A stretch of 64,000 nucleotides of DNA from positions 34,624-98,623 of the forward strand of contig NZ_DASZXR010000001.1 of assembly GCF_035546395.1 (NCBI RefSeq), in the 5' to 3' direction. The translations under genes were made by a program, and so were the position numbers. Source of the stretch: Puia sp. (GTDB lineage: Bacteria > Bacteroidota > Bacteroidia > Chitinophagales > Chitinophagaceae). The notes under the pieces are model-generated. The model did no database searches, had not been told where the DNA came from, and worked only from the letters and a program-made list of their open reading frames with translations. Shown here in pieces: positions 1 through 64,000 of the stretch. The stretch's first letter is position 1, and every line of letters begins with the position of its first letter.

Positions 1-136
1 TAAAGGAATGATCCATCCCCGCGCCCGCGCCATGGGCAAGCGTAAAAAGGAATCGACTCTTCTCAGGCACGAAATATTCCGCCGATACGGCGCCGATCGC
101 AGGCGATACTTTTAGTTTGAAGGATTGGGTTTTCAT
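1..136 (-). CDS. Alpha/beta-hydrolase family protein (KANL3/Tex30-like), 5' part only; runs off the window start
   Basis: Manual translation from ATG at 136: MKTQSFKLKVSPAIGAVSAEYFVPEKSRFLFTLAHGAGAGMDHSF. LAHGAGAGMD is the typical oxyanion-loop motif of this family. Not in the ORF track. Confidence 0.7.
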   Translation of the reverse strand, partial: MKTQSFKLKVSPAIGAVSAEYFVPEKSRFLFTLAHGAGAGMDHSF

Positions 137-159
137 GCGTCGCCAAAGATAGCATTTGC

Positions 160-930
160 TCAATGATGGATCGGGGTGTCTTCCAGATTAAAATAGGGGC
201 TGTACGCGGCAAGCCGCTTCAGCAGGTCTTTCCCATCCGCTCTGATCTTTGCCGTCGCCTCCTCATTCAGCGCCATGATGACATACCCGAACGGTCCTTT
301 TCGCGCCCCCAGCACCGTATTCCCCGGGTTCACCAGCGCGGGGCCTTTCGGAAAGTCGTTACCAATGCCCAGATCGGATTCCGACACGTACGGCGCATAG
401 AACATGCAATGCGGCATGCTCATGGTCATGACATGGTTATCCCCAGGATTACCGGTATAGACTCGCATGACCGGCGCCACCATATAGGACACACCCGTCC
501 GGGCCGGGGCCCGGTAAATTCCTTTACGAATGCGGGCAATAATGGTATCCCTGACCTGCGTCGCCGTGAATTTGCCGGATGCTCGCATCGCAGCGGCGTC
601 CCGATAGGTCGGGAAGATCGTCCGGGCCCCCTCGGCATCATAAGAAATAGGCGCAAAGACATCCTTTCGGAATTCGCCCCATTCCCAATCCGTCCTGTCG
701 ATGAAACAGATAAACCCGTTCGTGCCCTTATGCGATACGTAGTAGCCCTTCGCCGGGTCCAGCAGGTAGACCGTCGCACCGCCGCGCAGATGCGGCGGTA
801 AAGCCCGAAGGGCAAGCTCCGTTTCGAGGTCCGGCGGCATCTTGTCCAGTTCCCACCCCGCCGGTCGCTGGGCATTGCCTGAAAGAGAAATAAGCCAGCT
901 GGCGCCTAACCAGATAAACAGTTTAGTCAT
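160..930 (-). CDS. Secreted hypothetical protein (256 aa)
   Basis: ORF 160..1143 trimmed to ATG at 930, where a signal peptide starts (MTKLFIWLGASWLISLSGNAQ). Motifs ELALRALPPHLR, KGTNGFICF, GVSYM and PHCMFYAP look like a conserved family of unknown function. Confidence 0.75.
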   Translation of the reverse strand: MTKLFIWLGASWLISLSGNAQRPAGWELDKMPPDLETELALRALPPHLRGGATVYLLDPAKGYYVSHKGTNGFICFIDRTDWEWGEFRKDVFAPISYDAEGARTIFPTYRDAAAMRASGKFTATQVRDTIIARIRKGIYRAPARTGVSYMVAPVMRVYTGNPGDNHVMTMSMPHCMFYAPYVSESDLGIGNDFPKGPALVNPGNTVLGARKGPFGYVIMALNEEATAKIRADGKDLLKRLAAYSPYFNLEDTPIHH

Positions 931-1066
931 GGTAAAAATATTTTTAATCAAATTACACCGCGCGAACCTCCGGTAAAAGGGGCGAATGCGACAGACAAAG
1001 GGGTATTTAGGACAAACAACGATGCCCACCGTTGGGTGGGCATCGCTTCGTGGGTCGGAAAAGTAA

Positions 1067-1246
1067 TTACGACGGACGATCGACCGGTGTCGAAGACAGG
1101 TTCCCGTTCTCATCAACATAGGCCAGCATCTCAGTCCAGTCATGATGGCCTTTGGTCTGTTTACGTCCCTGTTTCTTTTCCATCTTCTGTTGTTTCTTCT
1201 GCCGTTTGTTCCTTTCCCGTTCTCGTTTGTTCCAGGTTTCTGCCAT
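1067..1246 (-). CDS. Small basic protein (59 aa), homologous to the N-terminal module of Bacteroidota extended cold-shock proteins but without the CSD
   Basis: Manual translation: MAETWNKRERERNKRQKKQQKMEKKQGRKQTKGHHDWTEMLAYVDENGNLSSTPVDRPS*. Preceded by AAAAAAGGGAGATTTA. Carries the M-AYVDENGN-SSTP motif. Below the 60-aa cutoff of the ORF track. Confidence 0.75.
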   Translation of the reverse strand: MAETWNKRERERNKRQKKQQKMEKKQGRKQTKGHHDWTEMLAYVDENGNLSSTPVDRPS

Positions 1247-1459
1247 TAAATCTCCCTTTTTTACCTGTTAGTGCAAAAAGCCTTCCCGATTCTGGCTGCC
1301 CACTCTATCTGGCTGATTGCCAATGTTTTTACAAAGCTTATCAAAAGTGGATGGACAGAATGTCCGACGCCGCTGCTTTTAAATGTCATCCAGACATCTA
1401 TCCGGTCAATGCGGCAGGAGCGGGGAATACACTGGTATAATATTTGAACTCTTATTCTT

Positions 1460-2218
1460 ATGGCAACTCAAGCTAGCGGAAAGCGACCATTTCCCGCCGT
1501 GGTTATTGTGCTTCTGCTCTTTGTGGCCTGCATCTTCCCCGGCCAGGGATGGGTTGCGCCAGGCGTCTCCCGGATCGCGGGTCAGGCGACCCTTACACCC
1601 AGCCTCACCGTCCTTGATATTCCCGTCCGCCTGTCATTTACCATCGACCTGATCCTGGTCCCCTGTCTTTTTATGATCAGCTACTTCGTAGTGATCTTCA
1701 TCGCATCCATCGTCCGCGGTGTTCCCGTCGGGCACGAACTGGTCCACCGGCTGAGCGCCGTCTTCACCGGGACTTTCCTATTGCTCCTCTGCCTGACCAC
1801 CGGCGGCCTGCTCGCTTATGCAGCCCAGCTCGGCCTCCCTCCCCGTATCCTCAAAAGCCTGGCCTCGCTGGGTATCAATGCCGATCTGAATACGGGTTTT
1901 GGCCCGGTCCATCTGCGCGGGGACGCCATCTCCCTGCTGGCCCTGCTCGTCGGTTTGGTTTTCTTTTTTAACAGGATAAGAAAGTCGCCCGAAACAAAAC
2001 GCCCGGTCCAGTTAACCCGCGAACAACGCATGACTCCCTATCAGCGCATGCTGCAGGAACGGCAGGAGCAGGCAAGACCCAGGCCTCAACGGCCCCAGCC
2101 CATACCGGTGGAACGCCAACGTTCCCAGCCCAAACAGCGCCCCGCACCACGGGCGCTCTGCAACAATCAACCCCTCCATTCCCTCCGGCCGGAAGCCGTC
2201 AACTACCGCCCGATGTAG
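1460..2218 (+). CDS. Hypothetical membrane protein (about 4 TM segments) with a Gln/Arg/Pro-rich C-terminal tail
   Basis: 252-aa ORF with several hydrophobic segments, then QERQEQARPRPQRPQP. Fills an otherwise empty gap. No family recognised. Confidence 0.65.
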   Translation: MATQASGKRPFPAVVIVLLLFVACIFPGQGWVAPGVSRIAGQATLTPSLTVLDIPVRLSFTIDLILVPCLFMISYFVVIFIASIVRGVPVGHELVHRLSAVFTGTFLLLLCLTTGGLLAYAAQLGLPPRILKSLASLGINADLNTGFGPVHLRGDAISLLALLVGLVFFFNRIRKSPETKRPVQLTREQRMTPYQRMLQERQEQARPRPQRPQPIPVERQRSQPKQRPAPRALCNNQPLHSLRPEAVNYRPM

Positions 2219-2377
2219 CACTGTATCGGCCGAACCGGTCCCAAAAAGTTGCCCATTTTCCCTTAAATTCAACGATCCGCGGCCGGCTATCCCTAACAAT
2301 GGTTCCTTTTTTTACAATTCCACCCCAGTCGCCCCTTCTATCTTTGCTCATCACGGCAAAAACCGTACTTTCAACCC

Positions 2378-3186
2378 ATGGAGTTCTCCCACTTCCCTCC
2401 ATCCGAGATTCTAAAGCCCTACATCCGGCATTATTATCTCTTCCAGTCCGCGCGGGCCACCGCCTTCGAAGACACCGTCTTCCCAAGCGGAGACATGGAG
2501 ATCATCTTCAATCTTGGGGAAGGCTCCTGGTCGACCCGGGAGAACACCAACCCCGACATCGAACTCTGGGGTCAGATCACAAAACCGCTGGCCATCCGCT
2601 CCGCTGGGTCCCACACCATGCTCGGCGTGAAATTTTTCCCCCACTCGGCAGCCTATTTTCTCGACGACGCCATCGGCCAGTTCAACGACCACGTCTCCGA
2701 CCTCGGCGCGATCCTCGGCAACCCGGTCACGCAACTACACAACCAGCTGCTGGCAACACCCTGTACGGCCAACGCATCGCCCTGCTGGAATCCTTCCTGC
2801 TCAGCCGCCTCGCCCGTAGTGAAAAGCGATCCTTCCGCATCGACAAAGTAGGGCATATCCTAAAGACCATGGCGCTCCCCTCCGGCGATGCCGCCGAAAC
2901 GCGGATCAACGCCATCGCCACCCGCCACGGCATCACCTCCCGCTATCTCAACAAGCTCATCTATCAGCATACCGGCCTCACCCCAATATCCTTCAACAAG
3001 ATCCGCCGCTTCCAGTTCAGCCTCCGGCTCATCGCCCGCAAAGATCAGCCGCTCACCTCCATCGCCTACGAAAGCGGCTATTTCGATCAATCCCACTTCA
3101 TAAAGGAATTCAAATCCTTCACCGGGCTCACCCCCTCCGCCTATCTGAAGAACATCTCCCCCGTCAACCAGTTGCTCCGGCAATAG
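2378..3186 (+). pseudogene. AraC-family regulator (DUF6597 N-domain plus HTH), split by a -1 frameshift near 2759-2762; pseudogene or sequencing error
   Basis: N-half is ORF 2378..2851 (MEFSHFPPSEILKPYIRHYY...GVKFFPH). The HTH half (QRIALLESFLL...AYESGYFDQSHFIKEFKSFTGLTP) is in the frame of ORF 2299..3186. One extra C in the CCC at 2759-2761 joins them into a 269-aa protein. Confidence 0.8.
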
Positions 3187-3222
3187 TTCCTTTTTATACA
3201 ATTTTCGGTCACTCGCCGACGG

Positions 3223-3230
3223 TAGCTTTG
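3223..3230 (+). promoter_or_regulatory. Bacteroidota sigma70 -7 element
   Basis: TAGCTTTG matches TAnnTTTG, 13 nt upstream of the ATG at 3244. Confidence 0.55.
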
Positions 3231-3243
3231 TCAAAAAAAGACA

Positions 3244-4014
3244 ATGAGCTACTACGAAACTTTCACCCGCCTCCACCATGGCCCCGCTCCTCTCCTGCTG
3301 GCCAACTGCTGGGATGTTCAAAGCGCAAAAATCCTGGAAGCTGCCGGCTTTCCCGCCATCGGCTTCTCCAGTCACGCCCTTTCCACCGCTCTCGGTTATG
3401 AAGACGGGGAGAACCTCCCCTTCGATCTCCTGGTTCGGATGACGCAACGGGCCACCGGGAACGTTCGCGTCCCCTTCACGGTCGATATGGAAGGCGGCTT
3501 CAGCCGGAGCATCGACGGTATTTTAAAAAACGTCGACCAGGTCCATGACGTCGGCGCCGCCGGCATCAACCTGGAAGACACCATCGCCGGCGCAAGCCGC
3601 ACCTTCCTAACGGCAAAGGAATTTGCAAAGACGATCGAAGCAGTCGCCAATCATCTCAGTCAAACCAACAGAAAACTATTCCTCAATATCCGCACGGACG
3701 CCTTCCTGCTGGATATCCCCACCGCGCTGCCCGAAACGCTGAGCCGCATCGGCATCTATGCTTCGGCCGGCGCCGACGGCATCTTCGTTCCCTGCATAAC
3801 GGATCCAACCGATATCCGGCAGGTGGTCAATGCGACAACCCTACCGGTCAACGTCATGGCCATCCCCGGTCTGCCCGATGTCCCGACCTTACAGGAACTG
3901 GGCGTCCGGCGGATCAGCATGGGCCCCTTCCTGTTCAGCAAGGTCTATGAGCAGGCCGCCGCAGTGGCCAAAGAAGTCTACACGAAAAAAGACCTTTCTC
4001 CCATCCTCGCGTAA
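3244..4014 (+). CDS. Isocitrate lyase/PEP mutase family protein
   Basis: LLLANCWDVQSAKILEAAGFPAIGFSSHALS, VDMEGGF, GINLED, LNIRTDAF, GADGIFVP and GVRRISMG motifs. Confidence 0.9.
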   Translation: MSYYETFTRLHHGPAPLLLANCWDVQSAKILEAAGFPAIGFSSHALSTALGYEDGENLPFDLLVRMTQRATGNVRVPFTVDMEGGFSRSIDGILKNVDQVHDVGAAGINLEDTIAGASRTFLTAKEFAKTIEAVANHLSQTNRKLFLNIRTDAFLLDIPTALPETLSRIGIYASAGADGIFVPCITDPTDIRQVVNATTLPVNVMAIPGLPDVPTLQELGVRRISMGPFLFSKVYEQAAAVAKEVYTKKDLSPILA

Positions 4015-4039
4015 ATAAAAAACACAAAAAACAAAAACC

Positions 4040-4420
4040 ATGAATTTACCAAAGCGGGCCGAAGACGCCCACGCAACGCTTGCAGCCGCCTTCAACACCG
4101 GCGATGTCGCCACTGTCCTAAGCATGTACGATGAAACCGGGATTATCGTGCCTCAACCGGGAAAAACCGCTACCGGAAGGATACAATTCGAAGAATCGAT
4201 CCGCGCGATATTGTCCATCAAAGGCAAAATGGAGATCAAGACGGTCTACTGTCTGCAAACCGGCAATATCGCCCTCGGCCGCTCCGAATGGAGCATCACC
4301 GACGGCGATGAAGTAAACATCAGCGCCAAGGGCATCGAAGTGATGAAACAGCAACCCGACGGAACCTGGAAGATCGTGATCGACCAGGCCTTCGGGGCCG
4401 AAGCCAACCTCAAAGCCTGA
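4040..4420 (+). CDS. NTF2-like/DUF4440 (YybH-like) protein
   Basis: 126 aa; AAAFNTGDVATVLSMY at the N-terminus and QQPDGTWKIVID at the C-terminus. Confidence 0.85.
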   Translation: MNLPKRAEDAHATLAAAFNTGDVATVLSMYDETGIIVPQPGKTATGRIQFEESIRAILSIKGKMEIKTVYCLQTGNIALGRSEWSITDGDEVNISAKGIEVMKQQPDGTWKIVIDQAFGAEANLKA

Positions 4421-4434
4421 TCCCAAACCCATCA

Positions 4435-4458
4435 AAGCCCCCGAAAAATCGGGGGCTT
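4435..4458 (+). terminator. Intrinsic terminator-like hairpin
   Basis: AAGCCCCCGA-AAAA-TCGGGGGCTT, a perfect 10-bp stem just after the stop at 4420. Confidence 0.7.
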
Positions 4459-4474
4459 CTTCATGCAACATTCC

Positions 4475-4488
4475 ACGAAACGTTTCGT
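4475..4488. promoter_or_regulatory. Perfect palindrome, candidate operator for the TonB-dependent receptor gene
   Basis: ACGAAACGTTTCGT is its own reverse complement and lies 65 nt upstream of the ATG at 4554. Confidence 0.45.
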
Positions 4489-4553
4489 CCTTGATTTATC
4501 CCATCTATCCTCTTTTTGCTTTTCAATATGGGATATTCTAAAAAAATTGCGGC

Positions 4554-6857
4554 ATGAAGTCCCTGACCATCCTGCTAACTGTCCTATTATTCGTCACGAC
4601 CGCCTTCGGCCAGGGTTCCGTCAAAGGTAGTGTCCAGGGCTCCGTCAAAGGAAATGTCCATACCCCAGCCAAAAGCAGTGTCAAAGACACGACCGCCAAA
4701 CCCCTCGACACCGTTAAACGAGTCACACTCGGCCAGGTCACAGTGGTAGGCCGGCGGCCACCGATAGAAAATAAGATCGATAAGACGGTCGTCAACGTCG
4801 ATGCATCGCCCACCAATGGTGGACTCACCGCCCTCGAGGTGCTGGAAAAATCCCCCGGCGTGATGGTCGACAACGACGGCAACATCAGTCTGAAAGGCAA
4901 ACAGGGCGTGAAGGTCTTCATAGACGGTAAGCCCACCTACCTGAGTCCCACCGACCTCGCCAACTATCTCAAGAACATGTCCGCGAGCCAGCTCGACCAG
5001 ATCGAGATCATGAGCCAGCCGCCGGCCAAATACGACGCCGCCGGTAACTCGGGCGTGATCAACCTCGTCACCAAAAAGAACAGGAACAACGGATTCAACG
5101 GTTCCATCACGCTCAGCGCCATTATCGCCCGGTATTTCAAAACCCCGAACAGCATCAATTTCAACTGGCGCCAGGGCAAGTTCAACGTCTTCGGAAATTA
5201 TGGCTACGCGTGGTGGGAAGGCTTCGGCGACAACAGCGGCAACAGCAGCCTGCGACAAAACGCAAATACCCCCTTCGACCGCTATTCGGTACAGCATTCG
5301 TATGGCCGATATGATGACCGGGGTCAGAACTTCCGCGCCGGCGTCGACTACTTCGCCGACAAGAAGACCACCTTCGGCATCGCCGTCAACGGAACGATCG
5401 ACAAGCAATGGTATACCTCCCTGACGACGACCGATTTCTTCGACAGCCTGCACAACTTCGTCCAGTACAATTCGGCGCAGTCGCTCAACAAGACGCCCCA
5501 GACGCATCTCGGCTTCAACGGCAACTACACCCGTAAGCTGGACGGAAAAGGCAGCGAGTGGACCGCCGACGCGGACTATATCTTCTTCGATACAAAGGGC
5601 ACGATCACCAGCAACAACTATTTGTACAATGCCGATAACATCCCCTCCGACGCTCCCTACCTGCTCGATGGCCTGCTTCCCTCGCGAATAGATATCTACA
5701 GCTTCAAATCCGACTACAAAAAAGTCCTCAGCGACAGGACCACCCTGGAGGCGGGTATCAAGACCAGCGATGTACGCACGGACAACAACGCCATATATTC
5801 CCTCTACGACAATACTGCAAAGGCCTGGGTGGCGGACACCGCGATCAGCAATCATTTTATCTACAAAGAAAATATCAACGCGGCCTATGTCAACTGGCAG
5901 CAGAAGATCGACAAACTCTCCCTGCAACTGGGTATCCGGGCCGAACAGACCAATACCCAGGGCGACCAGACCGTAAAGAGCGTCAGCTTTAAAAAACACT
6001 ACATCCAGCTTTTCCCCACCGCATATCTTACCTATAAGACGAATGAGGACAACACTTTTGGCGTCTCCTTCGGCCGAAGGATCGAAAGGCCCTCCTACCA
6101 AAGCCTGAATCCCTACCGGTTTCAACTCGACCGTTACACTTACGAACAAGGCAATCCGAATCTCCAGCCGCAGTTCAGCAACAATGTCGAGCTCAGCTAC
6201 AATTACAAGGGAGCGCTGAATATCTCGGCCAATTATACCATGACTACGGATATCATCAGCGACGCGGTGATCTCCTTCAAGGCCCCGGGCGACTCCAATT
6301 ACACTACTTACAACACCAGCCAGAATATCGCCTCCCAGCAGAACATCGGGTTGTCCGTCAGCTATAGCAAACAGTTGCTGAAAGGCTGGAACCTAAACGT
6401 CTTCTTCAACGCTTATAACAACCGCTACAAAGGCGTCGTCGACAGCACGAATATCGATGTGAGCTATACTTCCTGCAACGCCAGCTTCAACTCGCAGTAT
6501 GCGTTCGGGAAAGGTTGGGCAGCGGAGCTCAGCGGGTTCTATAATGCGAAGAATTATGTCAGCGGTGTGCTCCTTGCCGATGGACGGGGAATGTTCTCCG
6601 TCGGGGGATCCAAACAGGTGCTCAAGGGCAAGGGTTCCGTCAAGCTCAATTTCCGCGACCCTTTATACCTGATGAGCTTTTCCAGTCACACCCACCTCAA
6701 CAAGGGTTACACCAACTCGCACGGAATCTGGGACAACCGCAGGATCGTCATGACCTTCGTCTATCGCTTCGGCAAAACGGCAGGCGGCCAACCGCAACGA
6801 CGCAATGGCGGCGCCAATGACGAACAGAGCCGCGTCGGCGGCAACGGGCAGCAGTAA
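4554..6857 (+). CDS. TonB-dependent outer-membrane receptor (outer membrane beta-barrel family)
   Basis: Signal peptide; plug motifs KTVVNVD...ALEVLEKSPGVMVDNDGNISLKGK and IEIMSQPPAKYDAAGNSGVINLV; barrel motifs QLFPTAYL and GNPNLQPQFSN; C-terminal MTFVYRFG. Confidence 0.9.
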   Translation: MKSLTILLTVLLFVTTAFGQGSVKGSVQGSVKGNVHTPAKSSVKDTTAKPLDTVKRVTLGQVTVVGRRPPIENKIDKTVVNVDASPTNGGLTALEVLEKSPGVMVDNDGNISLKGKQGVKVFIDGKPTYLSPTDLANYLKNMSASQLDQIEIMSQPPAKYDAAGNSGVINLVTKKNRNNGFNGSITLSAIIARYFKTPNSINFNWRQGKFNVFGNYGYAWWEGFGDNSGNSSLRQNANTPFDRYSVQHSYGRYDDRGQNFRAGVDYFADKKTTFGIAVNGTIDKQWYTSLTTTDFFDSLHNFVQYNSAQSLNKTPQTHLGFNGNYTRKLDGKGSEWTADADYIFFDTKGTITSNNYLYNADNIPSDAPYLLDGLLPSRIDIYSFKSDYKKVLSDRTTLEAGIKTSDVRTDNNAIYSLYDNTAKAWVADTAISNHFIYKENINAAYVNWQQKIDKLSLQLGIRAEQTNTQGDQTVKSVSFKKHYIQLFPTAYLTYKTNEDNTFGVSFGRRIERPSYQSLNPYRFQLDRYTYEQGNPNLQPQFSNNVELSYNYKGALNISANYTMTTDIISDAVISFKAPGDSNYTTYNTSQNIASQQNIGLSVSYSKQLLKGWNLNVFFNAYNNRYKGVVDSTNIDVSYTSCNASFNSQYAFGKGWAAELSGFYNAKNYVSGVLLADGRGMFSVGGSKQVLKGKGSVKLNFRDPLYLMSFSSHTHLNKGYTNSHGIWDNRRIVMTFVYRFGKTAGGQPQRRNGGANDEQSRVGGNGQQ
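4611..4658 (+). repeat. Imperfect 24-nt tandem duplication encoding QGSVKGSV/QGSVKGNV
   Basis: CAGGGTTCCGTCAAAGGTAGTGTC followed by CAGGGCTCCGTCAAAGGAAATGTC. Confidence 0.7.
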
Positions 6858-6910
6858 GCGGCAAGCGAACCCCCAAAACAAACAGGCAACACCAGCATCC
6901 GCTCCGACAA

Positions 6911-9508
6911 TTATTGCTCCGTCATGGTATAGACTGCGAACGATGCCAGCCAGTGTTCGCCCATATAGTCGCCGCTGGCGACATGCGGCAGGGCCTCGGT
7001 AAGATGTTGGTTGGCCAACGCATATAAATGGGCCCGGTTGGCCGGTAAATGCCGGGCGATACCATACAGGTCCCAGGCCCGGCTCAGATTGAGGCCGTCG
7101 AGATGCACCAGCTTCCCGTCGCTCCGGTCGGTAACCCGGCCCGGCTCCAGGTTGAAATGTGGATCGGCCAGCACAGGAAGGAACCGCCGCACCCATCGCT
7201 GGTACGCCGTATCCGGCATCAGCCGCCACATCAGGTCAGCCTCCTCCAGGCCCGGGCTCAGGAAATCGTTGCCGCCCGGCTCCCAGGAAAGCGGATAGTT
7301 CATATCCTTCGAATACATCCGCATAGCGGTCTCGCGGATCACCCGGATCAAGGCTGCATCGTGCACAAATGACGCGTAGTCCCAGGCGAGCCGCAGCGCA
7401 AAGGCCAGATTGGTATGCTCGCCGACCCGCACCGGGTAGTTCATCTTCGGCAGATAGCTGACGAACATTCCCGACAGCTGATGGGCAAGCGGCGCCACAT
7501 TGGCCGCGAGCTCCCGCCCCAGCGGGTCGTCCCATCGCAGCAGCTCGTTCTCCAATTGCAGGAGCCAGGCCCAGCCATAGGTCCGCTCAAAGCTAAGGTT
7601 GTCCTTCATGGCGAAGATCTTCATCTCCCCGGCGATATGTTCCGCCGAGAGATTCTCGGTCAGCCGTTGCCGTATCTCGGCCGCCCGCGGCATGCCCGGA
7701 AATAACTTCAGCAGCCGGACCAGCATCCAATGGCCGTGAACGCTGGAATGCCAGTCAAAGCAGCCATAAAAAGCCGGATGATATTCCCTCGGCTTTACCG
7801 CCAGCGTACTGTCTGGAAAGGCCACTCCCGTCTTATAAGGGAACTCCCGCTGCATGCACCGCAGCGGCAGATCGGCAAAATGAGCTGCGCCCTCCATGGT
7901 CAGCCGGTACTTGCCGTCCTTTAGCTCGTATTGTTGCGACGCCTGCGCACCTGCACCCGGTAAAAGTAGTTTGTAAAGCAGATCCAACGCATCCGCATCC
8001 GGCAACGACCGGCTCGCCGACACCTTGTCAAGCACCATGATCCGTTTATCGGTCATCGTATATCGATCCCAGGCCGGCAGCCCCGTCCCGTTCGGATCGC
8101 CCGTAGCCGCAAAATTCGCCCAGTAGGCGGACATCTCCGCAGCCAGGGCCCGGTCCACCTGTTCCCAGGGCCGGTTGACAAAGGATAAATTATCGTAGGC
8201 ATACGGCACCTCCGCCGTATGGAATGCGCCATATTTCACGTATTCGCCGGTCGCCGGCGGCTTTCGGGCAAATCTATAAACATACACCCGCGACCCCTGC
8301 CCCGATTGGATATTCGCCCATTCATAGTTCTGCACACCAAAGATCATGTCCCGGGAAAGATCCAGCTGCGAGGCAGTGGCCTCGGCCTCGGTGGCCGCCG
8401 GATAGTATTTCAAAAAAGCGTCCGCATCCGCACCGTATTGCCGATGAGCATCCTTCCGGAACTCCTCCGCATTCTTCATCGGTCCGAATACAAGCCCCTC
8501 GTCCTGGTTCCAGCCCGTCAGCAGGTCCACCCGGTTCTCCTTCCCGGACTTGAAAATATGGTCAATGGCATCCGGAAGCACATAGCCGTCGATAATTGGT
8601 CCCCTGAGCTCAGACGAACTTTTTAAAAGTTGGTCCGCTGAAAGGGCGCGGAGATCGCTCAGCGAGGCAGCCTTCAACGACGCCATCACTTTCATTCCCT
8701 CCCCCTCGGCATTCGCCAATGACGCATTCCCCCCGGTGAAGCTGGCGCCGCTTTCCCCGATCGCCCGTTTGAACAATCCCCTGGCAAGCGGAGAAGCGAC
8801 AAGCGCGTTGACACTCATCGAACCCGCCGACTGACCGGCAATAGTCACATTGCCGGCATCGCCGCCAAAGGCCGCGATATTCTTCTGTACCCATTTCAGG
8901 GCGGCGACCTGGTCCATCAGTCCATAGTTCCCCGAAGCCCGGCGCCCCGACTCCTTCGTCAGCCCGGGATGCGCAAAGAAGCCGAATATCCCAACCCGGT
9001 AGTTGATGCTCACAAATACGATACCTTTCTTCGCCATGGCCTCTCCGTCATAGATAGGCACGGCACTGCCACCGCTGACAAACCCGCCCCCGTAGATCCA
9101 TACCAGCACCGGGCGCTTCTCCGCCGGACCCTCAGCGCCCGTCCATACATTCAGATAAAGACAATCCTCGCTGATCGGCTCTTTCGGGATCAGGAACTCC
9201 TCCGACCACATACTAAAGGGCGCAGGGGAAGCCTGCATCGGGCTCGGCCCGAAGGCCACGCAAGATTTGACACCCGTCCAGGACCGGACAGGCTGCGGCG
9301 CCTTCCACCGCAGGCCGCCTACCGGCGGCGCGGCAAACGGGATGCCTTTAAAAACATGGATGTTCCCGGTGGAATTCACCGAGCCGGAGATCAGCCCGCC
9401 TTCTACCCGGACAATATCTAAACCTCCACCTGCCTGCTGCTGCGGGAACCGGAACGCGCAAAGAAGGATCAGGCCCGCAACAAGGATTTTATTTCCCCTC
9501 CCGTACAT
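6911..9508 (-). CDS. Fusion protein: type-B carboxylesterase (N-terminal) plus DUF2891 domain (C-terminal)
   Basis: Esterase: FKGIPFAAPPVG, EDCLYLNVW, WIYGGGF, GQSAG (Ser), GWNQDEG (Glu), GAFHTAEV (His). DUF2891: HPAFYGCFDWHSSVHGHW, FERTYGWAWLL, DGKLVHLDGLNLSRAW, GDYMGEHWLASFA. No stop codon between them. Confidence 0.85.
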   Translation of the reverse strand: MYGRGNKILVAGLILLCAFRFPQQQAGGGLDIVRVEGGLISGSVNSTGNIHVFKGIPFAAPPVGGLRWKAPQPVRSWTGVKSCVAFGPSPMQASPAPFSMWSEEFLIPKEPISEDCLYLNVWTGAEGPAEKRPVLVWIYGGGFVSGGSAVPIYDGEAMAKKGIVFVSINYRVGIFGFFAHPGLTKESGRRASGNYGLMDQVAALKWVQKNIAAFGGDAGNVTIAGQSAGSMSVNALVASPLARGLFKRAIGESGASFTGGNASLANAEGEGMKVMASLKAASLSDLRALSADQLLKSSSELRGPIIDGYVLPDAIDHIFKSGKENRVDLLTGWNQDEGLVFGPMKNAEEFRKDAHRQYGADADAFLKYYPAATEAEATASQLDLSRDMIFGVQNYEWANIQSGQGSRVYVYRFARKPPATGEYVKYGAFHTAEVPYAYDNLSFVNRPWEQVDRALAAEMSAYWANFAATGDPNGTGLPAWDRYTMTDKRIMVLDKVSASRSLPDADALDLLYKLLLPGAGAQASQQYELKDGKYRLTMEGAAHFADLPLRCMQREFPYKTGVAFPDSTLAVKPREYHPAFYGCFDWHSSVHGHWMLVRLLKLFPGMPRAAEIRQRLTENLSAEHIAGEMKIFAMKDNLSFERTYGWAWLLQLENELLRWDDPLGRELAANVAPLAHQLSGMFVSYLPKMNYPVRVGEHTNLAFALRLAWDYASFVHDAALIRVIRETAMRMYSKDMNYPLSWEPGGNDFLSPGLEEADLMWRLMPDTAYQRWVRRFLPVLADPHFNLEPGRVTDRSDGKLVHLDGLNLSRAWDLYGIARHLPANRAHLYALANQHLTEALPHVASGDYMGEHWLASFAVYTMTEQ

Positions 9509-9938
9509 ACCGTTCGATTATTTCCCGATCGATATTCTCGTTCTCCACCTTCTCCATCCCCCGCTGCGTAAGGGTATCGTTGCTGATGGTGACCGTAAAG
9601 GTAAACGGCTTCCCCTCCCAGTTGTGATCGCTGTAATAGTCGAGATGCTCCGTATATTGATTGCCATTGAGCGTGTAGCTGCCCCCGCCTGCGTCGAAAT
9701 GATTGGAAGAGTCCTTCGCCGGGTTGAGGTCGTGCTTTAAAAAGGCGAAGTGGGTGTCGTTGATGATCTTGATGAACCTGGTATCCTTCGTGTAGTCAGT
9801 CACCGTGGATACGCCTTTGGTGATCGTTGTCCCCGAAACCAGCCGCCAGGTGCCATTCATCCGAAGGCCCTCGGGCTGGGGTTTGCAGGAGTCGAAAAGA
9901 GCGATAGCAAGCAACAGCAGCAGTAGGTTGTATTTCAT
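9489..9938 (-). CDS. Lipocalin-like lipoprotein (149 aa)
   Basis: Start trimmed to MKYNLLLLLLAIALFDSC (lipobox). GTWRLVS lipocalin motif; GGGSYTLNGNQYTEHLDY. Overlaps the esterase-DUF2891 start by 20 nt. Confidence 0.8.
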   Translation of the reverse strand: MKYNLLLLLLAIALFDSCKPQPEGLRMNGTWRLVSGTTITKGVSTVTDYTKDTRFIKIINDTHFAFLKHDLNPAKDSSNHFDAGGGSYTLNGNQYTEHLDYYSDHNWEGKPFTFTVTISNDTLTQRGMEKVENENIDREIIERYVREGK

Positions 9939-9965
9939 GTAATGAATATAGGCTATCTTTAGCAA

Positions 9966-10556
9966 ATGAAGCCAAAATACCAGTACCTTCTTTGGATGCT
10001 CGCCGGCCTGTTCTCTCTCAACGCCGGGGCCCAGACGCTGAGCTTTAATAAGATCGATACCACGATGAAAATAGGCAAGGTCGGCTACCGTGTCACCTGC
10101 CGGAACCATAGCCTCACCGAGAACCCTATTTCGATCCGGCCCATCGGCATGGAGACCGATGTCCGCCCGTTGGATTTCCCCCTCAAAGGCCGGCTCTATG
10201 CCACCCAGGTGGACGATCTCAACAGTGACAGCTATCCCGACCTCCTGATGGTCATCTACTCCGACTCCAACGCCGTCCACGGCACCGTCTATTGCCTCCT
10301 CTCCGAGGCGAATAAGTCGCTCGTCCCCTGTTACCTCCCCGACGTCTCCTATGACCCCAAGGTGAACAAGGGATACAAGGGTCATGACACGTTCACACTG
10401 CTCGAAGGCAGCCTTCTGCAGCGATTCCCGATCTACAACCCCGGCGACGCGGATGATAAGCCTACCGGCGGAACCCGCACCCTGATGTACCAGGTGACAA
10501 AAGGCGACGGCGGCGGATATAAATTCACCCGCCTCCGAAACTTCGATACCAAATAA
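9966..10556 (+). CDS. Secreted protein resembling the PliI family (I-type lysozyme inhibitor)
   Basis: Signal peptide; DDLNSDSYPDL; GYKGHDTF...LLQRFPIYNPGD...PTGGTRTLMY resembles the C-terminus of PliI-annotated Bacteroidota proteins. Recognised from memory. Confidence 0.55.
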   Translation: MKPKYQYLLWMLAGLFSLNAGAQTLSFNKIDTTMKIGKVGYRVTCRNHSLTENPISIRPIGMETDVRPLDFPLKGRLYATQVDDLNSDSYPDLLMVIYSDSNAVHGTVYCLLSEANKSLVPCYLPDVSYDPKVNKGYKGHDTFTLLEGSLLQRFPIYNPGDADDKPTGGTRTLMYQVTKGDGGGYKFTRLRNFDTK

Positions 10557-10580
10557 GAATGCCTTCTCTTTTTGCAGCCC

Positions 10581-11654
10581 TCATTCCACCAACAAACGCC
10601 GGAAGAACGGCTCCAGCTGCGCCGCCAGCAACGCATGATCCTTCACACTCGGATGATAAGAACATCCCCCCGGCGTCATCGGCTCGAAAAAGAACAGCGC
10701 CACCGGCTGCGCCGCCGGATAAAGCGGATCGATGGCCGTCTTCACGGCCGTCAGACAACGCTGCAATAACTCCCGGTCCGCTCCCCCCACCATCGGGCTG
10801 CTCAGCAACGCGATCCGCGCCGTTGGATACTTCGTCTTCACCAGCCGGACAAACTTCACATACGCACCCACGAATCGCGCACTGTCAAAAGGCGCCCGCG
10901 CCACCTTCCCATCTCCCTTGCTGAGGTCGTTCGTCCCCAGCGCGATGCTGACCACGGCCGGGCGATATCGCGCAAAATCCCACGGCCTCCGGCCCGTATC
11001 GCTCAGATCCGCGTGCTCATATACCGCCGGCATCGACGGCGCATCCCGGTTCCAGGTGCGATAGATGCCGATGCCGCTCACGCTGCTCAGAAAATAGTTG
11101 ACCTTTAAAGCCCGGGCCACCCGCGGACCGTAAGCATAATAAGCGTTATGATAATCGGAATATTGACCTGCTCCACAAGGGGTCGCCGACGTATCCGCAT
11201 CGGCTCCGCAGGTGATGCTGTTCCCGATGAATTCGATTACCGGGGCCGCTGGCCGCTGCAATGCCGACAGCCCCTGCCCTGCTATCTTTTCAACAAAGAT
11301 GGGGCCGCTCGTAGCCTCCGTCGCCTTGTAGATCCATACGGTGTGAACGCCCCTGTCCCCTGCCCGTATCAGCAGCGGCGCCGTACCCTGAAACCGCACC
11401 CGTCCCTGGTAGACGCCATCCAGCTCGTATTGGACATATTGGTGGCCGGCCGTATCGGCAAGATGCAGGTAGACCGCACAGCCGGCGCCCGAGAACTGAA
11501 ATCCAAAATGGACCGCACTCCCGATCAATTCGATCTCGCCGGCCGGCGTTAGGATATACCGGCCAAATGGATGCAAGGCCGAAGCCGGCAGCAGATTCAC
11601 CCGATCGGGCAGCGTCCCGCAAAAACACGCAATCAATAGTAAGATCATTCTCAT
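10581..11654 (-). CDS. SGNH/GDSL esterase, CE2-like acetylxylan esterase
   Basis: IEFIGNSITCG (block I), SVSGIG, IALGTND (block III), CSYHPS (His), N-terminal beta-sandwich and signal peptide. Confidence 0.85.
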   Translation of the reverse strand: MRMILLLIACFCGTLPDRVNLLPASALHPFGRYILTPAGEIELIGSAVHFGFQFSGAGCAVYLHLADTAGHQYVQYELDGVYQGRVRFQGTAPLLIRAGDRGVHTVWIYKATEATSGPIFVEKIAGQGLSALQRPAAPVIEFIGNSITCGADADTSATPCGAGQYSDYHNAYYAYGPRVARALKVNYFLSSVSGIGIYRTWNRDAPSMPAVYEHADLSDTGRRPWDFARYRPAVVSIALGTNDLSKGDGKVARAPFDSARFVGAYVKFVRLVKTKYPTARIALLSSPMVGGADRELLQRCLTAVKTAIDPLYPAAQPVALFFFEPMTPGGCSYHPSVKDHALLAAQLEPFFRRLLVE

Positions 11655-11704
11655 ACATCAATACTACTAATTTTTCCTAACTTCATTCAGCAAGCAAACC
11701 CCGC

Positions 11705-14671
11705 ATGCGCAGCCCGCTGACCTTACTATGGCTGGTCCTCCTTGTTCATAGTTCCTATGCACAGCAGTATCTCTTTGCACGCTACACCCCGAAGAATGGC
11801 CTCGTGAACAACCGCACCCGTAGGCTCTACCAGGACAGCCGCGGCCGCCTGTACATCGCCACCTTCGGTGGGCTGAGCGTCTATGACGGCAGCAGGTTCA
11901 TCAACTACACCACCGACAACGGGCTGGCCGCAAGCCTGGTGAACGATATCATGGAGATGGGCGACGACTCCCTCTGGATCGTTCCGAATGGGCCGGCCCT
12001 GCATTGCCTCGTCCACGGCGTCATCAGGGACGTACACACCGCCGACGGCTTCTACCCGGTGATCAACCAGCTCATCCGTTGCAGCGACGGCTTCATCTAC
12101 GCCATTTCCGACGGAGGGCTGTTTCGCTATCGGCAAAACCGCTTCATTCGCGTTCCACTGACCGACGACCAGGGCCGAACCGAGGATGGCGCGATCGTGC
12201 AGGCGGTTGAAACAAACCATCGCCTGCTGCTCCTCACCGATCAATTCATGGGCGCTTTTCCCGGCCCCGGTTCTCTCCTGCTCTATGACCTGATATCCCA
12301 AAAGCTCACCGCCACGGCCAAAGGACCCGAGTATTTATATCTGCTCAAGACCGCTGGAGACAGCATCTTTATCGCTACGGCAAAAGGAGTTCGCTGGCTC
12401 GACCCCGTCGCTCTGCAGATGGACTCGATCCGCCAGCGACCGATGCCTGCCCCTTGGCAGGCGGCCGGCCCGCTTTTCTCCCAATACCTTTATACCGATC
12501 GCCGCCATGACCTGTGGCTCTCCACCGATCAACGGCTCCTCCGCATCGACGCCGCCACTGGGATTCCACAAGATCTCACCACCGCCAATGGTCTCCCGCC
12601 CGGCGTTACGGTGGGAATCCTGCAGGACGGAGAGGGCAATTTCTGGTTCGCCAACGACCGCAACGGGATCGTCAAATGGCCGGAGCGACCGGTCGCCTGG
12701 TATTCCACCCCCCGACCGGGATTCACCGTCAGCGACCTCTGGGTCGCGCCGGGCACCGACTCGGTGTGGTTCTATGATGCCAACCGCCGGGCGCTCCTGC
12801 TGCTGCAGGAAAGGGACAGCGCCCAGCAGCTCTTCCTGCCGGTCGGCCCGATGCCGACCAATGGCCGCCCGTACATCGGAAAAAACGCCTGGTTCGTGGC
12901 GGGCGCCGATCTTTATGCAATGCAGTTCCTCCCGGGTCACCGCTATCGCGTGACCCCGGTCGGACATGACAGCTCATTTGAATACGGCAGCGGGTGCTTC
13001 GACCCAAAAGGCGATTGGATCTTCGTCGGCAGGAAACTCACCGTCATCCCGGCAGGCCAGACGGCCCCGCTTCGCCGGCTCCTGCAGGTTCCCCTGCCCT
13101 ACCTCTGCGATGAGGCGGCGGTCGATCCAAAGGGACGCATCTGGACCGTCACCCGGGATGATAAGCTGCTCGTGTTCGGCATCACGCCGGACGGGACGAG
13201 CCTTCAAACCCTGGCCAGCTTCCACAACGTACCCGGAGGCAGCGCAAGGTCCATCACCGTCGATACCGCCGGTCATGTCTATATTGGAACAAGGGACCAT
13301 GGCCTGTATTGCCTCTTCTTCGACGGGCTCCGCTTACGATCCATCCAGCATCTCACCACCGGCAACGGCCTCTCGGAGAATTTCATCAACTATCTTCATT
13401 GTGACCCCGACAATACGGTCTTGGCCTGTACCCCCGCCGGTCTGGACCGCATCCGGTACGACGACTCCCGGTTTGCCATCGACGATCTCACCTACAGTCA
13501 TGATAATTATCAGGGCGTCTATCGTGTCTTTTCGACCCGCCGGCGAACGCATTGGGCCCTCGTGATGCAGGGCTATATGAAGGCCGGGCCTTTCCCCGCA
13601 AAAGGTCCCGACTATCAACCCCATGTCCTTTTCTCGCAGGTGCTGGTAGACAATACGCTCTCCCCGGACACCAGCCGAAAGACCCTGACGCTGCCCTATG
13701 ATCATAGCACCATCTCCTTTCACATCGGCGTGACCAGCTATATCGATGAGGCGCAAACCCGGTACTCCTATCTGCTGGAAGGCAGCAGCAACCGCCAGTG
13801 GAGCCCGTTGACGCCCGAATCGGCGATCCACTTCGTTAATTTACCGCCGGGAAAGTACACGTTGCGGGTGAAGGTCCGGTTCCTGGCCGGCGACTACCCC
13901 GACGCCGGTTCCAGTTACGTATTTGTGATCCGCCCGCCCTGGTGGCAGACAGCGGAATTTCGCATCGGCGCGGCCCTCGTTCTCCTCTTCCTAACGATTT
14001 GGATCATCCGCACTTATATCCGCCGCCGCCTGCTCCGCCAGCGGCTCGAGCTGGAAAGCCAGCAGGCCATAGAGAAGGAAAGGACGCGCATTGCAACCGA
14101 CATGCACGACGAGCTGGGCGCCGGTCTCTCGAGGATCAAATTCCTGAGCGAGACCATCGGGATAAAAAAGCAGCAGCAGCTTCCCATCGAAGAAGAGATC
14201 ACGGGGATCAGGCGCTATTCCCATGAGATGATCGACAAGATGGGCGAGATCGTCTGGGCCCTGAACGAACGGAATGATTCCCTCAGCGATCTGCTGTCCT
14301 ACACCCGCAGCTATGCGGCCGAATACCTGCTGCAGGCGGGTATCCGCTGCCAGGTGGAATCTCCCGCAGAGATGCCCTCCTGTTTCGTCAGCGGCGAGTT
14401 CCGGCGCAATGTCTACCTGACCATCAAAGAAGCCCTGCACAATATCGTCAAGCATTCCCAGGCCGAACGGGTGGTGATCCGGATGATCGTCCAGCCGGGA
14501 CGGTCCCTCACCGTCGCCATCGAAGACGACGGGATCGGTTTCGACCGGGAAAGCATCCGTCCCTTTGCCAACGGCCTCAATAACATGCAAAGGCGTATCG
14601 GTGACCTGGGCGGAACCCTGTATATTTACACCGGACCGGGCACCACCATCCGCCTGTCCGTGCCGCTATAA
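11705..14671 (+). CDS. Sensor histidine kinase (beta-propeller, Y_Y_Y, TM, HisKA_3, HATPase)
   Basis: YTTDNGL repeats, YSYLLEG...NLPPGKYTLRV (Y_Y_Y), TM helix, ERTRIATDMHDELGAGLS (H-box), KEALHNIVKHS, IEDDGIGF. Confidence 0.93.
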   Translation: MRSPLTLLWLVLLVHSSYAQQYLFARYTPKNGLVNNRTRRLYQDSRGRLYIATFGGLSVYDGSRFINYTTDNGLAASLVNDIMEMGDDSLWIVPNGPALHCLVHGVIRDVHTADGFYPVINQLIRCSDGFIYAISDGGLFRYRQNRFIRVPLTDDQGRTEDGAIVQAVETNHRLLLLTDQFMGAFPGPGSLLLYDLISQKLTATAKGPEYLYLLKTAGDSIFIATAKGVRWLDPVALQMDSIRQRPMPAPWQAAGPLFSQYLYTDRRHDLWLSTDQRLLRIDAATGIPQDLTTANGLPPGVTVGILQDGEGNFWFANDRNGIVKWPERPVAWYSTPRPGFTVSDLWVAPGTDSVWFYDANRRALLLLQERDSAQQLFLPVGPMPTNGRPYIGKNAWFVAGADLYAMQFLPGHRYRVTPVGHDSSFEYGSGCFDPKGDWIFVGRKLTVIPAGQTAPLRRLLQVPLPYLCDEAAVDPKGRIWTVTRDDKLLVFGITPDGTSLQTLASFHNVPGGSARSITVDTAGHVYIGTRDHGLYCLFFDGLRLRSIQHLTTGNGLSENFINYLHCDPDNTVLACTPAGLDRIRYDDSRFAIDDLTYSHDNYQGVYRVFSTRRRTHWALVMQGYMKAGPFPAKGPDYQPHVLFSQVLVDNTLSPDTSRKTLTLPYDHSTISFHIGVTSYIDEAQTRYSYLLEGSSNRQWSPLTPESAIHFVNLPPGKYTLRVKVRFLAGDYPDAGSSYVFVIRPPWWQTAEFRIGAALVLLFLTIWIIRTYIRRRLLRQRLELESQQAIEKERTRIATDMHDELGAGLSRIKFLSETIGIKKQQQLPIEEEITGIRRYSHEMIDKMGEIVWALNERNDSLSDLLSYTRSYAAEYLLQAGIRCQVESPAEMPSCFVSGEFRRNVYLTIKEALHNIVKHSQAERVVIRMIVQPGRSLTVAIEDDGIGFDRESIRPFANGLNNMQRRIGDLGGTLYIYTGPGTTIRLSVPL

Positions 14672-14768
14672 CGGCCTGAAAGCCCGTTGACTGAAGGCCG
14701 GAAACCAGCCGCTATAACTTTTATACTATTGCCGGGTTATCCATTTACCAGTAGCTTCAAAAATCCCA

Positions 14769-15398
14769 ATGTCTATCAGTCTCATCATAGTGGAAGATCT
14801 CGACGAGGTGCGTGAAGGGTTAAAGAACTTTCTCGCCCTGAACCCCGAATTCGTTGTCCTCGACACCTTCAAGACAGCGGAAGAGGCCATGGAAGCCATC
14901 CCCCGCCTGCAGGCCGACATTGTTATCATGGATATCAACCTCCCCGGCGTCAACGGCATCGAATGCATCCGGCAAACCGCTCCAAAGGCCGGCCGTACCC
15001 AGTTCATGATGTTTACCGTCTATGAGAACGACGAGAAGGTCTTCGAAGCCCTCAAAGCCGGAGCCTCGGGCTACCTGCTCAAAAACACGGGGCTGGTCAA
15101 CATCATCGAGGCGCTGAAAGAATTGTACGAAGGCGGCTCGCCAATGAGCTCCAACATCGCCCGCAAGCTGGTCCGAAACTTCCAGCATGAATCCTCAAAA
15201 TCATCAGCGCCCGTCGCCGAGACCCTCTCCTCCCGCGAAAACGAGATCCTTCAGCTGCTGTCCCGCGGCCTCCTCTACAAGGAGATCGCCGACCAGCTCG
15301 CCATCTCCACCAGTACGGTTCGCCAACATATCCATCGCATCTACGAAAAACTGCACGTCCAGAATCGCACCGAAGCGATCAACAAAGCCTTCCGCTAA
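14769..15398 (+). CDS. NarL/LuxR-family response regulator
   Basis: IVEDLD, IVIMDINLPG, GASGYLLK, LSSRENEILQLLSRG...YKEIADQL...IYEKLHV. Confidence 0.95.
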   Translation: MSISLIIVEDLDEVREGLKNFLALNPEFVVLDTFKTAEEAMEAIPRLQADIVIMDINLPGVNGIECIRQTAPKAGRTQFMMFTVYENDEKVFEALKAGASGYLLKNTGLVNIIEALKELYEGGSPMSSNIARKLVRNFQHESSKSSAPVAETLSSRENEILQLLSRGLLYKEIADQLAISTSTVRQHIHRIYEKLHVQNRTEAINKAFR

Positions 15399-15479
15399 AA
15401 TCCCCACACGCCTGAGCCTAACTTTCGTTCTATTGACGCATGCGCGCAGCCAGCGTAGCTTCGGAACAAATAAGAACCC

Positions 15480-16160
15480 ATGCGCCCGAAAGCAACCCCA
15501 ACCTCTCTCCTCATCTTGCTCCTGCTGCCTGTTCTCGGCCTCGCCCAAAATGACAGCACCCAACGACCGGCCGCCCCGAAAAAAGAACACCACATCATCG
15601 GCATCGGCTTCCGCGGTGGCCTCAACTTTGCCAACGTCACCCACGCCTCGGATATCAACGGCAGCACACACACCGGTTTCCATGCGGGCATCTTCCTGTC
15701 GCCACCCGCAAAAATCATCGGTTCCTATACCGAGCTTACCTTCTCCCGCCAGGGCTATGACTACAACACCAGCCAGGTCAACAATGCCCTAATGCTCGAC
15801 TATATCTCCCTCGCTCAATTGATGGCCATCAATATCACCAAATACGTTCAGATCCAGTTCGGCTTCCGGACGGCCTACCTGCTCAATGCGAAAACGGACA
15901 GCAGCAGCCAGATAGCGATCCCCGACAGCCTCGGACTGGGCACCCAGTACAAGAGCCTGCTGAGTTACTACAACCGCTTCGACTACGGCTTCACCGGCGG
16001 TATCGAGGTCCATCCCGTGGCCGGCCTTATCATCGGGGCGCGCTACAACCTAAGCCTGAACGGCCTCTACAAGGATGCTTTCACCACCGGCGGCTCGGGC
16101 GGTATCAGCATCAATCCGAAGAACAATGTCATCCAGCTGTTCACGGGCTGGCGATTTTAA
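15480..16160 (+). CDS. Outer-membrane beta-barrel (porin/PorT-like) protein
   Basis: Signal peptide, GFRGGLNFAN, GFHAG, FDYGFTGG, IGARYNLSL, terminal FTGWRF. Confidence 0.85.
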   Translation: MRPKATPTSLLILLLLPVLGLAQNDSTQRPAAPKKEHHIIGIGFRGGLNFANVTHASDINGSTHTGFHAGIFLSPPAKIIGSYTELTFSRQGYDYNTSQVNNALMLDYISLAQLMAINITKYVQIQFGFRTAYLLNAKTDSSSQIAIPDSLGLGTQYKSLLSYYNRFDYGFTGGIEVHPVAGLIIGARYNLSLNGLYKDAFTTGGSGGISINPKNNVIQLFTGWRF

Positions 16161-16170
16161 ATATAAGATC

Positions 16171-16707
16171 ATGAAGCACATCGCCCTCCTGCTCCTTTCG
16201 ATCCCCGCGCTCCTCACCGTTCGGTCACAGACAACCTCGGCGACGACCGGGCCAAATCCCCAGTATTTGAACAATGTCTACTTCTGCATGGCCGATTCAC
16301 TCCAGCCCCTGGAAAAGACGAACGGCCAGGTAAAGAATAAGTTCCGGTATTTTGGCGGGGGCAGCGGCCCCAGCTACAATATCGAGGGACCCCGCTCCTC
16401 CGTCCGGATAAAGGCAGGCGCCGATACCCGCTTTGCGGTACGTCTCAGCGGGATGATGGATCCTTCCTCGTTGATCAAGCTCTACCGCTTTGACGCAGGC
16501 AAAAAGAACCGGGAATCATCCATGAATGCGTCCGGCAAGAATGTCGTCGATTGCAATGTCCAGAAGTCCGGCGCCGACGTCTATATCCTGATTCCCACAA
16601 CAAAGTTGACACCGGGCGAATATGGATTTCAAAACACGATGATGATGAACGGCGCCGGCACCACCCAGATGAGCTACACTTTCTTCGCCTTTGGCGTCGA
16701 TCCATAA
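16171..16707 (+). CDS. Secreted hypothetical protein (178 aa)
   Basis: Start trimmed to MKHIALLLLSIPALL, 10 nt after the porin stop. LTPGEYGF...FFAFGVD C-terminus. Confidence 0.75.
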   Translation: MKHIALLLLSIPALLTVRSQTTSATTGPNPQYLNNVYFCMADSLQPLEKTNGQVKNKFRYFGGGSGPSYNIEGPRSSVRIKAGADTRFAVRLSGMMDPSSLIKLYRFDAGKKNRESSMNASGKNVVDCNVQKSGADVYILIPTTKLTPGEYGFQNTMMMNGAGTTQMSYTFFAFGVDP

Positions 16708-16764
16708 GCCCTATCACATTCGGACAGGAAAAAGCCGGCCCAAAAAGGGGCCGGCGATAGGGCT
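16707..16764. terminator. Nested hairpin between convergent genes, probable bidirectional terminator
   Basis: Outer stem AGCCCTATC (16707-16715)/GATAGGGCT (16756-16764); inner stem GCCGGCCC/GGGCCGGC (16734-16755). Confidence 0.55.
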
Positions 16765-16780
16765 CAGGGGTAGTAGCAGG

Positions 16781-18670
16781 TTAATAACTTAAGCCAAATC
16801 CAAATTTATACAGGGGATTTTTGGAATCATACGGCACATCCTCCTTCTGCGCCCGCACCGCATCCATCGACGAAGGCAGCTCGATCGGCAGATGTCCCCC
16901 CGGCTTATCCTTCCCAAAGATGACATCCAGCACCGCCGCATCGCTCGCGCCGAAATCGGCCAAAAGCCCCTTCGCCTTTGCACTGATCTCCGGGATCACC
17001 GCCGGCCGGTCCAGGTAGATATCCACGATCGTCGGCGCCGTGCTCAGCAGGCGCAGGATACTGTCCTTCTCCTTCCCCTTGAAATCGAGGTCCCCGTGAT
17101 GGAACATCTTTGCCAGCATGATCGGCGAGTTCACCGGCACATACGGGGTCTTGAGCCTCAGTATCGCGATATCCGCCTTCCCGGGGTCGCTCACCACCGT
17201 CCCATACTTCGAGGCGACGGCCGAATCGACATTGCGGACATAGATCTTTAATTTGCCTGGCGCCAGCGGTAGTACCTTGTTATCGTTCTTCAGCAAGGTC
17301 ATGGCCCTGCGCTGCGAGGCCTCACCCTCCTTCATCGATTTTTCATTCCCCACGATCTGCCCGACCTTCGACTCATCGACAAAGGGGTGATCGAACAGTC
17401 CCAGCTCGAACTTCTGCCGCAACAGTCTTCTCGCGCTGGAATCGATCCGGGCCTCGGTCAGCTTGCCGCTCTTTACCAACTGCACGACGATCTCGGGACA
17501 GTTCTCGCCGCCAAATTGATCGACCCCGGCGTCGATTATCTTCTTCACCCTGTCTTCCCGTGACAGGTTCTCGACGCCCCAGGCCCGGGCAGGCCAAACA
17601 AAAGCGCCCATGTTGGCGTCGGTGACCAGGCCCCAATCCGTACACACCACCCCATCAAAATGATAGGTGTTGCGCAACAGCCCGGTGATGATGTCCTTAT
17701 TATAGCTGAAGCCGACATTCTCGCTCGTCTGCCCCATCGGCACACCGTAGTACGGCATGATGGCCGCGGTATGCGCGGCAAAGGCGGCTTCGAAGGGGAT
17801 CAGGTGATATTTGAAATTGTTACCCGGATACACCTGGCCTTTCTGAAAGGGGAAATGCGGATCGAGCCCTTCTTTTTGTGGACCGCCGCCGGGGAAATGT
17901 TTGGTCATACAGGCTACGCTGTTGGAGTCGAGCTTGTCTCCCTGGTAGCCCAGGATATAGGCCTTCGCCATCCGCGCCGTCAGCTGCGCATCCTCCCCAA
18001 AGGTCCCGCTGATCCGCGGCCACCGAGGTTCCGTCGAAAGATCGATCTGCGGATGCAGTGCCTCGCGGATCCCGACGGCCAGATACTCGCGCCGCGAGAC
18101 ATCGGCGAACCGCCGCGTCAACGCCGAATCCCCGATCGCGCCAAGCCCCAACGGCTCGCACCATTGGGAGAAGGAATGAGCCGACATCGCAAAGACATTA
18201 CTGGCGAAATGATTGCGCGGATCGGAGGCAACGGTCATCGGGATACCGAGCCGCGTGGAATCCTGCATATAATGCTGCATGCCGTTGTACCACTTGGCAA
18301 GCATCTCCGGCGCAGGCACCGCCCAGAGATTGAAATGGTTCATCTTCTGCCCCTGCACCAGCTTCAGCGCATTGGGCGCAAAGGCAAACATACCCTTGCC
18401 CGGCTTGTCGTCTATCGACCCGTCCTCGTTTACCCGGGCCCCGTTGATAAACAGCAGGCCCGCCTTCTCTTCCAGCGTCATCTGCTTTAACAGATCATTC
18501 ACCCGCGCGTCGACGGACTGGCTGCTGTCCTCATAGACATCCATCTTTCCATTCTTGTTCAGATCGCGGTAAGCGGGGCTCTTGGAACCACCCGGATTGC
18601 AGGAGAGAATACCCAGCGTTGCGGAAAGCAAGGCTGCGGCGGGAAGGAGTTTTGCGGCAAGCATAAGCAT
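16781..18670 (-). CDS. GH3 beta-glucosidase-family lipoprotein
   Basis: Start trimmed to MLMLAAKLL...GILSC (lipobox). MTLEEKAG, TEPRWPRISGTFGED, KHFPGGG, IMPYY, FDGVVCTDWG (nucleophile Asp), PGGHLPIELP. Confidence 0.92.
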   Translation of the reverse strand: MLMLAAKLLPAAALLSATLGILSCNPGGSKSPAYRDLNKNGKMDVYEDSSQSVDARVNDLLKQMTLEEKAGLLFINGARVNEDGSIDDKPGKGMFAFAPNALKLVQGQKMNHFNLWAVPAPEMLAKWYNGMQHYMQDSTRLGIPMTVASDPRNHFASNVFAMSAHSFSQWCEPLGLGAIGDSALTRRFADVSRREYLAVGIREALHPQIDLSTEPRWPRISGTFGEDAQLTARMAKAYILGYQGDKLDSNSVACMTKHFPGGGPQKEGLDPHFPFQKGQVYPGNNFKYHLIPFEAAFAAHTAAIMPYYGVPMGQTSENVGFSYNKDIITGLLRNTYHFDGVVCTDWGLVTDANMGAFVWPARAWGVENLSREDRVKKIIDAGVDQFGGENCPEIVVQLVKSGKLTEARIDSSARRLLRQKFELGLFDHPFVDESKVGQIVGNEKSMKEGEASQRRAMTLLKNDNKVLPLAPGKLKIYVRNVDSAVASKYGTVVSDPGKADIAILRLKTPYVPVNSPIMLAKMFHHGDLDFKGKEKDSILRLLSTAPTIVDIYLDRPAVIPEISAKAKGLLADFGASDAAVLDVIFGKDKPGGHLPIELPSSMDAVRAQKEDVPYDSKNPLYKFGFGLSY

Positions 18671-18739
18671 TATGTTAGTATGACACAATGTAAGGATTAT
18701 CCGCAAATCTCCAAAAACAATTTTCCTTACCTTTCCAAT

Positions 18740-19630
18740 ATGAAACCGATCGGACTCTTCCTGCTCTTCTTCGTCTCTGTCAGCCTCCATGCCCAAAAGA
18801 TCATCGACATCTCCTATACCGTCGACCCCCAGGGACGCTACGTATTCACCGCCAACAACAAAGCCTTTTGCACCTATGTCCTGCGGATCGATTTCCCAAC
18901 GCTGGACAATCTCCGCGCCGACCATTCTCTTCCATACGAGACTGAAATAAAGCCCGGCCCGGTGAAGCTCATCACGCTCTCGCCGATCGAAAAGGGAAAG
19001 GACACCAAGCTCAACTACAAAAGCACCAACCGCAAAGGATTGCTCAACCCCGTCGTCAACATCAACTTCACCTATCTCCTCCCGACAGGGCCAGCCATCG
19101 AGACCCAGGCCTACCGCATCCCCAATAAACCCGCCGGTTCCACGCCCGGTGGACAGGACAGCGGTTATTCGGTCCGGCTTCGCGCCAAACAAGGCGACAC
19201 TATTTACGCTGCCCGTCGCGGCACCGTCTCCGCTGTGGATGTCAGCAATACCGAAAATGACGCCGGCGCAAGCACGACCACCAACTGGAACTTCGTCGAG
19301 ATCTTTCATGCCGACGGCTCCTTTGCCGAATACGGCATTCTCAAAAAGGACGGCGCCCTCGTAAAACCCGGGCAGACCGTGGAAGCCGGCGCCCCGATCG
19401 GTATCGTCGGCGGCGATCAGTATGGCCGTGGCTCGGAGGTCCGCTTCAGCGTCAGCTACTATCCCGGGGTGCCCAACACCCAGATCCCACTGCAATTCTG
19501 GACAAAAGGCAACGGCAAGGGGCAGTTGAAACAGGGCGCTTTCTATACCAGCGAGTTCACAAAGGCGCTGCTCACCGCCGAGACCGCCAAAAAACCGTCC
19601 GCAGGCAAGCCGTCCGCAAAAAAACACTAG
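18740..19630 (+). CDS. Secreted M23/LytM-like protein lacking the Zn ligands
   Basis: Start trimmed to MKPIGLFLLFF. GDTIYAARRGTV, NFVEIFHADGSFAEYGIL, VKPGQTVEAGAPIG match the LytM fold; HxxxD and HxH are absent. Confidence 0.75.
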   Translation: MKPIGLFLLFFVSVSLHAQKIIDISYTVDPQGRYVFTANNKAFCTYVLRIDFPTLDNLRADHSLPYETEIKPGPVKLITLSPIEKGKDTKLNYKSTNRKGLLNPVVNINFTYLLPTGPAIETQAYRIPNKPAGSTPGGQDSGYSVRLRAKQGDTIYAARRGTVSAVDVSNTENDAGASTTTNWNFVEIFHADGSFAEYGILKKDGALVKPGQTVEAGAPIGIVGGDQYGRGSEVRFSVSYYPGVPNTQIPLQFWTKGNGKGQLKQGAFYTSEFTKALLTAETAKKPSAGKPSAKKH

Positions 19631-19644
19631 ATATTTGAATTTCG

Positions 19645-19652
19645 TATCTTTG
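19645..19652 (+). promoter_or_regulatory. Bacteroidota -7 element (near-leaderless transcript)
   Basis: TATCTTTG ends 4 nt before the ATG at 19657. Confidence 0.55.
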
Positions 19653-19656
19653 CCCC

Positions 19657-20568
19657 ATGGGACCCGCGCAAAGCCTCGAAGAATTCTACAAGGACAAGCT
19701 CCACTGGCTGCCCGACAATCTCAAAAAAGAGATGGGCCATTTCAACGTATTCCGGCTCGCGGAAGTCCTCAGCAGGCCCCATGGCCCGATGCCCTACCGG
19801 CGCGTCGAATTCTACAAGGTCTCTTTGATGATGGGCAACAACCGGATCGAGTATGCCGACAAGGTACTCGAGGTCAACGGTCCAACCCTCGTCTTCTCTA
19901 ACCCGCTGATCCCCTATCGATGGGAACGGCTGTCCCCCAATCCCACCGGCTACTTTTGCATCTTTACCGAGGCCTTCTTCCGGCAGTTCGGCCATATCCG
20001 CGACTATCCGCTGTTCCAGCCCGGCGCCACCCCGGTTTTCACGCTGACCGGGGCGCAGGCCGCTACCATCGCCGGCCTCTACGAACGCATGCTGACGGAG
20101 ATCGCCTCCGACTACACCTATAAATATGATGTCCTCCGGACCCTGGTCTTCGAGCTGATCCACCTGGCGTTGAAGATGCAGCCGGCCGACACCTCTATCT
20201 ACGCCAACTCCAATGCCTCCGTCCGCATCTCCTCGCTATTCATGGAATTGCTGGAACGCCAGTTTCCCATCGAATCCCCCTCTCAGCAGATAGCCCTTCG
20301 CGCCCCCTCGGAATATGCTTCCCAGATGGCCATCCACGTCAACCATCTCAACCGCGCCCTCCGCGAATCTTCGGGCAAGACCACGACGAAGCTGATCGCC
20401 GAACGTCTCGTGCAGGAGGCAAAATCGCTCCTGCGTCACACCAGCTGGAACGTCGGCGAAGTAGCATGGTGCCTCGGCTTTGAAGAACGCTCCCACTTCA
20501 TCAATTTCTTTAAGAAGAACACCCGACTTTCCCCCGGCGCCTACCGCGAAAGCAATTCAATTGTTTGA
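19657..20568 (+). CDS. AraC-family transcriptional regulator
   Basis: GHFNVF, FYKVSL, SEYASQMAIHVNHLNRAL, EAKSLLRHTSWNVGEVAWCLGFEERSHFINFFKK. Confidence 0.93.
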   Translation: MGPAQSLEEFYKDKLHWLPDNLKKEMGHFNVFRLAEVLSRPHGPMPYRRVEFYKVSLMMGNNRIEYADKVLEVNGPTLVFSNPLIPYRWERLSPNPTGYFCIFTEAFFRQFGHIRDYPLFQPGATPVFTLTGAQAATIAGLYERMLTEIASDYTYKYDVLRTLVFELIHLALKMQPADTSIYANSNASVRISSLFMELLERQFPIESPSQQIALRAPSEYASQMAIHVNHLNRALRESSGKTTTKLIAERLVQEAKSLLRHTSWNVGEVAWCLGFEERSHFINFFKKNTRLSPGAYRESNSIV

Positions 20569-20628
20569 TTTTTGCACTTATTGGTTTGATTCTCGCATCC
20601 GGACCCGCCGGCGGCGACCCTACCTTTG
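20563..20628 (+). promoter_or_regulatory. Tandem AraC-type half-sites plus -7 element of the SDR gene
   Basis: GTTTGATTTTTGCA (20563) and GTTTGATTCTCGCA (20584) are 21 nt apart; TACCTTTG at 20621-20628. Confidence 0.55.
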
Positions 20629-20642
20629 CCGTAGAAAAATCA

Positions 20643-21497
20643 ATGACTATGGAAAAGAAAGTATGGTTCATCACCGGCGCATCGAAAGGATTGGGTCTCA
20701 CGCTCGTCAACAAGCTCATCGCCGAAGGCCACCAGGTGGCCGCCACTACCCGCACTCTGGAAACATTGGAGGCGGCCGTGGATTCCGCTCCCGCCGACCA
20801 GTTCCTCCCGCTCGAGGTCGATCTCTCCGACGAAGCCTCGGTAGAAGGAGCCCTCCTTACTACCTGGGAGGTATTCGGCCGCATCGACGTCGTCGTCAAT
20901 AACGCCGGCTATGGCATCGGCGGCGCGCTGGAAGAGCTTAGCCTCGGCGAGATCAAGGATAATTTCGAGGTCAACCTGTTCGCCCCCATCACCGTCATAA
21001 AGAAAGTAATGCCCTACCTGCGGGCGCAACGCTCCGGCCATATCATCAATATCTCCTCGATCGCCGGCTTTGCGGGCGTTCTCGGCTGGTCGGTCTACGC
21101 CGCATCCAAACACGCCCTCATCGGCCTCTCCGACGTGCTCGCGCAGGATCTCCGGCCCCTGGGCATCCACGTGACAGCGGTAGCGCCCGGTGCCTTCCGC
21201 ACCCAGTTCCTCACCCGCGAATCCCTGGTCCTCGGCGACACGCAGATCGCCGACTATTCCGACATCCGCGCCTCCCACGCCCGCTACCTGTCCATCGACG
21301 GGAAGCAGCCGGGCGATCCGGTAAAAGCAGCGGAAGCCCTCATCGAAATCGCGGACTCCCCCGAACCCCCGACCCTTTTGTTCCTCGGCAGCGACGCCTA
21401 CAACCGCGCTACTGCAAAGATGCGTCACCTGGAAGAGCTCATAGAGAAATGGAAAGGCCTCACGCTTTCGACCCAGTACGAGACCGAAAAAGCCTGA
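20643..21497 (+). CDS. Short-chain dehydrogenase/reductase
   Basis: KVWFITGASKGLG, DVVVNNAGYG, NISSIAG, YAASK, PGAFRT. Start trimmed to MTMEKK. Confidence 0.93.
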   Translation: MTMEKKVWFITGASKGLGLTLVNKLIAEGHQVAATTRTLETLEAAVDSAPADQFLPLEVDLSDEASVEGALLTTWEVFGRIDVVVNNAGYGIGGALEELSLGEIKDNFEVNLFAPITVIKKVMPYLRAQRSGHIINISSIAGFAGVLGWSVYAASKHALIGLSDVLAQDLRPLGIHVTAVAPGAFRTQFLTRESLVLGDTQIADYSDIRASHARYLSIDGKQPGDPVKAAEALIEIADSPEPPTLLFLGSDAYNRATAKMRHLEELIEKWKGLTLSTQYETEKA

Positions 21498-21548
21498 CGC
21501 ATTCGACCTTCGGGATCATCAGCGTCGCCATGGCGGTTTGAAGGATCT

Positions 21549-23921
21549 TTACTCCGCTCGCAACGAGTCGACCGGATTCGCCAACGCCGCCCGCACTGCC
21601 CGCCACCCGATCGTCAGCAACGCGAACCCAAGCGCCGCACCGCCCGCCACCGCAAAGACCCACCAGGCCACATCGGTCCGGTAGACGAAATCCTGTAACC
21701 ACCGGTCCATCCCCCATGCCGCCAGCGGGCTGGCAATGACGATGGCGATCAACACCAGCCACAGGAAATCCCGCGAAAGAAGGGCGACAATGCTGGTCAC
21801 GCTGGCGCCCAACACTTTTCGGATCCCGATCTCCCGGGTACGCACCTGCGCCGTATACGTCGCCAGCCCGAATAGCCCGAGGCAGGAAAGAAAGATCGCA
21901 ATGCCCGCAAACCCGGTGAAAAGATCGCCGGTTTGCATATCCGACCGGTACATTTCTTCATAGCTGCCATCGAGGAAGTTGTAATCAAACGGCATCCCCG
22001 GATTGTATTGCCGCCAGAGCTTCTGTGCAGCAGCGATCGCCCGCGAGGCGCCATGGCCTGCCGTTTTCACATAGAAGACCCCGCCGGTAGGCCGGTACCG
22101 TAACACCATTGGGCCGATGGCCGTATGCAGCGATGCAAAATTGAAGTCTTTGACCACCCCGATGATGGTCCCGTTCTTATCATTCACCCTGAACCGCTTC
22201 CCTACCGGATGTGTGATCCCCATCTGCCGCACGGCCGTTTCGTTGAGAATATAATGAATGCTGTCCACCGGCCGGCCGCTGAAATTCTCGCCGGCCTCGA
22301 GCGACATCTTCATCATCGGCAGAAAATGCTCGTCGATATTCAGCAGGTTGATGATGAACATGCTGTTGGCGGGTTTGCCGTCCCAGTCGTTATCGCCGGT
22401 GGAATTGTGCACGTCGACCAACTCGTCATTGGCCACCGACACTTCCTTTATCGCCGGTTCTTTCCGCAACTGATCCGATACAGCCCGGGAATGATCGCGC
22501 ATCTTTAGGCCGTAGAAGGTGAACACCTGGCTCCGGTTATAGCCCGGGTCGCGCTCCCGGACAAAGCTCAGCTGCCGGTCAATCACCAGGGTCCCGATGA
22601 TCAACCCCACGGAAAAGACAAATTGCGTCGTCACCAGCAATTTCCGGAATGCGACATTGCCCACCCCCTGCATGATCTTACCCTTCAAAGCCCTCAGCGG
22701 CTCGAAGGCGCTGAGCAGCAGGGCCGGGTACACCGCCGACGCCAGCAACACGCCAACCCCGGTCGTGGCCACGACCTTCCAAAGGGATGTATCGGTGATA
22801 TCCAACCGAAAATGTTTGTACGCAAACGAGTTGTAGGCAGGGGTCACCAAAAAGATCAATCCGAAGGCCAGCAGCAGCGACACGAGATAAAACATCGCCG
22901 TCTCGATCACAAACTGCGTAAACAGCTGCCGCTTCGCCGCGCCCATGATCTTCCGCACCCCCACCTCCCGCGCCCGCAACATGGCCCGGGCCGTCGAAAG
23001 GTTGACGTAATTGATGCTCGCGATCAGCAGGATGAATACGGCGATCCATTCGAAGATGCGCACCGTTTGCAGCAAAGGGGCGCTTCCATCCGCTTTGCGG
23101 AGATGGATCTGGTTCAGGGGTTGCAGCTCGAAGCCCATTTCGGCGGCCGAGGCCTTTATTTGCGGCGCCTGTCGCATCTGTACGGCAAGCAGCTTCCCGC
23201 CGACCTCCTTTGGAGATACTCCCGGCTGCAGCTCCAGCAAGGTGAGATAGCCGAAATTCCCCCAGTCGGATTCCAGCGTGGGCCAATAGCCGGTCCCATT
23301 GTAATCCCCCCGGAACGTGGCGATCGGGAACAGGAGATCCGCCTTGATCGAAGAATTGTCCGGGAAATCCGCCAGCACGCCGCTGACGACAAATGGGTCT
23401 TTATGGTCACCCATGATCATCTTCCCCATGGGGTCCGCCCCGCCAAAATATTTCCTGGCCGTCGATTCCGTGATCACGACGGATTGAAGGTTGGGCCACA
23501 ACTGTCGCGCATCCCCCGCAACCAGCCGGAAATCCAGCATCTGTAAAAGATTGGAATCCGCATAGATGGCCACCGGCTGTTCGAACAGCTTGTCGCCATA
23601 GCTAAATATACTGTATCGCCAGTCGGGAAAGGTCCGTACCGCATTGACCACCCCGGGGATCTCTTTCAACGCGGCGGCCGCCACGGCCGCCGGGGTCGTT
23701 TCATACAAAACCCGCAAAGACCCTTTTCCTGCCGCGGAATTCACCCGGTAGATATTTGCCGCCCTGTGATGAAAACCGTCATAACTGGATTCGTCCTGCA
23801 CCCACAGCAGGATCAGCATTCCCACCGCCAGGCCAATGGTCAGTCCCAGCACATTGATACCTGAATACAGCTTATTCCGAAGGATATTCCTCCAGGCGGT
23901 CTTGAAGTAATTACGGATCAT
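21549..23921 (-). CDS. ABC transporter permease, MacB/FtsX-type duplicated (Bacteroidota family)
   Basis: MIRNYFKTAWRNI, INYVNLSTARA..RAREVGVRKIMGA, LSCLGLFGLA...RTREIGIRKVLGAS, NPVDSLRAE. Confidence 0.93.
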   Translation of the reverse strand: MIRNYFKTAWRNILRNKLYSGINVLGLTIGLAVGMLILLWVQDESSYDGFHHRAANIYRVNSAAGKGSLRVLYETTPAAVAAAALKEIPGVVNAVRTFPDWRYSIFSYGDKLFEQPVAIYADSNLLQMLDFRLVAGDARQLWPNLQSVVITESTARKYFGGADPMGKMIMGDHKDPFVVSGVLADFPDNSSIKADLLFPIATFRGDYNGTGYWPTLESDWGNFGYLTLLELQPGVSPKEVGGKLLAVQMRQAPQIKASAAEMGFELQPLNQIHLRKADGSAPLLQTVRIFEWIAVFILLIASINYVNLSTARAMLRAREVGVRKIMGAAKRQLFTQFVIETAMFYLVSLLLAFGLIFLVTPAYNSFAYKHFRLDITDTSLWKVVATTGVGVLLASAVYPALLLSAFEPLRALKGKIMQGVGNVAFRKLLVTTQFVFSVGLIIGTLVIDRQLSFVRERDPGYNRSQVFTFYGLKMRDHSRAVSDQLRKEPAIKEVSVANDELVDVHNSTGDNDWDGKPANSMFIINLLNIDEHFLPMMKMSLEAGENFSGRPVDSIHYILNETAVRQMGITHPVGKRFRVNDKNGTIIGVVKDFNFASLHTAIGPMVLRYRPTGGVFYVKTAGHGASRAIAAAQKLWRQYNPGMPFDYNFLDGSYEEMYRSDMQTGDLFTGFAGIAIFLSCLGLFGLATYTAQVRTREIGIRKVLGASVTSIVALLSRDFLWLVLIAIVIASPLAAWGMDRWLQDFVYRTDVAWWVFAVAGGAALGFALLTIGWRAVRAALANPVDSLRAE

Positions 23922-24051
23922 AGCATATGATTTAATATAACTAAATATAGGTAAAATCCGTGGGTCGCCAGGTAACCCTGCCGCCGCAGATCATTGACGA
24001 GAAGCAATAAATCGGGCAGTAAACCCGCATTTTTTTAACGAATGCCGGTTT

Positions 24052-24072
24052 TTTACAGGGCAATCCTGTAAA
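24052..24072. promoter_or_regulatory. Inverted repeat, candidate operator upstream of the permease gene
   Basis: TTTACAGG-GCAAT-CCTGTAAA. Confidence 0.35.
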
Positions 24073-24109
24073 TTTATTAACGCCCCACAGGCTCCTACAC
24101 ATGAGAAAA

Positions 24110-24143
24110 CAAAAAAAGGGTGTCCCGTCGACCGGGACACCCT
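24110..24143 (-). terminator. Intrinsic terminator of susC-susD
   Basis: Stem AGGGTGTCCCG (24117-24127)/CGGGACACCCT (24133-24143), followed by a T-tract on the minus strand. Confidence 0.85.
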
Positions 24144-24166
24144 CTGTATTTTGATCGGTCAGGCTC

Positions 24167-25735
24167 CTAATATTGCGGATTCTGAGCGATGATCGGGTTC
24201 TGCTGGATCTCCGTCAGCGGGATCGGCCAGATGAACCGGAAGTCGGAATAAGGGACCGCACCCTGTCCCGGCGTATACCCCGTGCCACAGCTGAAGGTAG
24301 TGATCGGTTTTACTGACTGGTTCAGGGCTTTCGCGGGTATTCCCCCTGGTCCGTACACCGGGTCTGGGCTCAACCGGTGGATGTCTGCCCAGCGCTTGCC
24401 CTCACCCAGGAATTCCACCCTTCTTTCAAACAGGATGGCCTTTACCAGGTCGGTCTGGGTGGCAAAGCTGGCCGCCGTATAAGCTTCCGTCAACAGCCCC
24501 AGGGACCGGTTCCGGACGGCATTGAGCAGATCGATCGCCTGCTGAGATACGCCGCCGGCGCTTCTTGCCACGGCCTCGGACATGGTCAGCAACACTTCGG
24601 CATAGCGGATCTGCGGGGCATAATCGCCAAGCCCGACGCTGTCGCGGTATTTGTAGATGAACAGGCTCTGGTTGCCGTTGGCATCGGTTCCCTTGCTGAC
24701 CAGCGCCGATCTGCGCTTGTCGTCGCAAAGCCATCTCGGGTCGTTATAGATCACCGGCGATATGACGATCAGCCCGCGCCCCTTGTGATCGGAAGGCGCG
24801 AACATGGTAGAAATTGCAGCATTCACACCGGGATTGTCCAATGCGTCGTTCTTGATGGAAAAGATGCTTTCCTTGGTGCTGTAGTTGCCCAGCTTGAACG
24901 GATCATCGGGGTTGGCGTCCAGCGTCCAGCCGCCAATGGGGCTGGTGAAAGGAGCGCTCGCGGAAATGATCTTGTTACCCTCGGCGATCACGCCTGCCCA
25001 GTCGCCCATATGCATCTTCACCCGCATCTTGAGGGCGATGGCCGCCGCCTTAGTGGCGCGGTACACCGTATTCGTCGCCGGCAGGTTGGCCTCGGCAAAA
25101 TCCAGGTCGGCCAGGATCTTTCCATAGACACTGTCCACCCGCATCCGGGGCTTGGTATAGATCGCCGCTACTGCCGTACTGGAAGCGATCGCCGAGTCCC
25201 GCCAGGGTACACCGGCACTCTGACCGCCGCCGTCGGAATAGGGCCGGGCAAAATGGATCAGCGCCTCATGATGCGCCATCGCCCGGAGAAACCGGCATTC
25301 GGCTGTATATTGCGTGGCAGTCGCATCGGTGATGACCTTGTTCTTCAAAGCGCCCTGCAAACCCGCGATACAGACATTGGCGCCATCGATCAGCTGGTAC
25401 AGACCCTTCCAAAGCCCAATGACATTGGGGGAGGAGGAGTTTTGCGTGTTCTGGTAGACGATCTGGTAAAAGGTCGCAATATTCACCATATCCTCCCCCC
25501 GCATATCCCCCTGTTCGATATTGGCGGCGCCGAACGGATAACCGCGCAGCGACCCGTCGGTATACCGCCCGCTCTGCGCGAAATCATATACCCCGTTGAG
25601 GGATAGATCGACGCGCGCCGCGGTGGAGAATGCGGTGCTGGAAGTGATAGAATTGTTGGGCGCCGTATCCAGCACTTTCTTACAGCCGGAAAGCGCCGTG
25701 ATGGCCAGTGATCCTATGATGATTGTTTTCTTCAT
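24167..25735 (-). CDS. susD: SusD/RagB-family lipoprotein
   Basis: Lipobox LSGC, ECRFLRAMAH, IRYAEVLL, ERRVEFLGEGKRWADIHR, WPIP..EI..NP; directly downstream of susC. Confidence 0.95.
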   Translation of the reverse strand: MKKTIIIGSLAITALSGCKKVLDTAPNNSITSSTAFSTAARVDLSLNGVYDFAQSGRYTDGSLRGYPFGAANIEQGDMRGEDMVNIATFYQIVYQNTQNSSSPNVIGLWKGLYQLIDGANVCIAGLQGALKNKVITDATATQYTAECRFLRAMAHHEALIHFARPYSDGGGQSAGVPWRDSAIASSTAVAAIYTKPRMRVDSVYGKILADLDFAEANLPATNTVYRATKAAAIALKMRVKMHMGDWAGVIAEGNKIISASAPFTSPIGGWTLDANPDDPFKLGNYSTKESIFSIKNDALDNPGVNAAISTMFAPSDHKGRGLIVISPVIYNDPRWLCDDKRRSALVSKGTDANGNQSLFIYKYRDSVGLGDYAPQIRYAEVLLTMSEAVARSAGGVSQQAIDLLNAVRNRSLGLLTEAYTAASFATQTDLVKAILFERRVEFLGEGKRWADIHRLSPDPVYGPGGIPAKALNQSVKPITTFSCGTGYTPGQGAVPYSDFRFIWPIPLTEIQQNPIIAQNPQY

Positions 25736-25763
25736 GATTCATTGATTGATGATGTTACGAATG

Positions 25764-28700
25764 TTAGAAGCCTACCGATAAGCCAACCGACACGCTCTTG
25801 ATCTGCGGCGATACGGCGTTGTCCACGCCGAGGGCGCTGATATTCTCGGGATCGGCCCCCTTATACTTCGACCAGGTATGCAGGTTCTGCCCCTGGACAA
25901 AGGCCTTGACCGAACGGATATTCCCGTTGCTCCAGCTGAGCAGCTTGGGATCCAGCGTGTAGGACAGGATGACGTTTTGCAGCTTCAGATACTTCCCATC
26001 CTCGACGAACCGGGAGTTGCCGATATTCGACTGGCTGATATTGGCGTCCTGGCCATACATGACCTTCGGCACATCGGTGACCTGGCCGGCATGCGTCCAG
26101 CGATTGAGTATCTCTGCGCCGTTGTTCTGGAACTTCATATTGAACAGCACATCCTGCCGGGTGACATTCATGATCTTGTTGCCGCCCGAGTAACGCAACA
26201 TGAACTCCAGCCCGATGCCCTTATAGGTAAAGGAGTTGAAGATGCCGCCAAACCAGGTGGGAACGCCATTGCCAAGCTTGGTCATATCCGTCGAAGCAAG
26301 CGACGACTTCGCGCCCAGCGCACCATCGGTCTTGCTGCTGGCCGCATAGATGACACCCGCATTCGCTCCAGGCGTCAGATTTACCTGCACGAGGCTGCCA
26401 TCAGCTTTGTAGAACATTGGGTTCCCGTTCTGGGTATTGACACCCGCGGACCGGTAACCCCAGATGATATGGATCGGATCATTCACGCGGATCAGATTGT
26501 AGTTGCCGTCCGTAAGGGTCTTCGTTGGCACCCCGCCGATCGGGTAAAGATTCGTGATCTTGTTGGCTACATGAGAATAGTTGACGGAAAAATTCCAGAC
26601 AAAATCCTTGTGCTGGATAATGTTGCCGCCAAAGGACAGCTCGATCCCCCGGTTGTTGAGGGTGCCGATATTCTGCGAGATCGTGCCTCCGCTCGTGGTC
26701 GAAGTGCCGGCTGGTGTAGGGATACCCGCGGAGAGCGGAGTAGGCACCGCCAATACCAGGTTATTGATGTCATTCAGGAAATAGTCGGCGGTGAAGTTGA
26801 ACCGGTTCCTATAGATACCCAGCTCGATGCCCGCATCCCATTTCTTACTGGTCTCCCATTGCAACAGCGGGTTGCCCACGCCGGTAGCACCGAGGCCACT
26901 CACGTTGCCATAAGGCGTATTGCCGAAATTGGTCAGGTATGGAAAACCGGTAAGGGTGTTACCCACCTTAGCGTAGCTACCCTTGATCTTTGCCTCAGGG
27001 ATCCAGGTGGACAGGAAGCCGCGCCAGAACGCCTCCTGCGAAGGACGCCAGCCAACGGAAAAGCCGGGGAAGGTACCATAACGGCGGCCAGGCGCAAGCG
27101 CGCTCTGCCCATCCCGCCGGACGGACGCCTGCGCGAAATACTTGCTCCCGAAATCGTAGTTGAACCGGCCGAAGGAGGAAAGGAATCCGGTGTTCGTGTA
27201 ATTTCCTCCGATTGTCTGGATCGAGGCGGCGCCGCTGATGACGTTCTTCTGGCTATAGAAGGCGTCAGACAATTGGGATCCATTGGCGGTAAAGAATTTA
27301 TTCGTGGTCTTCTGCACGTCATAACCGCCGGTAACGGTGAAATTATGGTTCCCGGCCTTCAGGTTATAGGTGCCGTAGCTGGACCAGATCAGGTTCAGGA
27401 TATTCAGCGACTCGTTGAACGTAGACCCATTGGTGCTGAACCCGTCCCCATGAAAGGCATTCAGACCCTGGAAGGCGTAGTCCGTGTACAGATCGACACC
27501 CGCCTGCGAATGCAGCTTCAGCCCTTTCACCGGCGATACCTCGATATAGGCATTGTCGATGATCCGGTAATCGTCGCCATAGAGCCGGTCATTCCGGATG
27601 GTCCAGGCCACATTGAAGAAGTTGTCATCGATCGTCTTTCCATTGGGGCCGGCAGTCATCAGGTTGTTGGTGGGATACCCGATATTATACCCGCCATAAC
27701 CGGCCGCGCTGTACGGCGAAACATTGGGCAGCAGCCGCAGGGAAGAGGCAATCGCACCACCAAGCCCGTTGGAGCCGTTGTTCTGATCTCCATTTTCCTG
27801 CCGGGAGATCGCCAGGCTGTTCCCGATCTTTACGAACTTGTTGACCTCATAATCGATATTCGACCGGACGCGGTAGGCCCGGTTGTAATTGCTCAGGATG
27901 ATCCCGCGGTTGAAGGAATAGTTGACGGAGAAATAGTAGGCCAGCTTCTCTGCACCCCCGGACACCGAAAGAGTCTGGCTGGTCGCGCCCGCATTCTTGA
28001 GCATCACCTGGTTCTGCCAGTCAGTATTGGAAGTATCGGCTGCAGCGTTGGTCCCTGCCTGCGGCGCAAGACCGGCATTAGCCAGTTTTTCATTGGCGAT
28101 CGTCTCGAATTGCCACTTGTTCAGCAGGCTGAACTTCTTCAACGGGTTGCTCCAACCCATCGTTCCATCATAGCTGATCCTCGCTTTGCCCCGGGTCCCT
28201 TTCTTAGTCGTGATCACGACGACCCCCGCAGCCGCGCGGGAACCATAGATCGCCGTTGCCGATCCGTCCTTCAGGATATCCATGCTCTCGATATCGGCCG
28301 GGTTGATATCCCCGAGCAAGTTGGAGTTCGTCGTCCCCGCCAGGTTACCCGTCGTAATGGGTATCCCATCCACGACGATCAATGGGTCATTATTCCCGGA
28401 AATGGATGCAGTACCCCGGATACGGATCGTAGCCGGCGTATTGACAAGACCACCGGCGTTCGTCACCTGCACCCCAGGTGCACGACCCGCCAACTGCTTG
28501 TCAAAGGAAACCGCCAGCTGCGAAGAGAACTTGGAGGCGTCGACCTTTGCCGCCGAACCTGTAAACGCTATCCGCTGCTGCGTTCCATAACCGACTACCA
28601 CCACGTCCTGCAGACTCTTATCGGAGGCCGTCAGCGTAGCCTTTATCGTTTCCTTATTCACGATGTCGAATTCCATCGGCGCATACCCGACGCCGGAAAT

Positions 28701-28925
28701 GACGAGTACTTTCGCAGTTGCCGGGACTTTCAGCGTAAAGCTGCCGTCCGGTCCCGTAGTGGTGCCGCTACGCGTTCCCTTCGCCACAACCGATACGTTG
28801 GCGATAGGATTCTCTGCGGCATCCGTCACCTTACCGGTGATGGTTCGGGTCTGCGCCATGACCTGGCAGGTCAGTGTCAGCAAACCCAGGAGAACAAACC
28901 ATTTGATCTCGAGTAGTTTTCTCAT
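25764..28925 (-). CDS. susC: SusC/RagA-family TonB-dependent transporter
   Basis: Start trimmed to MRKLLEIKW. LQDVVVVGYG, PLIVVDGIP, INPADIESMDILKDGSATAIYGSRAAAGVVVITTKKG, NPLLQWET, terminal GLSVGF. Confidence 0.96.
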   Translation of the reverse strand: MRKLLEIKWFVLLGLLTLTCQVMAQTRTITGKVTDAAENPIANVSVVAKGTRSGTTTGPDGSFTLKVPATAKVLVISGVGYAPMEFDIVNKETIKATLTASDKSLQDVVVVGYGTQQRIAFTGSAAKVDASKFSSQLAVSFDKQLAGRAPGVQVTNAGGLVNTPATIRIRGTASISGNNDPLIVVDGIPITTGNLAGTTNSNLLGDINPADIESMDILKDGSATAIYGSRAAAGVVVITTKKGTRGKARISYDGTMGWSNPLKKFSLLNKWQFETIANEKLANAGLAPQAGTNAAADTSNTDWQNQVMLKNAGATSQTLSVSGGAEKLAYYFSVNYSFNRGIILSNYNRAYRVRSNIDYEVNKFVKIGNSLAISRQENGDQNNGSNGLGGAIASSLRLLPNVSPYSAAGYGGYNIGYPTNNLMTAGPNGKTIDDNFFNVAWTIRNDRLYGDDYRIIDNAYIEVSPVKGLKLHSQAGVDLYTDYAFQGLNAFHGDGFSTNGSTFNESLNILNLIWSSYGTYNLKAGNHNFTVTGGYDVQKTTNKFFTANGSQLSDAFYSQKNVISGAASIQTIGGNYTNTGFLSSFGRFNYDFGSKYFAQASVRRDGQSALAPGRRYGTFPGFSVGWRPSQEAFWRGFLSTWIPEAKIKGSYAKVGNTLTGFPYLTNFGNTPYGNVSGLGATGVGNPLLQWETSKKWDAGIELGIYRNRFNFTADYFLNDINNLVLAVPTPLSAGIPTPAGTSTTSGGTISQNIGTLNNRGIELSFGGNIIQHKDFVWNFSVNYSHVANKITNLYPIGGVPTKTLTDGNYNLIRVNDPIHIIWGYRSAGVNTQNGNPMFYKADGSLVQVNLTPGANAGVIYAASSKTDGALGAKSSLASTDMTKLGNGVPTWFGGIFNSFTYKGIGLEFMLRYSGGNKIMNVTRQDVLFNMKFQNNGAEILNRWTHAGQVTDVPKVMYGQDANISQSNIGNSRFVEDGKYLKLQNVILSYTLDPKLLSWSNGNIRSVKAFVQGQNLHTWSKYKGADPENISALGVDNAVSPQIKSVSVGLSVGF

Positions 28926-29048
28926 AATTGAAGTTGTTTTGGTAAAAGGCAATAAAAAAAGGCAATGAGCCCCCTGGTCCCCCGGGGGACACGCATGGTA
29001 AATGAGATTTATCGCTGACTCAACTCAGCGGTGATTGATATGGAGTGA

Positions 29049-29111
29049 TTAAATGGGAGGGGAGTGGTTGGACGCAACAGGCCGATGGCCGGTGCGGTTG
29101 GCATTTTTCAT
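29049..29111 (-). other. Candidate 20-codon leader ORF in the susC 5' region
   Basis: Manual translation MKNANRTGHRPVASNHSPPI*, with A-rich upstream context, between the -7 box and susC. Confidence 0.35.
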
Positions 29112-29170
29112 TGTGTGTAGTAGTTTTGGTTGTTGCAGTGATCAGTTAGCGTACGATAACCACCGATTAA

Positions 29171-29178
29171 CAAATATA
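29171..29178 (-). promoter_or_regulatory. Bacteroidota -7 element for susC
   Basis: Reverse complement of CAAATATA is TATATTTG (TAnnTTTG), about 245 nt upstream of the susC start. Confidence 0.55.
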
Positions 29179-29212
29179 TCGGTTTCTTCTTTTCGAAAAA
29201 AGAAATTTTAGC

Positions 29213-29250
29213 AAAAAAGCTCCCAGCTGGTACCATCCTGCTGGGAGCTT
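29213..29250 (-). terminator. Intrinsic terminator of the DUF1223 gene
   Basis: Stem AAGCTCCCAGC (29217-29227)/GCTGGGAGCTT (29240-29250), then T-run on the minus strand. Confidence 0.75.
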
Positions 29251-29276
29251 GCACTAACGGTCAGTAATAAAGTCAC

Positions 29277-30047
29277 TTAGGGCGCAACAGCCGACCGGGT
29301 CGCCGCCACGATCTTGCCATTTTGAGCATCCTGCAGAAACGCGATCAGCTCCCCGCCGGATGCGCTCACGCCCTCCGGAAAGTCCAGCCGCCCCGCCGCA
29401 TCGCCCTTTCCGTTCAACGCCACCCGGTCAAATCCGCGGACGATCTGCACATGAGACAGCGTCTTACCTCCATTCTCGCCCGATAACACACGGGTGCTGG
29501 CATCGTGTTCCACTACGGCTACCACCAGCCGCAAATTACCTCCGGCCCCTGCCCCATTCGCATGTGCCTGCCAGCCGAGCTTTCCCCCGCTGAGACGCAC
29601 ATCGCTAAGCGTTAATTGTGCTGCCGGTGCTGCCTCTAATCCGTTACTGATCGCCCGGCGCAGCGCCCCGGCATCTGAACCGACAAACTCCTTCTGCCCG
29701 TTGACGACCACCTGCGGCGTATAGATCGAAGAAAGATGGAGCCATTCGGCATATTCCTTCTGCCGTTCGGAATACCTGGCATCGCTGAATGCATCCTTCC
29801 ATCCCAACCGGTCCCAATAATCCACATGGAAGGCCAGCACATACACCGGCAGATCCTTATCCTGCTTCTGCACTGCGGCTACCAGCGCATCCGCCGGCGG
29901 ACAACTGCTGCATCCTTCGGACGTGAACAGCTCCACCACCGCAAAGCCCTTCGCAGGTTCCACGTCGCGCTCCTTGAATCCCAGAACAACCCCAACAAGC
30001 ACAGCCACTCCGGCTAATCCCGCCGCAATCGACATTTTTGTATTCAT
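29277..30047 (-). CDS. DUF1223 thioredoxin-like secreted protein
   Basis: VVELFTSEGCSSCPPAD, LAFHVDYWDRLGWKD, IYTPQVVVNG, ENGGKTLSH. Confidence 0.92.
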   Translation of the reverse strand: MNTKMSIAAGLAGVAVLVGVVLGFKERDVEPAKGFAVVELFTSEGCSSCPPADALVAAVQKQDKDLPVYVLAFHVDYWDRLGWKDAFSDARYSERQKEYAEWLHLSSIYTPQVVVNGQKEFVGSDAGALRRAISNGLEAAPAAQLTLSDVRLSGGKLGWQAHANGAGAGGNLRLVVAVVEHDASTRVLSGENGGKTLSHVQIVRGFDRVALNGKGDAAGRLDFPEGVSASGGELIAFLQDAQNGKIVAATRSAVAP

Positions 30048-30177
30048 AATCCCGCTATTTTAACAGCAAAATTCGGGATTGCCGCAGCAGCCCGCTGTTA
30101 AGAATTATCACATTTTTGTACCTTTTTCGTGTCCGGGCACGGCTTTCGCAGCACAGAACAAGATAAAACCTCATTTT

Positions 30178-30579
30178 ATGCTCGTCTTCACAAACGTATT
30201 CAGCAGCTATTCGGTCAACGACCTTGAAAAGGCGAAGAAATTCTACGAGGGAACATTGGGCTTCCCGGTGACCCAAACCCCCGAAGGGCTCAACGTCCAG
30301 GTCACAAAGGATTACAGCGTCTTCCTTTACCCAAAACCGAACCACCAGCCTGCCACTTTTACAGTACTCAATCTGAAAGTAATCAGCGTGGACGCCGCCG
30401 TCGATGCACTCGTCACCGCCGGGGTAAAATTCGAACACTATAATGAAGGTGAACTAAAGACAGACGAAAAAGGGATCATGCGCGGCGGTCCGGGAAAAGG
30501 CCCCACCATCGCCTGGTTTACCGATCCTTCGGGAAATATCCTCTCGGTCGTGGAAAATCCGCCCGTCCGGAACGGTTAA
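30178..30579 (+). CDS. VOC/glyoxalase family protein
   Basis: Start trimmed to MLVFTN. FSSYSVNDLEKAKKFY, YPKPNHQPATFTVLN, IAWFTDPSGNILSV. Confidence 0.9.
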   Translation: MLVFTNVFSSYSVNDLEKAKKFYEGTLGFPVTQTPEGLNVQVTKDYSVFLYPKPNHQPATFTVLNLKVISVDAAVDALVTAGVKFEHYNEGELKTDEKGIMRGGPGKGPTIAWFTDPSGNILSVVENPPVRNG

Positions 30580-31631
30580 AATACAAGGAGGGGGTGTTGC
30601 CCTGCTGTGTTCAGGTCCCGCCACACCCGGTTGATCTCTGTATGGTACCCCGCGGCGCCCAACCCCGCGTAAGGATACAGCGTATTCACCCATTCGCGGA
30701 CTTTCGCGACCATTTCATGACTGACCCTGCCCACCGCCGAATACAAGTCAGGTGATCGCTCCTCCCAGCTCCGATCCACCACCCGGTAGAATTCCGCGCG
30801 TAGCGCACCCAGCTCCGCACGTGCCCGGGCCAGCATCGCAACCGCTTCGGGCATGGGCCGCCGGTCAAAATAGGTCGAACAACAATCCACGAAATGCTGC
30901 GCCATCCCGGAAATATTTGCCGCCAGCGTCACCTCTGCCAACGGCAAAAAAGGATATTGATAAAGCGGGTCTGCATCCACAGCCGCCGACGGCTCGATCG
31001 CGAACATCCGATCCGCCGGAAGGATCAATTCCTTCACCGAAAATCCATAGCTCTCTGTCGCCACAAGCCCCATCGCATCCCAGTCGTCCCGCACCTTCAC
31101 CTCTCCCGGGAAAAAAAGCATCGGCCGGACCATGGGGCTGCCATCCTCGTCAATAACAGGAGAGCCATCCTGCCAAAGCACACAATTGGCGGTATAGGCC
31201 GTAGCAAACGGGACTCCCGACGCATAGGCCCAGCTCCCGCTCACCCAATAGTTCCCATCAACCAAATGCGCTTCCCCCGTCGCCGACCCGCTCCCGGCAA
31301 TGCATAACTGCCAATGGCTGAGCAGGTCATCATACACCCCTGCGGGCAAAAAACCACCAAACCACCCTGCCCCGCTACAAAGGGTCACTACCCAGCCCAA
31401 CGAGCCGTCTGCATAGGCCAACCCCTCTTCCAATCTTACCACCTGTGGCAGCGGCATCGCCTTTCCTCCCAGGCGCTTGGGCGCCATCATCTTAAACCAG
31501 CCCTCGTAGTAAACAAGATCGATCACTTCCTCGATCAGATGCCCCTGCACCTCGGCCGAACCCGCATGCGAGCCGATCAGCTCAAGCGCGCCATCGGGCA
31601 AAAAGCTCCCAGGTGATGGCAACAAAATCAT
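30576..31631 (-). CDS. Acyl-CoA dehydrogenase-fold flavin-dependent monooxygenase (HsaA/NcnH-like)
   Basis: WFKMMAPKRLGG, ADGSLGWVVTL, VSGSWAYASG, DWDAMGLVATESYGFSV, INRVWRDLNTAGQH. Confidence 0.85.
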   Translation of the reverse strand: MILLPSPGSFLPDGALELIGSHAGSAEVQGHLIEEVIDLVYYEGWFKMMAPKRLGGKAMPLPQVVRLEEGLAYADGSLGWVVTLCSGAGWFGGFLPAGVYDDLLSHWQLCIAGSGSATGEAHLVDGNYWVSGSWAYASGVPFATAYTANCVLWQDGSPVIDEDGSPMVRPMLFFPGEVKVRDDWDAMGLVATESYGFSVKELILPADRMFAIEPSAAVDADPLYQYPFLPLAEVTLAANISGMAQHFVDCCSTYFDRRPMPEAVAMLARARAELGALRAEFYRVVDRSWEERSPDLYSAVGRVSHEMVAKVREWVNTLYPYAGLGAAGYHTEINRVWRDLNTAGQHPLLVF

Positions 31632-32209
31632 ATCGTCTGTGCTTTAAATCGTTTGGCCCACTCAAAATAGCCGATACATGCCACCACGAACAAAATGATG
31701 GTCAGCCCCGCGTACAGCGGCAGCTGCTTATAGAACAATAAAGGGATCGCAAATAAATTCGAAATATTCAGCAACACCCAGTTCTCGATCTTTCGTCGCG
31801 CCAGCAACCATGTGCCGGCCCAGGCCGTGGCACTGACCCACGCATCCCAGGCCGGGACAGGAGAATCGGTAAATCGCTTTAGGATCAGGTATTGAAGGAG
31901 GAATCCACCGATCACGATCACCGCCGAGATGCCCCATTCGGACCGGCTCGTCCGGCCGATCGGCAAGGGCGGCTCATTCCGCCGCTTATGCCAGTGCCAC
32001 CACCCATATACGCTCATTACAAAATAATACCCGTTGAGCACCGACTCGGCATACAGCTTCGATTTCGCGAAGATATAGATCGTCAGCACCGTGCTGAGTA
32101 TCCCCGCCGGGTACAACAGGATATTGTTCTTCCACGCCAGCAACACCTCCGCTACGCCGAAGATAACGGCCACCCATTGAAGGATTTCCAACACCCGTTG
32201 TAGTTCCAT
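31628..32209 (-). CDS. pnuC: PnuC-family vitamin/nucleoside transporter
   Basis: YPAGILST, KLYAESVLNGYYFVMSVYGWWHW, WDAWVSATAWAGTWLLARRKIENWVL; ATGA overlap with the next gene. Confidence 0.92.
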   Translation of the reverse strand: MELQRVLEILQWVAVIFGVAEVLLAWKNNILLYPAGILSTVLTIYIFAKSKLYAESVLNGYYFVMSVYGWWHWHKRRNEPPLPIGRTSRSEWGISAVIVIGGFLLQYLILKRFTDSPVPAWDAWVSATAWAGTWLLARRKIENWVLLNISNLFAIPLLFYKQLPLYAGLTIILFVVACIGYFEWAKRFKAQTI

Positions 32210-32242
32210 AGCGGGCGAAGATACAGAAAGTCGCCATTCGCT

Positions 32243-32255
32243 CCGCCAGAGGCGG
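32243..32255. repeat. Intergenic mini-hairpin CCGCC-AGA-GGCGG
   Basis: Exact reverse complement of CCGCCTCTGGCGG at 56289-56301; a related CCGCCTTCTGGCGG lies at 62626-62639. Confidence 0.4.
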
Positions 32256-32261
32256 TGCGGG

Positions 32262-34691
32262 CTACTCAGAACGCAGCGCGCCGACCGGATTCATCAACCC
32301 CGCCCGCACCGCCTGCCAGCTCACCGTAAACAAGGTGATCACCAACGCCCCCACACTCGCCGCCGCAAAGATCCACCACGACATCGGCGCCCGGTACTCA
32401 TACTGCTGCAACCATTGATGCAGGAAATAATAAGCAATGGGGATCGCGATCCCACAGGAGATCACCACCAGCACCACAAAATCCTTCGACAACATCCTCC
32501 AAACATGGAACAGCGAAGCACCCAGCACCTTCCGCACCCCGATCTCCTTGGTCCGTTGTTCGGCCACAAAGGAAGCGAGTCCAAAAAGTCCCAGGCAGCT
32601 GATAAAGATCGCCAGCACCGCAAAAACGGTCGCCAAACTCCCGATCCGCTTCTCATCATCGAATTTCTTGGCATAGTCCTCATCGACGAACTTGTACTCA
32701 AACCCACTCCCGGGATTGTATCGCTTGAAGACGGGTTCTATCGCCGCCAATGCCGCACTCGTCGTCATTCGCGGGTTCAGCCGGACCGTGATATTGTTTG
32801 TCCAGCTGTAATCGAGGAAGAAGATGGTCGGCTTGATGGGCTGATAAGGCGACTCCATCACCATATCCTTCACCACTCCGACCACGGTATGGGGCTGGTC
32901 GTTCCACTGGAAGATCTCGCCCACCACATGCTTCAGTCCCGTGAGCTTGACGGCCGCTTCGTTGAGTATCAGCGCCCCACCATACTGGATCACCGAATCG
33001 GGCCGTCCGGCGACATTGGCACTCACCTTCGCCCCGCTATCCGTGACGAACTGCCGCGAATAGTCCCGCCCTTCCAGGATGTTCCAGCGCAGGGTGCGGC
33101 CGTAGTCATGCGTACAGGCCACGATTCCGAACAAGGGAGTGGTATTCGGGTCCTTCCCCTTCCAGTTGAATCCTATTTGATTGGAATAGATCGCCGTCGC
33201 CGGGCTCGATGACTCACACATGTCCACGACGGCCCCTGTCCTCAGCAGGTCTCCCCGCAACGCATCATAGTGGCCGGCTATCTCCGGCGTGTTCATGTCG
33301 ATCGTGATCAATCCCTCCGGGCTATAGCCCACCGGCCGGCTTCGGGCATAGTTGATCTGTTCGAAGACGAGGATAGTTCCGATGATGAGCGCCACCGAAA
33401 CGGTGAATTGGATCACGACAAGCACCTTCCGCGGCAGGGAAGCATACCTCCCCACCCGGAACGTCCCTTTCAGCACGCGGATCGGCTCAAAACCCGAAAG
33501 GTAAAAAGCGGGATAGCTCCCAGCCACCAGCCCGGTAAATACAGTGAACCCAACTACCAGCAACCAGAACAGCGGCTGCGCCCAGGGCAGATGCATATCC
33601 TTGTCGGACAGGATATTGAAGAAAGGCAGCGAGATCAGGACCCAAACGATGGCCAGCACAAGCGCTAGGAGAGCGACTACCAGTGACTCGCACAGGAACT
33701 GCCCGATCAGCTGTTGCCGCAAAGAACCCACCGTCTTCCGTATCCCCACTTCCTTTGCCCGTTTTTCGCTCCTTGCCGTAGACAGGTTCATGAAATTGAT
33801 ACAGGCAAGCAACAACACAAAGACCCCAATGATGCCGAATAGCCAGACAAACCGGATCCGCCCGCCGGACACCTGGCCGTTCTTAAAGTCGCTGTACAAA
33901 TGAAAATTGTCCATCGGCTGCAGCACCAGGTGCTCGTCCCCATCCTTATTATGAGGTTTGGGCAGGTCCTTTATCTTGGCCGTTACGATTGCAGCCGTGG
34001 TATTGGGCGCCAGCAGGGCAAAACATTGCCAGGAATGGTTGCCCCAGTTGGATTCGTTCCTTTTCAACCACTCGGCCTGGATCTGGTATTGGCTCCAGCC
34101 CATATAGAATTTGGAGGTATAAAAATTGGAATTGCGGGGCGGGTCCTGGAAAACGCCCGCCACCTTCATATCCACCCTGTTGTCGATCCGGATCACTTTT
34201 CCCATAACATCCTCCGTACCGAACAGGCTCCTTGCCATGGTCTGGCTCAGTATCAGCGAGCTCGGGTCGGCAAGGTCTTTCCCCCGGCCGCTCATCATGC
34301 GCATCGGCAGGATCTCGGTAAAAGCCGGCTGCACATACATGCCGCTCGCAGTGATCTTCTTGTCGCCGACGGCGAGGATATGCTCGAAGTTCCAGCTGGC
34401 AAGGGCTACTTTGGGCAGGTCGGCCCCCCATTTGTTCTCCAGTTCATACGCGGCAGCCAGGCTCACCGCGTCACCCGTCCCGGTATTCCCGTTGAAGGTT
34501 TGGGTCGTCATCAACTGCACCACCCGCGCATGGTTGGGGTAATAATGGTCAAAGGACACCTCATCCCAGATCCATAAGCCTATGAGTAAGGCTACGGCCA
34601 TCCCGATGGACAGCCCGAGGGTATTGATCAGGGAATACCATTTACTCTTGAGCAGGGTTCGCCAGGCGATGACAAAGTAATTTCTGAACAT
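32262..34691 (-). CDS. ABC transporter permease, MacB/FtsX-type
   Basis: Start trimmed to MFRNYFVIAWRTL. INFMNLSTARSEKRAKEVGIRK, QRTKEIGVRKVLGAS, NPVGALRSE. Confidence 0.93.
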   Translation of the reverse strand: MFRNYFVIAWRTLLKSKWYSLINTLGLSIGMAVALLIGLWIWDEVSFDHYYPNHARVVQLMTTQTFNGNTGTGDAVSLAAAYELENKWGADLPKVALASWNFEHILAVGDKKITASGMYVQPAFTEILPMRMMSGRGKDLADPSSLILSQTMARSLFGTEDVMGKVIRIDNRVDMKVAGVFQDPPRNSNFYTSKFYMGWSQYQIQAEWLKRNESNWGNHSWQCFALLAPNTTAAIVTAKIKDLPKPHNKDGDEHLVLQPMDNFHLYSDFKNGQVSGGRIRFVWLFGIIGVFVLLLACINFMNLSTARSEKRAKEVGIRKTVGSLRQQLIGQFLCESLVVALLALVLAIVWVLISLPFFNILSDKDMHLPWAQPLFWLLVVGFTVFTGLVAGSYPAFYLSGFEPIRVLKGTFRVGRYASLPRKVLVVIQFTVSVALIIGTILVFEQINYARSRPVGYSPEGLITIDMNTPEIAGHYDALRGDLLRTGAVVDMCESSSPATAIYSNQIGFNWKGKDPNTTPLFGIVACTHDYGRTLRWNILEGRDYSRQFVTDSGAKVSANVAGRPDSVIQYGGALILNEAAVKLTGLKHVVGEIFQWNDQPHTVVGVVKDMVMESPYQPIKPTIFFLDYSWTNNITVRLNPRMTTSAALAAIEPVFKRYNPGSGFEYKFVDEDYAKKFDDEKRIGSLATVFAVLAIFISCLGLFGLASFVAEQRTKEIGVRKVLGASLFHVWRMLSKDFVVLVVISCGIAIPIAYYFLHQWLQQYEYRAPMSWWIFAAASVGALVITLFTVSWQAVRAGLMNPVGALRSE

Positions 34692-34764
34692 ATTGACCGG
34701 TTTGCCATAAGGGTCGTACGCACCCGTATAAATGTTGCATCGGAAATATTCCTTAATTTGAGGA

Positions 34765-37164
34765 ATGCTCCGAAATTTTATCAAACTAACCGCCCGCCGG
34801 CTTATCCGGCAAAAGGGCTTCACCTTCATCAACATCCTCGGTCTCACCGTCGGCCTCTCCTCGTGCATCCTCATCGGTCTCTTCATCGCCGATGAGCTGG
34901 GCTACGACAATTTCCAGGCAAACGGCAACCGCATCGTCCGCCTCGTCATGGAATTCGGGGCTCCGGGCCGTTCGTCGACGGTCGCCTACACCGGCACCAA
35001 ACCTGGCCCCCAATTCAAACGCAGCTTCCCGGAGGTCCGCGAATTCGTCCGCTTTGCAAAATATACCCGCTCAGTCGGAGCCGGTGACAAGAATTTCAAA
35101 GAGTCGGAATTCATCTATGCCGATACCCCCTTGCTGTCCGTATTCTCCTTTCCCCTGCTGTCCGGCGACCCGAAGACCCTGGCAAGCCCCCAGCATCTGT
35201 TCATCTCCCGTCGGTCTGCACTCAAATACTTCGGGTCCACGGATGTCGTGGGGAAAACCCTGCGGATCGATTATACCAAAGACTATACGATCGGCGGGGT
35301 CCTGCAGGACCCCCCTGGCAATTCCCAGATCCAGTTTGATTTCGTCGCCAACTTCGCGGAGCTTCCCCAGGCCGCCGAGGAAAATTGGTTCAACGCCAAC
35401 TGGTTCACCTATCTCTTGCTGAACGACCCGAAGAACGCGCCGGCTCTCGAACAACGGATCAACGCCTATACACAGACCCCGGCCGTCAAACAGCAGGCGG
35501 AATTGAAAGGCAACGAATACCTCTCCTATCACCTGGAACCGCTGCACCGGGTTCACCTGTATTCCGCCTATGAAGGACTCGAACCCAACGGGAGCGTAAC
35601 GACCATCTATATCCTGCTGGCCATCGGCCTGCTGATCCTCGTCGTAGCCTGCTTCAATTATACCAACCTCACCATCGCCCAGTCGGCCAACCGCACCGGG
35701 GAGATCGGCATCCGCAAAGTGCTGGGCGCCGCCCGCGGCCAGCTGTTCTCACAGTTTGCCGGTGAATCCCTGCTGCTCACCTTCGTCTCCCTGGTCCTCG
35801 CACTGGCGGTCAGCATCGCGTTGCTACCCTCCTTCGACCAGTTGACGGGTAAGCAGCTGCTTGCCCGCGACATCCTGCAGCCCGGGACCCTTGTCCCCAT
35901 CTTCGCAGCGGCAGGGGCCATCGGCTTTTTGGCCGGCGCCTACCCCGCCCTGCTTCTCTCCGGTACAAAACTCATCACCATCCTACGGTCCGGCTTCCGG
36001 CTCGCCGGCCGCAATACCGGCCTGCGCCAGACCCTCATCGTCGTGCAATTCGTGATCTCCCTTTTCCTGATCATCAGCACTGTCGTCATCCTCCAGCAAA
36101 TGAGTTTCATCCGGAACAAAGACCTGGGCTACAATCGGGATCATGTCCTCGTGATCCCCTATAGCTGGCGCGACATGGCCCAGTACAACGCTTTGAGAAC
36201 GGCCATGGGGGGCCTGCCGGGAGTACGGCAGATCACCGGCTCCAGCAGCGTCCCCACCTCGGTCGGCTGGACGGACATGCTGTCCACCGATAACGGCAAC
36301 GGCCCGATCCGCTTTCCTGTCAACTGCATTCCCGCTGATTTGAATTTCGTACGGACAATGGACATGCAGCTGATTGCGGGCGCCGATCTTACCATGGCCG
36401 ATCTGCCGGCCAACAGGCCCATCAACGCCGACAGCAGCCGGACGCTATCCTTCATCATCAACGAGACCGCTGCAAAAAAGATCGGCTGGAGCCCCGAACA
36501 AGCCCTTGGTAAAACGATCACCCGTTATAACCAGAACGGCGTGGTAAGAGGGGTGGTAAAGGACTTCCATTTCGCCTCCATGCATCAACCCATCGGCCCG
36601 ATCCTCATTTATGCCGATACAGGCGAGATCCATTGCCTCCTGCTTCGCCTCGGCGGAACTCCTCTTCCCGCAGTGATCGACCGGCTGCAAGCCACCTGGA
36701 AACAATATATCGCCGTACGCCCCTTCGAATACCATTTCCTCGACGAGGATTTCAACAATCTATACCTGGCGGAACAACGCACCGCCACCATCTTTACGCT
36801 CTTTTCCACCCTCGCCATCCTCCTGGCCTGCCTCGGCCTTTTCGGCCTGGCCGCCATCAGCACGGTCCAGCGGACAAAAGAGATCGGTATCCGCAAGGTC
36901 CTCGGCGCAGACCTGCTCAACATCTGCCTGTTGATCAGCCGCTCCTTCCTCGGAATGGTCCTGCTCGCCATCGTGATCGCCAGCCCACTGGCCTGGCTAG
37001 CGACCGACAAATGGCTGCAAGGCTTCGCCTATCGCATCCCCGTGCATGCCTGGGTCTTCCCGCTGGCCGGCATCGGCGTCGTCGCCCTCGCCTTCGCGAC
37101 GGTCAGCTATCACGCGCTCCGCGCCGCGGGCATGAACCCCGCGAAGAGTCTCAAAACAGAATAG
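34765..37164 (+). CDS. ABC transporter permease, MacB/FtsX-type
   Basis: MLRNFIKLTARRL, FNYTNLTIAQSANRTGEIGIRKVLGA, QRTKEIGIRKVLGA, NPAKSLKTE. Confidence 0.93.
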   Translation: MLRNFIKLTARRLIRQKGFTFINILGLTVGLSSCILIGLFIADELGYDNFQANGNRIVRLVMEFGAPGRSSTVAYTGTKPGPQFKRSFPEVREFVRFAKYTRSVGAGDKNFKESEFIYADTPLLSVFSFPLLSGDPKTLASPQHLFISRRSALKYFGSTDVVGKTLRIDYTKDYTIGGVLQDPPGNSQIQFDFVANFAELPQAAEENWFNANWFTYLLLNDPKNAPALEQRINAYTQTPAVKQQAELKGNEYLSYHLEPLHRVHLYSAYEGLEPNGSVTTIYILLAIGLLILVVACFNYTNLTIAQSANRTGEIGIRKVLGAARGQLFSQFAGESLLLTFVSLVLALAVSIALLPSFDQLTGKQLLARDILQPGTLVPIFAAAGAIGFLAGAYPALLLSGTKLITILRSGFRLAGRNTGLRQTLIVVQFVISLFLIISTVVILQQMSFIRNKDLGYNRDHVLVIPYSWRDMAQYNALRTAMGGLPGVRQITGSSSVPTSVGWTDMLSTDNGNGPIRFPVNCIPADLNFVRTMDMQLIAGADLTMADLPANRPINADSSRTLSFIINETAAKKIGWSPEQALGKTITRYNQNGVVRGVVKDFHFASMHQPIGPILIYADTGEIHCLLLRLGGTPLPAVIDRLQATWKQYIAVRPFEYHFLDEDFNNLYLAEQRTATIFTLFSTLAILLACLGLFGLAAISTVQRTKEIGIRKVLGADLLNICLLISRSFLGMVLLAIVIASPLAWLATDKWLQGFAYRIPVHAWVFPLAGIGVVALAFATVSYHALRAAGMNPAKSLKTE

Positions 37165-38358
37165 TAACGGGAAAAAACAAAAGAGGAACAGCGAATGCTG
37201 CATCTCCAGCGTCGACTGGGTCAGCGCAAGCAGCAGCAGCATAATGAGAACCAGCCAGCCGGCCCTGGTCCCCGTTCGTCGGGCGAGATCCACCATCAGC
37301 CCGATGGCGGCAAGGAAGATGCAAAGCCCGATCACCCCGCTACGGACAAAGGTCTCGACGAATTGATTGTGGAAATTATAACCCCGGTACCGCATCTCCG
37401 CAGTAAGATATTTCCGGTTCAACAGGTCCTGGCTGTCGCCCGCGCTCACGCCGATGACCCAGGCGTTCTTTTCGTTGACGATCTCCTCCGCGAATTCCCA
37501 CATGAGCAGCCGCAGCGACACCCCGTTGAAGTGAGCATGCCTGTCGTTCGGATGCTGACCAAGATACCGCCAGTCATCATGCAGGATATCCCGGTATCGC
37601 TGCTGGACCGGGTTGTGCGTGACGGCCAGCGCAGTGCCCCCGGCGATCACCAGCTCGACAACGCCAATGGACCGTCGCGCCTTCAGCCGAAGCCCACGCC
37701 ATCCCGATTTCGACACGATAAAGACCACCGTCAACACCGCCAGCAACAATTTCGAATTCAGCAGGATCATCATCACCGTGAAAAGGGCGATCATTGCCCC
37801 GCGAAAAGCGCCATTCCCCTCCGGACTCAGCAGAAAGATCAACGCGATCAGCACGTAACCCGAGAAAAATACCGCGTTGAGATCGATCACTGCCGTTAGC
37901 TCGTGATAGAAGAAGACCCCCGCCCGTCCCGTGTCCCAAAGCCGGAAACCAGCCACCATCAGGCAAAGGATGCTGATCGCGACGAGCAACCGGCAATACG
38001 CCTTCATCAGCTGCCGGAACCCCTGCCGGTCGATGACGGCGCCGCTGCAAAAGACGAACGGGATGGCGACAAGCGTCGCCTTGCTCTCCACGTGCTTGAA
38101 AGCGGTGCGAAGGTCATGCGTGTAGAATAACCCCGCCACCTCTATCGCAAAAAGGGAGAAATAAGCCAGGAAGAACCGGTTGGAAAAAGCCCTGCGAACG
38201 GCCTCGAGCGGTCTACCTCCATCGGCCAGCCGAAAGATCACCAGCGCGATGATCAGACAGCTATTGAGATTGAACCAGGAGCACAGCGTTGTGCCGATAA
38301 CAGCCATCGTCAATAGGAAAAAGGCCTTCTTTTGAAGGAAAGGAATATGCGCATCCAT
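36997..38358 (-). CDS. O-antigen ligase/Wzy_C-family membrane protein
   Basis: Multi-TM protein; SLRLLMWE, GVSAGDSQDLL, YNFHNQFVETF..SGVIG are Wzy_C-type motifs. The 3' end overlaps the convergent permease by 168 nt. Confidence 0.8.
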   Translation of the reverse strand: MDAHIPFLQKKAFFLLTMAVIGTTLCSWFNLNSCLIIALVIFRLADGGRPLEAVRRAFSNRFFLAYFSLFAIEVAGLFYTHDLRTAFKHVESKATLVAIPFVFCSGAVIDRQGFRQLMKAYCRLLVAISILCLMVAGFRLWDTGRAGVFFYHELTAVIDLNAVFFSGYVLIALIFLLSPEGNGAFRGAMIALFTVMMILLNSKLLLAVLTVVFIVSKSGWRGLRLKARRSIGVVELVIAGGTALAVTHNPVQQRYRDILHDDWRYLGQHPNDRHAHFNGVSLRLLMWEFAEEIVNEKNAWVIGVSAGDSQDLLNRKYLTAEMRYRGYNFHNQFVETFVRSGVIGLCIFLAAIGLMVDLARRTGTRAGWLVLIMLLLLALTQSTLEMQHSLFLFCFFPLLFCFETLRGVHARGAERVIADRREGEGDDADAGQREDPGMHGDAIGEALQPFVGR

Positions 38359-38429
38359 AGCACGATGGAAACGCGGATAAAACTGTTAAAAGTTGCCTTC
38401 GTTGGCACCAATCTTGCAATAATGAAGCA

Positions 38430-39326
38430 ATGACCCGGTACCTGCTACCCTCTGCATTGGTTCTCATACTGTTGCTAGGCAGCTGTAAAAAGGACTCCAC
38501 TCCATCCCAAGAGGGAGGCGGTACCGATACTACCGGGACCAACCCCTCGTCGCCCGCCACAAGCTCAAAAAAAGGGGTCGATTTCAACGTTTATGCCCAG
38601 TATGGAAACTTCGAGACAAATGTGGTCAATCTGAAGGCATTCTGGTATTACACCTGGGGAACGCTCGTCCCGCTTCCCTCCCCGAAGAATTGCGAATTCG
38701 TGTCCATGTTCTGGGGACCCGGCAATATGACCGATGCGAACATCTCGGCCACTCGGCAGTCCAAAGCGCAGGGGACCGTCAAAAATATCATCGCCTTCAA
38801 CGAACCCGATCGCCAGGATCAGTCGAATATGACCGTGTCGCAGGCCCTCGCCTACTGGCCAAAATTGGAAGGTCTCGGCCTGCCCCTCGGCAGTCCCGCC
38901 ACTTCCTGGCCCACCCTTCAATGGTTTTATGATTTCATGGACTCGGCCATCGCCGAAAAAAGGCGCGTGGACTTCATCTGCGTACACATGTATGTCGGAA
39001 CGGACGACAACGCTTTTGTCCAAACGCTGCAAACCGTCTATGACAAATACCACCTCCCTATCTGGATCACCGAATTCGCCACCGCCGACTGGAACGCCAC
39101 ATCTGCCTCCGCGAATCAATATTCCCCCGCCGATGTGCTCGGTTTCATGCAGCGCCTCCTGCCCAGGCTGGACGCACTTCCCTACGTCCAGCGCTATTCC
39201 TGGTTCTCCGGTTCTCCCACCGATCCTACGCTCTGGTCCTCGGCCCTCATCGGCGCCGATGGCAAGCTCACCACCCTCGGCCAATGGTACTCCAACTACC
39301 AACCCAATACGGCGATCAAACCCTAG
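38430..39326 (+). CDS. GH128-like (Glyco_hydro_cc) glycoside hydrolase lipoprotein, putative beta-1,3-glucanase
   Basis: Lipobox LGSC; WYYTWG, FVSMFWG, FNEPD (acid/base), HMY, IWITEF (nucleophile), RYSWF. Confidence 0.85.
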   Translation: MTRYLLPSALVLILLLGSCKKDSTPSQEGGGTDTTGTNPSSPATSSKKGVDFNVYAQYGNFETNVVNLKAFWYYTWGTLVPLPSPKNCEFVSMFWGPGNMTDANISATRQSKAQGTVKNIIAFNEPDRQDQSNMTVSQALAYWPKLEGLGLPLGSPATSWPTLQWFYDFMDSAIAEKRRVDFICVHMYVGTDDNAFVQTLQTVYDKYHLPIWITEFATADWNATSASANQYSPADVLGFMQRLLPRLDALPYVQRYSWFSGSPTDPTLWSSALIGADGKLTTLGQWYSNYQPNTAIKP

Positions 39327-39327
39327 T

Positions 39328-40842
39328 TCAGCGCTTCCGGTACAATACCCAGATATCATTGATCGTATTGATCCCCTTCGAATCCAGAATGGCGTCGATC
39401 CCCCATAACAGCCTCGAAGAATACAACACCCGCCGGTAACCCAGGCTATCCAGCCACCTTAGCTGCCCCTTCAGCTGATCATACGTACCCGCAACATACT
39501 CCGCCTCACGGGGCATCAGCCGCAGGGAATCCTCCGGCCCCAGCCGACGGAACCGCAAATTCGTCGCCGCCTCCCGGTAAAAGACGAACGGCAACCGGTG
39601 TTCCGTCTCAAACGGCGTTCGGTTGACCGTCCAGATCGTCACGGGCCGGTCCGCAAACTTACCTTTCAGCAAAACAGTAAAATAAAGCGCCTGTGAATAG
39701 GGCGTATATAACAGCACCACCAACAGGAACCCATTCAGTCCAATGCTGAACAACGCAAGACCGTTAAACAGCCGCCGCATGCCCTTCCGCTGCCGCCACC
39801 ACCAATCGATCAGCCCGGGCAAACCCCAGCCGACGATCAACGGAAGGACGTTCAGCACCGGGAAAAGGAATCGTTCCTCTTTATGCGCGACAAGACAATG
39901 CCCCAGGATAAAAAATAGCACTGCCAGCGTTAACGGTTGACGAAGCTGGCGCACAATCGCCTCCTTGAATCCCCCGTACAACAAAACGAGACTCAGCGGC
40001 GGCGTGACGATCACCGCGGCCAGCACTCCGACGTACAACAGGAACGAGGAGGTCCCCATCGACGCCGCCTTCCCTTCGACGATATTCACCTCGTAATAGG
40101 TATAGGGCGTAAAAACCCACTCGTGGTAGAAGGCTGCGTCAAGCACGGTATTCAAACCCATTCCGGCGATGAATCCGAGCGCCAGGGGAAGCATCCGCCG
40201 CCGTTCTTCGCGGACCGTCAGCATCCACACCCCGAATCCGGCAATGGCAAAAGCCGTTTGGAAACGGGCATAGAAGGCCAGGCTGAAAACAAACCCGGTC
40301 GCCAGCGCCACCCACCACCCTCTGCCGTCCTTACGATTGGAAAGATCATAACCAAAGACCCCTCCAAAGAATAAAAAGGAGGAAAGCATTTCGCTGCTGA
40401 ACAGCGTTCTTGTATAAGGAAGGAGCCACGAAAAATTCAGGATCAGCAACACTCCGAACAGCACCCGCCGGTCGCGTTGGAAATAATACAATGCCATTGC
40501 GTTGAACAGCACAAAAAGCAACAGACCAAAGATCATCCGCAACAGGCCCAGCTGGGAGTAGGGATCGTGCATCCCCAGCTCCGAGCAAAGCCAGGAATAA
40601 CCCGAGAAGAGATACACCTGCAACGTCGGTCGCAGATGCGCCGCAAATTCCCAAACCTGTCCCGCAGCCGATGGCCGGTGCAGCTGCCACGAGGAGAATT
40701 CGATGATCTGAAAATACTGATCGGGATGATAGATGCCCACGGCCGTCCAACAAAGGATGATCTGAACGAGAAGGGAAGCCAATAACAATATCTGTAGCCG
40801 GCGATCATCGCGCAGAATGCCTTTCAAGGTTTCGAAATACAT
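39328..40842 (-). CDS. GT-C membrane glycosyltransferase, Alg9/PIG-B (GT22)-like mannosyltransferase
   Basis: HPDQYFQIIEF, WEF..HLR, RTLFSSE, ARFQ, HKEERFLFP parallel PIG-B/GPI10 motifs; many TM segments. Confidence 0.75.
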   Translation of the reverse strand: MYFETLKGILRDDRRLQILLLASLLVQIILCWTAVGIYHPDQYFQIIEFSSWQLHRPSAAGQVWEFAAHLRPTLQVYLFSGYSWLCSELGMHDPYSQLGLLRMIFGLLLFVLFNAMALYYFQRDRRVLFGVLLILNFSWLLPYTRTLFSSEMLSSFLFFGGVFGYDLSNRKDGRGWWVALATGFVFSLAFYARFQTAFAIAGFGVWMLTVREERRRMLPLALGFIAGMGLNTVLDAAFYHEWVFTPYTYYEVNIVEGKAASMGTSSFLLYVGVLAAVIVTPPLSLVLLYGGFKEAIVRQLRQPLTLAVLFFILGHCLVAHKEERFLFPVLNVLPLIVGWGLPGLIDWWWRQRKGMRRLFNGLALFSIGLNGFLLVVLLYTPYSQALYFTVLLKGKFADRPVTIWTVNRTPFETEHRLPFVFYREAATNLRFRRLGPEDSLRLMPREAEYVAGTYDQLKGQLRWLDSLGYRRVLYSSRLLWGIDAILDSKGINTINDIWVLYRKR

Positions 40843-40910
40843 AGATCAATTGGGAATGCGCACCGAAAATAAGCCTTTGTGCTAAACAAATCAACCTGTA
40901 GCTTTACCGC

Positions 40911-43583
40911 ATGATGAGAAAATACCCCTTGCTGACCGTTCTCTTGTTGGCCGTTTCCGGCCTGCTCTACGCTCAGAACGACTACGAACTCAACACCGGC
41001 TGGAAATGCCAGGCCATCGGGAAGGTCAAAGCAGGCGGCGACAAGATCTCGCAACCCGGGTACTCCACCACCGGCTGGCTCGACGCCACCGTTCCGGGCA
41101 CGGTTCTCACGAGCCTCATCAATAATAAACTCGAACCCGATCCCTTTTATGGCCTCAACAACCAAAAGATCCCCGACATCTATACCGCCGGCCGCGAGCA
41201 CTATACCTACTGGTTCGTAAAGAACTTCAAGGAAGCCGCTTCAAAAGACCAGGGCAAGGACCAGGTCTGGCTCGACCTTCGCGGCGTCAACTACTCCTGC
41301 GAGATATTTCTGAATGGCCACAAGGTCAACGAACGTACCCACTATGGCATGTACCTCCGCCAGTCGTACAACATCACAAAATATCTCGCCGCCAACGGTG
41401 ACAACCGGCTCGCCGTCCTCGTCTATCCTCCCGATCCCGTCGGCAATCCCAACGGCGGCCAGGGCGGCGACGGCGAGATCGCCCGCAACGTCACACACCA
41501 GTATGTCGCCGGTTGGGACTGGATCCAACCCATCCGCGACCGCAATACCGGTATCTGGGACAAGGTGACGATCCATCACAGCGGCGCCGTGCGTATCCGC
41601 AACCCGCATATCATCACCGAGGTCTCCGGTATCCGATTCCCGGATGTGCCGGCCGCCCAACAAGCCCCCGCGGTCCTCCGCGTCAGCGCGGAACTGGAGA
41701 ATACGAGCGCCGATACGGTCTCCGGCTGGTTGCACTATGTTCTCGACGGTGATTCCACAATAGGCAGCTTCAAACTCGCCCCACATTCCATAAAAGAAGT
41801 TCATCTTCCATTCCATATCCTCCGCCATCCGCGGATTTGGTGGCCCAATGGTTACGGCGATCAGCCACTGTACAAAACAAGCCTGTCTGTCATCGAAGAA
41901 ATGACCGAGGCCAGTGCCGAAAACGGCAAACGCCTCTACCGCGATGCCGACGCCATCCCCCTCGACTTCGGCGTCCGCGAGCTCTCTACCACCTGGAACA
42001 CCACGACGCACAGCGCGCAGCTGACCGTCAATGGCCAGAAGATCTTTATAAAAGGCGGCAACTACATCGTCTCCGACGAACTCCTCCGCCTCAGCCCCGA
42101 ACGCTACGACGCCGAGGTCCGCTTCCACCGCGACATGAACCTCAACCTCATCCGCGTCTGGGGCGGCGCCCTTACCGAACGTCCCGAATTCTACGCCGCC
42201 TGCGACCGCTATGGCCTGCTGGTCTTCCAGGACTTCTGGAACTCCGGCGACTGCAACGGTCGCTGGGAAGACCCCATGAAGAAGGAGGATCAATGGACCC
42301 GCAAAAAATACCCCGACGACCATGACCTGTTCATCCGCTCCGCAGCCGACCAGGTCAAAATGCTCCGCAACCATCCCTCCCTCGCCTTCTGGTGCGGCGG
42401 CAACGAGATCACCCCGCCGACCGACATTTTCGCCGCGCTCAAGGACTCGATCATTCCCCGGCTCGACGGCACCCGCACCTTCTTCGACTACTCCAATTCG
42501 GACAGCATGTCCTTCAACAACCTCGGCGGCAACGGCGACGGTCCCTACGGTATCCAGGATATAAGAACTTTCTGGGGCAAGCGCACCTTCCCCTTCAACT
42601 CCGAGATCGGCTCCGTCGGTGTGGGGGATATCGAATCCCTCGAGCGCTTCATTCCCAAAGAACACCTGGTCGCACCTGCCCCTCATCAAGTTGAAGACGA
42701 AGTCTTCAACTATCACAAATACATCGGCTACGACTCTTCCGTCTACGCCTATGGCCCTATAAAAGATCTCCGCGACTTCACGGAAAAAGCCCAATTAGTC
42801 AACTACGACCAGTACCGCGCCCTCATGGAAGGATTCAGCGCCCACATGTGGGACTGGTACACCGGCGCCATCATCTGGAAGACCCAGAATCCCTGGACCG
42901 CCCTCCGGGGTCAGATGTATGACTATTACCTCGATCCCAACGCCTGTCTCTACGGCCTCCACAGCGGCAGCGAACCCCTGCACATCATGTACGACCCTGT
43001 CACCGGCATGACCATGATCGCCAACAATACCTTCCGTACGGTCCGCGATCTGATGATGCAAATACAGGTGCTGGATATGAATGGCAAGACCCTGTCGAAG
43101 AGCCAGCAGTTCTTCGAGGTTGGCCCGACCGTCGCCAAGAATTATATTCCCATCGGTCACCAGCTCGATCGCCTGCGGGCAAAAGAAGGGGTCTTCCTCT
43201 CCCTCCGCCTGCTGGACCTGAACCAAAAGATCGTCAGCGATAACTTATATTGGCTCCCCGACAGCACCGGCGTCTACAGCGGCCTTCAGCACCTGCCCGC
43301 CAGCGCTGTCGCTGTCACCGCCACTCAAACGGAAAAGACCCGCATCTCCGTCATATTCAAAAATCCCGCCAGTGGCGCCGTGGCGTTCTTCAACCGGGTA
43401 TCTCTCATAGACCCCAAAACAAAACAGCGCCTCCTGCCGGTCTTCTACAGCGACAACTACGTCTCCATACTCCCCGGTGAAGCAAAGACCATCACCCTGG
43501 ACTACACGCCAAAACCCGGCGTGACACCCCAGGTCGCGGTCCGCGGCTGGAACCTGGAAGAAAAAACTTACCCGGTAAAATGA
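40911..43583 (+). CDS. GH2 glycoside hydrolase, beta-mannosidase-like and close to plant endo-beta-mannosidase
   Basis: Signal peptide; GGQGGD...QYVAGWDWIQPIRDRNTGIWD, MNLNLIRVWGG, NHPSLAFWCGGNE (acid/base), FNSEIGS (nucleophile). Confidence 0.88.
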   Translation: MMRKYPLLTVLLLAVSGLLYAQNDYELNTGWKCQAIGKVKAGGDKISQPGYSTTGWLDATVPGTVLTSLINNKLEPDPFYGLNNQKIPDIYTAGREHYTYWFVKNFKEAASKDQGKDQVWLDLRGVNYSCEIFLNGHKVNERTHYGMYLRQSYNITKYLAANGDNRLAVLVYPPDPVGNPNGGQGGDGEIARNVTHQYVAGWDWIQPIRDRNTGIWDKVTIHHSGAVRIRNPHIITEVSGIRFPDVPAAQQAPAVLRVSAELENTSADTVSGWLHYVLDGDSTIGSFKLAPHSIKEVHLPFHILRHPRIWWPNGYGDQPLYKTSLSVIEEMTEASAENGKRLYRDADAIPLDFGVRELSTTWNTTTHSAQLTVNGQKIFIKGGNYIVSDELLRLSPERYDAEVRFHRDMNLNLIRVWGGALTERPEFYAACDRYGLLVFQDFWNSGDCNGRWEDPMKKEDQWTRKKYPDDHDLFIRSAADQVKMLRNHPSLAFWCGGNEITPPTDIFAALKDSIIPRLDGTRTFFDYSNSDSMSFNNLGGNGDGPYGIQDIRTFWGKRTFPFNSEIGSVGVGDIESLERFIPKEHLVAPAPHQVEDEVFNYHKYIGYDSSVYAYGPIKDLRDFTEKAQLVNYDQYRALMEGFSAHMWDWYTGAIIWKTQNPWTALRGQMYDYYLDPNACLYGLHSGSEPLHIMYDPVTGMTMIANNTFRTVRDLMMQIQVLDMNGKTLSKSQQFFEVGPTVAKNYIPIGHQLDRLRAKEGVFLSLRLLDLNQKIVSDNLYWLPDSTGVYSGLQHLPASAVAVTATQTEKTRISVIFKNPASGAVAFFNRVSLIDPKTKQRLLPVFYSDNYVSILPGEAKTITLDYTPKPGVTPQVAVRGWNLEEKTYPVK

Positions 43584-44425
43584 TCGCGATAACGCTTCTT
43601 GAACTCCGAAGGATTCATTCCCTCATGAAGCCGGAACAATTTATTGAAATAGGAAACACTCTCTAACCCGACCTCGAACGCCGCCTCGGTCACCGACCGC
43701 CCCTGCAACAGCAGCGTCTTCGCCTGCCCGATCCGGTATTGATTCACAAAATCTGTAAAGGTCATCCTCGTCTGCCGTTTGAAATACCGGCAGAACGCCG
43801 CCGTGCTCAAATGCACCTGCGCCGCAACCTCATTGACGTCCGGTCCCTGGTCATAACGGCGATGAATATACTCATACACCGACGACATCCGGACCTTGTC
43901 CGTCAGCATGCTCTTTACGCCCGTTTGCTCCTCATTCAGCTGCAGCACGTCCACCCTCTCCGCCGCCAGCTGGTAAAAGATCCGCAGCAAAGCCACCAGT
44001 TGCTCAAATGGGCCAAGATCAAACATGGCTTTCAATTCCGAACCCACCCGCTCCTTTACGGCTCCGCCAAACGATAACCCGTAAGCCGCCCTTGCAAACA
44101 GCTTCTCCACCCCGCCCAGTTCCGGCGCATGTTGCAACGCATCGCCAAGAAAGTCGGGCGCCAACTGCACCACCACCTGGTGATATTCGGTCTTCAATCC
44201 GTAATCGAAATTCAAATGGGGGATATTCGGACCGATAAGCACAAGATCGCTCTCGATATAGCTCGACACATGCAAGCCGACATGGCGGATCCCGGCCGTC
44301 GCTTCCACATATACAAGCTCATATTCGGGATGATAATGCCAGTAGAAATGATCCCGCAGACTCGGTGAGAACAGCCGGAAACTCTGCCCCTCCCCGGGCA
44401 CCACTTTTTCGAGTTGGACCTTCAT
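43568..44425 (-). CDS. AraC-family regulator with cupin sensor domain
   Basis: WHYHPEYELVYV, GPNIPH, HLSTAAFCRYFKRQT, GLESVSYFNKLFR. Confidence 0.93.
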   Translation of the reverse strand: MKVQLEKVVPGEGQSFRLFSPSLRDHFYWHYHPEYELVYVEATAGIRHVGLHVSSYIESDLVLIGPNIPHLNFDYGLKTEYHQVVVQLAPDFLGDALQHAPELGGVEKLFARAAYGLSFGGAVKERVGSELKAMFDLGPFEQLVALLRIFYQLAAERVDVLQLNEEQTGVKSMLTDKVRMSSVYEYIHRRYDQGPDVNEVAAQVHLSTAAFCRYFKRQTRMTFTDFVNQYRIGQAKTLLLQGRSVTEAAFEVGLESVSYFNKLFRLHEGMNPSEFKKRYRDHFTG

Positions 44426-44449
44426 ATACCAAAAATTACGGAAAAATCG

Positions 44450-44484
44450 GCAAAACTAGTCAATACAGAGCAAAAACAGGTCAA
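44450..44484. promoter_or_regulatory. Tandem direct repeats, candidate AraC half-sites in the divergent promoter
   Basis: GCAAAACTAGTCAA (44450) and GCAAAAACAGGTCAA (44470), about 20-21 nt apart. Confidence 0.45.
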
Positions 44485-44545
44485 CCCGGCGGTTGTTCCG
44501 CAGGGCCCCCGCGATCGATCTTTACATCGTCAAACAACATGTCAT

Positions 44546-45547
44546 ATGCAAACAACACCCACCGCCGCAACCAACACGCCCCAGGGCACAATGGCCGCAA
44601 CAATGATCCCCGATAACGCCCATAAGGATATCCCCGGCAACCCCTCCACCGCCACCAGCAGCAAGCTCAATCTCCGCCGGACACTGGACGGCCCACCCCT
44701 CAAAGTTCTCTCAGAAGCCGACTGGCAATTCTGGCAACACAACGGCTATGTCATCGTCAAAGGCGCCGTTCCCCGTGAGCAGGTGGCCGAAACGGCCCGT
44801 TTCCTCTGGGAGTTCGAAGAAAAGGATCCTGACAACGCCGACACCTGGTATACCGCGCCCCGCGCCGAAATGCAGATGAAAGAGCTGACGAACACCGGGA
44901 TGGTCGAGGTTTACAACAACCAGAAACTCTGGAACAACCGCCAGATGCCCCGCGTCCACGCCGCCTTCGCCGACATCTGGGGCACCGAAAAGCTCTGGGT
45001 CACCATCGACCGCGCCAATCTCAACTTCCCCCTCCGCCCGGGCTTCGAATACAAAGGTTTTATCCACTGGGACTACGACCCCGAAACAAAACCGCAGAAC
45101 GTTCAGGGGGTCCTGGCCCTCGCCGATCAGACGGACGAGAACATGGGCGGATTCCAATGCATCCCCGAACTCTTCCGCACCTATGATACCTGGAAGCTGA
45201 CACAGCCCGTCGATCGCGATCACTTCAAACCCGATACAACCGGATTCGATCTCGTCAAGGTGAAACTGGAAGCAGGCGACCTGCTCATCTTCAACAGCTC
45301 CCAACCCCACGGCATCCGGCCCAATCTCAGCAAGGACAAGGTCCGCATCGCCCAGTACATCTCTATGATGCCCGCCGAAGAGGACAACGAACCCCTCCGT
45401 CAATGGCGCATCCGCTCCTGGCGCGACCGGATCGCCCCCGAAGGCTATGCCTTCCCTGGCGACCCCCGTAATTGGGAACAAACCCGCTACGGCACCGCCG
45501 AACTCAGCCCCCTTGGCCGCAAACTCCTCGGACTCGACAGATGGTAG
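44546..45547 (+). CDS. Phytanoyl-CoA dioxygenase (PhyH)-family Fe(II)/2-oxoglutarate oxygenase
   Basis: WQHNGYVIVKGA, FIHWD (HxD), VQGVLALAD, AGDLLIFNSSQPHG (distal His), RIAQYISM. Start uncertain; ATG 44546 chosen. Confidence 0.88.
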   Translation: MQTTPTAATNTPQGTMAATMIPDNAHKDIPGNPSTATSSKLNLRRTLDGPPLKVLSEADWQFWQHNGYVIVKGAVPREQVAETARFLWEFEEKDPDNADTWYTAPRAEMQMKELTNTGMVEVYNNQKLWNNRQMPRVHAAFADIWGTEKLWVTIDRANLNFPLRPGFEYKGFIHWDYDPETKPQNVQGVLALADQTDENMGGFQCIPELFRTYDTWKLTQPVDRDHFKPDTTGFDLVKVKLEAGDLLIFNSSQPHGIRPNLSKDKVRIAQYISMMPAEEDNEPLRQWRIRSWRDRIAPEGYAFPGDPRNWEQTRYGTAELSPLGRKLLGLDRW

Positions 45548-45585
45548 AACGCCACGGGCGTTCTGGCCGAAGGCCCATCATTAAC
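45548..45585 (+). repeat. Composite intergenic hairpin element (REP-like), copy 1
   Basis: AACGCC-ACG-GGCGTT hairpin, then GGCCGAAGGCC-CATCATTAAC; 17 nt identical to 63340-63356. Confidence 0.5.
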
Positions 45586-45638
45586 GCTTCACAAACGGGA
45601 AAGCCTTGGCTTTCCGAAAAAGTTAACAATTAGCCGGG

Positions 45639-45646
45639 TATCTTTG
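45639..45646 (+). promoter_or_regulatory. Bacteroidota -7 element
   Basis: TATCTTTG, 10 nt upstream of the ATG at 45657. Confidence 0.55.
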
Positions 45647-45656
45647 TATTTCAAAT

Positions 45657-46544
45657 ATGAAGATACCCAGCCTCATATTCACCATAGCCATCGCGATAGC
45701 GACAACATCCTGTGGCTCTTCCCATAAAGCCACCACGGCAGCCGATCCCGCGAATGACAACTGGCAGCGCATGCCGCTGACCATCGACGGCAAAGACAAT
45801 GATTGGATAAAACCCCTCCCGAACGCGATCGCAAAGGAGCACCTCACTTATTCCGTCACCAACGACGACCAATTCCTTTATATCCTGATGGAAACAAAAA
45901 GCCCGCAGGAACAACAAAAGATCATCCAGGGAGGAATGACCGTCTGGGTCAATACAAAAGCAGATAAAAGCGAGGCCGGCGCCGTCGGTGTCGGCTACCC
46001 CCTCGACTCGCGCATCAACCACAACCAGCAACTGATGGAAGAGGCCCAACCCGAGAGGTACAAGAACAACAAACCCATCACCCTCGAGGATAAAAAAGCA
46101 TACGCCCTCTACGGCTTTTCAAAGGACAGCACCGGCAGCTATGACTATGCCGATGACAACAACCCGCAAGGGGTGAAGATGCGCATGGATTATAACAACG
46201 AGGGCGACCTGGTCTATGAAGCGGCCATCCCCCTGCAGACCCTATATCCCAATCATAATCCTTCGGCTTCTTATGCCGCCAACAGCGTCGCCATAGGCAT
46301 TTATCTCGAAGGACTTCCTCCCGATGCCAGCGTCCCCCGCGGGGGTGGCGGCGGACCCGATATCGGCGTGGGTGGCGGACTTGGCTTCGGCTCCTTTGGC
46401 AGCGGCGGCGGGATCGGCATCTCCATCGGCACCGGCTCCCTCATCGGAGGTGGCGGCGGCAGAAGACAGCTCTTCAAACCCTCCTACAACTGGCAGGTCG
46501 TCCAGCTGGCCCGCGGCCACTCAGCCGGCGCAAAGCCCTTCTAA
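45657..46544 (+). CDS. Hypothetical lipoprotein with Gly-rich C-terminal segment
   Basis: Lipobox TTSC; IDGKDNDW; VYEAAIPL; GGGGGPDIGVGGGLGFGSFGSGGGIGISIG. Confidence 0.8.
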   Translation: MKIPSLIFTIAIAIATTSCGSSHKATTAADPANDNWQRMPLTIDGKDNDWIKPLPNAIAKEHLTYSVTNDDQFLYILMETKSPQEQQKIIQGGMTVWVNTKADKSEAGAVGVGYPLDSRINHNQQLMEEAQPERYKNNKPITLEDKKAYALYGFSKDSTGSYDYADDNNPQGVKMRMDYNNEGDLVYEAAIPLQTLYPNHNPSASYAANSVAIGIYLEGLPPDASVPRGGGGGPDIGVGGGLGFGSFGSGGGIGISIGTGSLIGGGGGRRQLFKPSYNWQVVQLARGHSAGAKPF

Positions 46545-46601
46545 ATGGCCCAATGATTGTAATGAACACAAGTACCTATTGTTCAACAACAATCTACATG
46601 T

Positions 46602-47417
46602 ATGAAAAAAGCCATTCACCTGGCGGCGCTCGCCGCCGTAACCGCTTTATTTATAGTTAGTTGCGTCCCGACTCGCCGTTGGAAAGCCTCCGAATCCGCC
46701 CTGGCCGCCGCCCGCGCCGACAGCGCCCGGCTCGCCCAGCAGGTCGTCCAGCACGAGAATACCATTGGGCAACTAAGACAACAAATTGGGGACCTGAATA
46801 AAAAGATCGACGATCTCACCAACCAGTCCGGTCTCACCCAGAACCAGCTCAATCAAAGCAAAGAACAGATCGCCGAACAACGCCGTCGCCTGGCCCAGCT
46901 CCAGGCACTGATGGATCAGCAGAAACGCGCGATCCAGGACATCCGTAAAAAGATGAGCGATGCCCTCGTCGGCTTCAACTCGAAAGACCTCACCGTCTCC
47001 ATAAAGAACGGCAAGGTCTATGTCAGTCTCTCCGAAAATCTCCTCTTCCCCTCCGGCAGCGCCACTGTTAATCCCAAAGGAAAAGAAGCCCTCGGCAAGC
47101 TGGCCGAAGTGCTCAACACCAACCCCGATATCACCGTCGATATCGAAGGCCACACCGATTCCGTTCCAATCCGCGGCCGTTACCAGGACAACTGGGCGCT
47201 GAGCGTAGCCCGCAGTACGGCCATCGTCCGCATCCTCACGACCGACTACCAGGTAGACCCCATCCGCGTGATAGCCTCGGGACATAGCCAATACGACCCC
47301 GTCCAAACGAATAGCACACCCGAAGGCCGCGCCCTCAACCGCCGAACCGAGATCATCCTCTCACCCAAGCTCGACGAGCTGTATAAACTGCTCGAATCGG
47401 GACCAACGCCGGAGTAG
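46602..47417 (+). CDS. OmpA/MotB C-terminal domain lipoprotein with coiled coil
   Basis: Lipobox IVSC, heptad Q/L-rich region, LLFPSGS, IEGHTD, NWALSVARS, NRRTEIIL. Confidence 0.9.
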   Translation: MKKAIHLAALAAVTALFIVSCVPTRRWKASESALAAARADSARLAQQVVQHENTIGQLRQQIGDLNKKIDDLTNQSGLTQNQLNQSKEQIAEQRRRLAQLQALMDQQKRAIQDIRKKMSDALVGFNSKDLTVSIKNGKVYVSLSENLLFPSGSATVNPKGKEALGKLAEVLNTNPDITVDIEGHTDSVPIRGRYQDNWALSVARSTAIVRILTTDYQVDPIRVIASGHSQYDPVQTNSTPEGRALNRRTEIILSPKLDELYKLLESGPTPE

Positions 47418-47420
47418 AAA

Positions 47421-47447
47421 AAGGAGCCCCGCATCGCGGGGCTCCTT
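47421..47447 (+). terminator. Terminator hairpin overlapping the -7 element of the next gene
   Basis: AAGGAGCCCCGC-ATC-GCGGGGCTCCTT; TATATTTG at 47447-47454 precedes the ATG at 47459. Confidence 0.75.
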
Positions 47448-47458
47448 ATATTTGCAGA

Positions 47459-47935
47459 ATGAGCAACCTATTCGTCACTACGAGTCTCCACACCTGGGAA
47501 CAATCCATCAAAAGAGCCACCGGCTTCTTCGACAACTGCGGCGATGAAGAGCTGCTCCAACCTATTGTCCCGGGCAAAAACCGCGTCATTTACCTTCTCG
47601 GCCACCTGGCCGCCGTACACGACCGGATGTTCCCCCTGCTGGGCCTCGGCGACCGCCTCTATCCCCATCTCGACGATCTGTTCATCACCAACCCGGATAA
47701 CCCCGAGGCAGCCTATCCCGCCGTACACGAGCTGCGCCGCGCCTGGGCCGCCGTCAATACCGGCCTCACCGAAAAATTTCGCAGCTGGTCACCCGAAGAA
47801 TGGCTGCAGAAACATACCGCCGTCTCCGACGCCGACTTCGCAAAGGAACCACACCGCAACCGGCTCTCCGTCGTGCTCAATCGCGCCGGCCACGTACAAT
47901 ATCATTTGGGTCAGCTGGTTTGGTACAAAAAATAG
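47459..47935 (+). CDS. DinB/YfiT-family protein
   Basis: NRVIYLLGHLAAVHD and HVQYHLGQL His motifs. Confidence 0.85.
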   Translation: MSNLFVTTSLHTWEQSIKRATGFFDNCGDEELLQPIVPGKNRVIYLLGHLAAVHDRMFPLLGLGDRLYPHLDDLFITNPDNPEAAYPAVHELRRAWAAVNTGLTEKFRSWSPEEWLQKHTAVSDADFAKEPHRNRLSVVLNRAGHVQYHLGQLVWYKK

Positions 47936-47969
47936 GCATAAATTTGCACCGATAACCAACTGAGTATAC

Positions 47970-48779
47970 ATGTCTTTTTTCCAGGATAAAGTAGTCGTCA
48001 TCACCGGTGGCAGCGATGGCATCGGTAAAGCCTTGATCGAAGCCCTGATCCCCCTCGGCGCAAAGGTCGCCACCTGCGGCCGCAGCCACGATAAGATCTA
48101 CAAACTACAAGTCGAATACGCCCAGGTGATGCTCCATGCCGTCGCCTGCGATATCAGCATCGAAGAAGAATGCCGCCGGTTCATCGATTCGACCATCGAG
48201 ACGTTCGGCCGTATCGATATCCTCATCAACAACGCCGGGATCTCCATGCGGGCCCTCTTCACCGACTGCGACACCAAGGTCACCCGCAAGGTCATGGAGA
48301 TAAACTTCCTTGGCGCAGTCTACTGCACCAAGTACGCCCTCCCGTCCATCCTCGAAAACAAAGGCACCATCGTAGGTGTGTCCTCCACCGCCGGCTACCG
48401 AGGTCTGCCCGGCCGAAGCGCTTACTCGGCATCGAAATTCGCACTGCAGGGCTGGCTGGAATCCCTCCGCACCGAAATGCTCCACAGCGGCGTTCATGTG
48501 ATGTGGGTCTGCCCGGGATTCACGGCCTCCAATATACGCCTGGCCGCCCTCGATTCCCATGGCGTCGCCCGCGGAGAAACCGTGCTCAACGAAGGTAGCC
48601 TGATGACCGCCGATGAATGCGCTCATCACATCCTCAAAGCCATCCGCCGCCGGAAACGCACCCTGGTGCTCACGCTCCTGGGCAAGGTCACCGTGCTGAT
48701 CAACAAAATGGCGCCCTCCCTCGCTGACAGGCTCACCTATAAACATTATTATAATAAGAAGGGGGAGTTTGTTAAATAA
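47970..48779 (+). CDS. Short-chain dehydrogenase/reductase
   Basis: VVITGGSDGIG, ILINNAGISMR, GVSSTAG, YSASK; TAAATTTG -7 box at 47939-47946. Confidence 0.93.
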   Translation: MSFFQDKVVVITGGSDGIGKALIEALIPLGAKVATCGRSHDKIYKLQVEYAQVMLHAVACDISIEEECRRFIDSTIETFGRIDILINNAGISMRALFTDCDTKVTRKVMEINFLGAVYCTKYALPSILENKGTIVGVSSTAGYRGLPGRSAYSASKFALQGWLESLRTEMLHSGVHVMWVCPGFTASNIRLAALDSHGVARGETVLNEGSLMTADECAHHILKAIRRRKRTLVLTLLGKVTVLINKMAPSLADRLTYKHYYNKKGEFVK

Positions 48780-48784
48780 CCGGC

Positions 48785-49600
48785 ATGGCCTTAATCACCC
48801 TGACATCAGATATCGGCCAAAAAGACTATCTCATTGGGGCTATCAAAGGCCAGCTGTTGCAGCAGGACCCGGGCTTTCAGCTGGTGGACATCTCTCATGA
48901 GCTGTCCCCTTTCAATTACCCACAGGCCGCCTATGTCTGCCGCAACGCGATCCGACATTTCCCGCCCTTTACTTATCACCTCATTTTGGTCAATCTGTTC
49001 GAGAAAAAGCCCGAACAACTCCTGTTCGCCTTCCATAAGGAACAATACCTGCTCTGCGCCGACAATGGTCTGCTCACCATGATCCTGGAAGGCCGGCCCG
49101 AGATGGTCATCGGCCTGCCTCTCGACCGAACGGCCGTCAAAAATACCCTCTACTGCGTTCGCACCATGGGCCAGGCCATCCAACAGCTCATACAGGGCGC
49201 CGGCCTGCTCTCCATCGGTAACCCGGACACCCCGTTCACCGAAAAGAACCACCTCCGCCCGGTCTTCGGCGACAACTGGATCGAAGGCCAGATCATTTTC
49301 ATCGATCATTTCGAGAACGTCATCGTCAATATCACCCGCGAAGAGTTCGAACAGCAACGCCGCGGTCGCGGCTTTCGCATCGTTTTCAAACGCGACGAGA
49401 CGATCGATAAGATAAGCGAGACCTATGCCGATGTCGGGGAAGGCGAAAAGCTGGCCCTCTTCAACTCCGCCGGCTACCTAGAGATCGCCATCCAGAAAGG
49501 CAATGCCGCCGGCCTCTTCGGCCTGCAGGACTTTACCGAGCAATCCCAACACCAGCAGAGTCGGCTTTTTTACCAGACAGTCAAGGTGTTCTTTGAATAG
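48785..49600 (+). CDS. SAM hydrolase/SAM-dependent halogenase superfamily protein (DUF62, SAM_HAT)
   Basis: LITLTSDIG, VDISHEL, CADNGLL, GQIIFIDHFENVIVNI, TYADV..GE.LALFNSAGYLEIA. Confidence 0.88.
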   Translation: MALITLTSDIGQKDYLIGAIKGQLLQQDPGFQLVDISHELSPFNYPQAAYVCRNAIRHFPPFTYHLILVNLFEKKPEQLLFAFHKEQYLLCADNGLLTMILEGRPEMVIGLPLDRTAVKNTLYCVRTMGQAIQQLIQGAGLLSIGNPDTPFTEKNHLRPVFGDNWIEGQIIFIDHFENVIVNITREEFEQQRRGRGFRIVFKRDETIDKISETYADVGEGEKLALFNSAGYLEIAIQKGNAAGLFGLQDFTEQSQHQQSRLFYQTVKVFFE

Positions 49601-49697
49601 CACTGAATAACACAGTTTTAGCAAAAAAAGCTCCCTCATATTCGGAAAATTCCTCTAATTGGCCTTAATTCGTGCCCAAAACGTAGAAACCGCCACC

Positions 49698-52600
49698 ATG
49701 CGCTTCAACAAGATCAACAATATCACCGGATGGATCGTAGGCCTCTTCGCAACAACCGTATATATCATGACCATGGAGGCGACCGGTAGCTTCTGGGATT
49801 GCGGCGAATTCATTTCCAGCTGTTTCAAACTCGAGATCCCCCACCCCCCGGGCGCCCCGCTCTTCGCCCTGATGGGTCGCTTCTTCATCATCCTTTTCGG
49901 CGATAATCCCCATACCGCCGCCCGCGGCGTCAACTTCATGAGCGCCCTGGCCAGCGGCATGTCCATCCTCTTCCTCTTCTGGACCATCACCCACTTCGCC
50001 AGGAAGATCGTAACCAAAGCAACCCCGGCCGCGGAACCCGATAAACAACAGACATTCCTGATAATGGCCGCCGGCGTCGTCGGAGCCATCGCCTACACCT
50101 TCTGCGACTCCTTCTGGTACAGCGCAGTAGAAGGCGAAGTATACGCCTCTTCCGCCTTCTTCACCGCCCTCGTCTTCTGGGCCATCCTGAAATGGGAGCA
50201 CAACGCGGACAAAGCAGGCTCCGATAAATGGATCGTCTTCATCTTCTACATGATGGGCCTGTCCATCGGCGTCCACCTGCTCAACCTCCTGACCATTCCC
50301 GCCATCGTGATGGTCTACTACTTCAAACGCTACCGGCCGACCCTCTGGGGCTCCATCCTCGCCTTCGTCGTCGGCTGCGCCATCACCGGCATCGTCCAGG
50401 TCATCGTCATCCAGTATACCATCAAAGGCGCCGGCTACTTCGACATCTTCTTCGTCAACTCCCTCAGCCTGCCCTTCTTCAGCGGCTTCGGCTTCTATTT
50501 CCTGGCGCTGGCCGCCCTACTCACCTGGGGCCTGCTGTTCAGGCAAGCCACCGTCACCGCCAACCGTATGAGGATATGGCTGATGGCCTTCATCTTCATC
50601 GTCTCCGCCCCCGTGCTCATCGGCTCGGCACACGGCGGCGCCGGCTATATCGTTAAGATCCTGGTGGGCCTGGCCATCGGTTGGGTCGCAGGTTATTTTA
50701 TAAAGAAAGAAGCCCTTCCCTCATTCAAACTGGGGCTCTGGTGCTTTGCCTTCGTCCTCCTCGGCTATTCCACCTACTTCACCACCATGATCCGCAGCAA
50801 TGCGAACCCTCCGGTGGATATGTATAATGTCGATAACCCCTGGAGCCTCGTCGGTTACCTCAGCCGCGAACAATACGGCGACTGGCCCATCGTCTATGGA
50901 CCCGATTTCCAGGACCAGGCGCCCACCATTGATGGCTCGGACAACTACGTCAAAGGAAAGGATAAATATGAAGTGGCCGGCAAGACGGTGATCCAGGACT
51001 GGGGCAACACCCCCTCGGCCCACGTCTTCCCCCGTATGTGGAGCTCCCAGAACGATCGCCACGAGGTCGATACCTACAAGGCTTACGGTGGCGTAGCCGA
51101 AGGCGATAACCCCACCATGGCGAACAATATCCGCTACTTCCTCACCTATCAGAATTGGTGGATGTATGGCCGTTACTTTATGTGGAACTTCTCCGGGAAA
51201 CAGAATGACCTCGAAGGCTTCGGCAACCCCCGCGATGGCAACGCCATCACCGGGATCCCCTTCATCGACAATTTCTTCCTCGGCGACCAAAGCAAGCTGC
51301 CGGATACGATCCACACGAAGAACAAGTCCTACAACAGGATGTATATGCTTCCGCTGATCCTGGGACTCATCGGTCTGATCTTCCAGGCCTATCGCTCCCG
51401 GCACGACTTCGCGATCGCCGCCCTTCTCTTCTTCTTTACCGGCTTCGCCATCGTCATCTACCTCAACCAGGCCGGCCTCCAGCCCCGCGAAAGAGACTAT
51501 GCCTTCGCCGGTTCCGAATATGCCTTCGCGATATGGATCGGCCTCGGGGTCCTCGCCGTGGCGGAAAATCTTACGCGTCGCCGCTGGCTCAAAAAGCCCG
51601 CCCTGGCCAACTATTTCGCTGCCGGTCTTTGCTTTTTGGCCGTACCCGTTCTCATGGGCAGCCAGGAGTGGGATGATCACGACCGCAGCAAAAAGACCCT
51701 GCCCCGCGACCTCGCAAAAGATTATCTCGAATCCTGTCCGCCCAACGCCATCCTCTTCTCCTTCGGCGATAACGATACCTATCCCCTCTGGTACGCCCAG
51801 GAAGTGGAAGGCATCCGGCCTGACGTCCGGGTGATGGTCAACACCCTCCTCGGCTCCGACTGGTATATGAACCAGCTGCGCTATAAGGTCAACGAGAACG
51901 CACCGTGGGACATTATTTTCACGCCCGGGCAGATCGCGGGCGACAAGCGCAACGTAGCCTACTTCACCGACCGCGTTCCCGGCTTCGACCAAAGCAAATA
52001 TTACGATCTCTATACCATGCTCAAGGACGTCGTGGCCAGCGACGATCCGCGCTTTACCACCGCCGCTGACAACGGCCAGACCTTCAACCTCGTGCCCGTG
52101 CATAAATTCTCGCTCCCCGTCGACGCACAGGCGGCCCGCAATATCGGCACGATCCATCCCGGCGACAGCGCCCTCTCCGAGCTGCAGCTTGACATTCCCA
52201 AGAACCGCAACTACCTGCTCAAAAGTGACCTGGCCATGCTTTCGGTCATCGCGGGCAGCAAATGGAAACGTCCCATCTGCTTCACCTCCCCCCAAGACCT
52301 CCAAAGCCTCGGGCTGGACAAATATGTCCGCCTCCGCGGCATGGTCTACCAGCTCGTTCCGCTCGAAGGCAGCCAGGTCGACATCGACGATTCGTATAAA
52401 GCGATCATGGAGAAGTTCGCTTACGGCAACGCCGGCACGCCCGGTGTCTACTATGACGAGGAGAACCGCCGCCATCTCAACAGCATCAAATTCACGCACG
52501 CCCAGGTAGCCATGGGCCTCGCCATGGCCGGAAAGAAGGACTCCGCCCGCCGCGTCCTCGAACAATACGATCGCAACGTCCTCGAGTCGAATATGCCCTA

Positions 52601-52961
52601 CGGCATGACCTCCAACCAGGGCAACCTGCACGACTATTTCTCCTTTGACTTCCTGCAGGCCTGCTATATGGCCGGCGACACCACGCTGGCCCATAAGGTC
52701 GCCGCCTCGTTGAAAAAAGATCTGACCCAGCAGATGCGCTACTACGCATCCTTCAGCGAATCACCGATGACCGACGAGCAACTCGCCGTCAACGCCCAGA
52801 TGCTTATGCAGGGCAAGGGTGGCAATCTCTCGGATATCCAGGCAAGATATTTTGCCAACGATATCCTCTCCACCTATCGGATGATCCTGCAGATGGCCGA
52901 TCTCGAAAAACAGTACAAAGCGGGCCCGCCATCCCCCTCGGAAATAAATCCAAAGCCTTAA
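49698..52961 (+). CDS. DUF2723/TMEM260-like membrane glycosyltransferase, paralog 1
   Basis: Start trimmed to MRFNKINN. FWDCGEF, HPPGAP, SAVEGEVYA, GVHLLNLL, PRERDYAF, GDNDTYPLWY. Confidence 0.9.
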   Translation: MRFNKINNITGWIVGLFATTVYIMTMEATGSFWDCGEFISSCFKLEIPHPPGAPLFALMGRFFIILFGDNPHTAARGVNFMSALASGMSILFLFWTITHFARKIVTKATPAAEPDKQQTFLIMAAGVVGAIAYTFCDSFWYSAVEGEVYASSAFFTALVFWAILKWEHNADKAGSDKWIVFIFYMMGLSIGVHLLNLLTIPAIVMVYYFKRYRPTLWGSILAFVVGCAITGIVQVIVIQYTIKGAGYFDIFFVNSLSLPFFSGFGFYFLALAALLTWGLLFRQATVTANRMRIWLMAFIFIVSAPVLIGSAHGGAGYIVKILVGLAIGWVAGYFIKKEALPSFKLGLWCFAFVLLGYSTYFTTMIRSNANPPVDMYNVDNPWSLVGYLSREQYGDWPIVYGPDFQDQAPTIDGSDNYVKGKDKYEVAGKTVIQDWGNTPSAHVFPRMWSSQNDRHEVDTYKAYGGVAEGDNPTMANNIRYFLTYQNWWMYGRYFMWNFSGKQNDLEGFGNPRDGNAITGIPFIDNFFLGDQSKLPDTIHTKNKSYNRMYMLPLILGLIGLIFQAYRSRHDFAIAALLFFFTGFAIVIYLNQAGLQPRERDYAFAGSEYAFAIWIGLGVLAVAENLTRRRWLKKPALANYFAAGLCFLAVPVLMGSQEWDDHDRSKKTLPRDLAKDYLESCPPNAILFSFGDNDTYPLWYAQEVEGIRPDVRVMVNTLLGSDWYMNQLRYKVNENAPWDIIFTPGQIAGDKRNVAYFTDRVPGFDQSKYYDLYTMLKDVVASDDPRFTTAADNGQTFNLVPVHKFSLPVDAQAARNIGTIHPGDSALSELQLDIPKNRNYLLKSDLAMLSVIAGSKWKRPICFTSPQDLQSLGLDKYVRLRGMVYQLVPLEGSQVDIDDSYKAIMEKFAYGNAGTPGVYYDEENRRHLNSIKFTHAQVAMGLAMAGKKDSARRVLEQYDRNVLESNMPYGMTSNQGNLHDYFSFDFLQACYMAGDTTLAHKVAASLKKDLTQQMRYYASFSESPMTDEQLAVNAQMLMQGKGGNLSDIQARYFANDILSTYRMILQMADLEKQYKAGPPSPSEINPKP

Positions 52962-53009
52962 TTTCGGGAAAATTTTAAACACCCAAGTACCGCGAAAAAT
53001 TCGAATACA

Positions 53010-56000
53010 ATGCGTTTTAACAGAGTCAACAACATCGTCGGCTGGATCGTGGGACTCATCGCCTGCACCGTCTTCGTCATGACCATGGAGCCCACAGGTA
53101 GCTTTTGGGACTGCGGCGAGTTCGTTTCCAGCTGCTATAAGCTCCAGATCCCCCACCCTCCCGGCGCCCCGCTGTTCGTGCTCATGGGCCGCTTCTTTAT
53201 CATCCTCTTCGGCGACAATCCCCTTACAGCCGCCCGCGGCGTCAACTTCATGAGCGCCATCGCCAGCGGCCTGTCCATTCTCTTCCTGTTCTGGACCATT
53301 ACCCACTTCGCACGCAAGCTCGTACAGGGGGGTATCACCACTGTAGAACCTGATTCCAAACAAACTTTCAACATCATGGCCGCCGGCGTCGTCGGCGCCC
53401 TGGCCTATACCTTCTGCGACTCCTTCTGGTACAGCGCCGTCGAAGGCGAAGTATACGCCTCCTCCGCCTTCTTCACCGCCCTCGTCTTCTGGGCCATCCT
53501 GAAATGGGAGCACAACGCGGACAAGGAAGGCTCCGATAAATGGATCGTCTTCATCTTCTTCATGATGGGCCTTTCCATCGGCGTCCACCTGCTCAACCTC
53601 CTGACCATCCCCGCCATCGTGATGGTCTATTATTTCAAGCGCTTCAAACCCACCACCTGGGGAACCATCTTCGCCTTCCTCATCGGCTGCATCATCACCG
53701 GCGTCGTACAGATCGTCGTGATCCAGTATACCATCAAAGGCGCCGGAGCCCTCGATATCTTCTTTGTCAATTCACTCCACCTGCCCTTCTTCTCCGGCTT
53801 CGGGGTCTACTTCTTTTTACTGGCCGCTTTGCTGGCCTGGGGGCTCTCCTTTAAGACGCAGACGGTCACGGCCAATCGCATCCGCCTGTGGATCGCCGCC
53901 TTCGTACTCATCATCATGCTCCCCCTCCTTTCCAATGGGTCGGGCGGCAGCCGCATCCTGATGCTGATCCTCGGCCTGGCAGCGGCCTGGGTAGCGGGCT
54001 ATTTCATCACGGGCGAAGCCCTGGCAAAATTCAAGATCGCCCTCTGGTGTTTCGCCTTCATGCTCCTGGGCTACTCCACCTACTTCACCACCATGATCCG
54101 CAGTAATGCCGATCCCGGGGTGGATATGTACAATGTCGATAACCCCGTCAGCCTCGTGGGCTATCTCAGCCGCGATCAGTACGGCGACTGGCCCATTCTC
54201 TATGGCCCGGACTTCCAGGACCGCGCCCCCCGAGTTCCCGCCGGTCCCCTCTATGTAAAAGGTAAAGAGAAGTACGAAGTGGCCGGAAAGGTCTACGCAA
54301 CCGACTGGGGCAGTACCCCCTCCTCCCATATCTTCCCCCGGATGTGGGACGGCGGTAACGACCGCGGCCAGATCGACTGCTACCGCACCTTTGGCAACGT
54401 CGCCGAAGGCGACAATCCCACCATGCTGGACAATTTCCGGTATTTCTTCAAATACCAGAATGGGGTCATGTTCCTCCGCTATTTTATGTGGAACTTCTCG
54501 GGAAAGCAAAATGACCTACAGGGTTTCGGGAATATCCGCGACGGGAATTTCATCACAGGCATTCCCTTCCTCGACAACTGGATGTATGGCGATCAAAGCA
54601 AAATGCCGGATTCCATCCGCAAAAATAACAAGTCCTACAACCGCATGTTCCTCCTGCCCTTCATCCTGGGCCTCCTCGGGTTGGTCTACCAGGCTACCCG
54701 TAACAAGGGCGATTTCTGGGTGACGGGCCTGCTGTTCTTCTTCACCGGCTTCGCCATCGTGGTCTACCTGAACCAGGCCGGCTACCAGCCGCGCGAACGG
54801 GACTACGCCTATGCCGGCGCCTGTTATGCCTTTGCGATCTGGATCGGGCTTGGCGTCCTCTGGATAAAGGATATCCTGGCGCAATCCGCCTTTAAAACCT
54901 CCCCGAAAATGGCCAGCTATGCCGCCGCCGGTCTCTGTTTCTTTGGCGTGCCGGTACTGATGGGCAGCCAGGAATGGGATGACCACGACCGCAGCAAGAA
55001 GACCCTGGCCCGCGACATCGGCCGGGACTACCTCGAGTCCTGCCCGCCCAACGCAATCCTCTTCTCCTTCGGCGACAACGACACCTACCCCCTCTGGTAT
55101 GCCCAGGAAGTGGAAGGCATCCGCCCCGACGTCCGGGTAATGAACTACAGCCTGCTGGGCACTGACTGGTATATCAATCAGTTACGCTATAAAGTAAACC
55201 AGAGTGCCCCGACGGACGTGATCTTTACCCCCGAGCAGATCCAGGGCAATACCCGTGACGCCGTCGTCATCAACGCGCTGAACGGCTTCGATCAGAACAA
55301 ATACTACGATCTCTACGAAATTCTCAAGGACGTGGTCGGCAGCGACGATTCCCGCTACCAGACCTCCTCCGATGAAGGCGATGTATACAACTTCCTGCCT
55401 ACCCGCAAGTTGTCCGTCCCCGTGGACTCCAACCTCGTCCGCAGCAACGGCACCGTACAGGCGGGCGACAGCGTCGTCACCCAGCTCCGGCTCGATATCT
55501 CCAAGAACAAGAACTACCTGTTCAAGAACGAGCTGGCCGTCCTGGCGATCATCGCCGCCAACAAATGGCAACGCCCCATCTGCTTCAACTCCACCTACGA
55601 GCTGGAAGACCTTGGCCTGACAAAGTATATCCGGCAGGATGGCCTCGCCGGCCGCCTCGTCCCGGTCGAAAGCAAGAATGCCAACTTCGGGTTCTATAAC
55701 ACACCCGTCGCCTACAACAACATCATGACCAAGTTCTCCTATGGCAACGCCATCACACCCGGCGTCTATTACGACGAGGAGAACCGCCGCCATCTCAACA
55801 CCCTCCGCGCGGCCCATGCCCAACTGGCGCTGACCCTCGTCGCGGAAGGAAAAAAGGATTCGGCAAAGAACATCCTCGAACATTTCGACAAGAATGTCTA
55901 CGAGCCGAACTTCCCCTACGGGATGACCTCCAACCGCGGCAACCAGCACGATCGTATCTCGATGAGCTTCCTGCTGGCCAGCTACCAGTCGGGTGATCTC

Positions 56001-56273
56001 ACGCTCGCCCAAAAGGTCGCGGCCTCCCTGAAAAAAGATCTCAACCAGCAGATGCGGTACTACGCCTCGCTCGGTGAGCCGATGTCCAACGAACAGCTGG
56101 CCGTCAACGCCCAAATGGCCCTGCAGGGCAAAGGCGGGAACCTCTCCGATCGCCAGGGAGGGTCCATCGCACAGGATATCTTAAGCACCTTCCAGATGCT
56201 ACTGCAGCTGGATGACTGGGATAAACAGTTTGGGCACGCAAAGCCCTCACAGGTTCAGCAGCCTGCTAAATAA
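53010..56273 (+). CDS. DUF2723/TMEM260-like membrane glycosyltransferase, paralog 2
   Basis: Same motifs as paralog 1 and colinear over about 1090 aa; 48-nt spacer. Confidence 0.9.
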   Translation: MRFNRVNNIVGWIVGLIACTVFVMTMEPTGSFWDCGEFVSSCYKLQIPHPPGAPLFVLMGRFFIILFGDNPLTAARGVNFMSAIASGLSILFLFWTITHFARKLVQGGITTVEPDSKQTFNIMAAGVVGALAYTFCDSFWYSAVEGEVYASSAFFTALVFWAILKWEHNADKEGSDKWIVFIFFMMGLSIGVHLLNLLTIPAIVMVYYFKRFKPTTWGTIFAFLIGCIITGVVQIVVIQYTIKGAGALDIFFVNSLHLPFFSGFGVYFFLLAALLAWGLSFKTQTVTANRIRLWIAAFVLIIMLPLLSNGSGGSRILMLILGLAAAWVAGYFITGEALAKFKIALWCFAFMLLGYSTYFTTMIRSNADPGVDMYNVDNPVSLVGYLSRDQYGDWPILYGPDFQDRAPRVPAGPLYVKGKEKYEVAGKVYATDWGSTPSSHIFPRMWDGGNDRGQIDCYRTFGNVAEGDNPTMLDNFRYFFKYQNGVMFLRYFMWNFSGKQNDLQGFGNIRDGNFITGIPFLDNWMYGDQSKMPDSIRKNNKSYNRMFLLPFILGLLGLVYQATRNKGDFWVTGLLFFFTGFAIVVYLNQAGYQPRERDYAYAGACYAFAIWIGLGVLWIKDILAQSAFKTSPKMASYAAAGLCFFGVPVLMGSQEWDDHDRSKKTLARDIGRDYLESCPPNAILFSFGDNDTYPLWYAQEVEGIRPDVRVMNYSLLGTDWYINQLRYKVNQSAPTDVIFTPEQIQGNTRDAVVINALNGFDQNKYYDLYEILKDVVGSDDSRYQTSSDEGDVYNFLPTRKLSVPVDSNLVRSNGTVQAGDSVVTQLRLDISKNKNYLFKNELAVLAIIAANKWQRPICFNSTYELEDLGLTKYIRQDGLAGRLVPVESKNANFGFYNTPVAYNNIMTKFSYGNAITPGVYYDEENRRHLNTLRAAHAQLALTLVAEGKKDSAKNILEHFDKNVYEPNFPYGMTSNRGNQHDRISMSFLLASYQSGDLTLAQKVAASLKKDLNQQMRYYASLGEPMSNEQLAVNAQMALQGKGGNLSDRQGGSIAQDILSTFQMLLQLDDWDKQFGHAKPSQVQQPAK

Positions 56274-56283
56274 GACGTTGAAC

Positions 56284-56307
56284 AAAACCCGCCTCTGGCG
56301 GGTTTTT
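56284..56307 (+). terminator. Intrinsic terminator after the DUF2723 pair
   Basis: AAAACCCGCC-TCT-GGCGGGTTTTT. Confidence 0.8.
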
Positions 56308-56339
56308 AGTTTAGACTCAAATAGTGTAAATTGTATCAA

Positions 56340-57437
56340 ATGATAGGGTACCATTTCAAAAACTACGATCCCAACGACGAAAGCAAGCCCAGGTTCGATC
56401 AGCTGCTGGATATTTTCATGCAGCTGCTCAGCTACACGAACGGGGACGTGGGCGAAGCGTTGCAATGGATGAACCAGCTGGATAAAGAATACCAGCTGTC
56501 CGACGACGAATATGGCATGGGGGATTTTATCGAAGACCTGAAAGACAAAGGATACATCGACGATAACAAAGAAACCGGTGAGATCACCATCACTCCAAAG
56601 ACGGAGCAGGGTATCCGCCGCCGCTCGCTGGAAGAGATCTTCGGGAAGTTAAAAAAGACAAAACAGGGGAATCACAACACCTTTAAACCGGGTGGCGGCG
56701 ATGAGGCGAACCCCGAGACCCGTCCCTTCCGATTCGGCGACCAGCTGGAACAGATCGACTTCACCGAATCCATCCGCAACGCGCAGATCAACCACGGCAT
56801 CGACGCCTTCAATATGCAGGAAGACGACCTGAAGATCCGCGAGACGGACTTCAAGGCCCAGACCTCCACCGTGCTGATGATCGACATCTCTCACTCGATG
56901 ATCCTGTATGGGGAGGACCGCATCACGCCCGCCAAAAAAGTGGCCATGGCCCTCAGCGAGCTGATCACGACAAAGTATCCCAAGGACACCCTCGATATCG
57001 TCGTCTTCGGCAACGATGCCTGGCCGGTGGAGATAAAAGACCTCCCGTATTTGCAGGTAGGCCCCTACCATACCAATACAGTGGCCGGACTGGAGCTGGC
57101 CATGGACATCCTCCGGCGCCGAAGAAACGCCAACAAACAGATCTTCATGATCACCGACGGGAAGCCTACCTGTCTGAAGGTCGGGAAACGATATTACAAA
57201 AACAGCTTCGGCCTCGACCGGAAGATCACTTCCCGCTGCCTCAACCTGGCCGCACAATGCAAAAAGCTGAAAATACCCATTACTACCTTCATGATCGCCA
57301 GCGATCCCTATCTGCAGCGATTCGTCAACGAGTTCACTGAAACTAATAATGGCAAGGCCTTCTTTGCCTCCCTCGATCGTCTCGGCAGCTTCATCTTCCG
57401 TGACTTCGAATCCGGGAAACGAAAAACGGTCTACTAG
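56340..57437 (+). CDS. vWA-domain protein
   Basis: ATG at 56340 (MIGYHF). STVLMIDISHSM (MIDAS DxSxS), TNTVAGL, MITDGKP. Confidence 0.9.
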   Translation: MIGYHFKNYDPNDESKPRFDQLLDIFMQLLSYTNGDVGEALQWMNQLDKEYQLSDDEYGMGDFIEDLKDKGYIDDNKETGEITITPKTEQGIRRRSLEEIFGKLKKTKQGNHNTFKPGGGDEANPETRPFRFGDQLEQIDFTESIRNAQINHGIDAFNMQEDDLKIRETDFKAQTSTVLMIDISHSMILYGEDRITPAKKVAMALSELITTKYPKDTLDIVVFGNDAWPVEIKDLPYLQVGPYHTNTVAGLELAMDILRRRRNANKQIFMITDGKPTCLKVGKRYYKNSFGLDRKITSRCLNLAAQCKKLKIPITTFMIASDPYLQRFVNEFTETNNGKAFFASLDRLGSFIFRDFESGKRKTVY

Positions 57438-57463
57438 AGAGAGAAAACTACTAAAAACAGGAA

Positions 57464-58996
57464 ATGGACATCACAAAGATCACGACATTAGGACAACTGA
57501 AGAAAGCCGGCTATAAGAATCGATCCGTAAAAGAAGAGATACGGGAAAATCTCATCCGCAAACTAAAAAATAAAGAAACCACTTTTCCGGGTATCGTTGG
57601 CTATGAGGATTCGGTTATCCCCGACACGGAACGGGCCCTCCTGTCCCGCCACAATATCCTGTTCCTCGGTCTCCGCGGACAGGCTAAGACGCGAATGGCC
57701 CGGCAGATGATCGACCTGCTCGACGAATGGGTCCCCTTCGTCACAGGAAGCGAAATAAACGACGACCCCTTTCGCCCCATCTCCAAGTTCGCCCGCAACC
57801 TCGTTGCCTCCAAAGGCGACGACACCCCCATCTCCTGGCTGCACCGCAGCGAACGCTATGGTGAAAAACTGGCCACACCCGACGTCAGCGTCGCCGATCT
57901 CATCGGGGACATCGACCCGATCAAGGCCGCAAACCTCCGCTTGAACTTCGCCGATGAAGAAGTCATCCACTTCGGGATCATCCCAAAAAGCAACAGGGGT
58001 ATTTTTGTTATCAATGAAATACCTGATTTACAAGCCCGTATACAGGTTTCCTTGTTTAATATTTTAGAAGAAGGCGATATCCAGATCCGCGGCTTCAAGC
58101 TCCGGATGCCGCTCGATATGCTCTTCGTCTTCACCGCCAACCCCGAGGACTATACCAACCGGGGCTCCATTGTGACGCCCCTCAAGGATCGTATCGAAAG
58201 CCAGATCCTCACCCACTATCCCCGGAATATCGAGACGGCCCTGGCAATTACCGAACAGGAAGCCGACATCCATGAGGAGCAGAAAGGCCGCGTGATCATC
58301 AGCGACCTGGTCAAGCGCCTCATCGAACAGGTCTCCTTCGAGGCCCGCAGCAGCGAATACGTCGACAAGAAAAGCGGCGTCTCCGCCCGTCTGACCATCG
58401 CCGCCTTCGAGAACGCCGTCAGTGCCGCCGAACGCCGCGCCATCCTCAACAACGAGAAAGAAACGCCCGTCTGGATGAGCGATCTGGTCGGCATTATCCC
58501 CTCCATCACCGGGAAGATCGAGCTGGTCTACGAAGGCGAACAGGAAGGGCCCTACCAGGTGGCCTTCAACCTGCTGGAAAAAGCCTTCCGCACCCAGTTC
58601 ATCAACTATTTTCCAAACCCCGATCAGCTGAAGAAGCGGAAGGCGGATACCCGCGACGACAACCCCTTCCGGCCCGTCACCCATTGGTTCGACAAGGGCA
58701 ACCATCTCAACCTGTTCTTCAACACCCCCGACTCGGAGAAGATACAGCAGCTGTATAAAGTGGATGGGTTACACGCGCTCGTGAAGAAATACTTCAAGCA
58801 CGCCAACGAACGCGAATCGGCCCTGCTCATGGAATTCGTACTCCATGGCCTCGCGGCGTATTCGTTGATCAGTAAAAAAGTGGTGGAAGGAAAGATCGAG
58901 TTCAAAGACCTCATCGGCTCCATGGTCAACCTCGGCTCTTCGGGCGGCAGCTTCGGTAACGAGGAAGACGACCTGGAAAGCGACGATTTCAATTAG
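57464..58996 (+). CDS. AAA+ ATPase, Mg-chelatase subunit I-like, partner of the vWA protein
   Basis: ILFLGLRGQAKT (Walker A variant), FVINEIPDL (Walker B variant), FTANPEDYTNRG, PLKDRI (Arg finger), GVSARL. Confidence 0.88.
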   Translation: MDITKITTLGQLKKAGYKNRSVKEEIRENLIRKLKNKETTFPGIVGYEDSVIPDTERALLSRHNILFLGLRGQAKTRMARQMIDLLDEWVPFVTGSEINDDPFRPISKFARNLVASKGDDTPISWLHRSERYGEKLATPDVSVADLIGDIDPIKAANLRLNFADEEVIHFGIIPKSNRGIFVINEIPDLQARIQVSLFNILEEGDIQIRGFKLRMPLDMLFVFTANPEDYTNRGSIVTPLKDRIESQILTHYPRNIETALAITEQEADIHEEQKGRVIISDLVKRLIEQVSFEARSSEYVDKKSGVSARLTIAAFENAVSAAERRAILNNEKETPVWMSDLVGIIPSITGKIELVYEGEQEGPYQVAFNLLEKAFRTQFINYFPNPDQLKKRKADTRDDNPFRPVTHWFDKGNHLNLFFNTPDSEKIQQLYKVDGLHALVKKYFKHANERESALLMEFVLHGLAAYSLISKKVVEGKIEFKDLIGSMVNLGSSGGSFGNEEDDLESDDFN

Positions 58997-59997
58997 ATAA
59001 TATTCACTTCCCTTTCCAAACTGACTCCAAAGCGGTCCTGCACACTCTGCAGGACCTCTTCGCTTAAGGCATAGATCTCTTCGCCCGTGGCGTTCCCGTA
59101 ATTCACCAGCACCAGCGCCTGCCGGGCATGCACGCCCGCATCCCCGCGCCGAAAACCCTTCCAGCCGCACTGCTCGATCAGCCATCCCGCCGCCAGCTTC
59201 ATATTCCCACCCTCGGCAGGATAAGCGACCATCTCCGGAAATTTGCCCTTCAACTCCTCGAACCGCGCAACCGGAACCGTCGGATTCTTAAAAAAGCTTC
59301 CCGCATTGCCGATCTCCGCCGGGTCCGGCAGCTTGCTCCGCCGTATCCGGATCACCGCCTCCGAAATAGCCCGGATGCCCAGCTCTCGGTCGCCCAGTTC
59401 CTCCCGCAAAGCCCCATACGAAGTATGAAAGATCGGCTGTTTCCGCAGCCGCAAAACAAGATTCAAAATGACATACTGCCCCCTCAACCGCCGCTTGAAG
59501 ACACTCTCCCGATAGCCGAACTCGCAGTCGTCCGGCGTAAAGGTCTGCACTCGACGCTCGGCAAGGTTCCAGGCTTCCAGATCCCAGAACACATCCCGGA
59601 TCTCCACCCCATAAGCCCCGATATTCTGCATGGGCGCCGCCCCGGCATTCCCGGGGATCAGCGACAGGTTCTCCAGGCCGGCCCAGTCCCGACCGATGCA
59701 ATACTGCACCAACCCGTCCCAGCTCTCCCCCGCCCCGGCCCGGACATACACATAGTCCTCGTCCTCGTCGATCAGCTCGATCCCCCTGATCTCGTTGAGC
59801 AAAACCACACCGTTAAAATCTCCCCTGAATAACACATTGCTCCCTCCCCCCAGTACCAGCAGCGGCCGCTCGCCCACCCATTCTGCGGCTTCAGCCAGCT
59901 CGTCAACCGACGCAAAGCGGCCCAGCCACCGGGCTTTCACGTCAAGACCAAACGTGTTGTACGCCTTCAGGGACGCATTTTCGACAATAGCTATCAT
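58993..59997 (-). CDS. murB: UDP-N-acetylenolpyruvoylglucosamine reductase
   Basis: LKAYNTFG, LGGGSNVLF, GLENLSLIPG..GAAPMQNIGAYG, FGYRESVFK, GNAGSFFKNP, QALVLVN, LEREV. Confidence 0.97.
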   Translation of the reverse strand: MIAIVENASLKAYNTFGLDVKARWLGRFASVDELAEAAEWVGERPLLVLGGGSNVLFRGDFNGVVLLNEIRGIELIDEDEDYVYVRAGAGESWDGLVQYCIGRDWAGLENLSLIPGNAGAAPMQNIGAYGVEIRDVFWDLEAWNLAERRVQTFTPDDCEFGYRESVFKRRLRGQYVILNLVLRLRKQPIFHTSYGALREELGDRELGIRAISEAVIRIRRSKLPDPAEIGNAGSFFKNPTVPVARFEELKGKFPEMVAYPAEGGNMKLAAGWLIEQCGWKGFRRGDAGVHARQALVLVNYGNATGEEIYALSEEVLQSVQDRFGVSLEREVNII

Positions 59998-60007
59998 AAA
60001 ACAAATT

Positions 60008-62548
60008 TTAGATCATGTCTACATCCGGGATGATCACCACGCTCCGCCAATGCCGCGCATTCTGCACCATTGCCATCTGTTGCTGGATCACCTGCTTGGC
60101 GAATGCAATGGTATGCCCGTCCTTGGGCAGCTTCAGCAGAAGCTCCATCAAATATTGATTGCGGATGCGCGCGATCACCGGTTCGGCCGGTCCAACCAGC
60201 CAGGGCCCAAAGTCCTTTTTCAGATTGTTCGCAAAGAACTGCGCCGCAGATTGCACCACTTCCTTGTCGCGGTGCCGGAAGGTCACACGGATCACCCGGG
60301 TGAACGGGGGATACCCGAACTGCTGGCGGGCCGCGATCTCATGCCGGAAAAAAAGGCCATAGTCATGCGCCTGCACATACCCAAGCACAGGGTTGGCCGT
60401 ATCAGCGACCTGGATCAACACGAGCCCGTCCGCATCCTTTCGCCCGGCCCGGCCGCTCACCTGCTCCATCAGCTGGAACGCCCGTTCATTGACCCGGAAA
60501 TCGGCAAAATGCAGCAGGCTGTCGGCATCCAGGATGCCCACCACACTGACATTCTCAAAATCCAGGCCCTTGACCACCATCTGCGTCCCGACAAGGATAT
60601 CAACCTTCCCCTGCTCGAACTGCTGGATAAGGGTGTCATGCGCGGTCTTACCCCGCACGCTGTCGATATCCATCCTCGCCACTTTGGCCTTCGGGAACAC
60701 CTCGTCCAGGTATTCCTCGATCCGCTCGGTGCCGAAATTCCGTTGTACAAATCGATGATTGCCACAGGCGGCGCAAGTATTCACCGGCGGATAGACCGTA
60801 CCGCAGTAGTGGCAATGCAATTTATTGGTCAGCTTGTGGAAATTCAACGACACATCGCAATACCGGCACTGCGGGATCCAGCCGCACACCTCGCAGACCT
60901 GGTAAGGCGAATAGCCCCGCCTGTTCTGAAACAGGATCACCTGTTTTCCTGCCGCCAGCGTCCGCTCGATGGCGTTGTACAGCGCCGGGCTCAGGATCGG
61001 TTTGCCGTTGTCCCTCGCGCCGGTTGCCGGCTCGGGCGGTGCGGGCGGTTCCTCCACGTCAGTCAACCAGGATGCTCCCGCAAAAGGTTCCTCTTGCTTT
61101 TTCTCCACCTTCTTAACCCACCGTAAGGCCTTCGTATCCACGATCCGGATCTCCGGCAGCTGCCCCGTCCCGTACCGCTCCATCAACTCCACCAGCCCAT
61201 ATTTGCCCGTCGTGGCATTGTAATAGGTCTCCACCGAAGGCGTGGCGCTGCCCAGCAACACCTTCGCCCCAAAAAGCGAGGCATAATAGATCGCCGCATC
61301 CCGCGCGTGATAGCGCGGCGCCGGATCCTGCTGCTTATAGGAAGGATCGTGCTCCTCATCGGCCACGACGAGCCCAAGATCACTGAAAGGCAGGAACAAG
61401 GCCGAACGGGCCCCAAGGATGATCTTCAACTCCCCCGTACGGATCTTATTCCAGATCTCGAGCCGTTCGTTTTGATTGAATTTCGAGTGATAGATACCGA
61501 TAAACCCGCCAAAATGCTGCTTAAGGCGGCGGATGATCTGCGCCGTTAGCGCAATTTCCGGCAGGAGGTACAACACCTGCTGGCCCCGGCGGATCACCTG
61601 TTCCATCTGCCGGATATACACCTGCGTCTTCCCGCTCGAGGTAACCCCGTGGAGAAGACAGACAGACTTCTGTTCGAAGACGGCGTTCACTTCTTCAAAG
61701 GCGCGTTGCTGGGCGGCCGTTAGTTGGAAATCGATGCGGATGTCCTTGGGCAGGTAATGAATGCGGTCCACCACCCGCTGCTCGATCCGCAGGATCCCCT
61801 TATCGACAAGCCCCTTTAGCTGCGAATCCGAAGCCCCTGCCTTCTTCAGCAGTCCCGCCCGCGTGACGTCTCCCCCGGTCTTGACCAGGTGCAGGTAGGC
61901 AAGCAGCAGTTCCATTTGCTTGGGCGCCCGGCCCCAGTTATTGAGCAGCTCGCCCAGCTTGTCCTCGTTGTCATATTCCGGGTTCAGCACCACGTAATTT
62001 TCTTTTTTGGGGCTATAGCTTTCCTTTAGCGATTCCCAGACAAAACACACTTTCTTTTCGATCAGCCGCTTGATGACGGGATAGACATGAGAGGAATCCA
62101 ACAGTTGCTGAACATCGGTCAGCTTTAGTTCTTTCTTGATAAGCAGCGCTTCGGCCACGACGAATTCGTCGTTGTCCAGGTGGCCAAAATCCTCGCCGGC
62201 CTCTTCGTTGAACACCAGGATGGTCTCGCTCGACAGCTTGAAATGCGCCGGCAGCGCCGCCGCCATCACTTCTCCTTCGCTGCAGAGATAATAGTTGGAT
62301 ATCCACTCCCAAAGTTTGCCCTGCGCCGGATGGATGACCGGTTCGGTATCGAGGACGTTGCCGATGGCCTTCGGTTCGAAGGACGCGGGCTTATCGGTGT
62401 GCAATCGTTTGACGATCCCCGCATATTTCTTATTCCGCAGCTCTACCTCCACACGACATCCCTCCCGGACCGCTTCTCGCCATTGTTCGGGTACACTCCA
62501 GGTATAATTCCTGGGCAATGCCAGGGGGATGATGACTTCGGCGTACAT
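60008..62548 (-). CDS. priA: Primosomal protein N' (replication restart helicase)
   Basis: LLHGVTSSGKT, LPEIALT, DEEHD, GSATPS, FQNRRGYSP, two CxxC pairs, GTQMVVKGLDF, QVSGRAGR. Confidence 0.97.
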   Translation of the reverse strand: MYAEVIIPLALPRNYTWSVPEQWREAVREGCRVEVELRNKKYAGIVKRLHTDKPASFEPKAIGNVLDTEPVIHPAQGKLWEWISNYYLCSEGEVMAAALPAHFKLSSETILVFNEEAGEDFGHLDNDEFVVAEALLIKKELKLTDVQQLLDSSHVYPVIKRLIEKKVCFVWESLKESYSPKKENYVVLNPEYDNEDKLGELLNNWGRAPKQMELLLAYLHLVKTGGDVTRAGLLKKAGASDSQLKGLVDKGILRIEQRVVDRIHYLPKDIRIDFQLTAAQQRAFEEVNAVFEQKSVCLLHGVTSSGKTQVYIRQMEQVIRRGQQVLYLLPEIALTAQIIRRLKQHFGGFIGIYHSKFNQNERLEIWNKIRTGELKIILGARSALFLPFSDLGLVVADEEHDPSYKQQDPAPRYHARDAAIYYASLFGAKVLLGSATPSVETYYNATTGKYGLVELMERYGTGQLPEIRIVDTKALRWVKKVEKKQEEPFAGASWLTDVEEPPAPPEPATGARDNGKPILSPALYNAIERTLAAGKQVILFQNRRGYSPYQVCEVCGWIPQCRYCDVSLNFHKLTNKLHCHYCGTVYPPVNTCAACGNHRFVQRNFGTERIEEYLDEVFPKAKVARMDIDSVRGKTAHDTLIQQFEQGKVDILVGTQMVVKGLDFENVSVVGILDADSLLHFADFRVNERAFQLMEQVSGRAGRKDADGLVLIQVADTANPVLGYVQAHDYGLFFRHEIAARQQFGYPPFTRVIRVTFRHRDKEVVQSAAQFFANNLKKDFGPWLVGPAEPVIARIRNQYLMELLLKLPKDGHTIAFAKQVIQQQMAMVQNARHWRSVVIIPDVDMI

Positions 62549-62604
62549 ACATGTTTGCGCAAATAGTGCTTTGGGTCAAATTAGCCCTATTTGCGCAAAC
62601 GGCT

Positions 62605-62642
62605 GTTGTCTGACCTTCGGTCGAACCGCCTTCTGGCGGTTC
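62605..62642 (-). repeat. Composite intergenic hairpin element (REP-like), copy 2
   Basis: Minus strand: GAACCGCC-AGAA-GGCGGTTC hairpin, then GACCGAAGGTC mini-hairpin, then AGACAAC. Confidence 0.45.
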
Positions 62643-62655
62643 CGGGGGGACAAAT

Positions 62656-63285
62656 TTACGCCTTTATTCCCAGCCGCCGCCTTTTCCGGATGATCAGCAG
62701 GGCAACTGCCAGGTTGGGCACCCAGCTCCACCACGAGACAATGCGATAGGGGGTGATAAACTCATGAAAAACGTGATATTGAAGAATAGGCAGCCAGATG
62801 CGTAAGGTCACGGCCGCGAAAGTGAGGGAATAGTTGACGATCATCCAATCCCGGTGCCGGTCGATATCCAGCCTGCGGATGCTGCTGTACGCCTGGATAG
62901 CCGAACCCAGCCAGAGCAACGCCAGGGTCCCAAAGCCAGTCGAGCAAGTGATCCCGCCCGTGGCAAAGTACGAGAGATAAAGACCCGCAAGGCTCGCAAA
63001 TCCTACCGCGACAAGATAGACACGCCCCAGCCAGCGGTGCGTGTTCAGATAGCGGGCCCGCAACCGCGGACTGAACTGCGACCATCCCGTCAGCAGCGCG
63101 ATCCCGCCGAAGGTTATATGCGCATAGAAAGCAAGATGCCACACGGGGTCGGCCTGCAAGGCCGCCGGCTTATTGGTCAGGAAGCCCTTATCGTGCATGT
63201 CGACGATATAGTAGATCAGCGGGTAGAGTCCTACCGCGATGGCCAGAAAGACAAATGGGATCCATCCCAGCAGTCGTGTGCGCAT
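62656..63285 (-). CDS. DUF2306 membrane protein
   Basis: FYAHITFGGIALLTGWSQF, HRWLGRVY, HRDWMIVNYSLTFAAVTLR, WVPNL. Confidence 0.9.
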   Translation of the reverse strand: MRTRLLGWIPFVFLAIAVGLYPLIYYIVDMHDKGFLTNKPAALQADPVWHLAFYAHITFGGIALLTGWSQFSPRLRARYLNTHRWLGRVYLVAVGFASLAGLYLSYFATGGITCSTGFGTLALLWLGSAIQAYSSIRRLDIDRHRDWMIVNYSLTFAAVTLRIWLPILQYHVFHEFITPYRIVSWWSWVPNLAVALLIIRKRRRLGIKA

Positions 63286-63320
63286 GGATTAAACCTACGA
63301 AGTTTTTGGCGCATGGGCAA

Positions 63321-63360
63321 GGCGGTCCACAGGTCCGCCGGCCGAAGGCCCATCATCAAC
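63321..63360 (+). repeat. Composite intergenic hairpin element (REP-like), copy 3
   Basis: GGCGG-TCCACAGGT-CCGCC hairpin, then GGCCGAAGGCC-CATCATCAAC; its last bases overlap the plsC stop codon. Confidence 0.5.
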
Positions 63361-64000
63361 CACGGCGCGCCGCGGGTTCACCTTCCACATCAACCCAAGG
63401 CGCGCCGTACCTCAGCAACGCACCCTCCATCAGGCGATACACCTGCTCCTTCAAGGCGGGCAGGTCGTCGATTCCCAACCCCTCCACCTCCACCGCCGGC
63501 AGAAAGACCGAACGGAACCGCCCCGGCCGCAACGAAAAGATGCTGCGATAATGCATCAGGTCATAGGTCCCCAAAAACAGGATCGGCTGCAGCGCCGTCT
63601 GCGTCTCGATCGCGATCCGGAACGCCCCGTCATAGAATTCCTTCAACGGCTGTCCCGTCTCATTAAAAGTTCCCTCGGGAAAAATGAAAATGGAAATCCC
63701 CATCGCCAGCACCCCCTTCAACTCCCGGACGCTCCGGCTGCGCTCATGCGCATTCCGGCGGTCGACCATCACCACTGCCCGGCTATAGATATATCCAAAT
63801 AGCGGGATCTTCGCCATCTCGACCTTCCCCAGGATTCGAATGGTATCCCGCCTGATCGCCCGCAGGATCATCGGGATATCGAGATAGCTGATATGATTGG
63901 CAATAAAGATATACTGCCGCCCCGGATCAGGCCTGGACTCATAGATATTTTGATGACGGATGCCGACAAGCGCCAGCCAGGCCCTGTCCCACCAGCGGCA
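63356..64000 (-). CDS. plsC: 1-acyl-sn-glycerol-3-phosphate acyltransferase; 5' end lies outside the window
   Basis: The frame stays open to the window end. Manual translation gives QYIFIANHISYLDIP (NHxxxxD), then IFIFPEGTFN. Confidence 0.9.
   Translation of the reverse strand, partial: CRWWDRAWLALVGIRHQNIYESRPDPGRQYIFIANHISYLDIPMILRAIRRDTIRILGKVEMAKIPLFGYIYSRAVVMVDRRNAHERSRSVRELKGVLAMGISIFIFPEGTFNETGQPLKEFYDGAFRIAIETQTALQPILFLGTYDLMHYRSIFSLRPGRFRSVFLPAVEVEGLGIDDLPALKEQVYRLMEGALLRYGAPWVDVEGEPAARRG

Follow-up and report, generated by a model that had tools for sequence, protein, structure and literature searches.

The GT117 (TMEM260-like) family of glycosyltransferases was formerly named DUF2723. 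Its only characterised member, human TMEM260, is a protein Ser/Thr O-mannosyltransferase (PMC10214176), and Asp52 of this enzyme is needed for activity, the D52A mutant being inactive (Larsen et al., PMC10214176). In the O-glycans of Bacteroidota, the conserved reducing-end, Ser/Thr-linked sugar is mannose, with the Tannerella glycan core as the stated exception. The current two-step model of this glycosylation requires at least two periplasmic transferases, an oligosaccharyltransferase (OTase) and a ligase (PMC12871550). The same review describes OTase, ligase and core flippase as 'undiscovered' and suggests seeking homologues of O-mannosylation enzymes, and in July 2026 the OTase was still 'yet to be identified' (bioRxiv 10.64898/2026.07.27.740950), in agreement with the first-pass annotation of the DNA studied here, which had called the initiating transferase not firmly assigned. 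We found no published link between DUF2723 and the Bacteroidota O-oligosaccharyltransferase in the literature to July 2026.

A tandem pair of GT117 genes

In a 64,000-nucleotide stretch of DNA from a soil Puia-like bacterium (the window), two adjoining genes on the same strand, A and B, encode intact TMEM260-type (GT117) membrane glycosyltransferases. The features of the pair are:

49698..52961, plus strand: gene A, GT117/TMEM260-like GT-C glycosyltransferase of 1087 aa, the derived, faster-diverged paralogue (ORF; PF11028, E=9e-72)
49794..49811, plus strand: WDCGEF of A, first periplasmic loop, D34 the predicted catalytic base
52962..53009, plus strand: A–B intergenic spacer, 48 nt
53010..56273, plus strand: gene B, GT117/TMEM260-like GT-C glycosyltransferase of 1087 aa, the conservative paralogue (ORF; PF11028, E=6.5e-72)
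53106..53123, plus strand: WDCGEF of B, first periplasmic loop, D34 the predicted catalytic base
49842-49853 (A) and 53154..53165 (B), plus strand: HPPG, invariant H49 and G52, aligned with HPPG of TMEM260
50130-50144 (A) and 53442..53456 (B), plus strand: EGEVY, invariant E145
51765-51779 (A) and 55071..55085 (B), plus strand: GDNDT, invariant D689, in an alpha/beta domain just past the last TM helix
56278..56314, plus strand: intrinsic-terminator-like GC hairpin and U run, directly 3' of gene B

Two full-length, colinear genes of about 1090 aa with the four motifs had been proposed, and both ORFs were confirmed. The ATG start of gene A at 49698 is consistent with the N-termini of orthologues; a TTG further upstream, at 49659, has no support as the start. 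No terminator-like hairpin was found in the spacer between the genes. The hairpin following B had a predicted RNA folding energy of −18.2 kcal/mol (z=−4.86), and none of 200 shuffled sequences was equally stable. The adjoining position of A and B on one strand, the short distance of 48 nt and the single terminator after B suggest co-expression, and the two genes probably form a co-transcribed unit (operon).

PF11028 (TMEM260-like) matched A and B at aa 34-213/214 (E~1e-71; 241 bits, cut-off 24.2), and WDCGEF, HPPG, EGEVY and GDNDT were all present in both proteins. A pair with these matches and shared motifs is far beyond chance. A Puia dinghuensis protein with 85% identity to B carries the NCBI name 'glycosyltransferase family 117 protein'. 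A single-sequence search against the PDB retrieved TMEM260 (E=8e-10), and a family profile matched human TMEM260 in two blocks (E=1.2e-25) as the sole sequence relative in the PDB; no other GT-C enzyme, ArnT included, was detected in the profile search of PDB sequences. D34, which was aligned with D52 of TMEM260, was invariant in homologue sets of 71 and 125 sequences and belongs to 32 invariant family columns that also include H49, E145, H193, R364, D598 and D689. Of the 119 columns conserved to at least 90% in the family, all are kept in A and 117 in B. The AF2 model of B (pLDDT 92.2, pTM 0.92) had a GT-C fold, for which Foldseek returned, at a probability of 1.00, the protein-modifying GT-Cs AglB, PglB and STT3 as top matches, followed by Pmt1/Pmt2, with the Pmt1–Pmt2 structure 6p25 among the matches. 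We conclude that A and B are almost certainly GT117 GT-C enzymes with an active site facing the periplasm, and the catalytic residues kept in A and B predict that both copies are catalytically intact.

The domains were placed as follows:

53010..54104, plus strand: B aa 1-365, N-terminal multi-helix GT-C catalytic membrane module (AF2, hydropathy, PF11028, Foldseek matches to AglB, PglB, STT3 and Pmt)
54105..54653, plus strand: B aa 366-548, predicted periplasmic insert between TM blocks, beta hairpins and helices (AF2 model)
54654..54986, plus strand: B aa 549-659, second TM-helix block with RERDY motif and invariant D598 and Y599 (AF2, conservation)
54987..56270, plus strand: B aa 660-1087, C-terminal periplasmic region (AF2 secondary structure)
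51924..52448, plus strand: A ~aa 743-917, beta-rich periplasmic domain in which A differs most from both B and the single-copy ancestor

The periplasmic insert of ~180 aa has many invariant residues (R444, Y458, R490, Y491 and G498); the family-profile search against the PDB aligned no part of TMEM260 with aa 366-548. The GDNDT block (profile positions 549-670) aligned with TMEM260 residues 360-480. In the C-terminal region of the AF2 model of B, the alpha/beta GDNDT domain is followed by a beta-rich domain at aa 741-895 and a helical-repeat domain at aa 898-1075; TMEM260 and TMTC enzymes are thought to employ modules of this last kind for their protein clients (PMC10214176). A periplasmic location of the C-terminal region is predicted from the P. 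intermedia orthologue BWX39_09045 (124.9 kDa, 15 TM, inner membrane), which is O-glycosylated at residues 823 and 844; conserved sequons lie at 820 and 950 in B and at 823 and 948 in A.

Two further glycan genes had been noted near the pair, and both were found:

39328-40842, minus strand: GT22/Alg9-like gene (GT-C)
36997-38358, minus strand: Wzy_C gene, weak match (36.8 bits, cut-off 31.7)

The 'local cluster' they had been thought to form with A and B found no support as a functional unit, as they lie 9-11 kb away with unrelated mixed-strand genes between and are absent from the equivalent Flavitalea flank.

Origin and divergence of the two copies

A and B were 69% identical (81% positives; BLASTP) over their full, colinear length, with 9 gap positions. 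By region, identity was highest around GDNDT (84%) and in the N-terminal module (83%, aa 1-280), intermediate in the periplasmic insert (70%) and the C-terminal helical part (66%), and lowest at aa 281-360 (57%) and aa 741-915 (49%). The earlier description of the membrane cores as 'nearly identical' was thus overstated. The described divergence of insert and C-terminal regions is a real gradient; however, it is moderate and parallels family-wide conservation, and in three independent tandem pairs the domain-by-domain divergence followed the family-wide constraint profile.

The tandem pair and its synteny were shared with Puia dinghuensis and two Puia MAGs, so that the pair is kept in four Puia-clade genomes; Flavitalea and most Bacteroidota have a single copy. 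In an NJ tree, the A orthologues from the four genomes formed a clade of their own and B grouped with the Flavitalea single copy. The ratio dN/dS was 0.25 between A and B, 0.09-0.19 among A orthologues and 0.11-0.12 among B orthologues. We conclude that the duplication, confined to the Puia lineage, occurred after the split from Flavitalea and left both copies under purifying selection. The dN to the Flavitalea gene was 0.23 for A versus 0.17 for B. This asymmetry was marked in the beta-rich domain (A–B identity 0.49, dN/dS 0.47), where identity to Flavitalea was 0.52 for A versus 0.70 for B; among A orthologues, dN/dS of this domain was 0.13-0.15. Judged by sequence, B resembles the single-copy ancestor and kept the ancestral sequence; A is the derived copy, which underwent a burst of change mainly in its periplasmic domains followed by purifying selection.

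It had been suggested that the duplication created two enzymes of different acceptor or glycan specificity. The one sign in favour of this suggestion is the asymmetric divergence of A with its later constraint. The gradient between domains, however, mirrors the constraint on the whole family, and 117-119 of 119 conserved positions are kept, so that a difference in acceptor range between A and B is doubtful. We see an even chance that the copies do not differ in specificity and are either subunits of a heterodimer similar to Pmt1–Pmt2 or partly redundant copies for dosage or regulation. Eukaryotic protein O-mannosyltransferases function as paralogue dimers, and the match to 6p25, the gene arrangement with one terminator after B and the retention of essentially all conserved and catalytic residues in both proteins are consistent with an absence of specialisation, as is the divergence of the three tandem pairs. 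A single copy suffices in most Bacteroidota, and a heterodimer is therefore not a requirement of the family. As to redundancy, the periplasmic divergence of A followed by strong constraint suits a distinct function better, and both copies were retained in four diverged genomes.

Candidate role in general O-glycosylation

GT117 homologues formed 12,194 clusters (50% identity, E≤1e-3), with full-length members in Chlorobiota and at least four Bacteroidota orders (Chitinophagales, Sphingobacteriales, Bacteroidales and Flavobacteriales); a Porphyromonas sp. orthologue (P0171) shared 41% identity with B in an alignment of residues 2-964. Three species with a characterised glycoproteome express orthologues of ~124 kDa in the inner membrane, namely P. 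gingivalis (PGN_0192, 123.7 kDa), T. forsythia (Tanf_01470, 124.6 kDa) and P. intermedia, and with the glycosylation sites mentioned above this places them in the inner membrane with a periplasmic C-terminus. A DUF2723 protein is thus present in Tannerella, whose glycan core departs from the mannose rule, an observation that counts against an initiating role.

PGN_0192, assigned to COG1807, is on the Tn-seq essential list of P. gingivalis without a flag for possible polar effects; Klein's table of genes whose essentiality is confined to P. gingivalis and B. thetaiotaomicron does not list it. The Dol-P-Man-synthase-like GT2 PGN_1026/BT0251 (KEGG K00721) is essential in both species, and phosphomannomutase is also on the essential list. 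In the window, D-[ST]-[AILVMT] sequons, earlier noted as frequent in secreted proteins, were indeed ~2.3-fold denser in envelope than in cytoplasmic proteins (4.49 versus 1.94 per 1000 aa; Fisher p=0.023), the protein set being small and the two classes assigned ad hoc from Pfam results.

GT117 is a credible candidate for the enzyme that starts protein O-glycosylation in Bacteroidota. That the family of A and B transfers hexose or mannose to proteins is rather likely; that it is the initiating enzyme of the general system, as the first-pass annotation had proposed, is a tentative assignment, with which the GT117 GT-C identity, the conserved Asp, the mannose, the inner-membrane expression, the essentiality and the spread of full-length homologues over at least four orders fit as circumstantial evidence. 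The best explanation overall, to which we give a probability of roughly 45%, is that A and B are O-mannosyltransferases of this system. The N-terminal TM-helix bundle would form the active site, with Asp34 of the WDCGEF loop as catalytic base. We infer a polyprenyl-phosphate sugar as donor, with undecaprenyl-phosphate-mannose the most likely one; a Dol-P-Man-synthase-like GT2 would make it on the cytoplasmic side, and it would then be flipped. The periplasmic part, i.e. the 180-aa insert and the 430-aa C-terminal alpha/beta, beta-rich and helical-repeat region, would present the acceptor, most likely Ser/Thr of Sec-exported proteins, and A and B may in this way add the conserved mannose of the glycan core to D-(S/T)-X sites. 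Since the closest structural neighbours draw on pyrophosphate-linked oligosaccharide donors, A and B may instead transfer a glycan en bloc.

A preprint predicts a different OTase, YfhO, from an HHpred match to Pmt4, broad conservation and 12 TM helices, and predicts it to be essential in many Bacteroidales (bioRxiv 10.64898/2026.07.27.740950). GT117 would then catalyse another periplasmic step with a polyprenyl-phosphate sugar, and the need of the two-step model for an OTase and a ligase leaves room for both families (PMC12871550). YfhO (92.7 kDa, 14 TM) is abundant in the P. intermedia inner membrane, and so is DUF2723; the one therefore does not stand in for the other. In P. gingivalis, a COG4485 gene (PGN_1968) is essential, as is PGN_0192; if COG4485 is the COG of YfhO, as we assume, essentiality has no power to discriminate between the families. 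Characterised YfhO-type enzymes, however, are known to glycosylate teichoic acids rather than proteins. Moreover, the preprint reports that P. gingivalis, endosymbionts and some Alistipes lack YfhO (bioRxiv 10.64898/2026.07.27.740950), which the COG4485 assignment makes uncertain for P. gingivalis; this species has both a glycosylation system and DUF2723. Given also that the sole characterised GT117 enzyme O-mannosylates proteins (PMC10214176) and that the protein-linked sugar is mannose, we consider YfhO unlikely as the initiating enzyme.

It is quite improbable that GT117 instead modifies a glycolipid or polysaccharide of the envelope (lipid A/LPS core, capsule or other glycan) from a polyprenyl-phosphate sugar. 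Many bacterial GT-C enzymes have lipids or glycans as acceptors, and PGN_0192 is assigned to an ArnT-type COG. A cytoplasmic-looking NodB/CE4 deacetylase (PF01522) follows the GT117 gene directly on the same strand, at 27-165 nt, in at least 14 loci of Bacteroidales, Flavobacteriales, Chlorobiota and Porphyromonas, and PG2145 follows PG2144 in the same arrangement. By analogy with ArnC/ArnD/ArnT or LgmA/LgmC/LgmB, the sugar might be an amino sugar made by this deacetylase, as a GT-C gene beside a deacetylase resembles Arn/Lgm-type aminosugar transfer to lipid A. This deacetylase, however, was absent from the window and from all Chitinophagales and Sphingobacteriales loci examined; it is a generic CE4 enzyme closest to PdaB, PgdA and NodB, scored below every curated cut-off and, unlike PGN_0192, is missing from the list of essential genes of P. 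gingivalis. The profile match to TMEM260 without ArnT and the TMEM260/TMTC-like helical-repeat C-terminus (PMC10214176) also argue for protein acceptors, and lipid A decorations are normally dispensable whereas PGN_0192 is essential.

Coordinates, fold and family of the GT117 pair

The first-pass annotation had reported two full-length DUF2723 (PF11028, now GT117) genes in tandem, and the corresponding same-strand open reading frames were confirmed as follows:

49698-52961, + strand: gene A; ATG start, product beginning MRFNK as in its orthologs; 1087 aa
53010-56273, + strand: gene B; open reading frame; 1087 aa

The two products are colinear over their full length (69% identity, 81% positives), and WDCGEF, HPPG, EGEVY and GDNDT, the motifs ascribed to both copies, were all found in A and in B. 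PF11028 matched A with 241 bits (E 9e-72) and B with 241.5 bits (E 6.5e-72) over aa 34-213/214, at a gathering threshold of 24.2 bits. Precomputed domain matches for B and its homologs comprised PF11028, PF28497 (DUF8416) and PF28495 (TMEM260_2), and no NCBIfam model matched A or B. The nearest named relative of B is a Puia dinghuensis (Chitinophagaceae) protein with 85% identity, which NCBI names 'glycosyltransferase family 117 protein'.

The 48-nt spacer between A and B holds no terminator, and directly 3' of B lies a hairpin followed by a U-run (-18.2 kcal/mol, z -4.9), which the terminator scan overlooked and RNA folding confirmed. A and B are therefore probably co-transcribed. The sigma-70 promoter scan was uninformative at this locus because the host belongs to the Bacteroidota. 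When the locus was sought in sequencing runs, it was found in soil and rhizosphere metagenome DNA only, and in no RNA run.

An AlphaFold2 model of B, built on an alignment of 71 homologs, reached a pLDDT of 92.2 and a pTM of 0.92. The predicted parts are:

to ~aa 365: helical membrane module
aa 366-548: insert of 180 aa
aa 549-659: second block of TM helices
C-terminal region: alpha/beta domain with GDNDT, then a beta-rich domain (aa 741-895) and helical repeats (aa 898-1075)

All significant Foldseek matches of this model in the PDB were GT-C glycosyltransferases. AglB, PglB and STT3 ranked first (E 2e-5 to 5e-4, probability 1.00), followed by Pmt1/Pmt2, AftA, ALG3, ALG9, Pmt4 and PimE. For the C-terminal helical region, similarity to designed or TPR-like repeat proteins was weak throughout (E 0.003-0.8). 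Some homologs carry TPR Pfam matches or the JGI name 'TPR repeat protein', and A and B have no TPR Pfam match.

By sequence, human TMEM260 (9rql) was the sole relative in the PDB (single-sequence E 8e-10, family profile E 1.2e-25). The alignment falls into two colinear blocks, one covering the catalytic module and the other the last TM helices with the GDNDT domain. The second block pairs profile positions 549-670 with TMEM260 360-480 (E 1.7e-9 for the stretch), and the single-sequence alignment paired B 670-725 with TMEM260 422-477. D34 of WDCGEF pairs with D52 of GDSGE in TMEM260, and the D52A knock-in of Larsen et al. showed that Asp52 is needed for TMEM260 O-mannosylation (PMC10214176). 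D34 was invariant in two alignments, of 71 and of 125 homologs; the residues invariant across the 71 diverse homologs include D34, H49, E145, H193, R364, R444, R490, D598, R661 and D689. PF11028, the equivalent of the catalytic Asp, the GT-C fold and the second conserved block are thus all present in A and B. Judged by sequence and structural model, it is well supported that A and B are bona fide GT117 GT-C enzymes, and they are a new paralogous pair inside a known family.

TMEM260 (CAZy GT117; PDB 9rql/9rqm/9rqn) is a protein-specific O-mannosyltransferase of the same Pfam family. A and B keep its catalytic Asp, HPPG and GT-C fold, and, as in TMEM260, the C-terminus faces the non-cytoplasmic side, where the model of B has putative helical repeats. 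The bacterial proteins, however, are ~360 aa longer, and their 180-aa periplasmic insert and beta-rich domain have no aligned counterpart in TMEM260. Their lipid carrier would be undecaprenyl instead of dolichyl. TMEM260 has a small set of receptor IPT domains as its clients; the putative bacterial role would be proteome-wide and directed by a three-residue sequon.

Four other families were considered for A and B and rejected at the sequence level. The GT39 enzymes (yeast Pmt1/Pmt2/Pmt4, POMT1/2, actinobacterial Pmt) are GT-C proteins that O-mannosylate exported proteins from polyprenyl-phosphate-mannose, and they share with A and B an acidic catalytic residue in the first luminal loop. GT39 structures were among the Foldseek matches of B (6p25, E 7.6e-3; 9i5l; 9e61), but the likeness is one of fold: sequence similarity was undetectable, PMT and MIR Pfam domains were not found in A or B, the family profile retrieved no GT39 sequence from the PDB, and the domains outside the membrane are different. 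The GT66 enzymes PglB, AglB and STT3 resemble B in joining a GT-C membrane module to a large extracytoplasmic C-terminal domain, and they too glycosylate proteins at a short sequon. In contrast to what is proposed for A and B, they N-glycosylate Asn from pyrophosphate-linked oligosaccharides. TM-scores were low (0.24-0.40) at 10-12% identity, and neither an STT3 Pfam match, a GT66 match among PDB sequences nor a WWDYG-type motif was found. PglL/PilO-type O-oligosaccharyltransferases are general periplasmic protein O-glycosylation enzymes of Gram-negatives (PMC3643930) and so fill the role at issue here. They form an unrelated family defined by Wzy_C, use Und-PP-linked glycans and follow no strict sequon. 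Wzy_C is missing from A and B and lies in a separate gene of the window (36997-38358), so a PglL/WaaL-type identity was rejected as well. Finally, YfhO proteins are likewise multi-pass inner-membrane GT-C candidates for the missing O-oligosaccharyltransferase (OTase) step, but Pfam places them in another family. Their length is smaller (92.7 kDa in P. intermedia), and they occur alongside DUF2723 in the same cell. PF11028 was the only Pfam family matching A and B at E<=0.01.

Duplication and divergence of A and B

The copy number and synteny of DUF2723, proposed earlier as a check, were examined. The tandem pair and its surroundings are shared by the window, Puia dinghuensis and two Puia MAGs, in the order SDR, SAM hydrolase-like, GT117 twice, VWA, AAA and then MurB on the opposite strand. 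A single GT117 gene occupies this locus in Flavitalea flava and most other Chitinophagaceae. In a neighbour-joining tree, the A copies and the B copies of the four genomes formed separate orthologous clades, which places the duplication before the divergence of these genomes. The dS between A and B (0.9) was well under that of either copy to Flavitalea (~2.0), so the duplication postdates the Flavitalea split.

The copies have diverged unequally. B is closer than A to the Flavitalea gene in dN (0.17 versus 0.23) and in identity over aa 741-915 (70% versus 52%). Among A orthologs, dN/dS was 0.09-0.19 overall and 0.13-0.15 in aa 741-915, values that indicate strong constraint. Our reading is that copy A changed rapidly for a time and then came under purifying selection. 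Conserved residues are kept at 119 of 119 positions in A and 117 of 119 in B.

The first-pass annotation had contrasted nearly identical membrane cores with clearly diverged extramembrane regions. Conservation is indeed high in the N-terminal module (83%) and around GDNDT (84%), but 'nearly identical' was too strong, as identity falls to 57% in aa 281-360. Elsewhere it was 70% in the periplasmic insert, 49% in aa 741-915 and 66% in the C-terminal helical part. When three independent pairs were compared domain by domain, the least similar regions were those least conserved in the whole family. Much of the gradient is therefore attributable to ordinary differences in constraint, which qualifies the idea of diverged acceptor domains. 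The C-terminal beta-rich domain, whose strong divergence could have been special to the paralogs, is likewise among the least conserved regions across the family.

Recent gene conversion between A and B was rejected, since orthologs were closer than paralogs in every domain. The dS of the N-terminal module was 0.57, compared with about 1.0-1.3 in most other regions; an older partial conversion or codon constraint is a possible cause.

The two enzymes had been proposed to differ in acceptor or glycan specificity. Only the asymmetric divergence of A speaks for such a difference, which we consider possible but less likely than not. GT39 paralogs function as dimers. A heterodimer of A and B, or partial redundancy, is at least as likely as different specificity.

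Further tandem pairs were seen at two homologous loci, L048:10001-16833 (Parapedobacter tibetensis) and L078:5613-12111 (a Bacteroidales MAG). Each copy there is closest to its partner, which points to independent duplications, and the catalytic residues are intact in every copy. In Parapedobacter, WDCGEF and HPPG are replaced by WDTGEF and HQPG in the two copies.

A proposed role of GT117 in general O-glycosylation of Bacteroidota

General O-glycosylation modifies hundreds of envelope proteins and is reportedly essential in gut Bacteroidales (PMC12871550; bioRxiv 10.64898/2026.07.27.740950). Which enzyme attaches the glycan to protein has been in question for more than 15 years, ever since the first description of the system. 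The annotation's premise that the initiating transferase is unassigned agrees with a 2025 review (PMC12871550) and with a preprint of 27 July 2026, according to which the OTase 'has yet to be identified' (bioRxiv 10.64898/2026.07.27.740950). The review likens the pathway to eukaryotic O-mannosylation, considers homologs of that system worth seeking and gives mannose, with rhamnose and glucuronic acid, as the common reducing-end unit, Tannerella being the exception (PMC12871550). Our literature search found no paper joining DUF2723, GT117 or TMEM260 with Bacteroid*. Within the literature searched, the proposal that GT117 is this enzyme is unpublished, and it competes with a published alternative, YfhO.

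Several observations bear on the proposal. In the O-glycoproteome tables of three studies, one DUF2723 protein of ~124 kDa from the inner membrane was found in each, itself an O-glycoprotein:

PGN_0192/PG2144: ortholog in P. gingivalis
Tanf_01470: ortholog in T. forsythia
BWX39_09045: ortholog in P. intermedia, glycosylated at residues 823 (DTL) and 844 (DSI)

The glycosites at 823 and 844 place the C-terminal region in the periplasm. An inner-membrane location in all three proteomes and a periplasmic C-terminal part are what is expected of an initiating transferase. Topology cues in A and B are an Arg-rich N-terminus and the position of D34 after TM1. A and B carry sequons at matching positions, 823 and 948 in A and 820 and 950 in B.

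The initiating enzyme is expected to be essential because truncations of the inner core are reported not to be tolerated. By Tn-seq of one species, PGN_0192 is in the list of 463 putatively essential P. gingivalis genes and is not flagged as polar (Klein et al. 2012). Against the proposal, it does not appear among the genes that Klein et al. tabulate as essential solely in P. gingivalis and B. thetaiotaomicron. Both of these species also require the GT2 protein PGN_1026/BT0251 (KEGG K00721), and phosphomannomutase is essential as well. We take K00721 to be dolichol-phosphate mannosyltransferase. The hypothesis would be well served by a polyprenyl-phosphate-mannose pathway and a GT117 consumer of its product that are both essential.

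Sequons had been called frequent in secreted proteins of this stretch, and counting supported this: D-[ST]-[AILVMT] was 2.3-fold denser in 11 envelope proteins (29/6462 aa) than in the window's 15 cytoplasmic proteins (10/5142 aa; Fisher p 0.023, in a small sample with classes assigned by hand). The excess agrees with general O-glycosylation being active in this organism.

Our main reading is that GT117 would O-mannosylate exported proteins in the periplasm from undecaprenyl-phosphate-mannose, and that this would be the first step of the general system. We give it a probability of roughly 0.45. It draws on independent circumstantial observations; against it stand the published rival candidate and a linkage to deacetylase genes. 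A fuller model can be offered tentatively, as one possibility. Long-form GT117 proteins would be the bacterial counterparts of TMEM260 and the missing initiating enzyme, using undecaprenyl-phosphate-mannose to place the core mannose on D-(S/T)-X sites, with later steps left to YfhO and/or a Wzy_C-type enzyme. Lineage-specific pairs, the Puia pair among them, would divide the acceptor proteome or form a heterodimer like that of Pmt1/Pmt2.

The published rival holds that YfhO, and not GT117, is the OTase. The preprint makes an in-silico case for it, as YfhO is broadly conserved in the phylum and predicted to be essential in Bacteroidales, but the same source reports its absence from P. gingivalis, some Alistipes and endosymbionts (bioRxiv 10.64898/2026.07.27.740950). 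In P. intermedia, YfhO and DUF2723 are both expressed, at similar levels. COG4485 is, we assume, the COG of YfhO. An 841-aa hypothetical protein assigned to COG4485, PGN_1968/PG2022 (2199886-2202411), is in the same essential list as PGN_0192 (Klein et al. 2012 Table S1), so that essentiality does not separate GT117 from YfhO. P. gingivalis may thus have a YfhO-like essential gene despite the reported absence. YfhO and DUF2723 probably act at different steps and do not substitute for each other.

A minor rival is that GT117 might work with a NodB-type deacetylase in an Arn-like pathway, by analogy with the ArnT/LgmB-type lipid A aminosugar systems, in which a GT-C gene lies beside a NodB/CE4 deacetylase gene as at many GT117 loci outside the Chitinophagales and Sphingobacteriales. 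A PF01522 (NodB/CE4) deacetylase gene begins 27-165 nt 3' of GT117 in at least 14 loci of Bacteroidales, Flavobacteriales, Chlorobiota and Porphyromonas. PG2145 directly follows PG2144 in the same arrangement in P. gingivalis, and PGN_0192 is assigned to COG1807. The deacetylase, however, is a generic CE4 protein, it is missing from the P. gingivalis essential list that includes PGN_0192, and it is absent from the window and from the Chitinophagales loci. Nor did the GT117 profile find any ArnT among PDB sequences. The deacetylase genes lie on the same strand as GT117, and their products are of ~200 aa and cytoplasmic-looking, with no obvious signal peptide. Examples at homologous loci are:

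L049:13207-13917
L052:13063-13647
L064:11235-11864
L083:3923-4591
~10 further loci

The family was searched for exhaustively in 1.84 billion cluster representatives, of which 12,194 reached E<=1e-3 and 1,403 reached E<=1e-30. Nearly all of the best 150 were ~1,000 aa or more, the full-length ones having 36-56% identity; named clusters include Sphingobacterium (NCBI: 'protein O-mannosyl-transferase family'), Porphyromonas sp. and a Flavobacteriales bacterium. A scan of genome collections confirmed at least 597 relatives, and the best 80 of these were mostly full-length genes from Chitinophagales, Sphingobacteriales, Bacteroidales (Odoribacter, Tangfeifania and others), Flavobacteriales and one Chlorobiota MAG. 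GT117 was found in four Bacteroidota orders as well as in P. gingivalis, T. forsythia and P. intermedia. Homolog searches seeded with P0165 (a protein from a Bacteroidales MAG) and L069 (a locus from an 'uncultured Bacteroides sp.' MAG) returned environmental MAGs only.

Full-length long-form GT117 was also seen in L052 (Chlorobiota MAG), P0425 (Chlorobi MAG) and P0470 (candidate division KSB1). These proteins are 57-62% identical to a Bacteroidales MAG protein, and that of L052 is ~40% identical to B. Provided that the Chlorobiota and KSB1 MAGs are binned correctly, the enzyme is also present in the FCB group outside Bacteroidota, and the glycosylation system may be too.

If GT117 is the glycan-attaching enzyme, it would be an essential, phylum-specific and periplasm-facing target in gut and oral Bacteroidota. 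TMEM260-type O-mannosylation would then be ancient and common to bacteria and animals, and a route to engineered sequon-directed O-glycosylation would be available. The idea is testable in named genes of tractable organisms (PGN_0192, Tanf_01470, BWX39_09045). The pair as such is a lesser result: a housekeeping-type gene that is usually present once was duplicated in one lineage, and both copies were kept. It could be used to ask which domain governs acceptor choice.

Neighbourhood of the pair and other genes of the window

A GT-C gene and a Wzy_C gene near the pair had been taken as parts of a local cluster of lipid-linked-sugar enzymes. The genes are present as described, but a functional cluster with A and B was not supported:

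36997-38358, - strand: weak Wzy_C gene (O-antigen-ligase-like membrane protein)
38430-39326, + strand: Glyco_hydro_cc gene
39328-40842, - strand: GT22/Alg9-like gene (GT-C mannosyltransferase-like)

The three genes form a compact group, but we rejected them as one cluster with A and B because they lie 9-11 kb off. GH2, AraC, PhyH, OmpA-like, DinB and SDR genes, on mixed strands, are found between them and A. The corresponding flank in Flavitalea holds unrelated genes with no GT22/Wzy_C linkage, and no conserved linkage of the 36997-40842 group to GT117 was found. Periplasmic steps further on, or the missing 'ligase', would have candidates in bacterial GT22-like enzymes and a Wzy_C protein. The 64-kb window has no gene for a polyprenyl-phosphate-sugar synthase.

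The conserved neighbours in Chitinophagales are instead SDR and SAM-hydrolase-like genes upstream and a VWA and AAA pair downstream. Immediately upstream of A lies a SAM hydroxide adenosyltransferase/(R)-SAM hydrolase-like gene (PF01887 and PF20257; 48785-49600, +), and its adjacency to GT117 is kept in 13 Chitinophagales loci. In Bacteroides, yfhO adjoins SAH/SAM-cycle genes (sahH or mtnN-luxS; bioRxiv 10.64898/2026.07.27.740950). As the O-glycans are heavily O-methylated, the parallel between the SAM genes beside GT117 and yfhO is curious and may be coincidence. Directly 3' of the pair follow genes for a VWA protein (56331-57437, +) and an AAA (MoxR/Mg-chelatase-like) ATPase (57464-58996, +). 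They are downstream of GT117 in 24-27 Chitinophagales loci, with 75-96% identity across genera, above that of GT117 itself.

Other genes of the window gave further observations. The gene at 6911-9508 (-) encodes an 865-aa fusion of a carboxylesterase (PF00135, aa 32-495) with a complete DUF2891 (aa 543-860). A 948-aa GH3 protein (16781-19627, -) has GH3 domains only from ~aa 450 onwards; the N-terminal ~450 aa have no Pfam match, and the GTG start called by the ORF finder may sit too far upstream. Three large MacB_PCD/FtsX-type permease genes lie within 16 kb (21549-23921, -; 32262-34886, -; 34765-37164, +), the last two being divergent, with called starts that overlap by ~120 nt. The gene at 3244-4014 (+), which adjoins those of an AraC regulator and a TonB-dependent/OMP_b-brl_3 receptor, encodes a PEP-mutase-family protein (PF13714, E 3e-70), perhaps a phosphonate or isocitrate-lyase-family enzyme.
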